A stretch of 64,000 bases of DNA, taken from the NCBI RefSeq assembly GCF_000143415.4, contig NW_003314285.1, forward strand, positions 145,102-209,101, given 5' to 3'. This DNA is from Selaginella moellendorffii (taxonomy: Eukaryota > Plantae > Lycopodiophyta). The notes below the pieces were generated by a model. It saw only the letters and a program-made list of their open reading frames with translations, was not told where the DNA came from and ran no database searches. Made by a program: the position numbers and the translations under genes. Below, piece by piece: positions 1 through 64,000 of the stretch. Each line of letters opens with the position of its first letter. Within the stretch, counting starts at the first letter, position 1.

Positions 1-550
1 ACGGTAGGCTAAGCCCGCCATTTAAATTCTCGTTTTGGTTCCAAATGCTGATTTACTCATTTGGCATATCTATGGAATGTAGAAATTATCTTGAACACGA
101 TGGTGTCCGTCCCGTATCCAAATTTGCAATCTAAAGATATTCCATATTTAGTAAGTTTCGAGCTTGTCCCTGAGACTAACTCCTATTACTAAGGGAGGCT
201 TGGGGTGAAAGCCCAAAGCATGTGTTCCTCAAAGGGGGGAGTCTATAGGGGGTTCCAAATATATAGTAGGGATAGTGATTGGAACACATGTTCGACCACC
301 TAAAACATTAGTTTGGCTCCCGCTGGGCAGTGTCGCTCTTTGTTCTACATCTGGCTTAGGTCTAAGCCCAAGCTCCACACTCCTGTAGTCGGTGGGGTAC
401 CCTCCTCCTTGCATTAGGCCACTGGTATGCCAAAATTGTGCTAGACTCCATTTGACACCATTTTGCGTAGGTGTTAGATACGGGGAGCTGGTGCTTATGG
501 GATTGTATCGGGCCCTTGTTTTGTAGCGCAATAGGCTTGGAGTTCAACTA
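1..550. repeat. Partial LTR (family A) fragment
   Basis: 1-230 matches 1940-2180 and 13310-13420; 100-380 matches 13680-13935 in reverse complement. Confidence 0.7.
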
Positions 551-2459
551 TAAATTCATGTGCGCTACATACCTTGAGTTATTATTTTAAATAATGATCA
601 CATGGTTTAGTAAGAAGTAACACATCACCACCCTTTCTAGTGTTGAAGCAAAAATATAGTGTTGAGCTAAATTCCTAAACTATGATCTATCATATGTATT
701 GAACATAAGTTGGTGCACCAGCAAGGAGTCACACCAAACATCTCGGGTGATGCTATCCATAGATGCATATGCGGAGATTGGGTTTGAGTCCCAACCCTTT
801 AGTGCTTGGGTTCGAATCCCAACTCACTAGGGCATGGTGATGGTTTAGAATACGAAGACATTCATTTTTCAGTGGTCATGGACTCTTAGTAAGAAAACTA
901 ACTTGGGCACACTACCAAACAAGGGATGTCTTGGAGTTATGATGTATATTTAAAATGTTTAATATGAAAGCTCAACATATCTAACTTGAACACTTTTGTG
1001 CAAATAACACTAAAGATGTGATGAATGAGATAGGGATGCCCAATCTCAGTTGTTACGAACTGTTAGCCAGAAGGGCTATCTTAGGCACATTGCCAAGTGT
1101 GGGGGATGCCCCCGGGGTCGTGGTTAACAATTTAAAAGTTAGGTAAATTAAATACTTATTAACAGACCCATTGAGGTGTCTATGTGAGATCACTAGGTGA
1201 TTTTATGGCTAAATAAAGATAAACTCTTTATTGTGATAAGAAACGAAGTCCTTAGTTCATAGAAAAAATAGTATGGTTATAAGCTCTTGAATTTGGACTT
1301 CTCAGTACTATTCAAACCCAAGGACAATTAATTTGAAGTATCCCAAAACCCTTAACCAATTAGAAAAGGGGGTGCACTCTTGTTTATGGGCTCTTTCCCT
1401 CTATATTTAAACCTTTATGAATTGTCTCTCAAGTCGTTCTCTTTAGTTGTTTAAAATCCACCACACTTCCTTGCAAGTTTATGCCTTTGTGAACAGAAGT
1501 TGAGAGTTGTAGCTCTTCTGAGAGCCCTACTTTCTTAACACCCTACCCCTTGGGTTGAGCTCAGCCAAAGCAAACTAAAACTTGTGTCGCAAATATGACT
1601 TCGGGTATCGAAAGTTATCTGTCGGCCAGTCCTTATGGACACTCTTTCCTTATTGCCACGATGGCAGGAGGTCGGTATTGTTCGACCCTTTATCAGGCCC
1701 TCTTGTTCAAGTGTTAGTAAACTAGACTTTGCATCTGTACTTGGCCGGATAAGCATAAGGACAAAATTCCTAAGTGTCTATTCAGCCAAGCATACTTAGC
1801 ATGGCTTTTTAGTTCTATTTTGCTCTGTCTTGCACTAGCTTGACAAGAACCCTTGCATATTGAGACTAGTCCTTCAATATTGCTGGATGATAGTTTACCA
1901 TGTCTGCCAAACACCCTCGCTATCATGCCCTTTGTATTAATCTCATTTTGGTCCCAAATACTATTTATGGAAAGTGTCTAAATTTGCTCATTTGGCACAT
2001 CTATGGAATGTAGAGATTGTCTTGAATACAATGGTGTTCGTTTCATGTCCAAATTCACAATCTAAGGACATTCCATATTTAGTAAGTTTCAAGCTTGTCC
2101 CATTCCATATTTAGTAAGTTTCAAGCTTATCCTAAAGATTAACTCCTAGTACTAGGGGTGAAAGCCTAAAGTGTGTTCTTCAGAGGGGGGGGGGGGGGGG
2201 GGGGCCTTTAGGGGGTTTTAAATTTAAAAAAAAAAAAAGGGGGAGGTTGGGCATGGCCCACCAACCCAAGGGATAGCCCACCTTCCCTTGGCAGGTAAAT
2301 TTTTTTTTTGGGCCTAGCTTGGGTCTAAGCCTGATGAAGTACTGTCTTTTGGACACGTGGCATATGACATGTGGCATATAGAGGGTTTATGTTCTGCTTC
2401 ATGGTTATCCTATGGTAAATCACCATAGGATAAAGGGTAAAAACCATGTGCACTACGTT

Positions 2460-2470
2460 TGGTATCAGAG
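2460..2470 (+). promoter_or_regulatory. Primer-binding site (tRNA-iMet) of LTR element A
   Basis: TGGTATCAGAG immediately after the LTR end. Confidence 0.75.
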
Positions 2471-3424
2471 GATGAGTCTCAGCAAGTACTATCTAATGAG
2501 ATTACTAGTACTAGTCTTGTTGCATACATAGAGATGAAAACAATGATCCGAGTGGGTACACGTTTGGTGCAAAGGCTTTGCAATTATTCCTTACGTATAA
2601 ACTTGGTTACACTTTGAGTTGGTAAGATTAATGTTAGCTTACTAGTGGTTCCATGAGTTGTTCCATGTACCATGGGTGAAAGTAAACCTCCCCTAGGTTT
2701 GTTGTGAGTGGCAAATAGGCTGGTCTATAGCTATTTAGCACGGTACTAGTGGATTCTTCCTAGGTATGATTATAAGTGGATTAATCAAGACTGTAGGGAT
2801 TAGTCTATTGGTTCAAGTAGTCATTGCTGTGCTCTCTCATAAACTTTTCTTGGATTGGATTGAAGGTAGTGCGAAAGCAAGCTTAAGGTTTAGTCAAAGA
2901 TGAGACCAAAAAGAGAGTTATTAGGAATGAAGGATCAAACATATAAATCATTTTCTCTTCTTGAAGAAATGATTTGCAACAAGGTGTGACTCATTGCTCA
3001 TATTCATAGTATGCAATCAAGAGTCTCTACCTTGATGCATGTTGGAAGTGATGGTCTTTCAAATAATGAGTTGTGGGATGGATAGTAGTGAAGCGCTAAA
3101 CCATTTTGTTTAGGTTTACTATTGAAAATTTGGGTTGCAATGCTCAATTTTTTTCTAGGAAACCTTGCTATTGCTTTTTGAGTAGCTTAGTGTTGGATTA
3201 GTTTTGAGTTTAGTCAGATAGAGAGTGGCATGAGCTTGTATGTGTTGTGAATAAAAGTTCGTAATATTGGGTGTTGTAAATCTTTATTGGTGGAGTATGG
3301 CATTTATGTTGAATTTTGTTAAATTGAGTTGGCACTTGATACTCACATAAACCTTTGGAGTAATGACATGGGTGTCATTTGTGGTGTTGCTCAATTGATG
3401 ATGAAGTCATTGTGATACTTATAT

Positions 3425-3794
3425 NNNNNNNNNNNNNNNNNNNNNNNNNNNNNNNNNNNNNNNNNNNNNNNNNNNNNNNNNNNNNNNNNNNNNNNNNNNN
3501 NNNNNNNNNNNNNNNNNNNNNNNNNNNNNNNNNNNNNNNNNNNNNNNNNNNNNNNNNNNNNNNNNNNNNNNNNNNNNNNNNNNNNNNNNNNNNNNNNNNN
3601 NNNNNNNNNNNNNNNNNNNNNNNNNNNNNNNNNNNNNNNNNNNNNNNNNNNNNNNNNNNNNNNNNNNNNNNNNNNNNNNNNNNNNNNNNNNNNNNNNNNN
3701 NNNNNNNNNNNNNNNNNNNNNNNNNNNNNNNNNNNNNNNNNNNNNNNNNNNNNNNNNNNNNNNNNNNNNNNNNNNNNNNNNNNNNNNNNNNNNN
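3425..3794. other. Assembly gap (370 N)
   Basis: Run of N. Confidence 1.
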
Positions 3795-4479
3795 CCTATG
3801 TGAAGTTGTTAGTAAGAGAAAGTTGGTTGAGTTTTGAAAGTTTGCATTCCTGGACTAAGAGTCATTCTTTCTATAAGACGAAAAATTTTCTACGAATTTT
3901 CTTAGGCTTTTACAATGGCTGATTTATCAGTCACTTTGCTCAAAAACCATTTTGTTTTCATAAGCCAGTAAAAAATAGTGAAGGGGTTAGAGTTGACTTT
4001 AGTTAATTTAGACTTTAGTAGGTATTTTGTATGATGTAGCCTGAAAGAGATGTTAACTTTTGAGGCTAAGGCAATTGAGTTGGATAAACTCTAGAGTTAG
4101 TGTAGAAAAGTGGCTGTTGTGCTTTTCTAGAAAGGTGACCCTTGTGCTTTTCTTCTGCAGTGTTGTGCTTGGTGGCAAGTTGCATCTTGCATTGTTTTAT
4201 ACTCTATGAGAGTAGTGAGCTCTCACTGATCTTGACTTGGTCTTAATGGCCCTGCACCTTGGTTGAGGATGGTGATGTCCAACCTAACCTCCGTAGAATA
4301 CATCTACGGATTTGACATCCCCACGGGGAGTTGGGGGTAGTTCCTTAGGCCTGGTCAACCTAGCTAACCTATGCTAATTAGCTTACCTTCGGTGCGCCTT
4401 CAAGTCCCAACATATGCCATCGCTCAACTTTACAAATGGATACTTTTAAATGAACTTTGCATAAGTACATAAAGTTCTA

Positions 4480-7400
4480 CCTTATAGAAATTTCTCCACT
4501 AGGTCTTGCACGTTCGCTAGGTTCTCCTTTGGTTCCCATGTTACTTCGTAGTGTGGAAATCCTTTCCACTTCATATGGAACTCTCTCACATCATGTCCTT
4601 GTCGCTTGCTCTTGCACACATTGAGGATGGCCTTAACTTCATATTCCTCTTCCCCTTGGATAACCTCAAGTAAAGGTCTTATTTGGTCCTTGCGAAGTGG
4701 ATCTCAAAGTATGGCTTGAGTAAGTTCACATAGAACACTGGGTGCATCTTCCCCATCTCTCAAGGAAGTTGGAAACGGTAAGCCACTTTACCAATTCATG
4801 CCTCAATCTCATAAGGCCCCGCGAACCTGCTTAAGGAACTCAAGATCAATTCATTTCCAGGAATACATGCATTTTTACCTTTGGGTCAACTTCCAGCTAA
4901 TCTCACTTGGTAGCCTGAGGTTCTTGGTGTTCAGCCACACTTTCTCCCCAACTTAGAACTCTACATCCCGGCGCTTCTAGTTTGTGTACTTGGTTTGCCT
5001 TTGTTGAGCCCATTCCAAGGAATCCCTTATTAAATTCCAAATGTTGAATCTTTCTGCCGTGAATGCCTCCACTGCAGGTAACTCTCTATGATACTTAGCC
5101 ACATTGTGTTCCACAGGACCTTCAATAGCTCGCCCATTGATGACTTCCCATGGACTCACCCTAATACTCGAGTGTGGTGAGTTGTTATAGCACATTTCCA
5201 CAAGTCCCAAATGACTTACCCAATCAGTCTAGTCTCTAGAGACATAGCATCACAAAAAATCCTCCAACTACCTATTCACCCTTTTTGTTTGTCCATCTGT
5301 CAAGAAGTGTTAGTGCCATCTAACTTGACTTAATACCCAATACCTGTCTGTGGGTGATACGCTGTGTTGAATTTCAACGTGGTGCGATATTGTTCTAGGA
5401 GAGTTCTCTAGAACCTACTGGTGAAGATCTTATCTCGATCTGAGATGATCTCCTCTAGCCTTCCCCACACTCGAACCACTTGTTCGAAGAACAGCTTCGC
5501 CACGCCTTCCGCATCCACTTCCGTTGTGGTGGGTATGAAATATGCCATCTTCGAAAATCAGTCCACCACCACGAATATCGCATCAAGCCCCTCGCTTGGG
5601 GGGAGTCCCGTGATGAAGTCCATCGTAAGACATTTCCACAGCTTATTTGGAATTACAAGCCCCCATTAGTATTAGTTACGGCTTTGACCTGTTGACATGT
5701 TGGACATGTCTTTACATAGTCTTGGACATCCTTAGCTATATCTGGCCAGTGATACTTCCTCTTGAGTAAGCCCATCATCTTGGGCACTCCGCCGTGTCTC
5801 GCAAGAGGTTTGTCATGACACTCTTCTAAGGCTACCTTCCTTAGTTCCCCTTCTAGAACACACACCCTCGTTTGTTTATAATAGATGAGTCTATTGCATT
5901 CTCCATAGTTTGTTTTCTCTTCTGTTAGTATTTCACCTCTTTGATGAGCTTCCCACGCCTCTAGATTCCTCAGCAACACTTCTTGTGCTAGACCATCATT
6001 CTCATATGCTATCTACATATTATCACAAAAGGTTGTTGTTGCACTGGATATTGTCAACTTCAAACTCGCTTTTCGACTTAGAGCATCCGCCACAATGTTG
6101 CTCTTCCCAAGATTGTACAAAATCTTGCAATCAAAAGCATTGGCCCACCAACCCTATTTCACTCTCAGGTCGGGTTGTGACAAAAAGTGTTTCTTTGCCA
6201 GATTGTCCGTGTAAACCTTGAAGTGTCTCCCAAGATAGTGTCTCCACTCCTTGAGTGCCTTGACCACCGCAAACAATTCTTTCTCGTGGGCAAGCCACTT
6301 CTGTTGAGCCTTGTCCAACTTCTTCAAGAAGAATGCCACTGGATGGTTGTCTTGCTTCAAAACTACGCCCAACGCAAAGTACGAAGCATCCATTTCTACC
6401 TCAAAGTCCTTACCAAAGTCGGGTAATGCCAACACGAGGGTCTTCCTCAACTTCCCTTTAAGGTGGACAAATGCCGCTTCGCATTCCGCTATCCATACCA
6501 TCTTCTTTTTACCCGTTTGGTCTATTAAGGGTAAAGCTACTCTCAAATAGTGTTTGATAAACTTTCAGTAGTAGTTGCATAGCCCCAAAAATGCCCTTAA
6601 CTCATATACATTCGATAGTTGCTCCTATTCCTAGATCTTTTGGACCTTCTCAGGGTCCACCTTGAGCCCATCCTTGTCTACAACATGCCTGAGAAACTTT
6701 ACCTCTTGTTGAGCAAAGTCACATTTGCTCTCTTTAGCATACAGCTTGTGTTCCCTTAGTTTGTCAAACACCTTCGTCAAGTGTTCGGCATGCTCCTTTA
6801 GCGTCTTGCTATAGATCAAGACATCGTCGATATAGACGACCACGAAGTGATCCAAATTGGGTACAAAGACGTGGTTCATCAGCGCCGAAAACATTGCCGG
6901 CGCATTACACAGCCCAAAGGGCATCATTAGAAACTCAAATCTCCCATACCTTGTTCGACAAGTTGTCTTCTCGACATCTTCCTCTGCTACCCTAATCTGG
7001 TAGTATCTTGACCTTAAGTCAATCCTCGAGAAATATTTTGCCCTTCCCATCCTATCGAACAGGTACTCAATCCTTGGCAAAGGGTACTTGTTTTTCTTTG
7101 TATACTTGTTAAGCAACCGCTAGTCTATGCACATGCGCATAGATCCATCTTTCTTTTTCAGAAATAACACCGGTGCCCCATATGGCGACTTGCTCAACAT
7201 AACATACCTTTTTTCCACTAACTCTTTTAGTTAGCACTTAAGTTCTTTGAGTTCTTTTTCGTTCAAACGATAAGATGGACAAACCACTGCATTAGCACCC
7301 TCGACCATCTCAATCTTATGTCCTATCGATTGTGCGGGGGGTAACCCCGCCGGTAGCTCCTCTGGCATGGTATCCTAGAATTGGTCCAACACCCGCTAGA

Positions 7401-9177
7401 TCACTAAAGGTACTTCTTCCGTTCCCATCTTTTTGTCACTCTTCACCAAGAGTAAGCACAAAAATGTTGCCTTGTTTCCTTTAGTGAGTTGTCCTCTTGT
7501 GGACACTAGGTTTAAGCAGGAGTCTTTGGCCTTACATTTCCCTACCTTTAGATCCTAAGCCTCCACCTTAGATCGTTCTCCCCATGCATTCGCCAGTACC
7601 ATGAGATTCCTCCCTTGTCCATGTAAGGCTACTATGAACCAATTGAAACAATCATCCCGAAGATTATGTCAAATCCCGCCATATCTAACAGGGTGAAATC
7701 CATGTTTACTTTCCATGTCCCTCCTTCGACTCTTGCTTGTCGAAGTATCTCATCGGTGCTTTGGCTACTTTGAACAAACTCTATCATCCTTGGTTCACCC
7801 AGCTGCTGCACCATTAGTGCAGCTTGCCGAACTATGTGTGCAGCCACAAAATTATACGAAGCACCTGTGTCAATAAGGATCTTAACAAAGCTACCTTTGA
7901 ACTTCCCTCGGAGAGTTAGTAGATGTCGCGAACGGCTCTTTACTAAAGTTGCTCATGTAATGAGTAACTTTGAGCTAGGGACTAGATCACATACCTCAAT
8001 TTGGATTTCACCCAACTTAATGGCCATATTGGCTTTGACCTTCTTCGGGTAGGGACATTCCCTCGAAAAGTGTCCTATTTCACCACAATTGTAGCATATG
8101 TTGTTTCGCACACTGCTACCAGACTTGACCTTCTTATCCACGAGTTTTGTCTCTTTTTGCTTGACTCCCCCACGTACTTGCTCACTGGCCACCGATTTTG
8201 CCTTTTCGGAACCCCAAGGACTCATTCTTAGAGAAACTCTTCTTGAATTTCCCTTTGCTATATGTTCCCCTTGGTTTGGCCCCTTTACTAAACATGGACC
8301 CTAACCCCGTTGTGTTCCCCTTTTACAAGTTATCATTAAAATGCACCTTGATGGCCACATCCAACATTTCCTTGTAGTTAGTTGGGTCGCCGCAAGCCCA
8401 AGTTTGCAAGCCTAATATAAAGGCATAGAACATATCCATATCACCCATATCCATGATAAGTATCCTCTTTGCCATAAACCCATTCACATACTCTTGAATG
8501 GTTCCAGTCTGCTTCAGCCTACTTAGCTCATCCCTTAGGTGCAGAGTAGCATTCGGAGGAATATAAGTCGCATGGATCCTCACCTTCATTTCCCAAATGG
8601 CCACCGGTCCTTCGTTGGCCTCAGTCGTTTTCCACCAAAACTTGGCATTATCTGCCAAGTATGGTTTTGCACATAGGACCTTCTTCGAGCTTGATAACCG
8701 CAACGCTCGGAAGTAATCCTCCATATCGTAAAACCAATCCTTCACCACTTTATAGTCATTCACTCCTTTGAAGACCGATGGGGGCTTTGGTTTATACTTG
8801 GGAACTGCCTGAGGAACTGATTCCACTTCGGTTTGCTCAACTTTGTTTGGTTCTGCCTCAGTCCTTGCCAAAAGATTCGCACCTTCTGTGTTGCCAACAT
8901 CCGCAGTCTTTCACCTTTTCTTCCGCTTCTCGTCAAGCTTTAACTTGCATATGAGAGTCTCCAGTAGGGCATTGGTCTATGCCAATTATCCTTCTAGAAC
9001 GTTCAATCGAGCCTTGAGTGGCCAAACCTCGCCACTGGACTCCTGTTTGGATGTTTCCTCGCATAAGTCCTCCTCATGCAAGGATTCCTCATCTATAGCT
9101 TCTTGTTCGACCGGAGGCTCCAGCTTTGGAAGAGGTTCCGTCTCTGCCTTGGTTTGTTTCTGCCCTGCCTTTACCAT
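4480..9177 (-). pseudogene. gag-pol polyprotein pseudogene (gag, PR, RT, RH, IN, chromodomain)
   Basis: ORF fragments show LNKYTKKNKYPLPRI, MPFGLCNAPA, VYIDD, DASYFALG and CPTCQ. Manual translation near 4512-4660 gives EEYEVKAIL...KWKGFPHYEVTWEPKENL (chromodomain). Confidence 0.92.
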
Positions 9178-9236
9178 CTCCCAGCAATCCGCCTCTATCC
9201 TTCGCTAGAACTGAGGAAAAGGCTCCCATACTAAAT

Positions 9237-10239
9237 TGTATGCCACAAATTTTTCCTTTCCAATTTGCCAGCTTACCTTGTCTATCCGACCAACACCACC
9301 TTGGCTTTAGCTAAATTCCCTCGCCAAGGTTCCTGCCTATTGTACTAGTTCCTACTTGGTCCTACTTGGTTTCAACTACTCACTGCATAAGCAACGGAAC
9401 ATTAGCCATCCATCCACAGAATCCTAAATCTCTCCCAATCCCCCTCCCCGGGTTATACTAGTCTTAAGGTTTGGCTACATTCCCCACAGGCACAAATAGC
9501 CAAGCACACCAAGCCTCTAGGTTTTTAACATCCCTTAATACAATAAAACTTGATCATGGGACCCTCTAAATCCCAAGCCTTGGGTGCAACACTTGCTTTG
9601 GGACACTGGGGTGAAACACCATGGCCTAACGGCCCGGTATGGGTACCTCTACTCCCCCATTTCCATCCCAAAGGGAAGGCCCAAGCCCTTAGGAAGGATG
9701 AGGACCAATGAGCCACAAGGTACTCAAGTGGGGCACCACTCCAACATGAGTCGGGAGCACCACAATTGGTTTCCCTTCCGGGAGTGGGAGCTGCTCTTGA
9801 GCACTTCCTTGGGTGGCCCCTTTGGCACCACCCGAGTCCATGCTCACTCCCACCCAAGGCCCCTCAGTCCCAGTCTCGACCTCAAGTCAATTTGGAAGCA
9901 CCACTGGACTCGGACTTGATCTCAGACTCGATCTTGGACCTGACTTCGGACTCAGTCTCAGACGCGATCTTGGACTCAATCTAGGACTTGATCTCGAACT
10001 TGACCTCGGATTCGGTCTCGGACTTGATCTCGGATCTCGGACTTTGTCTCGAACTCGGTCTCGAACTCGGTCTCGGAGTCAGTCTTGGACTCGATCCCAG
10101 ACTCTATCTCGAACTCAATCTTAGAGTCGGTCTTGGACTCGATCTAAGACTCGATCCCATCCAATGAACTCTTTATCATTTCGGTCGTGCTTTCAGAGAT
10201 CCTTTATCCTATAACACCTTAGGGAGTTGGTTCCTTACA
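9237..10239 (-). repeat. 5' LTR (family C) of the chromovirus element
   Basis: TGTA...TACA termini, near-identical to the solo LTR at 32065-33263 apart from a ~130-bp internal deletion. A degenerate Met-type PBS (TAGTATGGGAGCC on -) lies at ~9221-9233. Confidence 0.88.
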
Positions 10240-13200
10240 TTACACTTTAGTTTCGACTAAGTGTTGATCATGTATAGCTAGCCTCTTTAAGGCATACTCG
10301 GAGCTATAGGCTAAATGCATTAGTGAGTTTATTTCATTGAGTTGGATTCGAGTGGTCATTTAGTTTATGTTTGTCCATGAACCTTTATTTTGTACCTGGG
10401 GTATTACGTTCATATTGGTCAAGTATATGACTTGATGGCATGAGTTTAATATTGGGTCTTGTGAAGGCAAGTTGAAATAGTGATTGTTAGTTGCTTGCGA
10501 CTAGTGATTGCTTATAGACTTCGTCAAGGACTATTGACACTTGCTTCACTCGATAAAGATTTAGCAGTGATGGGCTTGCTTTACCGGATGGTGTTGCAAA
10601 AGATCGTGTTGTTAGACTTACATGGTTTTTCTATGTTGGCATATCGATTCTACCTTTTTTGATGTTATTTGGTTGCATTTAGTCCATGGTGTTGGATTTC
10701 ATGGAGTCTTAGAGATGGTGAATCACTTCTTAATGATGTGTTATCTGAAACTGAGTATTATTGGAGGATTAGTCTCGGATACTGATTAAAATATCTTTGA
10801 CATTAGTTAGCATGGTTGCTAAAGAGCTTTGGGTGGTGATTCACTCTTGCTTTCTTCTAGCTTTGTTCTGTTGTTGATGGCATTAAAATGATGTCTTGTC
10901 GTTGACCATATTGATGTTGAGATTTGAGTGAAATGAGATGTCTCTCCATAGAATTGATATTGAGTTTCATTAGTCTCGATGCAAATAGTGTTGATGCTTG
11001 AGCTGTAGCTTTATGTTATTGGCATTTGTGCATTTGCTAGTTAGCAACTATGTTGGTGTTCAAACAAGTTGAATAGCAAGTTTGAGTTAGTTGTGTTTTA
11101 AATGAGATTATTTAGTAGAGGTTGAGCTTTGGCTTTTCCTTGAAAAATGATTTAGTCGTGAACAACACTAACTTTACAAGTGGAAGAGTTAGTGATCGAT
11201 ATTAGAATGTTTGAATCCTTATTGGATTTGAGTTGAAATATATTGATCATTGATGATTTCTTTTGTACTTGTCATGAAGTGAATTATGTTTTGTTGTAGA
11301 TGGATTCATGGAGGGTTGTTTGGTGATCATTTGTTGAGCATAACTTCGATATGTTTAGCGTTTGGATTGATGCAGATATACTCTTCATTAGCTTTGCATT
11401 ATGAAATCTAGCTTATGGATGTATTGAAGGGGATATTATAAGTTGTGTCATGATTTCTTCTTTAACATTGAAGTTAGTTCATGCAAAATTTGTGATCATT
11501 ATTAGACAAGACTTGGTTATAGACTTTTTCTTGAGCTTTTGGTTCCTTAAGTTTTCATGTTTGTGGTCCATTTATTAGAAGTTGTTAGGGAAGGCATTTG
11601 GGCTTATTAGCTTCAATATTAAAGTTAGTGTTTGCATCTGGCAATCCTTGGTGATGATTGACTATCAACTAAGATAGTTGATTATCCTTATCAAAATTTT
11701 GTTTGATTATTGTTGGTCTAGAATGATTTGCCATTCTTCGGGATGGTAGATTCTTTCTTCGACAATGATTATGCATCTCTTTATTGATGGGATGATTAAT
11801 GATTTTTCATAATAGTTAGTTGTTCTCTTTGATGACTTATGGCTTTTTGCAACACCACATATTCTTTATGGTTTGCTCTAGATTGGTCTCTTGGGTTTGA
11901 GATATCGGTAGGATATATTGCTGACACTTGCTTAAACAATTTGAATTCCTTCATATTGTTGACCAGGATTTATTCAGATTAGCCAATGCGATAGTTAGCA
12001 TGAATGAGTGTTTGTTTGCTTTGAAATATTCATTCTATTCTCTTGACTATTGTTACAATTGCTTTGAAAGATTAGGATGTTATTTCCTTCAAGTAATACA
12101 TTCGCGAGCATTTTGTTTACTAGTCAATAATACTTTATGTTCTTTAAGTTATTTTTTGTAAGTTATTTGGCATTCTGTCTGCAATCTTTGATAGTTACAT
12201 TTTATCATTGAGTTTTCTTTATGATACACTTGCTATTGAATTTTGTTGGATAGTGAATCCTATGTTTTCCAATTATGATGATCTTGGTGGTTCCTGTGCT
12301 CTAATACTGGTTTATCGAATGATACCTTACTTGGAATAATTTTGTGTTCTAATCTAAGATTTATTAACTGATAATTAAGACTCTAAGATATCATTGTCTA
12401 TGACTTTTATATTGTCCATCTATTAATCTTTGGGTTTGGGCTAGTATAAGCAAACTAGCTTCCGCACTTCGTGTGCATAATGAAATCTTTAGTCATGGGG
12501 TAGCTATTGTAGACTGGTCATATCACCCGCCTTTCTGTCGATGTTCTTTATTCTGTTCAAAGGGCGTGACCGTGTAAACAACTCTAACTGCCTGTTTACA
12601 GTAGCTATCTAAACCTTACCAATAGGTTTAGTTTCTTTGCTTTAGAGGGTTGAGACCTTTGACTTTTCTCTCACTATGTCCCTGTGGGCAAGGGAGTATC
12701 ACATTTTTGTAAGCTAGGTGACTCCTAGAGCAGCAAGGGTGGCTAACTCTGTTGGTCATTTCCTTGTTGGCAACAGCCGGAAGGTATTTGAGTGGGTAGC
12801 GCATCCGCGTTATACAAAGAGGTTACTTTAACTCATTTAAGTTGGTGCACTTCTCACATAGTGTGCTCCCCGTGAACTTTTTTAAAGTTCTTTCCTTAGT
12901 AGTGGTCTAGAGTCGAGTATGCATCGATGAGGACATCGATCTTCCTTAAGAGGGGAGAGTGTCGCGAATGTGACTTTGGGTATTGAAAGCTACATGTCAG
13001 CCAATCCTTATGGACACTCTTTCCTTACTGCCACGATGGCAAGAGGTTCGTATTGCTAGACCCTTTATCAGCCCCTCTTATTCAAGTGTTAGTAAACTAA
13101 ACTTTGCATCTGTACTTGGCCGGATGAGCATAACGACAGAATTTCTAAGTGTCTATTCAACCAAGCATAATTGGCTTGGCTTTTTAGTTCTTTTTTGCTC

Positions 13201-14984
13201 TGTCTTGCATTGGCTTGACAAGAACCTTTGCGTATTAAAACTAGTACCTCAATATCGTTGGATGATAGCTTACCATGTCTACTAAACACCCTCACTATCA
13301 TGCCCTTTGTGTTAGTTTCATTTCAGTCCCAATACTATTTATGGAAAGTGTCTAGATTTGCTCATTTAGCATATCTATGGAATGTAAGGATTGTTTTGAC
13401 AACAATGGTGTTCATCCCATAAATGAAGAAATAGTGCCAAACTCCCAAGCATGAAGCCAAGGAGCAAAGGAACCACACCATAGAGCAACTCTTGAGCATA
13501 TATCCCAAGGAGCGAAGGGGCAAGGGTACGGAACAACTTGGAACAATTCTAGAGTATCTAACATCCCAATGCTAAGACCAGCACGCAAAATGGAGCCAAA
13601 CAGAGTTTGGCGCTATTTTAACATATCGGTGGCATAACACGAGAACATGGGTACTCCACCAGCTAGTATGGTGTGGAGCTTGGGCTTAGACCCAAGCCAG
13701 ATGCAAAACAAGGATAGGCATGCAAGCGGAAGCTAGATTATGCCTTAAGTTGGTTGGCCATGCCCAACCTACCCACTATCCCTACTATACATTTGAAACC
13801 CCCCACAGCCCCTCCCTTGGAGGAACACACGCTTTGGGCTTTCACCCCAAGCTTCCCTTAGTACTAGGAGTTAATCTCTGGGACAAGCTTGAAACTTACT
13901 AAATATGGAATATCTATAAATTGCAAATTTGGATAGTGGCCCAAGTGTAAGCGTCTAAATTTTCCATTTCAATTTTAATCACTTAACCACACCTTTGATC
14001 ACTTAGAGGAGTCTCACTCACAACCTCCATAAGTCCTATTCCGAACTTGGGGATTTACTAGCCCCAAGAATGGTATCCCTGCCACTCAACCTTTGCACTT
14101 GGCCCAAGTGCTCCACGTGTCCAATCTCATAACCAACACCCCAAGGTACCACTGACATATCAACCCATTATGCTAATGCCATGCCCCTTTACCTTGGTCA
14201 CACTGGTGGTCTAACACCACCTGTATCACCATCCTATCTCTCAAAGACTGGGCCATCCATCCATGAGTGATCATCCCGAATCCACTCCTTAGCATCTTTA
14301 GGATACCTGCAGGCATGGGGAATAGCCTTCCCCAATACCCCTTTTCAGGTCCTCACTAAGAGCCTTTGTATCCATGGCCGTGTTCGCTAACACTACCATT
14401 GGATCAAGGCCCACAGGCCTGATCACTAAGTCCCATGGTCCTCTGGGACTTCCTCCTCCCATGACTATATCCTTGGTCTTGACACTAGAGGGTTTCTCCT
14501 CTTCTTTTTCACAGTCTAGGACTTTGGAACAACATTTTGGAACACCGTAGCCTTATGCGAGCCTCATGCGTACTCTCCCCACCTTCCGCCTTTGGGTGCT
14601 CTACCCATGGGCTTAGAGCGAGGTTCCATTGAGCCATGCCAGGTGTCCAAGTAGGTAGTGCCACCCATACTTGGACTAGGAGTATGGTCCATTCGATCTC
14701 CCGAGGAAACTAGAGCTAGCTCTTGAACATTTTACCAAGCTACCCCGCTTGACGGTCCATATTCACTCTAGCCTTGGACCTCCTACGCGGGAGGCAGCTC
14801 AAAGGATCTCTTCCCTCTGGTGTCAATGGTTATCCCATCACCCAACACTTGGGTACAGCCTTTCTGTGCCAAACTAGCCTTTCCTGGCCAAACTTGCTCC
14901 ACTAGAGTCTTCCCCCTTACTATACTTTTGGAGCTCACCAAACCCCCATAGGAGATGAACACTTTGGGCTTTCACCCTCTCAGA

Positions 14985-15450
14985 CTCAAACTTGGATTCG
15001 GACTCGGACTCAAACTTGAGCTTGGGCTCGGTCTCAGCCTCAGCCTCGGTCTTAGTCTTGGTCTCGGTCTCGATCTCGGTCTCGGTCCCGATCTCAGTCT
15101 CGACTTTGGACTCCATCTCAGACTTCATCTTGGGTCCATCTCGGACTCCATCTTGGGTCCATCTCGGACTCCATCTCGGGTCCTTCTTAGACTCCATCTT
15201 GGATTCCATCTCGGACTCCATCTCAGTCCATCTCGGACTCCATCTCGGACTCCATCTCGGGTCCATCTCAGACTCCATCTCGGATTCCATCTTAGGTCTA
15301 TCTTGGACTCCATCTCAGGTCCATCTCGGACTCCATCTCGAACTCCATCTCGGTCCAACTCGGACTCCATCTCAGACTCCATCTGAGGTTCATCTCGGAC
15401 TCCATCTTGGACTCATCTTTGGTCCCATCTCGGGTCCATCTCGGACTCCA
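14985..15450. repeat. Tandem 6-mer/12-mer array (CTCGGT, CTCGGACTCCAT) inside LTR B1
   Basis: Visible periodicity; produces spurious SDSI/MESE ORFs. Confidence 0.9.
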
Positions 15451-16074
15451 CCATGTGTCATATGTTAGTCCTCTTGTGTCCCTTTTCTAGAGACTCTCTT
15501 ATTGCTCACTTCATGCTCGTTCCTTGAGCACTCTGTTGGGAGTTACATTCCCGCTTTTGACCTTTCAAGTTGGATGTAAGCGACTAAATTTTCCATTCTA
15601 CTTTAGTCACTTAACCACACCTTTGACCACTTGGAGGAGTCTCATTCACAACCTTCTTAAGTCCAATTCAGGACTTGGGACTTGCTAGCCCGAGGATGGC
15701 ATCCATGTCAGTCATCCCTTGCACTTAGTCCAAGTGCTCCATGTGTCTAGTCCCAAGACCGACACCCAAAGGTACCACTGACATATTGGCCCGTTACACT
15801 AAGGCCATGCCCATTCATCTTTGCCGCACTAGTGGTTCAATACCACTTGCATCACAATCCCATCTCTCCAACACTGGGCCATCCGTCCACGAGTGGTCAA
15901 CCCAGATCCACTCCTTAGCATCCTTAGAATGCCTACAGACATGGGGAATAGCCTTCCCCAATATCCCTTTGTCAGTTCCTACCAAGTCCCTTTTCTGTCC
16001 ATGGCCATGTTTGCTGACACCGCCACTAGATCAAGGCCCACAAGCCTGACCACTAAGTCCCATGGTCCTGTGAA

Positions 16075-16096
16075 GCTCTATTTTGTTAAAGTGGGA
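16075..16096 (+). repeat. Left subterminal inverted repeat
   Basis: 22 bp; 21/22 match to the reverse complement of 29129-29150. Confidence 0.92.
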
Positions 16097-16514
16097 ATTG
16101 TCATTATCCCACTTGTAAAATAAGGTTTCCAAACCTTTATATAGTATATAAATATAACAAAATTCAACTGCATTGAGGCACATGCCATTTTATTTTAAAC
16201 AAGGAAATGTCTACTCAATCACTTCTCCTCCCCCTGCCACTGCTTCACCTCTCTCTTCTCCTTGTCATCGTCGTCCAATTTCTTTCCATCCTTTTAATAT
16301 TGGCTCAGTTGCTCCGAGTCTAGGTGGAGCCCAAGTCCCCATTCAATCTTTACTTTCCCCTTATTAATAAAACAACTTCATAGACTTCCAATAACATGCT
16401 GTAACACTTCTAGTATAATGCAAATCCTCTCAAAGAATTGTCTTTTAATATTAATACAATGGCATGGAACCCCATGCCATAATAAGTTACATTTTTAAAT
16501 AAATACATGCCATC

Positions 16515-17375
16515 TCAGACTGTTATTTTTTGCCTCCAACGCCTATACAATAATCTTGGAATTTCATCACTCTCCACACTATCAGGATTTAAACCCAATA
16601 GTAATGCCATCTCTTCTCTAATACATCCACGCTCATGTTCAGTGGTCGAAGAACCCATCCGGTTGAGCAGATTATGGAGATGCAGATAGTGCTTGGCTAG
16701 ACAATATACATGCCATAAATGATGACTGGTGTCTGTTCGATCAAATAGCTTCTGATATACCGTTCCATCTGCCATTTGGTTGATTTCTGCAGCCACCTCC
16801 TGGACTGGCCGATTCTCTATCACCATCGCTCCAAGCCATTTTGCAAGGTCCCCCAGAACATACGGTTTCTTCTCCCTAGTTTCCATACTGCAAGATATGG
16901 GGTGCACTACATATGTGTGCATGTTCGCTGCAGTTTTAATCGGCGAGTCATCGATGATGAGGATTTCACTTGACCTAGCAGTCCGGTTCATCACTACAGC
17001 CTCTGGCTTGACGAAGATGGGCTTGCTACCCCTCACATGGACCATAGTCAAGCAATCCTCCTGCGTTAGGAGAAAGTCAAATGGTAATATTACTCACGTC
17101 TGATCGTGCATCATCTGTAGCAACGTTAATGCATTGTGGCGCATCATGGATGTCCAAACTCCCAATTGCAAATTGAACCCGGCCCTCTATTTTAAGTGTC
17201 GCATGGTCATTATTAGATCCCGCAGTTTCTCCCGTGTGATTAATGTGAATCTGTCTCTTTTGACCAACTTGCGACCGCAGGCTTTGGAGGGTGCAGTGAC
17301 ATTCAAGGACGAGCCACACTCATGGGAGAAAAGGACACCATTCAGATCAAAAACGATACAGTACCTTCGCCGTGA
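16515..17375 (-). pseudogene. FCP1/NIF-like HAD-superfamily phosphatase domain
   Basis: One frame, read through two stops: CIVFDLNGVLF ... LGVWTSMMRHNA ... FLLTQEDC ... KPIFVKP ... ILIIDDSPIK, i.e. HAD motifs I-IV of FCP1-homology proteins. Confidence 0.8.
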
Positions 17376-20300
17376 CTCTGAAATGAAATGCGTCAGCATA
17401 AAAAATGGTACAAGTCAATTTTACCATCTACAATATTAGCAAATGGTGCTCCCGATGGTTGTTGAGAGGGTTTTGGTCGAGGAAACGTGAAGGGCGGAAA
17501 TACTCTCCTCTGCAATGTGGGGTCAATCACATCCGATGGCGTGTGGGCACATGCCATTTCAGCTGTAGACTCTGGTACAACTGGCTCAACAGTGGCATGG
17601 GGTGGTTCCGATGGCGTGTGATCACACGCCATTTCAGCTGGTGCCTCCGTTGGCAAAGTGGACATGACCGAACAGGCAGCAGGGGCAGTGTAGGGAGGTT
17701 CCAACGGCGCGTAGTTAGACGATTGGGCACACGTTGAGTCCGTTGGAAATGAGGATACGACCGGCTCGGCGGCTGGGGCGGCCTCATGCGGGTCCAATGG
17801 CGCCTGGTCACCGTCAGTTGGATACGTGGACAAGATTGACTCAGTGGTATGGGCAGCATCAAGTGGAGCATGGTTAGCTTGCTTGGCGTTGATATGGATA
17901 GTAGCCTCCACCAGCTCTGATGACTCTTGCAGGCAAGTAGAGTCCACTGGCGGATCCATATGCATGTCCAAATATCTCCCTTCGATTGAGATGGTATCCT
18001 CCCTACTGGCTACTAAAAACAAACTCATTAGCACATTGAATCGACTATACTGTATTTACCATCAACTGCTATTGAGGAACTAGGACCGATATCACTTGGG
18101 CGCACTGCTGATTCTGAAGGATTGGACATACGTTTCAACCCTTGCTTGGCACTATCCTTCTTCGACACTAAAGGCTAGAGTTTGTATCTTAATTCAACTG
18201 AATAATCTCTACTTACCATTTGCTCTGCGACCTACATGGACAATGTTAGAAATGGTAAAATGTTAGGAATGGATGTACTATTATTTACCTGATGGTTTGT
18301 CTTGTATGACCTTCCTCCGCTGCTCTTTGGCCACCTCAGGCTGGCCATTGTCGTCATCATCGTCGTCGTCATTATTGTGATCGTCACCATTGTGAGGACC
18401 ATCCAAGTCCTCTTCGTCCTCCTCTTCTTCGTCCTCCTCTTCTTTGTCCTCCTCTTCGTCCTTCTGCTCTTCCTGCTCATTATCTTTCTCTGGCTCCTCA
18501 TCCCCCTCCTACATTTCTTCCATAGGCTGCTCAGGCTGGATGGCTTGTTCTTCCAGGACCATCTTGGGAAAGTCATCTGGCCGAGTCTCCATCTCAAAAT
18601 ACAAGACATCCATAGCCTGTTTTAGTGCGTGACCTAGGACCGTATCCTCACCCGACTGTCTTAACATGGTTCTGCACGTTCTTGCACCCTTCGAAGACGA
18701 CAAGATAAGAAAAACGTGGCCCTGACTTGAAAAGCATCCCTCATCCATTGTACCTCTCCATTGAGATTGGGGAAGGGGAGTCCGCCATAGGAATCTGAGT
18801 CAGGAGGTGGTGACTGGCTGCTTTCACTCAGCCCTTGATCTGCAATGAATGGCATGAGCACACACGCCATAACCGCGAGGCATTACCTATCATCTTTTCG
18901 TTGCCCTTCTTCCTTTTCGAATCAAACGCCTCTAATCCCGACGACTGTCCAACGTGCTTTCGCTTTTTATGACCACTGTCAGTTTGAGCTTGGCTGGTGC
19001 TTGCCTGTTTTGCCTTTGAAGAAGTGTCTCCTGCAAGGAATGGCATGAGACCACACGCCATTGCAAATATAATTTATACCTCCTTTTTTCCTATTGCTTG
19101 TCTGTTTGTCCTTCTTCGACGCAACACCAGTGCGCTTTTCAGTCCTCGTGTCTGAATATTCACAACGATCTATAATCAAAATGGCGTGAGGCCTCACGTG
19201 ACCTTACCTTGTGCAGGTTGTGAGCTCGGACCAACATGGGTATCTTCAACAGTAGCTGTTAACACTGTTTCAGCATCTGGGGGTGGCCACGCTCCTGCAT
19301 ACAGAGCTTGTGAGATAACATTTAAACTTAAAGTGCGTACTCACCAGGTTCGTAGAGAAGATACTGTTTTTCTTTGGCAACTGTAATTATATGCTCCATT
19401 GAAGTCACCTCTTCAATGGAGTTTGTCACCGCAACACACGGGACACCCTTGAGTAGTGCGGCTCGAAAGAATAGTCCACCGCAGTTGTACTCGACAACGC
19501 ATTTGCCCTTGGAGTCAGAAGCAGGTGACCCACCCGCTATTGTGTTGAAGACCTAGCTGAGCATTTCCCATGCTGCACCTGGAGCTTTCTCTGGATTCGA
19601 AAGCTCCATAGCCGTCTTCAGTTCCTCAGGCACGGGTAAATTGACCTCCCTCAGATCAATTCGATCGGCCTTGTCGAACGAAGCTGGGAAGTCACTCCAG
19701 TCCCACTCTGCTACAGGACCAATAACAAGGGTGAGTGTGAAGATGCGGACATTTGTCGGTATCTTCTTCTTAGCCATTATCCCATGGATCTCCCGCATCT
19801 CCTTGCCTTTCAACCGAGCCTTCACCTCGTTCAAGGCCTTCTAAAACTTGTGATAGGATTCAGAGTCGTAGATCATATAGTGGACTAAAGATTCCACCTC
19901 CGCAAGTCCCACCATTAAGTCAATGATGGAGCTGACTTCGTCTGCATGAGTGATCTCCTCGTTTGTGAAGTCCATCACACAAAAGATGTTCTTGACCTGC
20001 TCATCTCCGCGGGAAATGATGCTTCTCCACCTTTGATCCTCATCCGAATTCACGTATACCTGGTAAGGTTCTCGATAGGCCTCTGCTGTGGGGTCGAGTT
20101 GTTTCTGAAGCCGGCGGTCGACATCTCTCTTAATGAAATTTGGATACTGATCCAACTTCTCAGCTTTACTTTTCGTGGCATCCCGCAGTAGATTGATGAA
20201 CTTGGGGGCCCCCTTCACGTACTCGTCGATGTCTTCATTTGACAACTCCAGCTCTTCCATCATCTCTTGCGTAGTGTCGATGCTCACCCTCTCCACGGCC

Positions 20301-20849
20301 ACTTGCTCGAAGATCCAATCCTTCAATAGCGCACGAGCTCTCAGAGTTGTGCACAAGTCCTCGTATGTCACAATATGGCCGGGAGTCATTTTGGTCTTGT
20401 TGAAGACTACCTCACCACGTAGAAGAGCATTAGCCACTGTCAGAAGGTCGTCATCGTCTAGAGACCGCGAGAAACGCAAGGCGTTGAGCTTCAAATCATT
20501 GGGCTTCCGGCCGTCCTCCACACCCATTGAGTTTAGCAACTCCCCGTCATGGTACCTCCTCAGCACATCTACCCATTTGTCAAAAACAACTTTTGTCGTG
20601 AGTAGAATGTTATGGATGCTGAGTGTGTCATTGACCCCCAGTGTTTTCGAGAGAAGACTCGAGAATTCCTGCAATGGAAATGGCGTGAGGCCACATGCTA
20701 TGCCACATGCAACGAGGCTTACCTGCCAGGCGCTAGTTGCTAGTGCACGTCCTTGTCCTGGTTTTTGTGGCTTCTTCAGTTGAACCTAGAGCTTCTGTGT
20801 TTGTGCCAATGTCTCGTGTAGACCCGATTTGTAGCATGTTTCTTGCTTG

Positions 20850-21245
20850 ACATTCTGTGCATGGGAGATGTATATGATAGATCGGAGGGGCGAGTTGCCT
20901 TTTATCAGGCGGACAACTCTTGTCTTGAAGACTTTCTTCAGCTCCTCGCCCACCATAATATCCACAACTATCTCTTGCATCACCAAGCTAGAATGCTGCC
21001 CGGAGATGGCATAGAACCGGATGTTCTGATCGTCCAACACCTTCCTATTGATCAAGTCTGGAAACCTCGTCTTGCCCTTCATTGTTCGGTAGTAGGGGAT
21101 CACGTCTGCGATGTCGGGTGTTACTAGACTTGCCAGCATCTTCTGCTTCAGTTTCTCCACCCACTCATCAGATACTAGCCTGTGGTTGTATTTGCTTTGG
21201 ATGTCGATACGGCTCACGTCGATTGTATATACTTTGTTGGAATAG
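20850..21245 (-). other. ParB/Srx N-terminal-like domain
   Basis: VYTIDVSRIDI..YNHRLVSDEWVEKLKQKM ... FYAISGQHSSLVMQEI follows the ParB-N pattern (I.i..I, R....l..L, y.ii.GxHR). Recognised by eye. Confidence 0.6.
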
Positions 21246-24200
21246 TAACAAGTACTATTATCTGCGACGATTTTTGCTGCCTCTTCTTGCTCTTTCTGCT
21301 CTTTGCGGCTCTTCTTTTTGGTGGGTGTAGTGTTCGAACCCGAGGCAATGGCATCACCAAGTAGCTTCTTTTTTGGAGTAGGAGAGTCGGACGTCAGCTT
21401 GAGCTTGACCACCCTTTTCTGCTTCGGGGTAGTTTCCAGATCGACCCCCTTCCCCTTCGCTTCGCGAACTGGAGGCACTCTCAACGGCTCAATGTTGGAA
21501 TATAGTTTTTGAACATCGCCGTAGGTGAGGTCCGTGGATTCCATGTGATCTTCATAGACCCGCAGCGTCTTTGAAATTGTGGGCCTCTTGGACAACCTCT
21601 CCCTAGCTCCCTCTAGGAATTCCTCATAGCCGCTGCCCCCCTCCGGGAAGCCGCTAGGATGTGCAAGGTGGATCTTGAAGGCGAACGCTGTCTCTACCAC
21701 AAGTGCCAGTCCATATTCTTGCATGGAACTGCATGGAGTGTCTGTCACTTGGATGAGGATCCCCATGCATTCTTTTCTCCCACCATCTGTGTTGTACAGC
21801 CTTAGATCCTCGCCTTCCATCCCAAAGTTCCAACTAGTGAGCTCCTCCCCCTTCTCTGCATCCATATTGACAGTGGCTGGAAGAAGAACGCAATTCCTCG
21901 CCTGTTCAGAAATGCACAACAATTAGAGCTGACAGATGAAAAACTAGCAGCTGGAAATAACGTGAGGCCATACGCTATTCACCACTGCATCAGATGTCTT
22001 GAGGCTGCATCCTAAGATGGCGTGAGGCTACATGCCATCTGTAACCGGACTGCACTCGAGAGCCCAATCGGTGCATGCCAATGTTGCTACTGAATGGCAT
22101 GTGGCCTCATGCCATTTTCTACTTGGCCTAAAAGACTTACCATTTGAAGCCAAATGGAGGCGTGACAATCGAGGCCGGACTCACTGGCGAATGTGCACTG
22201 TGTGTGCAGCGGATCGTAGCAGCAAGGCTACTCTGCCACTTACAGTTGGAGAGTGGTGCTGAAATCTCCCGGGATGCCAAGTGGGCTGCGTGTGGGTGGC
22301 AGAGTGGGCGGCAAAGTTGGCGGTGAAGTTACAAACTGGGTGTGTCTTGAAGTGGACACCGATGCACACGAGCGCGATGCGAGCGCGAGTGTGATGCAAG
22401 CGCGAGTGGACGCCGATGCACACGAGAAACCTGTAGAGAAGGTAGATGAGCGCGAATGTGAGCGTGATCGCGAGTGGGAGCGCGATGCGAGCGCGAGTAC
22501 GAAGCAAAATGCAAAACCTAACCTCACACGTGCGAAATGTCACGACGGTTGGTAATCCCGCAACGTCATCATTCCTCGGACTTGGGCGCCACCATTAATT
22601 TCTGGATCGCCGCGCGCATGCATGCACGTGAAATCCAAAAGAAATCCGCAACGTCATCATTCCTCGGACTGCATGCACGCGAAATCCAAAAGAAAGATCA
22701 TGATTGGGATATCATTTAATACCCTCGCTATATTTATACCATGCATGATTGGATATTCCAAAGCATCTTGTATTTCCAAAAATGCCAGATGTTCAAGTAA
22801 ATAAAGAATGGTATACAATGTCCTTCTTGATGACCCTGCAAAGAAGCATCTCGATCGGACACCACATGAGACCACACAAGCCTTACAATGTTTCAGGGGC
22901 ATTTGCCATAGATCCGACCGTTATTTTGCTCCAAGATTCTACAGTTTGGTGTGCATTGACCTTTCCATTGACACTGCAAAGGGACATCACAATCAGATGC
23001 GGGATCACAAGAAACCAACTTCACTAACTCTGGTTTCACGAAGATCTACGTAAAAAGTTATGAAATGAAAGGACCCTCTCTATTGAAATGTGTTTATGGT
23101 CCTAGGGGCATTGTGATATATCAAAGGATTTTGCATCAAGTTCTGTATTTGCATGTTTATCAAGCTACTGAATTGCTAAACCCTAAACCCTAAACATGTG
23201 GCAAATGCTGCGTGAAGAAAGATGCCCTTTCTGGGCAAATGCTGTAAGAGGCAGATGCCGAGCAGATGTATCTCAGGCTAGCGAAGGGGACAAACGAAAG
23301 CTAGCTATAAACATGACGGGATGCAAATAGATTACTAGGCTAGTCCTACGAAAATCAAAAACCATAATTGAAAACATTGAAAATGCAAAAAGAAAGGTTT
23401 ATAATATTTTTTAATTTTAATCAACCAAAGGAATGTAAGTAGGGCATGTGTTTGTAAGTTTAAAAATGCCTCAACCACTTAAATTCCCAAGTAAATAAAG
23501 CTGTTTCTATTTTTGGTACAGGTAAACTTTATAGCGTGTGGGCTCATGCAATTTTGAACCCAAAAATGCACCAAAAAATGCTCGACTAGCATTATTCTTT
23601 GAATGGCATGTGGCTTTATATTGCCATAAATGGACGTACACACACAGCATAACTATTCCTTTACACGGCGAATAATCTTGGCGCGGATCGCTGACATGGC
23701 ATGGCAAAGTTCGAATCACTGACATGGCACAGCTGGATCAAGGCAAGGACATGATGTGACAAAGTTCAACCTCCGACAGCAAAGTCTAGAAGCTACTCAG
23801 TTTGAAATTTGTCAGAGGAATCATAAGATCTGGTTTGTCAGAGGATTTGATGTGACGTTCAAGCATGTGTTATTTTTGAATTCTCGAACTCATTCCTAGG
23901 TCTATCATTTTTGTGCGCCGTGTTCTTGGTTCCGCTGAGCGCAATGAGCACTGCTTGTGTAAGCGGCGTTGTGAGCTGTGGTTTATGCGTCTACGAGCGG
24001 TTGTGGCATTGCGAGCGCCATTGCGAGCGGCAATTTATGCGAGTGGCAATTTGTGCGAGCGGCGCTACGAGCAGTTGCGGTGTTGCAAGCGGCTCTACGA
24101 GTAGTTGCGGTGTTGCAAGCGGCACTGTCTTTGGTGTGGCTACCGCTTCCTCTTGATATTCGGCACTTGTGCTTCCTGGTATGTTCACCATGGAATGGCT

Positions 24201-24315
24201 TAGGACCACATTTAGAAATGGCATTAGGCCACATGCCATCTTGGGCCCTTGCAATTTCATGGCTAGCGTATTGTCATGTATGTTTTTACTTGCCTGCAGC
24301 TGTGTGTATATCAAG

Positions 24316-24507
24316 ATGGCATGAGGCCTTATGCCATCTTTGGCCCCTGCTAGCCTATTGCCATATTCCTTTTGCCTTGCTGCAACTATATATATTTTTG
24401 TATGGGTGACTAGTCACGCACACAAAAATATATACAGTTGCAGCAAGGTAAAAGGAATATAGCAACAGGCTAGCAGGGGCCAAAGATAGCATGAGGCTTC
24501 ATGCCAT
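24316..24507. repeat. 192-bp near-perfect loopless palindrome upstream of the transposase
   Basis: Two 96-bp arms centred on GTGACT|AGTCAC (24406-24417), with only scattered mismatches. Confidence 0.92.
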
Positions 24508-24695
24508 TAGTGGTACCACTAATGGCATCAGGGCTCATGCCAATTTTGTGAATGCGAAATTTCACGTGGGTGTCAATAGCATGTTTGAATAATGGCATGT
24601 GGCCTCATGCTATTGAGGTTGTTTGGTATGTTATGATTTAGGCCATTCTCCAATCATTTTTTGTATGGTCTTAACTTCTTTTCTGCACTTTCAGA

Positions 24696-27521
24696 ATGGC
24701 CTCCGCAAGTGCGACGCATGTTCCCTCCGTGGATCTTAAGAACCATGCTACATGGATTCAGGCAAAGGTGTTTCTAAACAACCCCGAGGGGGAGGTGGTA
24801 GCTGAGGGCTTAGCCACAGTTGTCGATCCAAGAGATGCGGTTGCTAATCAAGAATTGGGCTGGGATGATATTGGAATTGCGATTTTAGAGGTTGTTGACA
24901 CAGAAGAAAACAGTCTGACTATTGGAAGCATTGTGCGGTGGAAATTGAGGCACTTAGTGTTTGAGAATGTGAAGGATTCACAATCAAACACCACTACAAC
25001 TGATGACAGAACATCTCTTCATGGGAAAAGAAAGTACACCTTCCTAAAGCGCAGCCAAAGGGATCTGAGCAACAAACCGAAAAGGCAGAAAATGGCGATG
25101 GAGGTTCGAATGGTCTCGATAGTTGCTTATTGCAAGAGGAGGTGTTGTCAACATGCTGATTGGGATGCTATTGAAGAGGAGAGAGCAAGATACAAGACAT
25201 TGTCCTGGAAGGCAGCTCGCAATTTTGTGTATGAGGTATTACGGTCATCTGTTGATGCTTCAGAACATCAGGTGGGGGGCATGGTCTTCCAGAGGGGTTT
25301 GGTCTGCATGAAGGCATGGAGAATCATTTATGGAGTCCCTTGAACCACATTCTACAGAATCAAAATTGAGTTCGAGGAACAAAGGGTTCAATAGGCAGTC
25401 CATGGGAACGACGGTACTCACAAAACCAGGGGTCATGTTGTATATGGAGAGGCAATCTTCAAGAGGTTTGTCGAGACATGTAGTGAGCAGCAACCACATA
25501 AAACCCGCCTCTTGGAAGATGGAACTCGAGACACCCAACGAGTTCTCCCTTCCATGTATACCAAGGGGGCCATATTGGAAGATGTGAATCGGGAACTCCA
25601 GAGTAATGGCTACAGGAAGCTGAGACAATCTAGATTTAGTAGATTGTGGAGCAACAGATTCAGGGATGTGAGTATAGGAAAGTACTCCAGCTTTTCAAAG
25701 TGTGACGAGTGCACTGCTATCAAAATGTCTTTGTCGAAGAATTCTTGCATCGCTCAAGAGCGAGAGACGTTGGTTAGAAGGCGGCTCAACCACAACATCG
25801 AGCAGAGAAGCTGCAGGACTGTATATTATCATAACAGGATTCTCTCCATGGAGAGACCTGACTCTTACCTCTGCATCATCCACGACAAAATGGACCAAAA
25901 AAAGACGTGCTTACCTCGACTCAATCCTGCCCCCAAAGCAATCTCTTCATCCATGCAGCTGCCTGTGTCTCTGTTTGGCATAATCACTCATGGGCATGGT
26001 GCCTAGAACTATGGGAACTTCTTTGTACCTCTATGGGGTGGCGGGGGTGCAAACATGATGATTGCGTCCCTAGCAAAACACTTAAGGTCTCTGCAAAGTG
26101 CGCAAACTGAGCTGAACGGCCAACCCTTGCATAAGGCCCTTGTCGATCGAACCCCATACAGGGTTCAGCTGGAGGAGGAGCAAAGGCTTGCAGTATCGCG
26201 TGGGGCCCCATGCCATCCCAGTGAATATGTTGGCCGTCAGATTGTAGGGTTATCACGTGAGGCCTCATGCCATTCCGATGAGGCTGGTCGCCCGGTGAAT
26301 GCACAGCCTCATCCAAACGAAGCAGAATCTCAAGGAAGTTCTTGCGGCCGATGTGGCCTTCCACCCCATCTTCTGCTCCAAACAGAAAATGCTGGCAGTG
26401 AGAACAAAAACATGTACGTCTTCGCATACTTGGCGATGCTTGTTGCCAAAGGCATATTTGAAACGGTTACATTTGGCTTTCTCATGGTTGGGCACACTCA
26501 TGAAGACATCGATGCCATGTTCAGTCACCTGGCAGAGTCCCTCCGACAATCCAATGTCCTCACCCTCCCACAACTCTACGATGAATTCCAAAATTGCATC
26601 AAAGGCACTGTTGAAGCTGCACTTGTGACAGAGGTTCCAGACTTTAAGGGGTTTGTAAGAGGCTACATCAGGGACGGATCCGAAACGCTGATTGGCCACT
26701 CCAAGCCTCTTCAGTTTCATTTCAGCATGCGTGACGGTGCTCCAGTGATGAGGTACAAGATGAGAGAATGGGACACAGTGTGGCTGCCAGTGGACGGCAT
26801 TGAACTCTTCAAGAGAGATCCCATAACTAGGGAACCTATGATTCCTCAGGCTTCCCCACGACCGATACACCCGGATGGACTCAAAGACCAGGAAAGTATA
26901 GTGGCCGGGATTAGACAGCATATTGCCTTCTGGAAGAGGGGGTTGGTGTTTGGTGGAGAATCCTATTTTTAGAGGTGCAAGCCTTTGCTCGAATATTGGG
27001 AGAAGATTATATCTGCTATCCAAAATGGGCCGGTTGTATATGAAGAATTGGAAGAGTCCTTTTGGCCAGAACCCAGAGCACCAGATAGTAGCGGAACAAT
27101 GTCCTCTGGAAATGTAGTGACAGATAACGATGTTGAGGATCACTATTGTGGGCCGAGGAACAAGAAGCCGAATTCAGCATTCAATCCAGTACAGGTCTGC
27201 AAAGGAATGGTCGTGCTTGTCAGACCCAGTAATAAAAAACAAATGATATAGGTGGGGCGCTGCATCACTGATGCAGAGGAGGACGCGGAAACTAACTCCT
27301 TCAATGTAACTGTGGAGTGGTTCAAGCCAAGTTCCGGATATACGAAGGATTGCCTAGAAAAGAGATGGGTGCTGAATCCAAGGGATCCCAGCATGAGCAT
27401 ATCGGTGGATAATGTTGTGCATGGTTGGATGCGGAAGCAGAGTGCCACCATCACCTTGCCAGACCATGCAAGAGATGCAGCAAGAGCATTCATAACCCGG
27501 GTTCAAGGTGAGATTCATTAA
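24696..27521 (+). pseudogene. DDD/E-type transposase (Sola/DUF7869-like), ~940 codons, five in-frame stops
   Basis: ORFs at 24696, 25512, 26055, 26985 and 27252 are all in one frame, with stops at 25341, 25392, 26004, 26970 and 27249. Motifs: FSKCDEC, IIHDKMDQ, LQTENAGSENKN, FLMVGHTHEDIDAMFS. An acceptor TTTCAG sits just upstream of the ATG. The superfamily assignment is tentative. Confidence 0.8.
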
Positions 27522-29128
27522 TATTCCTTTACTAAATTTCTAATGTATTTTATTTCAAGGTGAACAATCCGAATCTGAATCAGAGGAGGCGTGATGGCAT
27601 GTGGCCTTACGCCATTCTTAGGTGAGATGATACAAATAACAAGTATAAATTCTTAGTTGTTCTAGCAAATCTTACTTAAAGTTCAAGGTGAACAAGCCGA
27701 ATATGAATTCATCGGATTGTTATAACAAATTGCGAGGTGATGGCATGAGGCGATACGCCATTTGAGAGTGGTAGCCATTCCTATATGAGGTGAGTGAAAT
27801 ATTTATTAGAAATACCTCATTCAATTGTGCACTTCTAAATCTTGGTCCACTCAGTACTGTTTGCATGTTTTTATTTTAATTCTTTCTCTAAAATGTTATT
27901 TAGCATGTGGCTTCATGCCATTGCTCTCCACAATCATGCATTGAATTTTTCTATCCTTGCATAATACTTCTCCATATATATAGCATGTGCGCACATGTGA
28001 TATGGTTCATTAGGCCTGATATAGTGTGTGAGGTAAAACAAAGATGATGTGACATATGCATTTACCAATCACACGTGTATAAATCTAATAATATGGCGTG
28101 TGGCCCATATTAATGGCACATAAACCCATATTGTGGGCTTACGTGCTTTATGTACCATCATTCCCTTGCAGCGTGTGTGTTGGTTTCCTTTTATAACACA
28201 ACAAACTCCATATTTTAGGGTGAAGAGCGTTCTCATGGCAAGCACAAAATCTGTAAGTGAGGCAGATAAGGAGACGAAGAAGGAGATAGGTGAAGATCTA
28301 GAATATATAAGTCTTCCAAACTCCCCGTACTATACTCCAGGTGATCATTTTTCTGAACAAACAGCAACATTAACAACTATCGAGAACGCCCCAGTAACGT
28401 CAGAGACAACAATCCAAAGCAAAACAACTGACCCGGAGAAGGATGATAGTACCGCTGAGAGTACCAAAAAGGAGGTGTCCACTAGCGCTTAGGCTTATAA
28501 TGGCGTGTGCCCTCATGCCATTTACTTGATCACCAAATACCTTTTTCCCTTTGCACTAGTATATCTTAATACCGGTCTGAGAAATAGAATGGCATGTGCC
28601 CTCAGGCCTTTTACTAAATCACCTTTGAAAGAAATGCAAGCCTCTATGTCGTAAAAAAAAGGTACTAGAGAAATTCCTTAATAATATGAATGTTATTTAG
28701 TTTCATGAAAATACACTAAGGGTCAAATGAGTTAAATGACTTCTCCAGACTAGCAATGCCTCTTGCTACACCTTCACAATTAGATTTGTTAGAAAAAGAT
28801 AACATTGAATAATATCTAAATGTTCTCACCATTAAGTTATATGTCTGGCTAATAGGAATGACGTTCATCTTGGAAAGCTCACCACACGCTCAATGAACAA
28901 ACAAATAGTGTGTGCGCGCATGCCATCGCTCTTCTTTAGCTTCAGATTCGGCTTGTTCACCTTGACAATGAGATTTATTATACAACCAGATGGACTCAGT
29001 CTGGACACAAAGTCACCGCGCTAGTCACCATGCCCCAGATATATCTAGCTCCTGGACAAAAAACATATAATTTCACGTCATTTTCAAATACTTGAAAATT
29101 TGTACCTAGTCCCATTTTACTGAATAAA

Positions 29129-29150
29129 TCCCACTTTAACGAAATAGAGC
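29129..29150 (-). repeat. Right subterminal inverted repeat
   Basis: TCCCACTTTAACGAAATAGAGC. Confidence 0.92.
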
Positions 29151-29656
29151 ATTCTGGGACTTCCTCACCATGTGACTATATCCTTAGTCACTACACTAGA
29201 GGACCGCTCCTCCTCCTTTCCCTCATTTGGGACTCCGGGACAACATTTTGGAATACCGTGGGCCTACGCGAGCCCCGTGGGTACTCTCCCCACCTTTCGC
29301 CTTTAGGTGCTCTAGCCATGGGCTTAGAGCGAGGTTCTGTTGAGCCACGCCTGGTATCTAAGTAGGTAGTGCCACCCACACTTGGACTGGGAGCATCGGC
29401 CAGTCGATCTCCCGGGGGAACTAGAGCCGGCTCTTGAATACTTCACCAAGCTACCCCACTTGTCAGTCCGTATTCACTCTAGTCTTGGACTTCCCAGTGG
29501 TCAGTTCATCACCCAACATTGGGTCTGGCCTTCCTGGGCCAAACTAGCCTTTCCTGGCCAAACTGGCTCCACTGCAGTCCTCCCCCTTACTATACTTTTG
29601 GAGCTCACCAAACCCCCCAGGGTCTGGGAGACGGACGCTTTGGGCTTTCACCCTCT

Positions 29657-29750
29657 CAGACTCAAACTCGGACTCGGACTCGGACTTGGACTCAAACTCG
29701 GACTCAGACTCGGACTCGGGCTCGGGCTTGGGCTAGGTCTCGGCCTTGGC

Positions 29751-29789
<39 letters not shown>

Positions 29790-30168
29790 AGTCTTGGTCT
29801 CGGTCTCGGTCTCGATCCCGGTCTCGGTCTCAACCTCGGACTCCATCTTGGGTCCTTCTCGGACTCCATCTCAGGTCTATCTCAGACTCCATCTCGGGTC
29901 CATCTCGGACTCCATCTCGGACTCCATCTCAGGTCTATCTCAGACTCCATCTCGGTCCATCTCGGACTGCATCTCGGATTCCACCTCAGACTCCATCTCG
30001 GACTCCATCTCAGACTCCACCTCGGACTCCATCTCGGACTCCACCTCGGACTCCATCTCAGACTCCACCTCGGACTCCATCTCGGACTCCACCTCGGACT
30101 CCATCTCGGACTCCGTCTCAGTCCATCTCGGACTCCACTTTGGACTCCAACTCGGGTCCATCTTGGAC
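29657..30168. repeat. Tandem 6-mer/12-mer array in LTR B2
   Basis: (CTCGGT)n followed by (CTCGGACTCCAY)n. Confidence 0.92.
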
Positions 30169-30929
30169 ACTTCCACGTGTCATGTGTTGGTCCTTTTGGG
30201 TCCCTTTTTGGAGCCTCGCTTATTGCTCGCTTCGTGCTTGTTCCTCGAGCACTTTGTTAGGAGTTCCACTCCCGCTCTCGACCTTTCAAGTCGGAGCTTT
30301 TAGTCCAAACGTGTTATGCTCGTTTGGCTTTCGCTTTGGCCACTACCATATGGCGCCCTTCCGGCTCCACTTTGGGGCTTAGGGATTTTGTGTCTCACAT
30401 TGGAGCCTTTTAGTCCAAACGTGTTATGCTTATTTGGCTTTCGCTTCGGCCACTACCACGTGGCACCCTTTCAGCTCCACTTTAGGGCTTAGGGATATGT
30501 GTCTCACAACTGCCCAAGGCTCTGAAACTCGGGTTCCACACCACTGTCCTTTGGATATGTGGCATGTGACACATGGCATATGGAGGGTTTAGGTTCCGCT
30601 TCGTGGTTATCCTATGGTAAATCACCATAGGATAAAGGGTAAAAACCACATATGCTACAACTTGCGAGATGTTAATCAATATGTGGTATGATTTCAGAAG
30701 GTCACCCAACTCAATACTATTCAAACCCAATGACACTTAACCCTAAGTATCCCAAAACCTTTAACCAATTGAAAAAGGGAGTGCACTATTCATAGGCACT
30801 TTCCCTTTATAAACCTTTATAAATTATTTCTCCAATTGTTCTCTTTGGTTGCTTACAATGGTGTGTCTTGGTTAAGGTGATCAAATGGGAACTTATAAGA
30901 GGGTTGCTAGATTAAGCTATGGATAAAGT

Positions 30930-33900
30930 TGTGAAACACAAATCCCTAAGCCCTAAAGTGGATCTGAAAGGGTGCCATATAATAGTAGTCGAAATGGAAG
31001 TCTAACAAGCATAACATGTTTGGACAAAAGGCTTCGACATGGAAAGTCAAGAGTGGGAGTGGAACACCAAACAAAGTGCTCAAGGAATAAGCATGAAGCA
31101 ATCTGTAAATGAGTCTCTAAAAAGGGATACAAGAAAGATTAATATATGGAAGTGTTAGGAACAAGTTTGAGAAGGAGTCTAAGATAGAGTCCGAGATGGA
31201 GTTTAAAAAGGAGTCTGAGATAGAGTTTGAAAAGGAGTCCGAAATGGATCCCAAGATGGGATCTGAGGAGTCCAAGAAGGAGTCTAAGATGGAGTCCAAG
31301 AAGGACTCGAAATGGAGTCCGAGATGGACTTGAGATGGAATCCGAGATGGATCTGAGATGGAGTATGAGATGGACCCGAGATGGAGTCCGAAGTTGAGTC
31401 AGAGATGGACCTAAGATGGAGTACAAGGTCAAGACTGAGACTGAGACCAAGAACAAGACCGAGGCTAAAACCAAGACCAAAACTGATATTGAGACTGAGA
31501 CCAAGATCGAATTTGAGACCAAGTTTGAGACCGAGTCCAAGTTGGAGTTAGAGTTCGAGTCCAAGTCCGAGTCTGAGGGTGAAAGCCCAAAGCATTCATC
31601 TCCTAGAGCCTAGGGGGTTTGGTGAGCTCCAAAAGTATAGTAAGGGGAGGACTCTAGTGAAGCCAGTTTGGCCAAAAAAAGGCTAGTGTGACCAAAAAAG
31701 GTTATACTTATGTGTTGGGTGATAATATAACCATTGAAGAGTCCAAGGTTAAAATGAATATGGACAGACAAACAGGGTAGCTTGGTGAAGTGTTTAAGAG
31801 CCAACTTTAGCTCCCTTGGGAGATGGAATTGTTGATGGTCCCAATCCAAGTGTGGATGGCACTACCTATTTGGATACCTAATATGGCTCATTAGAACCTC
31901 ACTTTAGCCATATAGCTGGGGCACCTAAAGGTGGAAGGTGGGGAGAATACCCACGAGGCTTGTGTAGGGCTACAGTGTTTCAAAACGTCATCCCAAATTC
32001 CCAGACTGTGGAAAGGAAGAAGAGTAGTCCTCTAATGTAGTGACCAAGGATATAATCATATAGTTGTAAGCCATAAATTTTTCCTTTCCAATTTGCCAGC
32101 TTACCTTGTCTATCCGACCAACTCTGCCTTGGCTTGTGCTAAGTTCCCTCGCCAAGGTTCTCGCCTATAGTACCAGCTCCTACTTGGTCCTACTTGGTTT
32201 CAGCTACTCACTGCACGAGCAACGGAGTGTTAGCCATCCATCTACGGATTCCCAAATCTCTCCCAATCCCCCTCCCCGGGTTAGACTGGACTTAAGGTTC
32301 GGCTACACTCCCCGCAGGCACAAGCAGCCAAGCACACCAAGCCTCCAGATTCCTACCACCCCTTGGTACCACAAGACTTGATCATAGGACCCTCTAAATC
32401 CCAAGCCTTGGGTGCAGCACTTGCTTCGGGACGTTGGGGCGAAACACCGTGGCCTAACGGCCCGGTATGGGTACCTCTACCCCCCCCCCACTTCCATCCC
32501 GAAGGAAAAGCCCAAGCCCCTAGGAAGGGCGAGGGCCAATGAGCCACAAAGTACTCAAGTGGGGCACCACTCCACATGAGCCGGGAGCACCGCAGTCGAT
32601 TTCCCTTTCGGGAGTGGGAGCTGCTCTTGAGCACTTCCCTGGGTGGCCCCTCCGGCACCACTCAAGCCCATGCTCACTCCCACCCAAGGCCCCTCAGCCC
32701 CAGTCTCAACCTCAAGTCAGTTTGGAAGCACCACTGGAGAGCTCCTTCAAGATTGGTTCCTGGATCTCACTATCCCTACTATACTTTTGGAACCCCCTGC
32801 AGCCCCCCCCCCCCCCCCCCCCCCCGTGGGAGACGCACGCTTTGGGCTTTCACCCCTTGACCCGTATTAGTATTTGGACTTAGTCTCTGGCTCGATCTCG
32901 GACCCGATTTCGGATCCGACTTCGGATTCGGTCTCGGACTCGATCTCGGACTCGATCTCGGACCCGATCTCGGACTCGATCTCGGACCCGATCTCGGACC
33001 CGACCTCGGACCCGACCTCGGACCCGACCTCGGACCCGATTTCGGATCTCGGACTCCGTCTCGAACTCGGTCTTGAACTCGGACTCGAACTCGGTCCCCG
33101 AGTCGGTCTCGGACTCGATTCCGGACTCTATCTCGAACTCAGTCCTAGAGTCGGTCTTGGACTCGATCTTCGACTTGGTCCCATCCGATGAACTCTTTGT
33201 CATTTTGGTCATGCTTTTGGGGTTCCTTTAGCCTACGACACCTCGGCGAGTTGGTTTCTTACAATAGTGAGGAAGTCCCAGAGGACAGTGGGACTTAATG
33301 GTTAGGCCTTTCAGCCTTGCTATTGAGCACCTCTGCACAGCCTAGTGCCTTGATGCAACACCTCAAGCATTTAGTGCATCTAACAAAAGCTTTAAGCATT
33401 GCAAAAAGAATTGCAATCAGGAAGCTCATCCTCTTCATCACTAGCCTCCTGGCCAGCAAGCACCATGCCGAAGATTAAGGAGCCAATTGTTCCAATACCA
33501 TGACCCAGTGCAGTATTGGTGAGCATGGCCGTGGATGAAGAGGGACTTGGTTGGAACAAAAGAAGGGATATTGGGAAAAGGTGTTCCTTATGTCTCCAGA
33601 CATCTTAAGGGTGCTTGGTCAAGGGATGACCACTCATAAATGGATGGTCCAGTTTTTGAGAAACGGGATTGTGATGTAGGTTGTCTTGGATTACCAATAT
33701 GACAAGGGTGAATGAGAACAGCCTTAGCGTAACAGGCTGATATGTCTGTAGTACCTTTAGGTGTTAGTCATAGGATCAGACACATGGAGCACTTGGACCA
33801 AATGCAAAGGCTAAGTGGCATAGATGCCATGCATAGGGCTAGCATGTCCCCAAGTCCTAAATAAGACTTATAAAGGTTAGGAGTGAAGCTCTTTCAAATA

Positions 33901-33953
33901 GTCAAAGATGTAGTTAAGTGATTGAAGTAGAATGGAAAATTTAGTCACTAACA
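30930..33953. mobile_element. Reverse-orientation solo LTR B3, split by solo LTR C
   Basis: Reverse complement of B1/B2 with TG...CA ends; flanks AAAGT/AAAGC resemble a decayed 5-bp TSD. Confidence 0.78.
32065..33263. mobile_element. Solo LTR of the chromovirus family C with 5-bp TSD ATAGT
   Basis: TGTAAG...CTTACA termini, ATAGT at 32060-32064 and 33264-33268, and homology to 9237-10239. Confidence 0.93.
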
Positions 33954-34757
33954 AAAGCCCATAGCAAAAAATGTAAAAGAAACATGTTAGGGGTGAATAC
34001 TCCCTAGACTTGGCAAATAAAGCCTTTCCTTATAAACCAGAAGGATACCCCCAAGAATAAAGGTAGTGATCTTGTATTATTTAGTGCAATAATCAAAGGA
34101 TAAAAGAAAAGGAGTAATAGCCAAAAATGGGCTTTAGAAATTGTTAGAAGAAATCCAAATGATAAGTTAGGCAAGAAACCACAATGTGATGGATTCTAAC
34201 AGATTATAAAAATATATATATATTTCCAAGGATGGGATTTCTTAAATGTTCTAATTTGGTAAAAGGTGAAAACTCCAAAAAATGGAGTGACAAGGTAGCC
34301 AAATGATAGAGCCATAGATAGTTCTAACATAAATTATGAATAAGTGGAACATAATGACTAAAATGCCACAAAGTAAACGAGGGGATAATGGTGCCCTCAA
34401 ATATAGAACTTCTTAAGATGGTGAAATGGAGTTTGCATAACATATGCAATACAATGTGTCAAAAATACCTAAGAAATTAACTTGATAAGTCAATATTAAA
34501 GTTTTAAAGCATGATAGTTATATTGATAAAGGCTAAGACTACTCTAAAATGAGCCCACAAGTGGTCTAATGGGTCTTTAAGCTAGAGAGACTATGCTCCT
34601 TAGAGGGTGGGTAAGGCATGGTGAACCTCCAGTGTTGAACTATTGATAAATAGTGGCTTGGTACAAAAGATGAAAATGGTAATCTATAATTGGGTTACTT
34701 TATAAAATCGTTTATCGTTCGATGAAGATATTGAACTTTGTCTATAAGTGATAGAGT

Positions 34758-36228
34758 TGTAAAATACAAATCCTTAAGCCCCAAAGTGGAGCCAAAAGTA
34801 GGCTATGTGGCAATAATCGAAGCAAAAGTCCAATAAGCATAACACGTTTAGACCAAAAGCTTTAACTTATAAAGTCAAGAACAGGAGTAAAACTCCTAAA
34901 GAAGGGCTTGAGGAATGATAACAAAATGATCGGTGAGCGAGTCTCTAGAAAGGGACACAAGAGGGACCAACATGTGGCAAGTATGTGACACATGGAAATG
35001 CCAGGATTGAGCCTGAGATGGAGTCTGAAATGGAGTTCAAGAAAGAATTCAAAATGGAGCTTGAGGTCAAGTCTAACATAAAAGTCGAGACTAAGCCCAA
35101 GATCCTGAAGACTAAAACCAAGACCAAAATTGAGACCAAGTCCAAGTCAGAGTTCAAGACCAAAACCGAATACTAATACAAGTTATGGGGTGAAAGTGCA
35201 AAGTGATTGTCCCCTAGGGTGGTGGGGGGTTGTAAAGATTCCAAAAGTAAAGTAGAGAGAGTGTGGGGGTTGGACTCTAGAGGAATTAGTTTGGCTAGGA
35301 AATGTCAATATAACCCAAAAAGGTTATACCTACATGATAGGGTGATGATATAACCACTGAAGAGTCTAAGGCTAAAGTGAACATAGATGGACAAATAGAA
35401 CTCTCTCTTCCTCTCTTTTTCCACAGAACTGGGAAGATGATAAAGTAACTTTGTGAAGTGTTCAAAAGCTAGCTTTATCTCCCTTGGAAGTTCAAATGGT
35501 CAATGTTTCCAATCCAAGTGTGGGTGGCACTACCTACTTAGATACCTGGCATGGCTCATCAAAACCTCACTCTAGCCACATGGCTATAACACCTAAGCAG
35601 AAAGAGTACCCAAAAGGCTTGTATAGGGCTATAGTGTTTTGAAATGTCATCCCAAAGTCCCGAAGTGTGGAAAAAAAAAAGAGCAATCCTCTTGCGTAAT
35701 GACCAAAGACATGGTCACATGGTGAAGAAGTTCTAAAGGTCAATAGGACTTGGTTGGGCTTTTAGGCCTTACCTCAATAGTAGTGTTGGTGAGCACTACC
35801 ATAGATAGAATGGGATTTAATAGAAACTGAAGAGGGATATTAGGGAAGGGTGTTCTCTTATATCTTTGGGCATCCTAAAGATGCTAAGGTGTGGTTATGA
35901 GATGACCATTCATGAATGAATGGCCTAGTCTTTGGTTGACAGGTTTGTGGTACATGTGGTTTTAGATTATTAATGAACAAAGGTAAATAGACATAACCTT
36001 AAGGTAACAAGTTAATATGTCAATGGTACTTTGGATATCTATAGTAAAATTAAACACGTGAAGCACTTGGACCAAGTATAAAAGATAAAGTGGTGTTGAG
36101 GCCACCCATGGAGATAATAAGTCCCTCAGTTGAGAATAGAACTTATAAAGGTCGTGAATGAGACTCTTTCAAGTGGCTAAAAGTGTGGTTAAGTGATTAA
36201 AGTAGAATAAAAAAATTAATCACTTACA
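34758..36228. mobile_element. Older, more decayed reverse-orientation solo LTR B4
   Basis: Aligns by eye with B3 (30930-32064 and 33269-33953); TG...CA ends. Confidence 0.72.
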
Positions 36229-37242
36229 CCAAAGGCCCAACTATTAAGTCTCACTAATCTTTGGGACTGTCAACTATATTGCCAAGCAAAATGGCCTCTA
36301 GATTAGTAAGGAGAGGCATCTATCAAGGCATTAAAATGGCATCACTAGAGAGTATCAAGGTGTGGATTGCAAATATGGAGTTGAGTTTCTCCAGCACCAT
36401 ATCAACTCTAGGATGAACTTTCTAACACTTAGTTCTTTATGAGTAAGCTTTTTAAGATAAAACTACATAAAAATTTATTAATATCATTATTTTCTATTAT
36501 TTCTAATTTAAGAATTATTTTATAGAAATTAAAAGAAGATAAGGAGTTTAAATAAAACTAAATTGGCATTTTATTATATTTCACAGTATAAATGTTTCAC
36601 ATCTTGTAAATTATACTTGTTGAATGAAAACAAATTATATATATTCAGTATGTTTTTAACTAGTTTAATATTTATCAATAAATATTAAATATAATTTTTC
36701 AGGATAAATAATATTCAATATTAACTTTATCTATTTAATTTTATGTATTATTACTTGTCAAAATGTTTTTTCCCACTTTAGCTCTTCCCACATTTTATTT
36801 ATATATTACTATAGAGTTTCTTTATTTTATCATTTTTACACATAATTAGTTTTATGCTGTTTTGATTTTAATTTTTTATTATGTTTTGAATAGAAAATTA
36901 AATTACTTAATTTTTAAAATAAAAAAAATTAATTTTTTTTATAATTTTATAGTTGATAATGAGAGTTCTTTTAAATCTCATTCCATGAATTTAGAGAAAT
37001 CATAATAAATTATTATTGAAGATATTAATAACACTCTTCAAAATATATCAATCATATATTATAATATATAGTACAAGATTTGTAAACAGTTTTTAAGTTA
37101 AAATAATGAAATTATAAAAACTTATAATAATAATAAGTAAATAAAAGTGAATTATTTTTCCTGTTAAATTATTTTATCAATACTTCTAGTTCTTACTTTT
37201 GTTTTTTATATAATTTGAGAATATAAATTTGATAAATATATT

Positions 37243-37686
37243 TCATAAATTACAAGTAGAAAATAATGATTTGGATGATTTTATATTTGATTTTGTATCT
37301 AGAAGTTCATCCCTTGCATGCTCCACTCGTAAAGACAGAGACCCATCACGTAAAGTGAGTATGCTTCCTGGGTCATAATAACTAAGACATATATTCCATA
37401 TATCTGTAACAGCTTCTGTAAAGTCATTAAATGTTGATTGGTGGTTCCATCCAATTTGAAGGAAGCAACCCAAAGTTCCAACTCTTGCAGTATAAAATCC
37501 AGATGCATATGAACTCTGTACAAAATTATTCCATACCATAGTTACGCATCTACAATATTCCTCAGGATTTGTTGCTCTTCTAAAAGTTCTAATGCATGTT
37601 TGAAAGGATTCAGAGGAGTAAGAGTGGGCTACTCTACAACAAATAAATATAAGATATATAAATACAAGAGATTTCCAGAATTTCAT
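37243..37686 (-). CDS. Small secreted Cys-rich protein, paralog 1 (unknown function)
   Basis: Intronless, with an N-terminal hydrophobic signal (MKFWKSLVFIYLIFICC). Shares QTCIR, VWNNF, RVGTLGCF, WNICL and LRVEH with 44682-45125 and 58953-59399. Confidence 0.8.
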   Translation of the reverse strand: MKFWKSLVFIYLIFICCRVAHSYSSESFQTCIRTFRRATNPEEYCRCVTMVWNNFVQSSYASGFYTARVGTLGCFLQIGWNHQSTFNDFTEAVTDIWNICLSYYDPGSILTLRDGSLSLRVEHARDELLDTKSNIKSSKSLFSTCNL

Positions 37687-38159
37687 ATTCTCACTAATAA
37701 TTTTTATGGAATGCTTTGGGTTTATAAGATCCAAACAGAATAAAACAAAAACACATTAATAATTTCTAATGATAGACAATAATAAGCGTATATTCTTGTT
37801 TGTAGTTTTTGGAAAAATTATACTAGCTAAAATTTATAAACCAGATGAACTTCCTCAACACAAACAATCACAAGAGATATTAAAAGGTAGATGCAAACTT
37901 TGTCTCTCCTACTGACTCAACAAAAACACGACCGTCGATCACGATCCACACCAACCGAGCCCTCGAGAATCCTGGCGATGAGTACGGCGTCGATGATCTG
38001 GTGGTCCAATCTAGCTTGGGTAATGTACAATTGTATTTCAATACAACAAAATTTCCTCTCTAAGTTTGCAGCAGCCCCCCTCCATCTTATTACACTTCCT
38101 CGTGGAAATGGCAAAGAATCGCTCTCCTCCTTTTTGCTAACTTTTACCTCCCAAAGCGT

Positions 38160-41100
38160 TCAAGCTTGGGCCGAACGAGTCAAAAAGTCGTTGACGGCGA
38201 GGTTAGCATCGCCGTGAGCAACCGCGTCTTCTGGTTCCGGCATGAACAAGGTGGCAGCGCTTGCCTGTGAAATAGAGGGAAAAACAAACATTGCAATAAA
38301 TCAGAAAGTGAATCTCTACAAAATCTCTCATCGACAGTACCTTTGCATCGAATTGCCGCTCAGAACTAGCGCTGTCCACGACAACTTGCCCGCCATGAGC
38401 TTTCACCCATTCTTCGCACTCGTCGAGCACATCCTTGTCAGCCTGTGCTCCATTTGTGAATCCCAGCGTCCGAGCTATCACTTCCAGAGGTAACGTCGGC
38501 CTGTACGACCGAGACATACACCTCAGGGCTTCAAAACGCATCCTCTCCACGTAAAGATCTGCCATATTACTTTCGCGTGAGCACCGCTTTTCTAAACTTC
38601 GAAGAGAAGAGGTCTTTACCCATCAAATAGAAGTTGAGATTTGGAGCCGTTTTGTATAGCCGGAAGAACATGATGTAGTTTCCCAGGGCCACGGCACCAC
38701 GCACGGCTAAAGAGTGCTTAACTGCCTCGTCTTCTCGGGCCTCTGGTGTCAGCCTGTTACGTGGGAAAAAGGTCACTGGAGTTTCTAAACTACTTATAGG
38801 ACATACCTTGCTATTGATGACAAAAGATCTCGGTTACTTCCATTCTGGAAAATAATATACAACAAGCTGTACGCGGTGAATTCGTTACAGCAACCGGAAA
38901 TCCCCTCGGAGTAAAGAGTCTTTAGCTGTGTTTGGCACTGAAACCAGCAAGAAAGGATCAATGGCCAGACAAACTACAAAGCAGAATGTATACCTGATTG
39001 TATTCTGCCAGGTCACCTGCTTCTAATGCTGCTCGAGCATGAACTTCGTACACCTGTATTATATATTAGCAGTTGCAAAAAGAAAGAAATAAAAAATTCA
39101 ATCAACCTGGACAGTGAGTTCATTCCGTATTCTCTGTACCGTAAGATCTTGTCGAATTGACTTTAGCTGCTCGCACTTGTAGAAATAGTTTTTGGATGTC
39201 GACTCCACCATTTTCAAAGCCTTCGTAAGTACCTCTTCCGGTCTCACCTAAACAAAAAAGCTCGTCAGCACGAGAACTTACAAAAGACCTGAGCTTACAG
39301 TTGCTGGGTCAGGAGCAGAGGTCAATCGTAAGTAGCGTTTCTCAATTTCCTGACACGTCCCTTTAATCGTCAATGAGTCCCAGTCGATGTCCTCCACAGC
39401 CTGTCCATTCCCATCTCCACAGCTTAGAGCAATCTTCAATGCAGAAGCTCTTCTGTTACTCGCACTGCCACCCCGACCTTTCACAAAACTTTTCACAACC
39501 GTGGCGCCACCCTTGCAGTTTTCAAACCGTTTAGACCTTGTCTGACGCCTCTTATTCTCCTCAGGATTTTGAGTTGTTATGGTTCCTAAAGTAACTCCGA
39601 CCAGCTCAGGGACCTCTTTGTCCTCGCCTGACGCATCTGAATCTTCGTTCAATATCGACTTCCGCGGCCTCTTTCCATTAGGCTTCGTTTTATCCAGCAA
39701 GTTTTTCTGCTCCACCTGTTGGCCTTGCACCTGGACTTGCGGTATCTGTCCCTGTATTTGCTGTGGCTGTGGCTGTGGCTGTTGCGGAATTTGAGGATGT
39801 TGCAGTGGCTGGAAACCCTTTGGCTTGTTGGCCCACGGACTATCCCGTTTTACCCAGCTCATGGATCCAACCTGTAAGACTCCGTAAGAAATTTCGAGTA
39901 GCTTCTTTTAACACTTACGGAACTAGTTTGTTGGTTTAGAAGAAGGGCCTTTCCCATATCCTTCTGAATATTGCTGAGGTTGGCATCATTATTCGGCGTC
40001 GCGGGTTCCCATCTGCTCCTGGTCTTTTTGACCGTGAAGGGTTGGTCCCTGTACCCAGACAAGTTAGAAAAGAAAAACAACATACTTCAATCAATATACC
40101 CCTTTCCGTCCCCTGTTACACCCGGTAGAGGAAACAGTGGTTCCGTGTCCCAGTTCTTTGTAAATAGCGTACCATCAGATGATGCTTTCGTAATTATCTG
40201 CAAGTAACAGAGATTTCATATCATGCATGCAGAAAGACTTCAAAGTGATAGACTTACCTCCTTCATCATCTGCTGGCATACCCCTTTCTGAGCCTCGTTC
40301 TTGCACCGCGCCAAAGCTCTTTCAACGTATGCACGCAAGGAAGGAGGAAACATCCCAGGCTAGAGCAAGAACAAAGGAAGCGGCTCAGAGCAAAATAAAA
40401 AGCCATGAATAACTACCTTAAGTGCCGCATTCGACACATCAGTTGTGAGGGATTTTCCAGAAGAGACTTTACCGGCAACACTGACGTATGCTGGTGTTTG
40501 CGGTAGTGTTTGCGGCATTCTTGGATTCATTTGTATCTGAGGCAGCCAGCCAATGGTAAATAACCATCATCAACCCGTGACCAAATCAGTATACAGACCT
40601 TCACCGGGGACTTGAACAGATTTGTCTGCTGAGAGTATGGCTGCTGCAACGGCCGCACTGGCTGTTGGTATGTGTTGGGCTGGCTAGCAGTCGGAGGAAC
40701 ATACTGAGGATGTCCGTTTGTCGCCGAGTTTCCCTGCAGCAAAACAAAGAAACACAATTACAAAACTGCGAACAAAAACTATACACGCACCTGAGATGGC
40801 CATGCCGGTGGAGGCTGAGTACCAGGAGGCGGCGGCTGCGTCGTTTGAGAGTATCCCTGGGCAACCACACTGGCGTACGACGAAGGAGGAGGGGCTTGAT
40901 GAGTCGCGCTAGCTGGAGCAGCTGCCTCGGTCCCTGGAGGACCACTAGTCTCAGTAGCCTGTTGCATGCTCGCATAGTAGTCCCCTGGCTTTTGATACTG
41001 TGTCTGGTATGTCCCAGCTGCGCTTGGAGCCGAGTATCCTGGATAGCTTGGATAGTAGCTGCTGCCGGCACTGGTGGCGGCCACGTTGTTGCTGGCGTCG

Positions 41101-41850
41101 CTCCAGCCATTGTAAGCAGCAGCCTGATAGCTTCCAGTTTGCTGATACACACCATTACCATAATAAGTGCTTGTGCTCGGGTAGGACGTGGGCTGATATG
41201 TAGCACCTGAGCTTGCGTAAGGTCCCACGTTTTGAGAGTAAGATTCGTTACCTTGCTGCGCGTAGCCATAGCCATAACTCTGATAATTGGAGCTCGCATA
41301 GCCATACTGCTCACTACTTGGATACGTGTAAGTGCTTGGAGCTGTGGCTGCTGCTGGAGTCTTGGCGTCTTGGATGTAGGATGATCCAGGCTCTTGAGTC
41401 TCTGCTGGTTGAGCTTGTGTTTGTTGATAAGTTCCATAAGTTGTCGGAGGTGGCGGCGGAGGAGGAGGCACAGCATTCCATGCTGCGGAGCTCGGGAGCG
41501 GCGGAGGCGGGGCTGGAGGCGGCGGAGCGGATGGAAGAGGTGGCGGATTTGGAGAAGTGATCACTGTGGTCGTCGCAGTGGTAGCGGAGTTATCAGCCAC
41601 GCTAGCCTGAGACACAATGGAAAACTACTTTCACTACCGAAGTCCCCAAAAGAAAAAGATGGCTTACCTGTTGGGCCGCTTGAGCTGCGTAGTAGGCGTA
41701 CCACTGCTGCTGATAGTTTGCATCCGTCGATGGCGTGGAGGAGGAGACTATCGACGCATCCTGGTGATTCCAGCCCCAAGACGCTGCCCCTGCCGCTACC
41801 GCAGCGCCATCGCTCACTACGCTTTGCTGAGGATCCCACTCATTGCCCAT
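38160..41850 (-). CDS. SAC3A: SAC3/GANP/THP3 family protein (SAC3A/LENG8-like), multi-exon
   Basis: Q/P/Y-rich N-terminus, then [51 protein letters not shown] and a C-terminal [16 protein letters not shown] introns; stop at 38160-38162. Confidence 0.9.
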
Positions 41851-42086
41851 CGAAGTTCTTCCTTCTCACATTCTCGGAGAGAGGAGAGCAATCCAGAAGT
41901 CCTAAACCCTAATTCCGCGAAACCCCTGCGCACTAGGATAGAGATTCCTGCAAGAGCGATCGATTGCTCGAGCCAGTCGCCGATGAATCGCCGTGGCCGC
42001 GGTGGTAGCGCCTCTCTCGCGTTGTGCTCGCAGCCCGCTCTAACCCTAATCCTCTATTCCCCGCATTTTAAAATAAGAAAGACTCT

Positions 42087-44288
42087 ATGGCGATTCCCCT
42101 TGGACAATCGCCTCCCAGCGCCGCCGATTTGGCGGCGCGCCTCAAGGCGTGCGCCAAGAACAGGGATCTCGCCCAGGGCAAGCTTCTCCACAACGTCATT
42201 CTCTCCAGCGATTCCCACCGCCGCGACAATTACCTCGCCAATCTCCTCATCGCAATGTACGCCAGATGCGGCAGCATCGATCTCGCGCGCCAGATCTTCG
42301 ACGCGATGGAAGCGCCCAATTCCCACTCGTGGAACGCGATGCTCGTCGCGTATGCCCGGACGGGGTATGTGTCCCAGGCCAGGAAGATCTTCGATGAGAT
42401 GCCAGCGCCACACAAGGGGCTTTTGACGTGGAACGCGATGATTGGTTCGTACGCCCGTGCCGCGGATCCACGTCACGCCAGGGAGATCTTTGACCAGATG
42501 ACGTGTCGGGACGTGGTGACGTGGAATTCCTTGCTGGCAGCGTATGCTCACGCGGGGCAGTTGTCTCTAGCTAGAAGAGTTTTCGAGAGTATTCCCCGAC
42601 CGGACAAAATCTCTTGGAATAGCATAGTAACCGCATTTGCCCAGAACAGGGATATTGTGCAAGCAAGAAGTTTCTATGATCGAGTGCCACATCCAACAGC
42701 CATTGCAAGCGCTGTTCTTATCAAAGCATATGGCCATGAAGCAAACATAGTCGAAGCGGAAAACATTTATAAAAATCATCTCAAACAAGATTTAGTATGT
42801 TCAAACGCAATGCTCTTAGCATATGCCAATAACGGGCATTTGTACAAGGCCATTAATCTCTTTAAAGAGATGGCTGAAAAGGACGAGATCACATGGAATA
42901 CAATGCTAAATGCTTATATTTGCAGCAAAAATCTTTACGAAGCTAGAATATGTTTTGACGAGATGCCACAACGAGATATCGTGGCATGGACTTCCATGGT
43001 CACTGCGTGTGTCAACCTTGGCAATCTCGACGAGGCCAAGGCACTGTTTGATTCCATGCCAAACAAAGATGCCACCTCTTGGACGGTGATTCTTACGGCA
43101 TATGCTCGCTCTGGGGATATTCGTAAAGCTCACTCTTTGTTTCTGAGCATGCCTGTCAAGGACACCGTTGCATGGAATGCGATGCTATCGGCATTTGTGA
43201 ATGCGGGAGAGATGGACTACGCTAAAAAGCTTTTTGATAAAATGCCCATTCCCACCACTGTATCTTGGAATGCTATGGTATTTGGTTATGGTCGGCTGGG
43301 ACAAGTCTCTAAAGCAAAGGAAATGTTCGATGTTATACCAAGAAAGAATCTCGAGTCGTGGAACGCAATGCTTGGAGTGTATGCTCAAAACCAAGGGTTG
43401 CATCAAGCAAGGGATCTTTTTGCAGGTTTTACTTACAAACCAGACGTGATATCGTGGACGACAATGATTACGGCAAATGCCAATGTTGGAGATTTGGATG
43501 GAGCAAAGTCGTGCTTTCATCAGACGCCTTGCAGGAACTCAGTTTCCTGGAATGCCATGATCTCGGCTTATACTCACAACCGTTTAGGAAAAGAGGCACT
43601 GGATCTCTACAAAGAAATGGACATTGAAGGAATTGAGGTGGACGAGTCTACACTGGTAGTAGTCTTTGATGCATGTTCCCAAATTGGTGTTTTAAAGCAA
43701 AGTCAACTTGCCCATTCTCACTTTTCAAACCACAAATGCATGGGTTGCAATACAAAGGTGGCGAATTCGCTAATCAACATGTATATAAACTGCGGTAGCT
43801 TCAAAGAAGCTAAAATAATCTTTGATAAACTAGAATTCAGAGATTCCTCATCTTGGAACACAATGATCACAGCATATGCCAACTCTGCTGGATACAGTAT
43901 TAGCGCCATGGAACTGTTTTGGCAGATGCAACTGGAAGGTATTAAGCCTGACAATATAACCTTGCTAGCCATTCTCTCAGCATGCAACCACTCAGGAAAT
44001 CCTGACGCGGGCCTACTCTACTTTTATTCCGTCACAGATTTCGGGTTGGATCCTACAATTGACCACTACAGCTCTATCATTGATCTGCTGGGACGATCTG
44101 GTAGATTGCAAGAGGCCGGGGAGCTGCTAGAGAGCATGCCATTTGAAGCAGATATTGTGGCATGGGTGACATTGTTGGGTGCTTGCAAGATCCAGAGAGA
44201 TCATGGCCGAGCAATGCAAGTAAAGGATCAGGTTATGGAGCTGGGACCTCAAGGCGCAGCTCCATATGTTTTGCTTTCAATGCAATGA
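42087..44288 (+). CDS. PLS-class pentatricopeptide repeat protein (E-type, no DYW)
   Basis: 733-aa intronless ORF with repeated 'D.V.WN.M' PPR motifs and a terminal E-domain-like segment (MPFEADIVAWVTLLGACKI). Confidence 0.93.
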   Translation: MAIPLGQSPPSAADLAARLKACAKNRDLAQGKLLHNVILSSDSHRRDNYLANLLIAMYARCGSIDLARQIFDAMEAPNSHSWNAMLVAYARTGYVSQARKIFDEMPAPHKGLLTWNAMIGSYARAADPRHAREIFDQMTCRDVVTWNSLLAAYAHAGQLSLARRVFESIPRPDKISWNSIVTAFAQNRDIVQARSFYDRVPHPTAIASAVLIKAYGHEANIVEAENIYKNHLKQDLVCSNAMLLAYANNGHLYKAINLFKEMAEKDEITWNTMLNAYICSKNLYEARICFDEMPQRDIVAWTSMVTACVNLGNLDEAKALFDSMPNKDATSWTVILTAYARSGDIRKAHSLFLSMPVKDTVAWNAMLSAFVNAGEMDYAKKLFDKMPIPTTVSWNAMVFGYGRLGQVSKAKEMFDVIPRKNLESWNAMLGVYAQNQGLHQARDLFAGFTYKPDVISWTTMITANANVGDLDGAKSCFHQTPCRNSVSWNAMISAYTHNRLGKEALDLYKEMDIEGIEVDESTLVVVFDACSQIGVLKQSQLAHSHFSNHKCMGCNTKVANSLINMYINCGSFKEAKIIFDKLEFRDSSSWNTMITAYANSAGYSISAMELFWQMQLEGIKPDNITLLAILSACNHSGNPDAGLLYFYSVTDFGLDPTIDHYSSIIDLLGRSGRLQEAGELLESMPFEADIVAWVTLLGACKIQRDHGRAMQVKDQVMELGPQGAAPYVLLSMQ

Positions 44289-44681
44289 TCGATGAGTCGA
44301 TGAAGCTTGTCGCAGCTGGTTTGCTCATCCTAATCATGGACAACGAACAAAAGCCGGTAGAAGTTGGAAGTTAAGAGTACATTGGAGCTATTGTAGGAAA
44401 TTAAGAATCTTATAGAGCACCATGGGCAAGTGATGCTGTTTGGAGGAGCGAGCATAGGAGTCCTTACATTTCTTATTTAATAGAACAAAACAAGTATAAT
44501 CAGACAAATTTAATAGAACAAAACAAGTATAATCAACTTATTTTGTCTGATACTGCCGACTAATATTCCCTCATTACGACAATACTTATTTAAATTTATG
44601 TTTCACGAGTCAACATTACTTGTCCCATTCAAATCGTTATAATCCCTTAAAAAAACATTCTGATTACTAATTTATATAGCT

Positions 44682-45125
44682 ATGGAAAGGAAATCCCTTA
44701 TTTCTATTATAGCAATATTTCTTGCTTGTTATAGAAAAACTCATTCTTATTCTGTTGGAACTTATCAGACATGCATTAGAAGGTTTCATATACGAACAGA
44801 TCCCAATGATTACTGTATATGTACAGCCATAGTGTGGTATAATTTTGTTTCCAATTTATTTCTACCAGGATTATATACTACACGAGTTGGAACATTAGGT
44901 TGTTTTTTCAGGGTTGGGCGCTACCACCCATTAACATCCAGTGACTTTGCAGAGGCTGTAGATGACACATGGAATATATGTCTTGCATATTCAGAAGCAG
45001 GAAGTATAATCAGATTCGATGATGATTCAATGAGTTTAAGAGTGGAACACCATAACAATGAGTTACTAGAGGAAAACCCACAGACAAACTCTTCAATTGT
45101 TTTGTTTAGAGTATGTAATTTCTAA
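44682..45125 (+). CDS. Small secreted Cys-rich protein, paralog 2
   Basis: 147 aa with a signal-like N-terminus and the same conserved blocks as the other two paralogs. Confidence 0.8.
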   Translation: MERKSLISIIAIFLACYRKTHSYSVGTYQTCIRRFHIRTDPNDYCICTAIVWYNFVSNLFLPGLYTTRVGTLGCFFRVGRYHPLTSSDFAEAVDDTWNICLAYSEAGSIIRFDDDSMSLRVEHHNNELLEENPQTNSSIVLFRVCNF

Positions 45126-47603
45126 ATCCTTCTATTTCTAAATTATCTTTAGAAGGAGGCATACTGAAACAACACATAACAACTGAATGGTTAGAAGTCT
45201 AAATTATAATGTCTAAGTGGACATGAGGTGTATAAAACTATAGAGAAGAAGTGAGTTTGTGAGGTTATTATGCTTATAGAGATAGTTAAAAATAATTAAT
45301 GAGTTAAACAAATATTAGTTCTCGTAAGAACTAGAAAAATATATGCATATAATTTGTTGATGTTGTGTAAAAATACTAGTCTTCAGTTCTTCATCAAAAG
45401 TGTAAGTGCTGTGAGCGATTCTCTTGAAGTGTATATAAGAACTTTCATGTATTGTAAATATGGCATCTTTTTCTACCTTATGCTGAAATTTCATAGTTCT
45501 TGCCGGTTTACTGTTGGAAAATAAAGTTAGAGCTCATACCATAAGCAAAACAAACATGAGTTGACATAACTAGTTAGTAGAATGGATATATTATGTAAAC
45601 ACCCTTTATACATGAGCAAACATTAGTGATGTCTTGTCTTGAGGTGGAGATTGAGCACTTCTATCCAATTCTACAATTCTATAAGTGCCAAAATTCATAG
45701 AATTATACAGATATGTACTTGTTTGTATTAACCTATAAGGTTCATGGATGAGCCAAGCTCATTTCAAGAACTTAACTATAATAATATATTATCAATAAGT
45801 GAATAATCACATCTAAGATCACTATAAGACAATATTATTATGCCACCATCAAGTAAAACAGATTTATCATTACTAAATCATTAACAAGCTAAGCAAAGTA
45901 TCAAAAGTTTTTGACAAAGTTTATAAGGAATCATTAATCATAGCAACTAATAATCACTTTTTCAACTTGCCATCATAACCCTCAAACACTACATACCCTT
46001 TAGCTATATACGTCCAGTAACAGGAATATGGACAAAATAATAACTGAAATCCAATAAACAAACTAACTATTTTAGATGAGTTATAATGAATATGCTGAAA
46101 TGTTTAGGATTTAATTCTATGAAATCTATATTATCTAATTTATTCTGATTCTGATGTGATCACTAAATGGGAATACTACTATTTAAATTTTCATTGTATT
46201 AAAAATATCAATATAACTTATGGAAATGGAGAATTAAGCTGTATGTCTTGAAGACATATAATGTAGTAAATTATAATTTAAATATTACAAATTATTGTTA
46301 TTTTAATTTATATACCTTGTTATTTGGTGGGAATTAAACTTGACGGTGAGTGTGAGATATGCCTTTTAAAGAGTTATCAAGCAATAACAATGATAGGCAT
46401 AATTGGACTACCATAAAATTAAAATAGAAAAAAAATAGTTTTAAAATTTTCCATTATACCATCTTTATTTAGATATATATCTTTTATATTTATAGGATTA
46501 TATAGAGAGAATATTTTTTATTTAAAATAAAATTATTGAATAATATAGTGTGTGAAAAAGCTTGTACTAAATGGAATTTGTTGTTATAAAATCATATGTA
46601 GCAACAACATCATATTTATATAACTACAGATTTTTTTTATTGAAGAAACAAAGTGATTATAAATTTTATCATTTCTGCCTCTTCAAAAGCTTAGGTAATG
46701 AGGTAATGGTAGGTGGGTGTTAGGCTGTTAAGTGGTAGTGAGTTGTTGGATGGGCAATGTAAGCATTGAAACAAAAATGAAGAAACTGGAAGTGGAAGCT
46801 GGATTAAAATCCCTGTAGATGAAAACCTATGAGAAGCACAGAAACACAAATGCTATAATTGGAAAGGAAAATAAATGCATACCAAGTTCAAATCCAAGAC
46901 CAATGCTTGAGACGTGTTAAAAGATCTCCAACCTCAACACTCAGATGATAGGGTTTATCATGATAAGGCTAGTAATACCAATCATGGAAAGCAAAGCTAA
47001 GTTGGTTGTTGTAAGAATCCAATAATAAAACTATTATATAAACTCTATACTTGATTAGTGCATCTTTATTGTGGACTAGCGAGGAACTTCTTTTTCAGCT
47101 TTATTAAATACCACTCGAGCCGCAGCCACCATACTTCATGTAAAAGTTCTATTGAATTCTATGATCCTTCATAGATCAACAAATAAATGGGGCTCAGAAG
47201 TTTTTAAATAAAATTAAGACTGTTTTTAAATCATTGAGAAAAAGGTGATTGTAATGATCATGGAGTTGAAGCAAGAAATACGTTGATTTTAGCATGTTAA
47301 AATTCAAAAATGTTCATACAAAGTTAAAATATATTGATTTCTCATATGATGCAGGTAATTACACATTAATTTTGTGGCAAACTATCAGAAACCTAGCTTA
47401 GGATGTCATCACATGGGCCTCTTTTCCCCCAAAATGTGAGTCAATGGCTCGTCAGGCTCCTTGCTTAAGTCAATTTTTTAGACGTTACTGTTAACAAAAG
47501 TAGTATTTAATCACAATTGTAACCCTTATTTTATCATTTCGGTAAATCGCAGCGTCATCTGCAAACGCAGGTTGGTACCACGAGGGCTAAGAAAGATGTC
47601 GAC

Positions 47604-48032
47604 ATGGAACGGGCGAGAAAGAGAGGCAAGAAGCAGAAGCAGCCAAGCAAGCCGGGTGGCGAGAACGCAGGTGAATCAAAGCCCTATCTTGGTCAACGAC
47701 GAAACGTGAAGTCTCGAGAGTATGGAATTGCTCATGGAGGCACAGCTCCAGCAGGTGTCGCATGGATTCGGGATTAGGGTCTCAAGGATTTCAACGTGGA
47801 TGATGGTGATGCCAGCGATCTTTTGTTGGGTCTTGAAGAAGAGGATCCTCTTCTTGACTGTTTTGCCAAGCAGCCAATCGATCAAGAATCTGCTCCTGTT
47901 GCGGCTGTGGAGGAGGAAGAGAATGAGTTTTCTTTGAAGGAATCAAACAAGAAACTGCAGCAGCAAAGGAGCTCAAGTGTAGAGATGACCTGGTGTGCTG
48001 ATCAAATGAAGAACTACTATCAAAAGCAATAG
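47604..48032 (+). CDS. Possible small multi-exon gene of unknown function (basic N-terminus, acidic body)
   Basis: GC-richer island with MERARKRGKKQKQ..., GT donors and the acidic ORF 47796-48032; no recognisable domain. Confidence 0.3.
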
Positions 48033-48353
48033 ACAACTCAATTTGTTAATCAAAAGCAAGTATTCTACTATAAAAATCAACAAAATCAATAGAACAAAGG
48101 AGTGTTCTTTAGAGTTTTAAAGAGTTTCCTTCCAAACATGAGCATCACCATTGTTGTCAATCAGAGAAAACAATGAAAACACAAGTTAGATTTCTCCAGT
48201 TAGAATCACGGGAGGAGCAAAACAACCCACCATTTTCACTGATTCATCACCACACCAGGAGCGGCGCCGCCATAGCTAAACATACCTCCATTATTCCCAA
48301 AACGTAGCTCGATCAAATCCGATCTCTCCCTATTTCTTTCCTTCTACCAGCTG

Positions 48354-50511
48354 CTACAGCTTGAGAAACACCAGCTCCTCCACCGCTGAAATGCTTCCAA
48401 TCTTCTGCAGCACCTCCTTGCTCGGCTCGTCGTCCACGCCGATCGCCATCACCGCCTTCTGGCGGGGCGAAGTTCTCCCCACGCTCATGAAGCTGATGTT
48501 CACGTTCTCGTCGCCCAGAAGCCCGCCAACCTTCCCGATCATCCCCGGCTGATCCACTTGCCGGCAGAGAATGACCGATCCCTCCAAGCTCACGTCGATG
48601 GAGAAGCTCCCAACCTGCGAGAGGTGCGGCACCCCGTCCTTGATCCTCCCGGCCAGGCTCACGTCCCCGGAGTCGGACATGGCGCTGGAGAACCTCGACT
48701 CCACGTTTGCGATCCTCACCTCGATGCTCTCCAGCGGCGCCGCCTCTGTGCCTTCGGCCGGGTGCCTCTCCTCACTGATCCGGAGGCCGCGCTGCTTGGC
48801 GACGTAGTCGGCATTTACGAGGTTGATGTGAGTGTCGGACACGGGCTCCACGAGGCCCTTGACGATCATGGCACGGAGCAAGCGAGTGTCCAAGTCGTCG
48901 GGAGCACGAGCGGAGTTGTAGCTGATTGTGATGTCCTTCACGCCACCACCACCGGCGACGAGCTGGACGGCGAGCTTGCCAAGCCTCTCGGCAAGGGTGA
49001 TGTATGGCGCGAGCTCGGTTAGCACCTGTTAGCACGATTGTAAGTGGGGATTCTGGAAAGATAAAAGTGTTTACCTCTGATGGAACCATTGGAGCATTCA
49101 CAGCAGTGGCAGCTAGCTCTCCCTGTAGAGCTCCCACAACAGCCTCGGCAATCTCTAGAGCCACGCCTTCCTGGTAATCAAGGACAGATAATTTTGCTGA
49201 AAGAGGAAAAGTGAAGTGCTTACTTGTGCTTCGGCAGTGCTTGCACCTAGATGCGGCGTGACAATCACATTCTCGTGCTGGACTAGCTTGTCATCTTTCT
49301 CAGGAGGCTCTTTAGTGAACACGTCCAGAGCAGCCTGAACAGTAAATAGCAGCGCATAAGGAAAGACTGGTGGACAAGCAATCAAACGCCAAATACCTGA
49401 GCTACAATGCCGCTGTTGAGCGCTCGAACCAGAGAATTCTCGTCAATAACGCCACCTCTAGCGACGTTGACGATGCGAACACCCTTCTTCACTTTCGCGA
49501 ACGTCTCATCGTTGAAGATCTTGTTGGTGGCGGGGGTAAGCGGCATATGGAGCGAGATAAAGTCGGCGCGCGCCAGAGCCTCGTCAAAGCTAACAAGCTC
49601 CACTCCGATGGCCCGAGCTCTGTCCGCCGGAGCATACGGATCGTGAGCAACGACGTGCATTCCCAGACCTTTAGCTCGTCGCGCGACTTCCGATCCAACT
49701 TTCCCAAAGCCCAGCACCGCGATGGTCTTGTCGACGAGCGAAACACCAGTGAACTTATTTCTCTGCCATTTCCCTGGCAGCACAGGACGAAAGATGTAAG
49801 AACAAAAAAATGGCGGAAAATCTTACTTAGATAAGAAAGAGGGAAAGCGAGATCGAGGGAAGATCTCTCTCACGTACCTGATTTCACCGACGCGTTGGCT
49901 TGGGCGACGTTCCTAGCGAGCGCAGCGAGGAGAGCGATCCCATGCTCGGCAGCGGCGACGGTGTTGGCAGTGGGAGCGTTGACGACCAAACAGCCCATCT
50001 CGGTGGCGGCTTGCAAGTCCACATTGTCGATGCCCACCCCAGCTCGCCCCACGACCTTGAGCCGCCCATTGGAAGCCTCGAACACCTCCCGCGTGATCTT
50101 GGTGCCGCTCCTCACAATTACGGCGTCGCACAGCGAGATCTTGGCGCACAGATCCTCGGGCGAGAGATTATAGGAGCAATCCACATTGGCGACCTTGCGG
50201 AGGAGCTCCAGGCCCGCCTCGCCGAGCTTCTCGGCCACGAGCACCGTCGGCTTGGACATCACCTCGATCGCCTGGGAGCGTACCGAAATATCCGAACCTT
50301 CCACCGCGATGGCGCATGGAGGCTTGGCGGCGACGCCGCGATGGAGAGATCCGCCAAGAATGTGGCGAGTCGCGACCAATCCCAGCTTCCTCGCGACGGC
50401 GCCGCTGCTGATCCTCGCCGCCCTGGCGCCGGCGAGCAGAGACCTCGGCGATTCCAGGATTGCAATGCCGCGGGCAGCGCGCGCGCTGGAGATCTGTGCT
50501 GGGGCTCCCAT
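48354..50511 (-). CDS. PGDH: D-3-phosphoglycerate dehydrogenase, plastidial, multi-exon
   Basis: [19 protein letters not shown] (NAD binding), VTPHLGAST and a C-terminal ACT domain ([10 protein letters not shown]); transit-peptide-like N-terminus. Confidence 0.96.
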
Positions 50512-50944
50512 CGCCGCTAGCGCCCTCGCCCGCCCACGCACTGGGATTTAGGGCTCGCGAGCAGCTCTCTCGACTGTTTCAAAGTTATAAAGCCATAAAC
50601 ACTGTACGATAACATATATAGAAAAACTTTCGCGGTTTAGTGGAGGACTAGTAGTTGCATTGCAGCTGCCTCGAATCAAGTCAAATAAAAGCTCCCTGGA
50701 AGAACCACACAAGGGGCCACAGAGAGAAACTTTAGCGCAGAAACTAAGAGATCTAGTCGAGCAAGGAAAGCCAAGAACAAACCAAGAGAAAAGAGACGAT
50801 CTTACGAAAGAATACCTTCAGCGGAGATGGAAAGACAAGAACGAACTAAGAGAAGAGAGATAGAGTCGAGTGAATCTTACGAAAGAAAAACTTTAGCGAA
50901 GAAACCACGAGATCTAGTCGCACAAGAAAAGGCAGGAACAAACC

Positions 50945-50981
<37 letters not shown>
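50945..50981. repeat. (GA)n microsatellite
   Basis: Direct observation. Confidence 0.85.
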
Positions 50982-50982
<1 letters not shown>

Positions 50983-51242
50983 TCTAGTCGCACAAGAAAA
51001 CAAACCAAGAGAAAAGAGATAGTGATCTTACGCATTTCTTGTTGTTGGATCGCTCGGAATAAAAATGTTGAAAAGATCCGTCCACAGCTTCGTCGCAAGC
51101 ACCGCACTCACGTCTCTCCTCCGAGCGCTAGTCGTACGCAGAAGAGTTTTAAACGGGTCCCAGACTTTGCAAAATATCTCTCTCCCACTCTGGAACGCGA
51201 CAGAGGTTAGTTTATGATGAAAGTTTCAGCGCCCACCTTTTG

Positions 51243-52387
51243 TCAGCACAGTTTCTCTGCGAGCCTCTGCACGGCGAGCGCGAGCTGATTGATCGCCGCC
51301 AGGAACGCAGCGTCGGCTTTCATCAGGAGCTCCAGCCTCTGCTTGTCCAGATGGATTCTCTGGTTCCTCCAGCGCTCCGAGTGCCACTGGTACGATCGAG
51401 AAGCCTCGAGTGTTTCCTTGGTTCTCTCCTCCACGAGCTCAAGTTCGTCTTCGTGCTTTGGCTGCTTTAGTGACTCTCGGCGCGATCGGCAAGCCTGGAG
51501 TGTCGGCCTGGGTCTCTCTCCTTTCTTCGCAAACTCTCCACTTTGGGCCTGCTCGATCGCTTGCTCGACCTGCGCCTTTAGAAACCCGTCGGCAACGTTG
51601 TCGTCCTCGAACCGGAGGCAGCCATCCGCGAATGCCACAACATTCTCGTCCATGGCCTCCTCGCTTCCAGCGTAGACGAGCTGCGGAAGACTGCAGTCCT
51701 CGACTTGTTCTGCTTCCTTTTCCTTTTCTTTGACAGCGTCTTCTTTCTCCAGCCTTGGTAGCAGCAGCAGCGGCTTCTCGTGGTAGAACTCATACGGCTC
51801 GATCACAGCTAGTGGCACTGGCTGACCACCCATGTCTTCTTCTCTCCACCTGGAACACCCTTCTTCGTTCCGAGGAAGCCGAGCGATCTTGTTCGCAAAT
51901 TGGTCGTAGAATCGTCGGTTGAAGGTCAGTGGGAGTGAATTCTCCTTCCGCTGGCATAGGCTCGTGTCGAAGTAGGAGACCCCGCTCGCGATTTCCCAGT
52001 CTCGGATGCTCCTGTATTTCTTCGAGATGTTCCTCCACTGGCGCAAAATCCCCTCCAAGCTGCGTTGCAGGCCATTCTCCCGGCACATCGCCAGAGCCCT
52101 GGCGCTGGAGGTTTTCTTCTTCATGACCGAGATGAGGATGAGAATCTCACGCGCCGTCCAGCGCGAGCTTCTCTTCCAAGGCGTTTGCCTCGCGCCTGCC
52201 ACAAGAATCGATCGATCAGGAAGAACCCCAGATTCAAGAATTTGCTGCCAAGGCGAGGACTTCTCGGCGATTGTGAGCAATGCAGGACGGGACCGAGCAT
52301 GGCGTGGAGAAATCCGTGGCCTTTGAGCAGCAAGAACTCACCAGGGATGCGCCGCTCGCCTTCTTGCTCCTCGGCCTCCATCGCCAT
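51243..52387 (-). CDS. Trihelix/Myb-SANT-like DNA-binding protein (2 exons)
   Basis: RWTAREILILI ... QWRNISKKYRSIRDWE ... SYF ... LPLTF, plus a C-terminal coiled coil. The short first exon MAMEAEEQ is followed by a GTGAGT donor. Confidence 0.75.
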
Positions 52388-52543
52388 AAACCCTAAACCT
52401 CAGAGCCTTTTCCCCTTCTTTTAAACTGGACGTTAGGGCTTGGTTTCCCTCCCAAACAACGGTTTCGTTTAGGGCATCCGGGCGCCAAGGGCTCGGATGA
52501 TCCTCGGGACAGGTGATTTGGAGCTCGATCGATAGCAGTAGCG

Positions 52544-55500
52544 ATGGATCCTGCTGGATCTCCCGATATTTTGGCTTCTCCCATCAATGCCGCCGCTGCC
52601 GAGAGCAATGTAGCAAGTTCTTCCTCTCCTGCCGCTGCTCCAGTCGCGGCCGAGGCCGAGCAAGCTCAATCGAGCCCTCCTCTTCCAAATCCAGCTCCAG
52701 GTATTGTCATCCAGGAGCCAGTACTGGCAGGGACTCACGATCACGAGGCTAGCACCTCTGGCGGGGGTGGAGATGATCAATCCGCTAGTCCATGGCTAGC
52801 GTCTCCAGCGTCCACCAGTGCTCTTCAGTCGCCTCCTCACTCTCCCGTGGAGAGAGCTTTGAACGAGCTGGCTTTCAGTAGATTCCGGAACAATATGCGT
52901 GTTGAGGCCAGGCGATCGTCCGCTCGCCGGTCGCTGCTCGGTAGATTGGGAGCTCTCCCAGGCGACGAGACGACGTTTTCTCAGCCAAAAGACCAACATC
53001 CTTGGCAGCTGCAAAATCCCATTCCATCGTTCCAGGGTCAGGTTTGCTTTTCTTTCTCCTTACTCGATGATAAGTTCTTGGTTTTTTTTTTCCTGCTGAT
53101 GATACCTTCTTGTTATTTAGTGACAACTTTCTGATAGACTCCTTTGATTTGCAGGATGGGATGGCTTATCCACCGTCATCTGCGGTTTCCTCCGAGTAAG
53201 AACAGTAGAAAAATATAAAGAAGTTTGTCACGGCTTGCTGATCACTATTGAGTTTTTCATTGTAGAGGGTCAGTTGGCGAGAGGCCGTCTGTCATCGCAC
53301 CACCTGGAGGACCGATTTCTGCCTACCAACGTTTCGCTCGGGCTGAATTTGCTGAGCACATCTATGGAGTTGGACGTCTGGTTTGGAAAAGAATTTCCGT
53401 TGACGAGCTTATTCGGCACTCAAGGGTAACTCTTCTTCTTCTTCTTCTTCTCTATTTCTGTTTCATTATAGTGAGAGCGTTGTTTTGTTTTCTATCCAGG
53501 TTACCCTCCGTGCTCCATTATTAAGTAGCTTGGCTGCAAGTCCTGAGAGCATTAAAGCTGCGACTGTGTTTGCACGTAATTTCAACCTGGTGCCTGTAAT
53601 CTTTCATTCCCGTTTCTTTGATTTTCTGATCCATCTGTTTGCAGTGCATGGCATTCTACAACCAGACTTTGGTTCTAATTTGTGTGCTTGGTTTCCTACA
53701 GATCTTCGGAACTATATGGAGGATCCTGCTGTTCCTGAGAACGTGCAGCCGAGTGAGATAAAATTTCTGGATACGCTTCGCTTGATGAAGGCATCGATCG
53801 CACAAAAGCTAGAGCCAGTTCGGCAAAAGCTGGAACCGGCCAAAGCTAAAGTGTCTGAACTTCTCAATAAGATTGACAAGGTGCTCCGGACAAAGTTCTT
53901 TATCCAGCGAACGAGGCTTTATCATCTTCAGCAAATTTTGCTTATAGGCATCAAGTACAAGGCTGTACGCGATGAGATTTATTGCCAGATTTGCAAACAG
54001 ACTACTCTCAACCCAGCCAGGTAATGTGCTCCGTCGTTGTCTTTCCTTAAACTGCATCCGTGTGATCGCTTTCAGAGTAAGTGATGCAAGGGGCTGGCAA
54101 GCAATGGCAGTTTGTGCTGGCACGTTTCCACCCTCTGAGAAGTTCAGACCTGTACTGGAGGAGCATCTTAAACAAGTACGTGTTGTATTATGAAAACTCT
54201 TGTTGAAACTGTACAAGCCTTAATGGAACAGATTGTGGATGGAATTGTGGGAGGGATGCCCGATCAAGAGAAGGCTAGATCGATGGCACTATACTGCTTA
54301 AATCGGCTTCGAAAAATTTGCCGGGTTGGAGCACGGCAAGTAGCTCCGTCTTCAGAAGAGATTCTAGCTTCTGAGGTGACAAAGGTTCCTTTCACGTTTC
54401 CTTGTTGACAAACGTTCCCATTTCTACAGCACATGCATGTAACTTCTATTAGCGTTGCCATTCCGGGGGGACTTGCTCAGGTAATATTCGGTGAACTAAT
54501 AAGTAGAGCTGGTTCATTTGGTTACTTAAAGTGCTGTAGGTTGTGTCCATGGATTCAATGACCACTGGAGGAGAAGTCACTGCCGAAATTGCAGCAAGAC
54601 TTGGTTTGCCAGATGTTGGCTTTTATGGTATCTTCATAGTAACAAATGGAGGTAGAGGCTTTTAAAGTTGTTACTTCGACAAATCGGTGATGGAAAGCTT
54701 TGCAGTTGAACGATTTGCTGGAACACATGGACTTCTGTCCGAGTCGTATACGGAATGGAACGTAGGCCCCTTCCCAGAACTGGAAGAAGAAGTGCAAGCA
54801 TTCAGACGGACACGGCACTTCCTCGTGGACCACTGTGCTCAGTGCCTATACAACATGGACCCGGACTCGGTGCTGGGCAGAGACTTGAAACATGGCATCT
54901 CAGCTATGGAACATTTGAAGGAGAAGGAAATGCAGGAGAAAGCAGCCAGAGAAGCGAAAGAAACGGATCCTGAGGAGGAGGAAATCAGGGATGCTGAGCT
55001 CAGGAGATTGTTTGCTGACGTGCATCTCCTATTCAAGAGGAACTGGTTTCCTGTTGAAGGCACTGCTTCGTCAGATTCAGTTCGGGCATTCGAGTACGCT
55101 CAAGTACGATGATGGTCCAGTAAACAAACTCAAAGTTCTTTCCTGTGCTGTTGTTTTCGCCTGACTTTCTCCTTACAGGCAACGTACGATGTGGTACACG
55201 GCCTATATGTCATCGAAGAAGCTGATGCGGTGATGCTAGCAGCACTACAACTGCGCGCTGAGCATGGCTCTTCTACTGATCTCGACAAGTATCTCACGTA
55301 AGATTCAAAGAAACATGTCTTTCTCTTTGAGTGTTTAAATTTTTTGTAACGCGCAGTGTACAGACTGTGGAGAACTATGGTCCCAAGGAGTACGTCACAG
55401 GCTATGAAAAGGCATGGCGGAGTGCCATTCTAAAGAAGGTCGCGACCTTGCCATGGGAAGTGGATGTCAACGTTTGCCGGAATGACTATTTGGCTTTTTT

Positions 55501-56012
55501 GCGCAGTCGATGTCCTCTCTATGGATCTTCCTGGTTCTACGTAGTGGTAACCACAAACGTCTTGTGGAATGTTAACGTTTTGCTTTCTTCCTTCGTTTTG
55601 CAGCCTAAAGCTTGTCCACAGTTCCCTAGGGAACTGTACTTTGTGTTGAATCTTTCTGGTGTTCACTTCGTGGATATCCCACTCAAGGTATGCTTACGCT
55701 TCTGTTTTTAGTTTTAAAGGCTTTTGTCTTGGTTTCAGGAAAAATTATTGCATTTGAGATACATTGAGCTCTGCAGCTGGGGTTACTCGGACTCTTCCTT
55801 TTCTTTAGTTACCGGAAACATGTAAGAGAAATCTGGGATATCTAAATATCTTTTTTTTTCCTTTTTATTTTGCAGGAGCTACAACATGGAGTTTCGTCTT
55901 GGAACAAGAAATGTAAGTCCCTCAAATCAACTGCTGATGACTTACACGCCCTTTGCAGGGAAAAGAAATCGCAAAAATCTTGCAGTACTTTGTGCAACAC
56001 ACAGAACTTTGA
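52544..56012 (+). CDS. MyTH4-FERM domain protein, multi-exon, no motor domain
   Basis: RDEIYCQICKQTT.NP, RGWQAMAVCAGTFPPS and YCLNRL..GARQVAPS.EEI (MyTH4). Followed by FERM-like segments (TTGGEVTAEI..LGL..GFYGIF, YAQ..YDVVHG.Y, LAALQL, PLYGSSWF, LSGVHF, CSWG). Stop at 56010-56012. Confidence 0.82.
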
Positions 56013-58952
56013 TCTCTGATTTTATTTTTGTTTTATATGTGTGAGTGCATAGAATACTGAAATGTATATATTTGATTATCCTAAATTTATATATAGGAGC
56101 TAGTGATTTGATTAAAACCAATCTAACAGTTATTAAAATCCTATTATATTAATAATAGTATAATTATTCCACATTTCGACCTCATATCATTCTTTCTTTT
56201 TAGAAGAATGGAAAGTAATTAAAGTTTTTTTTGTTAATGGGTGGAACATAAGATCAGTGGATCTAGTGCAACTTGTTTCTGGTCATTTTGTATAAAGTAA
56301 TTTCTAAAGGATCATTATTGTGAATCATAATTTCTAAAATATCATTGTTATGAATGTGATTTTGAGTATTGAATGATATTTATCAACAAATCCTTTCGAA
56401 CACTCTCTCTTTACTATCATGATAGTAAGAAATTGGCACAATTTAATTCCTTTATTAACCCTTTTTATGCTAGTAGAGTTAATTGGACATCTCAAATTTA
56501 GTTAAACTAGATGAGCATAGATGGAATTCTTAAATATTATTAGTTAAGCATATTTAACCTAATAAATAATTTTCATCCCGTTATATATTACACTAACTAG
56601 TGACAAAACCTTCACAATATTAAACCTAGTCTCTCAATATTGCTATGTGATAATTTACTATGTCCACTAGGCACTTTACTATCATGCCTTATATATTAAT
56701 CTTATTTTAGTTTATGTGGTATTTATAGTAAGTGTTTAGATATGCTAATGATGCATATCTATAAAATATAAAAAGTGTTATGAACACTGTAGTGTTGTTC
56801 TTATATCCCAATTCAACAGCAACATATATATCTACAAACACATTGATTATAAAGTATAAATAGATTCATAAGCTTAACAATTTAGTGTCATTCCATATTT
56901 AATAAATTTTTAAGCATGTCCCAAAGACTAACTCTTGGGACTAGAGTGAAAGCCCAAAGCATGCCCAAAGGGTTAAAATATTGGTATGTTAAAATTATGT
57001 TAGACATCATCTAATATTGTTTTATATATAGATGTTGGGTATAAAGAGATGGTAATTATAAAGCATTTAAGTGCATATCATTTCATAGTGGAGTTTACTT
57101 CCAAATTCAAGTGCACTATATTTAGGATCAAAGGAATTGTCTTAGTAATTCATATCTAACTTTTGTCAGAGTTTTTTACTTTAGTTGTATATGTAGAAAC
57201 TTTTCTAGTAAATTTGAAATGATATATTGTAAGATTAGTTGGATTGCACCATTCAGTAAAAATGTTGTATGTATGTTTGGTTATTGATAAAAGCATGTAT
57301 GCAGTTGATGAGATGACAAAATGAAATTATGCTAATGATGTTGAGACTTTTTAAACAAGTGAATCAAGAGGAAGAAACTTCTGTTGGAGATATTACAAAA
57401 AAAACTCAGATTGAGTCAAAAGAAGAAGAGTTTGAGCATGATGCCACATTGTAGTATACAATTCAAAATATTGAGTTTGATAATTTGCAAAAGAAAATTC
57501 ACAAATTAAAGAAGAAGAACAAAAAGAGGAAGAGAGAAGCAAAAGCAACTAAAGTAGCTACATGCAAAAAACCAAATTCCTCTTCAAATTCTGAAAATGA
57601 GTTTTAAAGTTTAAGCCCTTGAAACCACTCAATTTTATAAGCATATGTGACAATCAAGTTTTAGAAGACTTGGTCTACAATATGGAAAACCATTCCATAA
57701 TAGCAAACATAAATGATTGTAAGAGATTACTTACATGCAATCCTTTTTTATCGATCATACCAAAACTTAGTGGTATGCACTATAAAAGGGTAGGCTTTTT
57801 ATGTCGATCATCATTTAGATTCAATATATGCAAATAAAGCTTATGAGATTCATTAAAGAATTAGTGCTTGCATTAATTATGAGAAAAGTTTGAAGACAAT
57901 AACTCATCTCCTCTTCTTCCTCATATTCTAAATTAACTAATTCATCAACCCTTTCAGTTTCACCACCACTATCTTCCCTCATGACATTAATACAAGATTT
58001 CATCTTATGCATGTTAGGATATTCTAAATACCTATATCCTACTTCTTTATAATGGAAGTAATAATGCATATTACCTATTTTGTTAAGAGCAAGTTTTGCA
58101 GGTTATTGCTACTTGTACCCATTAGAAGGAATAGAGGGCCTAAAATAGTGGCAATCACCGTGAAATGATAAAACTAATAGTATATATAATCCCTAAGCTT
58201 CTTATGGAAGAAATCTAGTTGGATGCAAAAATTGGTAGCAAGAGTAAGAAGAGTTACACCATGTGTTGTGAATATCACAATTAACTATATTTAATTATTT
58301 AGTTGTAACCACATAGCATTGAGTAAATTCTAAATTGTTACTCAAAAGTCAAACAAAAAAGGAGTATATTACTTTGCCATGAAGATGAAAAAAAAAAGAA
58401 GAAAAACATAAAAGCATACATAGAAAAACTACAAAAATAAAAAAGATAATGCAAAAGCTAAATCTAAACCAAAAGCATAAATCCAAATGCTCCTTATAGA
58501 CAATTAAACTTACCCTTCAATTTCATATATAAAAATATGTATAGTCGATTAACTTAAAAACCCTAATTTATATACAAAAATAAATTTAAACCACTTTGAT
58601 GGCTATCAAAATCCCACTATGTTAATTATAGCATTGTAATAATACACTTGGACCTCATAAAAGAAAAATATATATTTATGACATCATAAACAAGCATTTT
58701 AATATGTATAGTAAAATCTACATGAAGTCATAAATATACTAACACAAAATCATAAGTGATGACCACTTGAACACTAACCATAGGTAATATGAATATTTTA
58801 CATCATACATAAATTTGGAATGTTTTTTTTATGAAATCACTATCTTAAGTTTCATAATTGAAAATATTATTGTATGCAAGAGATATGTGAGCCCTGCTTT
58901 TATTTCAATTATTTTAAATTTTATTTTATCTTGTTTGTCATTTCCTTTAAAT

Positions 58953-59399
58953 TTAACAAACAGTAAATAATATTAATGAAATATTTGTATATGAAATTGT
59001 CTCTAGAAGACCTTCCCTTGCATGCTCCACTCTTAATTCCATGGAGGCATCATCTAGTGAAATTACACCTCCCTGGTCATAATATGCAAGACATATATCC
59101 CATATATCAGTAGCTGCTTCTAAAAAGTCAGAATATGATAGTTCGTGATAATGTCTAATTCGAAAGAAGCAACCTAAAGTTCCAACTTGAGCAGTATATA
59201 TCCCTGGTGTAAATGAATTAGATTCAAAATTATTCCATACAGATGATAAACACCTGCAAAAATCATTAGGATTGGTTCCTATTTGAAATGATCGAATGCA
59301 ATTTTGTACAGAACCAGCTGAGTAGGAGTGGGTTTGTTTACAATAACTAAAAATGAGCATACCAATAAATAAAAAACTAAAAGATTGCAGAAAATCCAT
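58953..59399 (-). CDS. Small secreted Cys-rich protein, paralog 3
   Basis: Signal-like MDFLQSFSFLFIGMLIFSYC and conserved blocks shared with the other two paralogs. Confidence 0.8.
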   Translation of the reverse strand: MDFLQSFSFLFIGMLIFSYCKQTHSYSAGSVQNCIRSFQIGTNPNDFCRCLSSVWNNFESNSFTPGIYTAQVGTLGCFFRIRHYHELSYSDFLEAATDIWDICLAYYDQGGVISLDDASMELRVEHAREGLLETISYTNISLILFTVC

Positions 59400-60594
59400 T
59401 TTACTAATTGATAATTTTAAGTGAATGATTATAGGTTTATAAAATCCACCAATCAAACAAAGTTGTTGATAAAATTTTGTTTTTAACATAATAATAATTG
59501 CTATGGAGTTCAAAGAAATTAGTGTTTTTTATTTAGTGCTAGTATATCCTAGGATATTCTTCAAACTAATGGCTTTATACTGAACTTTGATAACTTTCTT
59601 TAGTAAATTTTTACCATATGTTATGATTGTAGGCAGAAATCATTATGTGAGGAAATGAAAAACTTAAGAAACTAAAAATTTGATTCAGACATTAACTTTT
59701 TCCTATACTTCCACACCATCACTTTCCATAGGCAAGGTGAGCTTAAGAGTCTCTTATCTTTTCTTCTTGGTTTTCCTATGCTACTAGAATACTCAAAAAA
59801 GCTTCAAGAGTAGCATGTGAAATTTCTGATTTGCATCTTGTTAAATAGCTTTAGAACAAGTTCTTAGGTTAACAGTGGGCTATACAGAGTTATATGGAGA
59901 ATTTCTTGAACCATCCTTAATCTTTTGCATTTTACATTGACCATAAAAATATAACTCTTATTAGCTGCTGCAATAAGAAGCAATATTGACCACTAAAATT
60001 TTGTTTTTTCTCTCTCATTTGCTTTGCCATTTTGATTTTTGATGTAACCTTTGATTAGCAAATTCAAAGGGAAATTGATTTATGTTATCTTATGAATTCT
60101 TTTGTCACAAGCTATATATTGTGTCTTAACCAAATGCTTTTCTAAAGATTTATGAAAGTATGATAGTTTACTTGTACATTTAATCATAAAGTGAAATTTG
60201 AATATGAGCCAATCTACTAACGCCATGTACCTCACCACTTAAGAGGCTCTTACCCTGGGCAGTGCAATAGTTCATGGGTCTTTAACACTCTATGGTGGAT
60301 GTCTTTGATGATCACCTTGTGTTTCATGGTTGATGCTTGTGGCCTTTAATGTTTATGTATCATGAAACAAACATAATTATGTTCATGTTAAAATGATAAT
60401 GGAAAATATGGATCTTGTACAGGTAACTTGGTAAGCAAAGTGTGGGATTTAGTTGAATCGGCCAGCTAAGGTAAGCTTCACGTTTGTATGTTCATATTAA
60501 AATGTGAAGACGTGCCATTATTTCGGCACGCAAGATAAAAAAGGTGCAGACAATGCCAGTCATGGATTGTTGTTTGGGTCGGAAGAAAGACGGT

Positions 60595-61977
60595 ATGGAG
60601 CTGCGCGTACTTCTTCTTGTCCTGGTAAGCTATGGCATCCACGCTCTCTCGGAACACCACCCAGGATATAGATTAGAGCTCAAGCAAGTAGACTCCTACG
60701 CTTCCGGCACGCTGACCAGAGCAAAGAGGCTCGAGAAGGCGCTCAAGACGAGTAAATCCCGAGCAAACTTCTTCTCGGATCGAAGGAAAACATCGAATAG
60801 TCCTACCAAATCAAACAACACTCGCGACCGCCACTCGCCGGAGCTGTCGAGCTCCATCTATCAGGCTGGCGGGGGAGAAGGCGAGTATATGATGGAGCTG
60901 AGCATTGGAACTCCTCCACAGCTGATCCCGGCCATGATCGACACAGGGAGTGATCTCGTTTGGCTCAAGTGTGATAATTGCGATCACTGCGACTTGGATC
61001 ATCACGGCGAGACCATTTTTTTCTCCGATGCTTCCAGTTCATACAAGAAGCTCCCGTGCAATAGCACGCACTGCAGTGGCATGTCCTCGGCTGGGATTGG
61101 TCCTCGCTGCGAGGAAACTTGCAAATACAAGTATGAGTACGGTGACGGTTCCAGGACTTCCGGAGATGTTGGCTCCGACAGGATCAGCTTCCGAAGCCAT
61201 GGAGCCGGAGAGGATCACAGGAGTTTCTTTGATGGTTTCTTGTTTGGCTGTGCACGGAAGCTAAAAGGTGACTGGAACTTCACCCAGGGATTGATTGGTT
61301 TGGGACAAAAATCGCACTCGTTGATCCAGCAGCTCGGGGATAAACTTGGCTACAAATTCTCGTATTGTCTCGTGAGCTATGACAGCCCTCCAAGTGCAAA
61401 GAGCTTTCTCTTTCTGGGATCTTCCGCGGCTTTGAGAGGCCATGATGTTGTTTCCACCCCGATTCTTCACGGTGATCACCTGGATCAAACCCTCTACTAC
61501 GTAGATCTCCAAAGTATCACGATCGGTGGCGTTCCAGTGGTGGTCTATGATAAAGAATCAGGTCACAACACTAGCGTTGGACCTTTTCTAGCGAACAAGA
61601 CTGTTATTGACTCCGGAACCACGTACACCTTGCTAACTCCCCCGGTTTACGAAGCCATGAGGAAATCAATCGAGGAACAAGTGATACTTCCCACACTCGG
61701 CAATTCGGCGGGCCTTGATCTTTGCTTCAACAGTTCTGGGGACACGAGCTATGGCTTCCCAAGCGTCACCTTTTACTTCGCAAACCAGGTCCAGCTCGTT
61801 CTTCCATTCGAGAACATCTTCCAGGTGACGAGCAGAGATGTTGTGTGCTTGAGCATGGATTCTTCCGGTGGTGATCTTTCCATCATTGGAAACATGCAAC
61901 AGCAAAACTTCCACATTCTCTATGATCTCGTTGCCTCTCAGATCTCCTTCCAGAGAGTTGAGTGTGAAAACCTCTAA
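60595..61977 (+). CDS. Secreted A1 aspartic protease (nepenthesin/CDR1-like)
   Basis: Catalytic IDTGSDLVW and IDSGTT motifs, GEYMMELSIGTPPQ, IIGNMQQQNFHILYD and a signal peptide; intronless. Confidence 0.95.
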   Translation: MELRVLLLVLVSYGIHALSEHHPGYRLELKQVDSYASGTLTRAKRLEKALKTSKSRANFFSDRRKTSNSPTKSNNTRDRHSPELSSSIYQAGGGEGEYMMELSIGTPPQLIPAMIDTGSDLVWLKCDNCDHCDLDHHGETIFFSDASSSYKKLPCNSTHCSGMSSAGIGPRCEETCKYKYEYGDGSRTSGDVGSDRISFRSHGAGEDHRSFFDGFLFGCARKLKGDWNFTQGLIGLGQKSHSLIQQLGDKLGYKFSYCLVSYDSPPSAKSFLFLGSSAALRGHDVVSTPILHGDHLDQTLYYVDLQSITIGGVPVVVYDKESGHNTSVGPFLANKTVIDSGTTYTLLTPPVYEAMRKSIEEQVILPTLGNSAGLDLCFNSSGDTSYGFPSVTFYFANQVQLVLPFENIFQVTSRDVVCLSMDSSGGDLSIIGNMQQQNFHILYDLVASQISFQRVECENL

Positions 61978-62022
61978 CAAGTATGATCAACTAAAGATAT
62001 TTTTGATTCAAAAGTGTAGGCA

Positions 62023-63894
62023 ATGCATCTTCAATTTGGGAGAGACCTTGTTTCTTGGAATATGCTGCTCTCTACTCAGGCAAAGGCTGGAAATATAAAA
62101 CAATGTAGGATTATATTTGATAAGATGCCACTGCACGATATCGTGTCGTGGACTACGATGCTCAGCGCATTTGCTAAGAGTGGGCATTTTGTAGAATCAA
62201 AGGCCTTTTTTGAGATGATGCCTTGTTGGAGCCTGGCATCCTACAATTCCATGCTTGCTCTTGGAGACTTGCATGAAGTTAAAGATTTTTTCAAATCAAT
62301 GCCACAAAGGAATCTCATCTCTTATAACGCATTACTTCACAAATGCTCCCAGAGTGCTAACGCAAACCAAGCAAAATCTCTTCTAGATGCCATGCCCGAA
62401 AGAGATTCCGTGTCGTGGACATCCATGATGACAGCATATGCTCGTACAGGGCAAATGTCCAGGGCTGAAGAAACGTTCGCTGCAATGCCGGAGAAGAATC
62501 TTGTGTCATGGAATGCTATACTATCTCAATATGCCCAAGTTGGGCATATTTGGGATATAGAGCGCATTTTCGAGGAGATGCCGGCTAGGAATATCATTTC
62601 CTGGAACACAGTTCTGGGTGCGTATTCTCAACACGACGTAGAGAAAGGCGCACTTTTTTTTCAGCATATGCCTTATAGAAATGTGGTATCTTGGAACTCA
62701 ATGCTTTCGGGATATGCCCACAATGGGCATATCCACCAAACCGTTCGCTTCTTTGAGTGTATACCCGAACTAGACATTGTGTCGGTGACAATATTCCTTC
62801 CCGTGTGTGGGAATCTTCCGCAGGCGCGCTCCTTGTTTGAAAAGATCCCCGAGCACAACCTTCCATTGTGCTGCGCGATGCTCTCGGCATATTCCCATTT
62901 TGGGCGATTGGATGGAGTGTGGTCATTTTTTTCATCGTTGCCGTGGCAAAACCTGGCCTGCTGGAATGCCGTACTGTCTAGCCACATAAGAAATGGATGC
63001 CCGTACAAAACTATGGAGATTTTTACCACCCAAATGCCAGAACATGATAGTTCATCATCAACTTCAGTGATGTTAGCACATATCCAAACTGGAAACATCG
63101 AAAACGCAAAGTTTGTATTTGACACAATGCCTGAGAGAACACCAGCTGCTTGGAATGCTATGATAGAAGCATTCTTTTCAATTGGGGATATTTCCTCCGC
63201 TACAAAGATGTTTTCCTCAATGCCGCACAGGAGCCCAAGCAGCTGGAACACAGTGCTATCTGCTTATGCCCAAGCCGGGCATATTGATATTGCTAAAGGG
63301 ATTTTTGCGTCAACTCCACACCGCAATGTTGTTTCATGGACTTCAATGATAGCTGCAAATGCCCAAGTCGGGGATCTTGTCGAAGTGAGAAAACTGTTCG
63401 AGTCAATGCCAGAAGGGGATCCAGTAGCATGGAGCTCTATTCTTTCGGCATATGCCCAGAGAGGGGAATCTCTAGCAACCATTGCCACCTTCACAAATAT
63501 GAAACTTTTCGACATGCCAGATAAAAATTGTTTCTTGGCAGCTTTGCTCGCTTGCACCCACGAAGGTAGAGTCGAGTCCGCGAAAGAATACTTTGTTGGC
63601 ATGGCTGTGGACTTTGGCGTGGATCCAGGGATGGAGCACTACTGCTGCCTTGTTGATGTCTTGGCTAGAGCTGGACAGCTTGGGAGCGCGCTGGAGCTTG
63701 CCGCGAGCATGCCTTTCGAGGCTGGAGCTTGGCAGTGGAGAAAGCTACTGGCAGCTTGTAGAAGCTTTGGCGATGTCGGCTATGGCATTCAAGCAGCCAA
63801 GTACTTTCTTTCGTCTAGGCCGCGAGACTCAACAGCTTATGTGTTTCTTTCGAGCCTTGTGAACGATCCAATTCAGTCCAAGGTTTCGATCTGA
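62023..63894 (+). CDS. PLS-class pentatricopeptide repeat protein (E-type), possibly N-terminally truncated
   Basis: 623-aa intronless ORF of tandem short PPR motifs, ending HYCCLVDVLARAGQL...MPFEA..W..LLAAC. Confidence 0.9.
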   Translation: MHLQFGRDLVSWNMLLSTQAKAGNIKQCRIIFDKMPLHDIVSWTTMLSAFAKSGHFVESKAFFEMMPCWSLASYNSMLALGDLHEVKDFFKSMPQRNLISYNALLHKCSQSANANQAKSLLDAMPERDSVSWTSMMTAYARTGQMSRAEETFAAMPEKNLVSWNAILSQYAQVGHIWDIERIFEEMPARNIISWNTVLGAYSQHDVEKGALFFQHMPYRNVVSWNSMLSGYAHNGHIHQTVRFFECIPELDIVSVTIFLPVCGNLPQARSLFEKIPEHNLPLCCAMLSAYSHFGRLDGVWSFFSSLPWQNLACWNAVLSSHIRNGCPYKTMEIFTTQMPEHDSSSSTSVMLAHIQTGNIENAKFVFDTMPERTPAAWNAMIEAFFSIGDISSATKMFSSMPHRSPSSWNTVLSAYAQAGHIDIAKGIFASTPHRNVVSWTSMIAANAQVGDLVEVRKLFESMPEGDPVAWSSILSAYAQRGESLATIATFTNMKLFDMPDKNCFLAALLACTHEGRVESAKEYFVGMAVDFGVDPGMEHYCCLVDVLARAGQLGSALELAASMPFEAGAWQWRKLLAACRSFGDVGYGIQAAKYFLSSRPRDSTAYVFLSSLVNDPIQSKVSI

Positions 63895-64000
63895 TGCAAC
63901 AATCTTCTCAGCTGGAAACACTCCTCAATTCTTTCAGTTTGTTAAGACAAAAGGAAATAAGAAACACTGGATAGCTTGGACCTTACTGATCTCCGAGAAC

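What the first reader, a model, noticed from the sequence alone, without database searches (positions are those of the whole stretch)
16167..28926. About 25 dispersed 22-bp palindromes (ATGGCRTG-N6-CAYGCCAT) confined to the element
Copies start at 16167, 16459, 17536, 17611 (perfect: ATGGCGTGTGATCACACGCCAT), 18849, 19040, 19181, 20680, 21957, 22017, 22094, 24218, 24316, 24486, 24522, 24592, 26195, 26252, 27594, 27740, 27900, 27980, 28500, 28589 and 28905. Half-sites lie at 23603 and 28093. Some copies are degenerate. The arms are conserved and the 6-nt spacer is fixed in length but variable in sequence, the signature of a dimeric protein-binding site (parS/operator-like). They occur in introns, intergenic DNA and coding sequence. 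I saw none in the flanking 51 kb.
Basis: partly seen in the sequence, partly recalled or inferred. Interest (0 to 1): 0.9.

Follow-up and report, generated by a model that had tools for sequence, protein, structure and literature searches.

The report
Plant transposon studded with ParB-type sites
A 13-kb jumping gene in a plant genome carries 26 copies of one mirror-image 22-letter DNA word, mostly in its introns and spacers, and encodes a second protein predicted to have the fold of bacterial ParB, which likely binds those words so the element can recognise its own copies, a design already proposed for algal transposons but not tested here.

Summary
All 25 listed copies are present, plus one missed copy (23531). 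22 sites match within 2 mismatches, against 0.04 expected, and all lie inside a 13,080-bp DNA transposon (16073-29152). The element has short terminal inverted repeats, a probable 4-bp target duplication and a DUF7869 (Sola-like) transposase. One correction: the spacer is partly conserved (WGSSCW), so the unit is a full 22-bp palindrome. Only 4 of 26 copies lie in coding DNA (60% expected, p=3e-6, on my gene model). The two arms vary independently, which favours a double-stranded protein site over a hairpin. A divergent second gene encodes a predicted ParB fold (Z 11.3 to ParB) and an FCP1/NIF phosphatase domain. A methyltransferase domain suggested by eye failed every test. Related transposase loci carry different palindromes of their own, but no ParB gene was found in them, so the transposase remains a rival binder. 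Best reading (0.6): binding sites for the ParB-fold protein. The same architecture is published for Ectocarpus Sola1-1 and red-algal Plavaka, so this is a new land-plant variant of a known kind. This copy is decayed; the family is multicopy.

The parts
16073..29152 (.). DNA transposon, 13,080 bp, inserted in a copy of a dispersed host repeat; multicopy family; this copy decayed
   Evidence: Host repeat resumes across the insertion (13946-14445 matches 15575-16072; 14442-15574 matches 29153-30295). Contigs of other runs diverge at 16073, 16075 and 29154 and at 29152-29153.
16073..16099 (+). Left terminal inverted repeat (core 16075-16099, preceded by AA)
   Evidence: 23 of 25 identical to the right end
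29126..29152 (-). Right terminal inverted repeat (core 29126-29150, followed by AT)
   Evidence: loose ends
16069..16072 (+). Probable 4-bp target duplication, left copy TGTG; right copy TCTG at 29153-29156 (3 of 4 match; a 2-bp reading is not excluded)
   Evidence: Removing the element and one 4-mer restores the empty site read at about 14437-14449
24696..27521 (+). Transposase gene (DUF7869 at about 26355-26768; conserved acidic residues in HDKMD, D-N and HEDID; CxxC), broken by in-frame stops in this copy
   Evidence: PF25273 E 8.7e-39; 38 homologs of 3769 candidates at E<=1e-20, including moss proteins; Asp columns 36-37 of 38
16515..22140 (-). Accessory gene, divergent from the transposase; about 10 predicted introns; stops and one frameshift in this copy; 5' end uncertain
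   Evidence: GT-AG introns and exon frames (two boundaries adjusted by hand for frame); other copies carry an extra base at 18669; no RNA support
20837..21238 (-). ParB/Srx-fold domain (motif ISGQHS)
   Evidence: Model from an 8-sequence alignment; Foldseek top rows Noc, PadC, Srx, ParB, best E 1.3e-3; Z 11.3, rmsd 1.8, 95 aligned to M. xanthus ParB
19345..20668 (-). Unassigned middle region (helical, then alpha/beta); methyltransferase-like by eye only
   Evidence: No Pfam, PDB, HMM or hhalign support; single-sequence model unusable, pLDDT 34.5
16917..17363 (-). FCP1/NIF-like HAD phosphatase domain (DLNG in place of the recalled DxDxT; IIDDSP)
   Evidence: PF03031 E 4.2e-5, 23.7 bits against cut-off 21.8, read with X at two stops
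16167..16480 (.). Palindrome copies 16167 (near left end) and 16459 (just after the accessory gene's stop)
17536..17632 (.). Palindrome copies 17536 and 17611, coding, in a Pro/Glu-rich linker, 75 bp apart
18840..19207 (-). Three tiny predicted introns (18840-18886, 19031-19079, 19170-19207), each with one copy (18849, 19040, 19181) ending 9-11 nt before the 3' end
20669..20722 (-). 54-nt predicted intron with copy 20680; intron position appears shared with homologs
   Evidence: homolog ORFs lose similarity or end at the same column
21902..22140 (-). 239-nt predicted intron with copies 21957, 22017, 22094
23531..23624 (.).
24179..24694 (+). Probable 5'-UTR intron of the transposase with copies 24218, 24316, 24486, 24522, 24592; 24316-24507 is a 96-bp-arm foldback
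   Evidence: Splice sites read by eye; foldback I10
26195..26273 (.). Copies 26195 and 26252, coding, in the variable insert between HGHG and the D-N motif of the transposase
27594..28926 (.). Copies 27594, 27740, 27900, 27980, 28500, 28589, 28905 and half-site 28093, downstream of the transposase
28124..28492 (+). Small open frame (122 aa stop to stop) inside the element, unassigned
   Evidence: no Pfam hit

Best explanation
The 26 palindromes lie inside one plant DNA transposon and are likely binding sites for the element's second protein, whose ParB-type domain is predicted to load as a dimer on them so that the element would recognise and regulate its own copies. Shown: the sites, their confinement to the element within this window, the element's ends, the transposase family and the NIF match. 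Predicted: the introns, hence the avoidance of coding DNA, and the ParB fold. Inferred: that the ParB-fold protein is the binder; that it clamps or spreads as ParB, Noc and KorB do (recalled); and that it brings its NIF phosphatase-like and unassigned middle domains to the element to keep it expressed or marked as self, as VANC does for VANDAL. Sites appear to accumulate where they cost least (introns, UTRs, linkers), partly by local duplication.
For: (1) 22 sites against 0.04 expected, fixed spacing, none outside the element. (2) No covariation between arms: 214 of 286 pairs complementary against 211.9 after shuffling halves, p=0.36; position 6/17 has 13 against 13.3. (3) 4 of 26 in coding DNA against 60.5% expected, p=2.9e-6; 7 sites in 5 of 10 predicted introns of the accessory gene. 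(4) The fold match is best to DNA-clamp ParB/Noc/KorB (Z 9-11.3) and weaker to sulfiredoxin and SerK (Z 6.3-7.6). (5) Sites are spread over the whole element, not massed at the ends. (6) None of 28 majority differences between this copy and other runs falls in the 9 sites of 26100-29200, so the imperfect sites are family features; 1.8 were expected, so this is not evidence of extra conservation. (7) Published parallels: ParB-like genes beside inverted-repeat arrays in Plavaka and opposite a Sola1 transposase, both proposed, not shown, to bind their own element.
Against: No binding data. No HTH was identified: the region after the ParB domain gave no usable model. The nucleotide motif reads SGQHS in 8 of 8 aligned homologs where ParB has GxxR (recalled; PMC12704722 passages name the conserved Arg), so CTP clamping may not apply. 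Several related transposase loci have their own palindromes but no ParB-like gene was detected in any of 80 loci; most are short or decayed and the profile rests on 8 sequences. The NIF domain has Asn at the second catalytic Asp position (motif recalled). The gene model has no RNA support. The Foldseek E-value (1.3e-3) just misses 0.001 and the model's mean pLDDT is 49.9 (mostly 62-87 across the domain, one block at 51).
Confidence: 0.6

Rival explanations
1. The sites are bound by the transposase (or its N-terminal domains) for end synapsis or for activating its own copies, and the ParB-fold gene is cargo.
For: Distinct repeated palindromes occur beside or inside DUF7869 transposase genes in L001 (9 copies), L018 (10), L017 (6), L028 (8), L043 (5), L044 (13, tandem) and L007 (4), and no ParB-like gene was found in those loci. 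Five copies lie directly upstream of the transposase start. A related contig shows the same word about 50 nt inside a similar end (table 7). A 2026 preprint reports that a Mutator transposase activates cognate copies (10.64898/2026.08.24.746577; search listing and start of abstract only).
Against: Only 2 of 26 sites lie within 300 bp of an end and the TIR does not contain the word. Nine sites sit inside the accessory gene. The loci without a ParB gene are mostly contig fragments. Earlier scan notes pair ParB-fold genes and palindromes with hAT and other transposases too (AI notes, unchecked).
Confidence: 0.22
2. The word is kept for an RNA-level role: as the branch point of tiny introns, or as a hairpin in transcripts.
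For: In four 38-54-nt introns the CTCAY of the word lies 16-18 nt from the 3' end, a branch-point position (consensus recalled).
Against: 15 of 26 copies are not in the accessory gene's introns or linkers, 5 of its 10 predicted introns lack the word, and there is no compensatory covariation. A branch point does not need 22-bp symmetry.
Confidence: 0.07
3. The sites recruit a host dimeric transcription or chromatin factor.
For: Symmetric, non-coding, clustered near both 5' ends.
Against: None in 50.9 kb of flanking host DNA; a 22-bp site is long for a host factor; related families use unrelated words.
Confidence: 0.06
4. The copies are inert relics of a tiny mobile unit or of internal duplication (introner-like).
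For: Some neighbours share flanks: 24486/24522 20 of 30, 28500/28589 19, 24316/24486 19, 24218/24316 17, 17536/17611 17.
Against: Most of the 325 pairs share only 7-11 of 30 flank bases while the 22-mer is kept. No target duplications were seen by eye. The intron at 20669-20722 appears older than the word, since 7 homolog ORFs at about 20-25% identity break off at the same column.
Confidence: 0.05

Closest known systems
Sola1-1_Ec32 of the brown alga Ectocarpus (PMC12477816; passages; supplement rows; figures and FASTA supplements not seen)
   Same: Large TIR transposon with 4-bp TSD and a ParB-like gene on the strand opposite the transposase, proposed to bind and modify its own element.
   Different: 21.5 kb with 282-bp TIRs against 13.1 kb with about 27-bp TIRs; its accessory protein has a recognisable N4/N6 methyltransferase, not detected here; here a NIF domain is predicted in the same gene; no palindromes are mentioned in the passages read; alga against land plant.
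PAG3 of red-algal Plavaka (EnSpm) elements (10.1101/2025.02.11.637652; section 8 and passages; supplements closed)
   Same: Transposon accessory gene with a ParB-like domain next to inverted repeats; self-binding proposed and untested.
   Different: Other transposase superfamily; tandem arrays beside the gene against 26 dispersed copies in introns, UTRs and linkers; 2OG oxygenase partner against NIF.
VANC/VANDAL of Arabidopsis (PMC5735166; passages)
   Same: Element-specific motifs gathered in introns, intergenic and terminal DNA, spread by local repeats, differing between families.
   Different: VANC motifs are 8-9 nt and not palindromic, in Mutator-like elements; binding and demethylation were shown there, not here; no VANC homology was tested.
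Bacterial ParB/parS, Noc/NBS, KorB (structures; PMC12704722 passages)
   Same: Predicted fold (Z up to 11.3) and many dispersed palindromic sites.
   Different: No ParA seen, HTH not identified, SGQHS instead of GxxR (recalled), eukaryotic introns, 22-bp site.

Membership tests
Sola superfamily DNA transposons | DDD-type transposase | tested here: met
   Asp in 36 of 38 (HDK), 37 of 38 (D-N) and 37 of 38 (both Asp of HEDID) homologs; this copy has Glu at the second, the majority of other copies differ at that base. Feature from PMC10741241. Catalytic roles inferred.
Sola superfamily DNA transposons | 4-bp target site duplication | tested here: inconclusive
   TGTG/TCTG, 3 of 4; length arithmetic against the empty site fits 4 bp; only one insertion has both flanks.
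Sola superfamily DNA transposons | TIRs of 11-1124 bp; size 2-9 kb, some over 15 kb | tested here: met
   25-27-bp TIRs, 13.1 kb, within the outer range given.
Sola superfamily DNA transposons | Transposase groups with Repbase Sola1/2/3 references | not testable with these tools
   No reference sequences were obtainable; the defining papers were not held; 'DUF7869' found 0 papers. The link DUF7869 = Sola is recalled and echoed in AI notes.
ParB-CTPase fold proteins | ParB/Srx fold | tested here: met
   Z 11.3, rmsd 1.8, 95 aligned to 7bnk; first unrelated row Z 3.4; Foldseek best E 1.3e-3. Pfam gave no hit.
ParB/parS or Noc/NBS clamp systems | GxxR nucleotide motif | tested here: not met
   SGQHS in 8 of 8 aligned sequences; the GxxR consensus is recalled.
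ParB/parS or Noc/NBS clamp systems | HTH DNA-binding domain after the N-terminal domain | tested here: inconclusive
   Region predicted helical but pLDDT 34.5; no homologs for it.
ParB/parS or Noc/NBS clamp systems | Sequence-specific binding, NTP-dependent loading | not testable with these tools
   Needs biochemistry.
ParB-N4/N6 methyltransferase transposon accessory proteins (Sola1-1_Ec32 type) | ParB-like gene on the strand opposite the transposase | tested here: met
ParB-N4/N6 methyltransferase transposon accessory proteins (Sola1-1_Ec32 type) | N6_N4 methyltransferase domain | tested here: inconclusive
   No Pfam or PDB hit; a 31-sequence YhdJ-type profile scored -1.1 bits; hhalign 12.6, below the reversed sequence (16.9) and the best shuffles. 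A strongly diverged domain is not excluded.
FCP1/NIF HAD phosphatases | PF03031 match | tested here: met
   23.7 bits against cut-off 21.8, E 4.2e-5
FCP1/NIF HAD phosphatases | DxDx(T/V) catalytic motif | tested here: not met
   Reads DLNGV in this copy; motif recalled; other copies were not checked at this codon.
VANDAL/VANC anti-silencing systems | Mutator-like transposase with long TSD | tested here: not met
   DUF7869 transposase, about 4-bp TSD
VANDAL/VANC anti-silencing systems | Motifs concentrated in non-coding parts of the element | tested here: met
   22 of 26, on a predicted gene model
VANDAL/VANC anti-silencing systems | Protein-induced, family-specific loss of methylation | not testable with these tools
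   No methylation or expression data.

The most novel reading that the evidence does not exclude
A land-plant transposon runs a bacterial-style site-and-clamp system: a ParB-fold protein fused to an FCP1-like phosphatase domain loads on 26 family-specific palindromes placed in its own introns and UTRs, spreads over the element and shields or activates it against host silencing, with each related family evolving its own palindrome-protein pair.
Probability: 0.3. Interest if true: 0.85.

Novelty: new variant of a known kind. Interest (0 to 1): 0.55.

Why it matters
Few transposons are known to recognise their own DNA with an accessory protein; the Bostrychia preprint names VANDAL as the only shown case. 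Two 2025 algal papers propose ParB-like proteins as a second route, without a test. This element supplies a defined 22-bp site in 26 copies, in a multicopy plant family whose majority sequence differs at the two transposase stops covered. The idea can therefore be tested with one binding experiment. A positive result would add a sequence-specific, family-specific DNA-targeting module of bacterial origin to plant chromatin biology.

Tried and rejected
No whole genome is held, so genome-wide enrichment is untested. Methyltransferase domain: suggested by eye, not supported by Pfam, PDB sequences, phage tblastn, my own HMM or hhalign. The single-sequence fold of 19844-20668 was unusable. A homolog search with the read-through accessory protein found none among 7993 candidates. 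The representative search gave 3 hits, of which P0040 (a yeast repeat protein matching outside the domain) was dropped. Scans of viral contigs for the ParB-like domain and for the transposase found no relatives. NIF exon against phages: no match. No RNA holder was listed; X20 contigs run across predicted intron DNA unspliced and were not used as RNA. Joints skipping the whole element are read as other copies of the host repeat, not excision. The generic palindrome detector is not specific at 3 copies: 25 of 75 loci against 3 of 75 shuffled, but the window's own flanks gave 3, 8 (a satellite) and 4, so only the larger counts are used. Five of the 80 loci were under 2 kb and were skipped; many of the rest are copies of a few families. 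Pfam scan of 80 of 179 non-transposase ORFs from the loci: no ParB, methylase or NIF. TIR search in 12 long loci found no convincing ends. The wide structure search was not obtained. (bacterial promoter scan) is irrelevant. Literature searches without a direct hit: ParB+methyltransferase+Selaginella+transposon 0; DUF7869 0; Sola+lycophyte+transposon 4 listings, none opened; some searches gave the algal papers as the only parallels that I opened. Iyer et al. 2011, cited there for green-algal cases, was not seen and may already describe land-plant ParB-methylase transposon genes. Iyer et al. 2016 (PMC4738411, passages) has ParB-HTH methylase fusions but 0 mentions of Selaginella. PMC12973397 (passages) only notes that Sola is rare in plants.
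Full report
Observation. The pattern has 22 matches with up to 2 mismatches, all between 16459 and 28926, against a mean of 0.04 in 100 shuffles. Arm pairs inside the element sit at spacer 6 in 18 of 19 cases; a PWM finds nothing above 7.2 bits in the 50.9 kb outside. The spacer is itself semi-palindromic (W 46 of 52, G 46 of 52, G 36 of 52 after symmetrising), so the unit is ATGGCRTGWGSSCWCAYGCCAT. Of 32 departures at fixed arm positions, 18 are C>T or G>A.

The element. A dispersed host repeat is interrupted at 16072 and resumes at 29153; an uninterrupted copy lies at 13946-15574. The insert has 25-bp inverted ends, 23 of 25 identical, flanked by AA and AT, and then TGTG and TCTG, which fits a 4-bp duplication with one change. 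Contigs from public runs leave the window sequence at 16073, 16075 and 29154 and at 29152-29153, so the family is multicopy and the ends are right to within a few bases. This copy differs from the majority mostly by A>G and T>C (24 of 28 differences in 26100-29200), that is, it carries G>A and C>T changes as expected from methylcytosine deamination (inference); two transposase stops are among them. Flanking genes (PPR, TAXi aspartic protease, PGDH, MyTH4) and moss homologs of the transposase indicate a land plant; no genome is held.

Genes. The plus strand encodes a DUF7869 protein (E 8.7e-39) with conserved Asp residues in 36-37 of 38 homologs, consistent with a DDD transposase of Sola type as summarised in PMC10741241 (passages); I could not compare it with Sola references. 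The minus strand holds a divergent gene with about 10 predicted introns (no RNA support; two boundaries set by hand for frame). Its first large exon has a few distant relatives. The model from that 8-sequence alignment (mean pLDDT 49.9, higher over the domain) matches Noc, ParB, PadC, KorB and sulfiredoxin (best E 1.3e-3), with Z 11.3, rmsd 1.8 over 95 residues to M. xanthus ParB. The last exons match NIF/FCP1, with Asn at the second Asp of the recalled DxDxT motif. The middle region looked like a permuted N4/N6 methyltransferase by eye, but four tests gave nothing and its fold was unusable.

Where the sites lie. Four of 26 are in coding DNA, which is 60.5% of the element on my model (p=2.9e-6), and those four are in linkers. 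Seven are in 5 of the accessory gene's 10 predicted introns; four introns of 38-54 nt are about half filled by one copy, whose CTCAY falls 16-18 nt from the 3' end. Five lie in a probable 5'-UTR intron of the transposase (read). The intron at 20669-20722 seems older than the word, because the 7 homolog ORFs end or lose similarity at that column. Left and right halves vary independently (214 of 286 pairs complementary, 211.9 expected, p=0.36), which argues against a hairpin. A few neighbours share flanks (17-20 of 30), most pairs do not: local duplication seeds some copies, while only the 22-mer is kept. None of 28 majority differences falls in the 9 sites covered (1.8 expected), so imperfect sites are shared across the family, but extra conservation is not shown.

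Related elements. Eighty metagenome loci with related transposases were fetched. Several carry their own, unrelated repeated palindromes of about 20 bp: L001 9 copies, L018 10, L017 6, L028 8, L043 5, L044 13 in tandem, L007 4. The detector fired at 3 or more copies in 25 of 75 loci against 3 of 75 shuffled, but also gave 3, 8 and 4 in the window's flanks, so only high counts with distinct flanks count. No ParB-like gene was detected in these loci. This is the main result against my reading; it is weakened by short contigs, decay and a thin profile.

Mechanism. Most likely (0.6) the accessory protein binds the palindromes as a dimer and uses them to find copies of its own family, as ParB and Noc use parS and NBS (recalled) and as VANC uses motifs in introns and intergenic DNA of VANDAL (PMC5735166, passages). 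What it then does is inferred only: spreading, and delivery of the NIF-like and middle domains to keep the element active. The motif SGQHS replaces the recalled GxxR, and no HTH was identified, so it works like a ParB site system at most; it is not filed as one. The transposase is the main rival binder (0.22).

Known systems. Ectocarpus Sola1-1_Ec32 has a ParB-like plus methyltransferase gene opposite its transposase and a 4-bp TSD (PMC12477816, passages and supplement rows). Red-algal Plavaka elements have a ParB-like gene beside tandem inverted repeats (10.1101/2025.02.11.637652, section 8; supplements closed and may bear on this). Both papers propose self-binding without a test. ParB-fold fusions to methyltransferases are common in phages (PMC12704722, passages; 0 mentions of plants or transposons). 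My ten searches showed no land-plant case with dispersed palindromes, but Iyer et al. 2011 and most subscription papers were not seen. Earlier notes of this scan list 8 similar findings in other genomes, one a moss element with ParB-like and FCP1-like genes; they are unchecked AI notes and are not counted as support, but they show that the pattern is not unique to this window.

Verdict. Real, non-random and element-specific within the window; a new land-plant variant of a recently proposed, untested kind; directly testable. Interest 0.55.

Noticed in passing
window 9236-10242, 13946-16072, 29153-30511, 30927-36232: A dispersed host repeat of about 1.6 kb with an internal 12-bp tandem array (GGACTCCATCTC-like) occurs at least six times in both orientations; the transposon is inserted in one copy. 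Its CpG and CHG ratios (0.42-0.54) are lower than the element's (0.65, 0.87).
   Followed up: partly
window 24704: Other copies have a different sequence upstream of this point (loose end in X20, partial contig in X4); protein P0062 has about 80 more residues there than this copy and P0004, so the transposase N-terminus exists in two forms.
   Followed up: partly
window 22207-22244: Runs X4, X20 and X2 show loose ends here, suggesting that other copies carry extra sequence near the accessory gene's 5' end.
   Followed up: no
window 29109-29152 (X3 and X13): A lower-depth contig matches 44 nt of the right end with 4 differences and then carries a copy of the palindrome: probably a related subfamily or non-autonomous derivative sharing end and word.
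   Followed up: no
window 27586-28012 and 27604-28547: Contigs of X5, X9 and X13 skip these stretches; the joints lie at or near palindrome copies, suggesting internal deletion variants.
   Followed up: no
window 24316-24507: Foldback with 96-bp arms, 91% complementary, no spacer, with a palindrome copy at each tip.
   Followed up: no
window 18217-18231: Predicted 15-nt micro-exon between two introns of the accessory gene.
   Followed up: no
window 22376-22491, 22565-22700, 24022-24123: Short GC-rich tandem repeats and a duplicated stretch in the region between the two divergent genes.
   Followed up: no
L017:557-4494; L018:50-2937; L001:640-2552: Family-specific palindromes in other DUF7869 elements; in L017 two are in frame inside the transposase (translated VGCPPT).
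   Followed up: partly
L059:9342-10574: An endonuclease VII-domain ORF lies about 1.8 kb from a DUF7869-type transposase.
   Followed up: no
window 42072-44288, 48354-50547, 53404-54024, 60508-63894: Ordinary plant genes: two PPR genes, phosphoglycerate dehydrogenase, a MyTH4-domain gene and an aspartic protease. A run of 370 N lies at 3425-3794.
   Followed up: yes

Follow-up and report, generated by a model that had tools for sequence, protein, structure and literature searches.

A dispersed 22-bp palindrome in a Selaginella moellendorffii DNA transposon: a likely protein-binding motif whose arm is a likely branch point in short predicted introns

Overall organization of the element

The window analysed here is the whole 64,000-nt stretch of the S. 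moellendorffii contig NW_003314285.1. It contains a DNA transposon of 13.1 kb (16070–29153, no strand assigned), which sits within another repeat and whose flanks rejoin to an empty site. Empty sites matching these flanks are found at 14437 in the window and in contig X1, and no target duplication was recognised at the insertion. The element is bordered by terminal inverted repeats at 16075–16099 (plus strand) and 29126–29150 (minus strand, 25 bp), with 23/25 positions matching between the two. Contigs X1 and X2 are ~98% identical to the element and differ from it mostly by A>G and T>C changes.

Open reading frames define two predicted genes, a transposase gene on the plus strand (24696–27521) and a cargo gene of 11 exons on the minus strand (16515–22143). 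The only Pfam match of the transposase is DUF7869 (PF25273, E 8.7e-39). A literature search returned no paper naming DUF7869, and an Atlas search with the transposase N-terminus gave no usable match. The window copy is decayed, with several in-frame stops, found in both genes, and one frameshift in the cargo gene. The transposase stretch 26100–26370, which holds two copies of the palindrome described below, seems longer than in the related loci L016 and L074 and may be an in-frame insert or an unrecognised intron.

Gypsy-like gag-pol remnants, and arrays of repeated 12-bp units within the host repeat that flanks the element, are present at 5653–8910 on the minus strand, 9909–10156, 15108–15450, 29655–30168, 31169–31550 and 32893–33144. 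Elsewhere in the window, three related open reading frames (37243–37755, 44664–45125 and 58953–59528) with hydrophobic N-termini and conserved cysteines lie in AT-rich islands.

Predicted introns of the cargo gene

Ten introns are predicted in the cargo gene, all on the minus strand; five contain a 22-bp palindrome (239, 54, 38, 49 and 47 nt) and five do not (50, 57, 42, 47 and 47 nt). Four of the former had been described in the first-pass annotation, with the coordinates and lengths that we confirm here, namely intron A (18840–18886, 47 nt), intron B (19031–19079, 49 nt), intron C (19170–19207, 38 nt) and intron D (20669–20722, 54 nt). Each starts with GT, ends with AG and contains one motif copy with 1–3 mismatches to ATGGCRTGWGGCCWCAYGCCAT, ending 9, 9, 11 and 11 nt from the 3' end, respectively; the phases also agree, A to C being phase 1 and D phase 0. 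The same annotation left out the 239-nt first intron (21902–22140), with motifs at 21957, 22017 and 22094, as well as the five motif-free introns of 42–57 nt. These are E (19295–19344, 50 nt, phase 1), F (18232–18288, 57 nt), G (18175–18216, 42 nt), H (18013–18059, 47 nt) and I (17378–17424, 47 nt). Its description of introns A to D as ultra-short applies to the 38-nt intron, which alone falls below the range of predicted host introns in the window (n=23, 46–118 nt), while the others are ordinary against the host median of 56 nt. The host set comes from a simple parser, which gave 25 introns in three host genes, from which two doubtful ones (38501–38570 and 55636–55687) were dropped.

Retention of the 38-, 47- or 49-nt interval leads to a stop within 11–98 nt. 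The 54-nt interval is stop-free and in frame when retained, and therefore frame alone is no proof of the splicing of intron D. The RefSeq homologue P0011 aligns across it with an exact 18-residue gap, WQ|EF, and a folded model has a pLDDT under 50 at this stretch. The three exons that separate the phase-1 introns E, C, B and A (87, 90 and 144 nt) are all stop-free, with a chance of ~8e-5 before allowing for our own choice of splice sites. No spliced read or contig was present in 8/8 runs, so all cargo introns remain predicted. The reads of three raw-read RNA runs, sampled at ~12% of each, were limited to a low-complexity stretch, an rRNA-like 40-mer and a few places without splicing. Contigs X1, X11 and X12 are unspliced and X21 is an rRNA-like piece only; none of them bears on splicing.

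Two further candidate introns were rejected. The frame change at ~18689–18753 is accounted for by an extra base at 18669 in the X1 and X2 contigs, and at ~17062–17098 the match to the NIF domain continues through in frame. Contig X12 (21743–22135) departs from the element at 22135 into unrelated sequence, which is not a splice junction and perhaps reflects an insertion in another copy. A 40-nt stretch lying upstream of the cargo start (22207–22246) also occurs in an RNA of very high abundance. It can be aligned with the 3' end of eukaryotic LSU rRNA (Rfam positions 3338–3373, E 0.23) and is possibly an rRNA fragment captured in the 5' UTR.

Distribution of the palindrome

At ≤5 mismatches, 25 copies of the palindrome are present in the window against 0–1 in each of 10 shuffles. 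All of them lie within 16459–28926, inside the element, and none elsewhere in the window. Seven copies are intronic, four are in open frames and 14 are intergenic or downstream. The four in open frames are two in a cargo exon (17532–17640, minus strand), within a 75-bp duplication, and two in the transposase frame (26195–26273, plus strand). Six copies are located between the genes (23531–24613), seven downstream of the transposase (27594–28926) and one downstream of the cargo gene (16459–16480), with no strand assigned to these three groups. Sequence beyond the motif copies is mostly unrelated, while the inner motif positions are near invariant. Our literature search, with most subscription papers and Repbase outside its reach, gave no description of this motif.

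The distribution is strongly biased. Seven of the nine motifs in the cargo gene fall in the 12% of the gene that is predicted intron (P ~1e-5), and only 4/25 motifs fall in coding sequence, which makes up 59% of the element (avoidance P ~1e-5). The first-pass annotation had suggested that binding sites are parked in introns. Both biases support the parking of the motif, and the binding itself enters below as a likely interpretation.

Two of the intergenic copies sit at either end of an inverted repeat (24316–24507) with 96-bp arms (91% identical). This repeat is a possible small-RNA source or cruciform; all of its Rfam miRNA matches were below the gathering score.

Branch-point overlap and origin of the short introns

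The branch consensus YTNAY is a loose pattern. In introns A to D, its sole occurrence at least 12 nt from the intron end is the 3' arm of the motif, CTCAY, with the A at −16 (CTCAT, introns A and B) or −18 (CTCAC, introns C and D). A match at −15 to −17 is also present in 4/5 motif-free introns (CTCAC at −17 in E, CTAAC at −15 in F, CTAAT at −16 in H and CTGAC at −16 in I), and the first intron has a match of its own, CTAAT at −22. Among predicted host introns, only 6/23 have YTNAY at −13 to −20. The transcript-sense arm fits YTNAY in 4/4 short introns against 8/21 other copies (P 0.04), and the spacing of motif and acceptor in the four introns gives P 0.007–0.01; both values overstate the case because the four introns share a cassette, as described next, and are not independent. 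The 3' arm is thus a likely branch point in the four short introns, and such use of CTCAY would fix the motif at 9–11 nt from the acceptor.

The last 31 nt of introns A and B are 90% identical (E 1.4e-5). Over the last 9 nt, A–B and A–D match at 8/9 positions, a level reached by 0.3% of background pairs, and the 3' ends of A–B, A–D and B–D are all alike above background. The 31-nt identity together with the alike 3' ends of A, B and D suggests that motif and acceptor were probably propagated together, as a single cassette.

It is possible, though we hold it only tentatively, that introns A, B and perhaps C themselves arose within the element when a unit combining motif, branch point and acceptor was copied, be it through duplication, conversion or intron transposition. 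The motif would then have helped to create splice sites in a fast-evolving linker. Besides the similar 3' ends, the 5' ends of A and D rank in the top 4%, and two of the linker exons, all of which are phase-1 symmetric, have a 12-mer in common; VANC genes, according to the accessible text of PMC5735166, likewise differ in exon-intron layout and contain tandem repeats. Against such an origin, 5/6 pairs of intron 5' ends are at background, including A–B and B–D, the X2 contig over 18458–22176 contains all four intervals with no joint listed, and the linker has no covering homologue, which leaves the gain undatable. Cassette-copying gain of the linker introns A to C is a possible addition to the interpretation proposed below, with which it can coexist.

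DNA site or RNA hairpin

Every motif copy folds into a stem that covers the branch match (intron MFE −7.5 to −16.2 kcal/mol), and the branch A would be buried in the 9-bp RNA stem at the motif (−5 to −10.5 kcal/mol). From this one could imagine a hairpin in the cargo transcript that modulates its splicing as a feedback switch, and regulation by a hairpin had been raised in the first-pass annotation. Arm covariation gives it no support. In two counts, variable arm positions are paired in 12/25 copies against 12.6 in shuffled arms, and in 10/25 against 10.3; the innermost pair alone is marginal (P 0.04 among 11 tests). The majority of copies lie outside the short introns, intron D has A–C mismatches on the sense strand and the outer stem of intron C is broken. 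We therefore consider the hairpin switch unlikely. Avoidance of coding sequence and arms without covariation suggest that the motif behaves as a DNA site rather than as an RNA hairpin. The centre GGCC is conserved too, and the arm pattern would be that of two half-sites read in duplex DNA rather than of a selected stem.

Related elements and the age of the introns

Single-protein homologue searches gave no match. A pattern scan of metagenomes yielded 119 loci, most of them encoding DUF7869-like proteins. An AT-rich group of 13 of these loci carries an 18-bp sister palindrome, ATYTRGTGGCCACYARAT, which shares just the core GWGGCCWC with the window motif and occurs both in arrays and as dispersed copies. 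At ≤3 mismatches it is present in 39 copies in L016, 2–7 copies in eight other loci and 0–1 copies in four, against 0–1 in shuffles. In an 82-residue tree, grouping of the window with the AT-rich loci was not firm.

L016 contains a near-complete 11.3-kb relative (533–11813) with terminal inverted repeats of ~26 bp, an ATAT duplication and apparently three NIF-like pieces. Its sister palindromes form 24-bp and ~50-bp tandem arrays at 5200–6480. Tandem arrays of different palindromes are present in other loci with the DUF7869 pattern (L002 at 4072–4660, L023 at 4976–7175 and L043 at 7965–9235).

Decay of the window copy and the presence of some motif copies in simple duplications would fit the idea that the copies have no function and are neutral leftovers of local duplication. 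However, the unrelated motif flanks, the near-invariant inner positions and the recurrence in distant relatives of a sister motif with the same core make this very improbable.

The 5' half of the transposase could be aligned in nine loci, and eight of them have one intron in the same place, its splice dinucleotides being decayed in several, while L031 is without this region. In L047 and L063 the intron is 291–292 nt long and contains two sister motifs; in the six other relatives it is 122–162 nt long and has no motif (best match with at least 8 mismatches). Since L047 and L063 form a clade (100% support) nested among motif-free lineages, the simplest explanation is that the motif was gained within an intron already present. 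Because the intronic motifs of L047 and L063 lie at 93 and 205 nt from the acceptor, coupling of the motif to splicing is not general.

For the cargo gene, six database open reading frames (cluster representatives) reach the column of intron D in frame. Five of them lose the alignment directly after W-K-V, as would happen if the frame ran on into a GT, and the sixth has W-K-I; open reading frames of the downstream exon begin just past this column. The junction therefore appears common to homologues at 23–30% identity, which argues for an old position of intron D.

For the introns that could be compared, these results contradict the suggestion that the motif seeds introner-like intron gain: the position of intron D is apparently old, and the transposase intron of relatives is motif-free in 6/8 loci, homologous introns without the motif being what the first-pass annotation itself had named as refuting evidence. 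The introns share with introners, as characterised in the accessible text of PMC9860276, their short length and a mutual similarity that reaches the 3' boundary in several of them; they also have an internal inverted repeat, and their similarity is partial. Judged by criteria taken from the same text, they differ in that the similarity does not extend to both ends in most pairs, that within the window they are confined to one gene and that no recent gain with empty sites is seen; no contig without the intron is listed at any of the intervals A to D. A true introner, in which the motif-bearing intron is the mobile unit inserting into genes, is already largely refuted and highly improbable, since in addition 18/25 motif copies lie outside introns and the motif is present in 0/23 predicted host introns of the window.

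Domains of the cargo protein and candidate binding proteins

The cargo protein (16515–21901, minus strand) is predicted to contain, in this order, a ParB/Srx fold, a helical domain, an amino-methyltransferase-like fold, an acidic linker and a NIF phosphatase-like domain. No Pfam family except NIF was matched by the cargo pieces; the match lies in the last exon (E 3.8e-5), and the divergent cargo of L016 matches NIF too. Atlas features of the cargo point to DUF3723-like clusters. The N-terminal half models as a ParB/Srx fold followed by the helical domain, with PadC, KorB, pNOB8 ParB and Noc as best matches. Structure matching (VIA) gave a Z of 9.7 for PadC (rmsd 3.1, 99 aligned) and 8.9 for pNOB8 ParB (rmsd 4.5, 198 aligned), and Foldseek matched the ParB-fold part to Noc (E 9.7e-4); the helical domain is aligned only loosely. 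ParB and Noc are CTPases with an arginine-rich CTP motif and an HTH DNA-binding domain. Where the arginine-rich motif stands, the cargo has ISGQHS, with a conserved GQH and two later arginines.

The methyltransferase-like domain weakly resembles beta-class amino-methyltransferases (Foldseek E 0.02–0.1), and the Riccia homologue gave a PF01555 match that does not reach the cutoff (E 0.0034). Beta-class N4C/N6A methyltransferases have the catalytic motif (D/S)PPY. No PPY was seen in the alignment of this domain, which is therefore probably inactive.

Named homologues of the cargo come from Selaginella, Calypogeia and Riccia, the best being a S. moellendorffii gene. The S. moellendorffii genes P0002 and P0011 consist of the helical and methyltransferase-like part only and may be domesticated.

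A ParB cargo was detected in none of the 119 related loci, including the near-complete L016, and none of the 51 pattern matches from a scan of metagenomes for the ParB domain became a confirmed locus. The lack of a detected ParB cargo in the 119 loci makes the transposase an equally good candidate, and the putative binder could be either the ParB-fold cargo protein or the transposase.

An element-wide recognition motif

Taken together, we think it rather probable that the palindrome is an element-wide DNA motif, likely bound by a dimeric element-encoded protein and collected in non-coding DNA, with its 3' arm as the likely branch point in the short introns. Motif copies would accumulate in non-coding DNA, predicted cargo introns included, where the CTCAY arm would double as branch point and hold the motif at its distance from the acceptor. 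Bound in this way, the motif might mark the element for activation or transposition, as the VANC and TnpA motifs do.

A bolder version, which we regard as doubtful, is a parS/ParB-like system in a eukaryotic transposon family. Here the ParB-fold cargo protein would bind the dispersed palindromes and mark the whole element, and its sites would be built into cassettes of branch point and acceptor. The same 22 bases would recruit the protein on DNA and steer the splicing of the transcript that encodes it, while cassette copying would give rise to new short introns.

In flowering plants, VANDAL, Spm and Mutator elements are described examples of transposons with sequence-specific self-recognition. 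If our interpretation is true, such recognition would extend to non-seed plants and to another superfamily, in which the palindrome is long, with a core that recurs in distant relatives, and the candidate binder has a ParB fold. The element would also be a small case, amenable to testing, in which a single sequence acts both as DNA site and as branch point, and would show how a very compact gene could fit cis sites into introns of 38–54 nt. The proposed dual use of the motif as a branch point and the ParB-fold candidate binder appear to be new and testable; the finding is no evidence for a new introner.

Comparison with known systems

The element is probably Sola-like. Sola1 elements also have short terminal inverted repeats, exceed 10 kb and occur in non-seed plants; a palindrome or cargo is unmentioned in the accessible text of both sources (PMC10741241, PMC9033089). 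The terminal inverted repeats here are 25 bp in the window and ~26 bp in L016, and the 4-bp ATAT duplication is present in L016 and not at the window insertion.

Bacterial ParB and Noc act on parS/NBS palindromes. The cargo resembles them in the predicted order of a ParB/Srx fold and then a helical domain, and the sites resemble theirs in being dispersed palindromes of similar length on the same replicon. In contrast to ParB and Noc, the modelled cargo carries ISGQHS where these proteins have the arginine-rich CTP motif, and it is fused to methyltransferase-like and NIF domains. Methylases fused to a ParB-HTH are listed in algae and chytrids in PMC4738411, the accessible text of which does not mention Selaginella.

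In Spm/CACTA elements, TnpA binds the termini at 8–10-bp motifs, and a transposase alone is reported to be able to activate cognate copies (bioRxiv 10.64898/2026.08.24.746577, accessible text), which supports the transposase as the rival binder. The clustering of family-specific motifs, there bound by an element protein, is shared with the present element, whose motif is longer, palindromic and spread through gene interiors.

VANDAL elements are Mutator-like. In Arabidopsis, the motifs bound by VANC21, one of the VANC anti-silencing proteins, are located in introns and in further non-coding parts of VANDAL21 (PMC5735166, accessible text), with which the parking of the palindrome fits well. There, too, the DNA transposon is large and has an accessory gene, its family-specific motif is concentrated in introns and in intergenic and terminal non-coding DNA, and motifs were gained between subfamilies, often as tandem arrays, which in the present family are seen in L016; the same text mentions no overlap of motifs with branch points. 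However, VANDAL motifs are 9 nt long and non-palindromic (PMC5735166), in contrast to a 22-bp palindrome together with a DUF7869 transposase and a ParB-fold cargo. The non-coding enrichment of the motif, introns included, is thus found here, and a Mutator-like transposase and a VANC-family protein are not. By analogy, the element would work like VANDAL/VANC and Spm/TnpA while belonging to neither.
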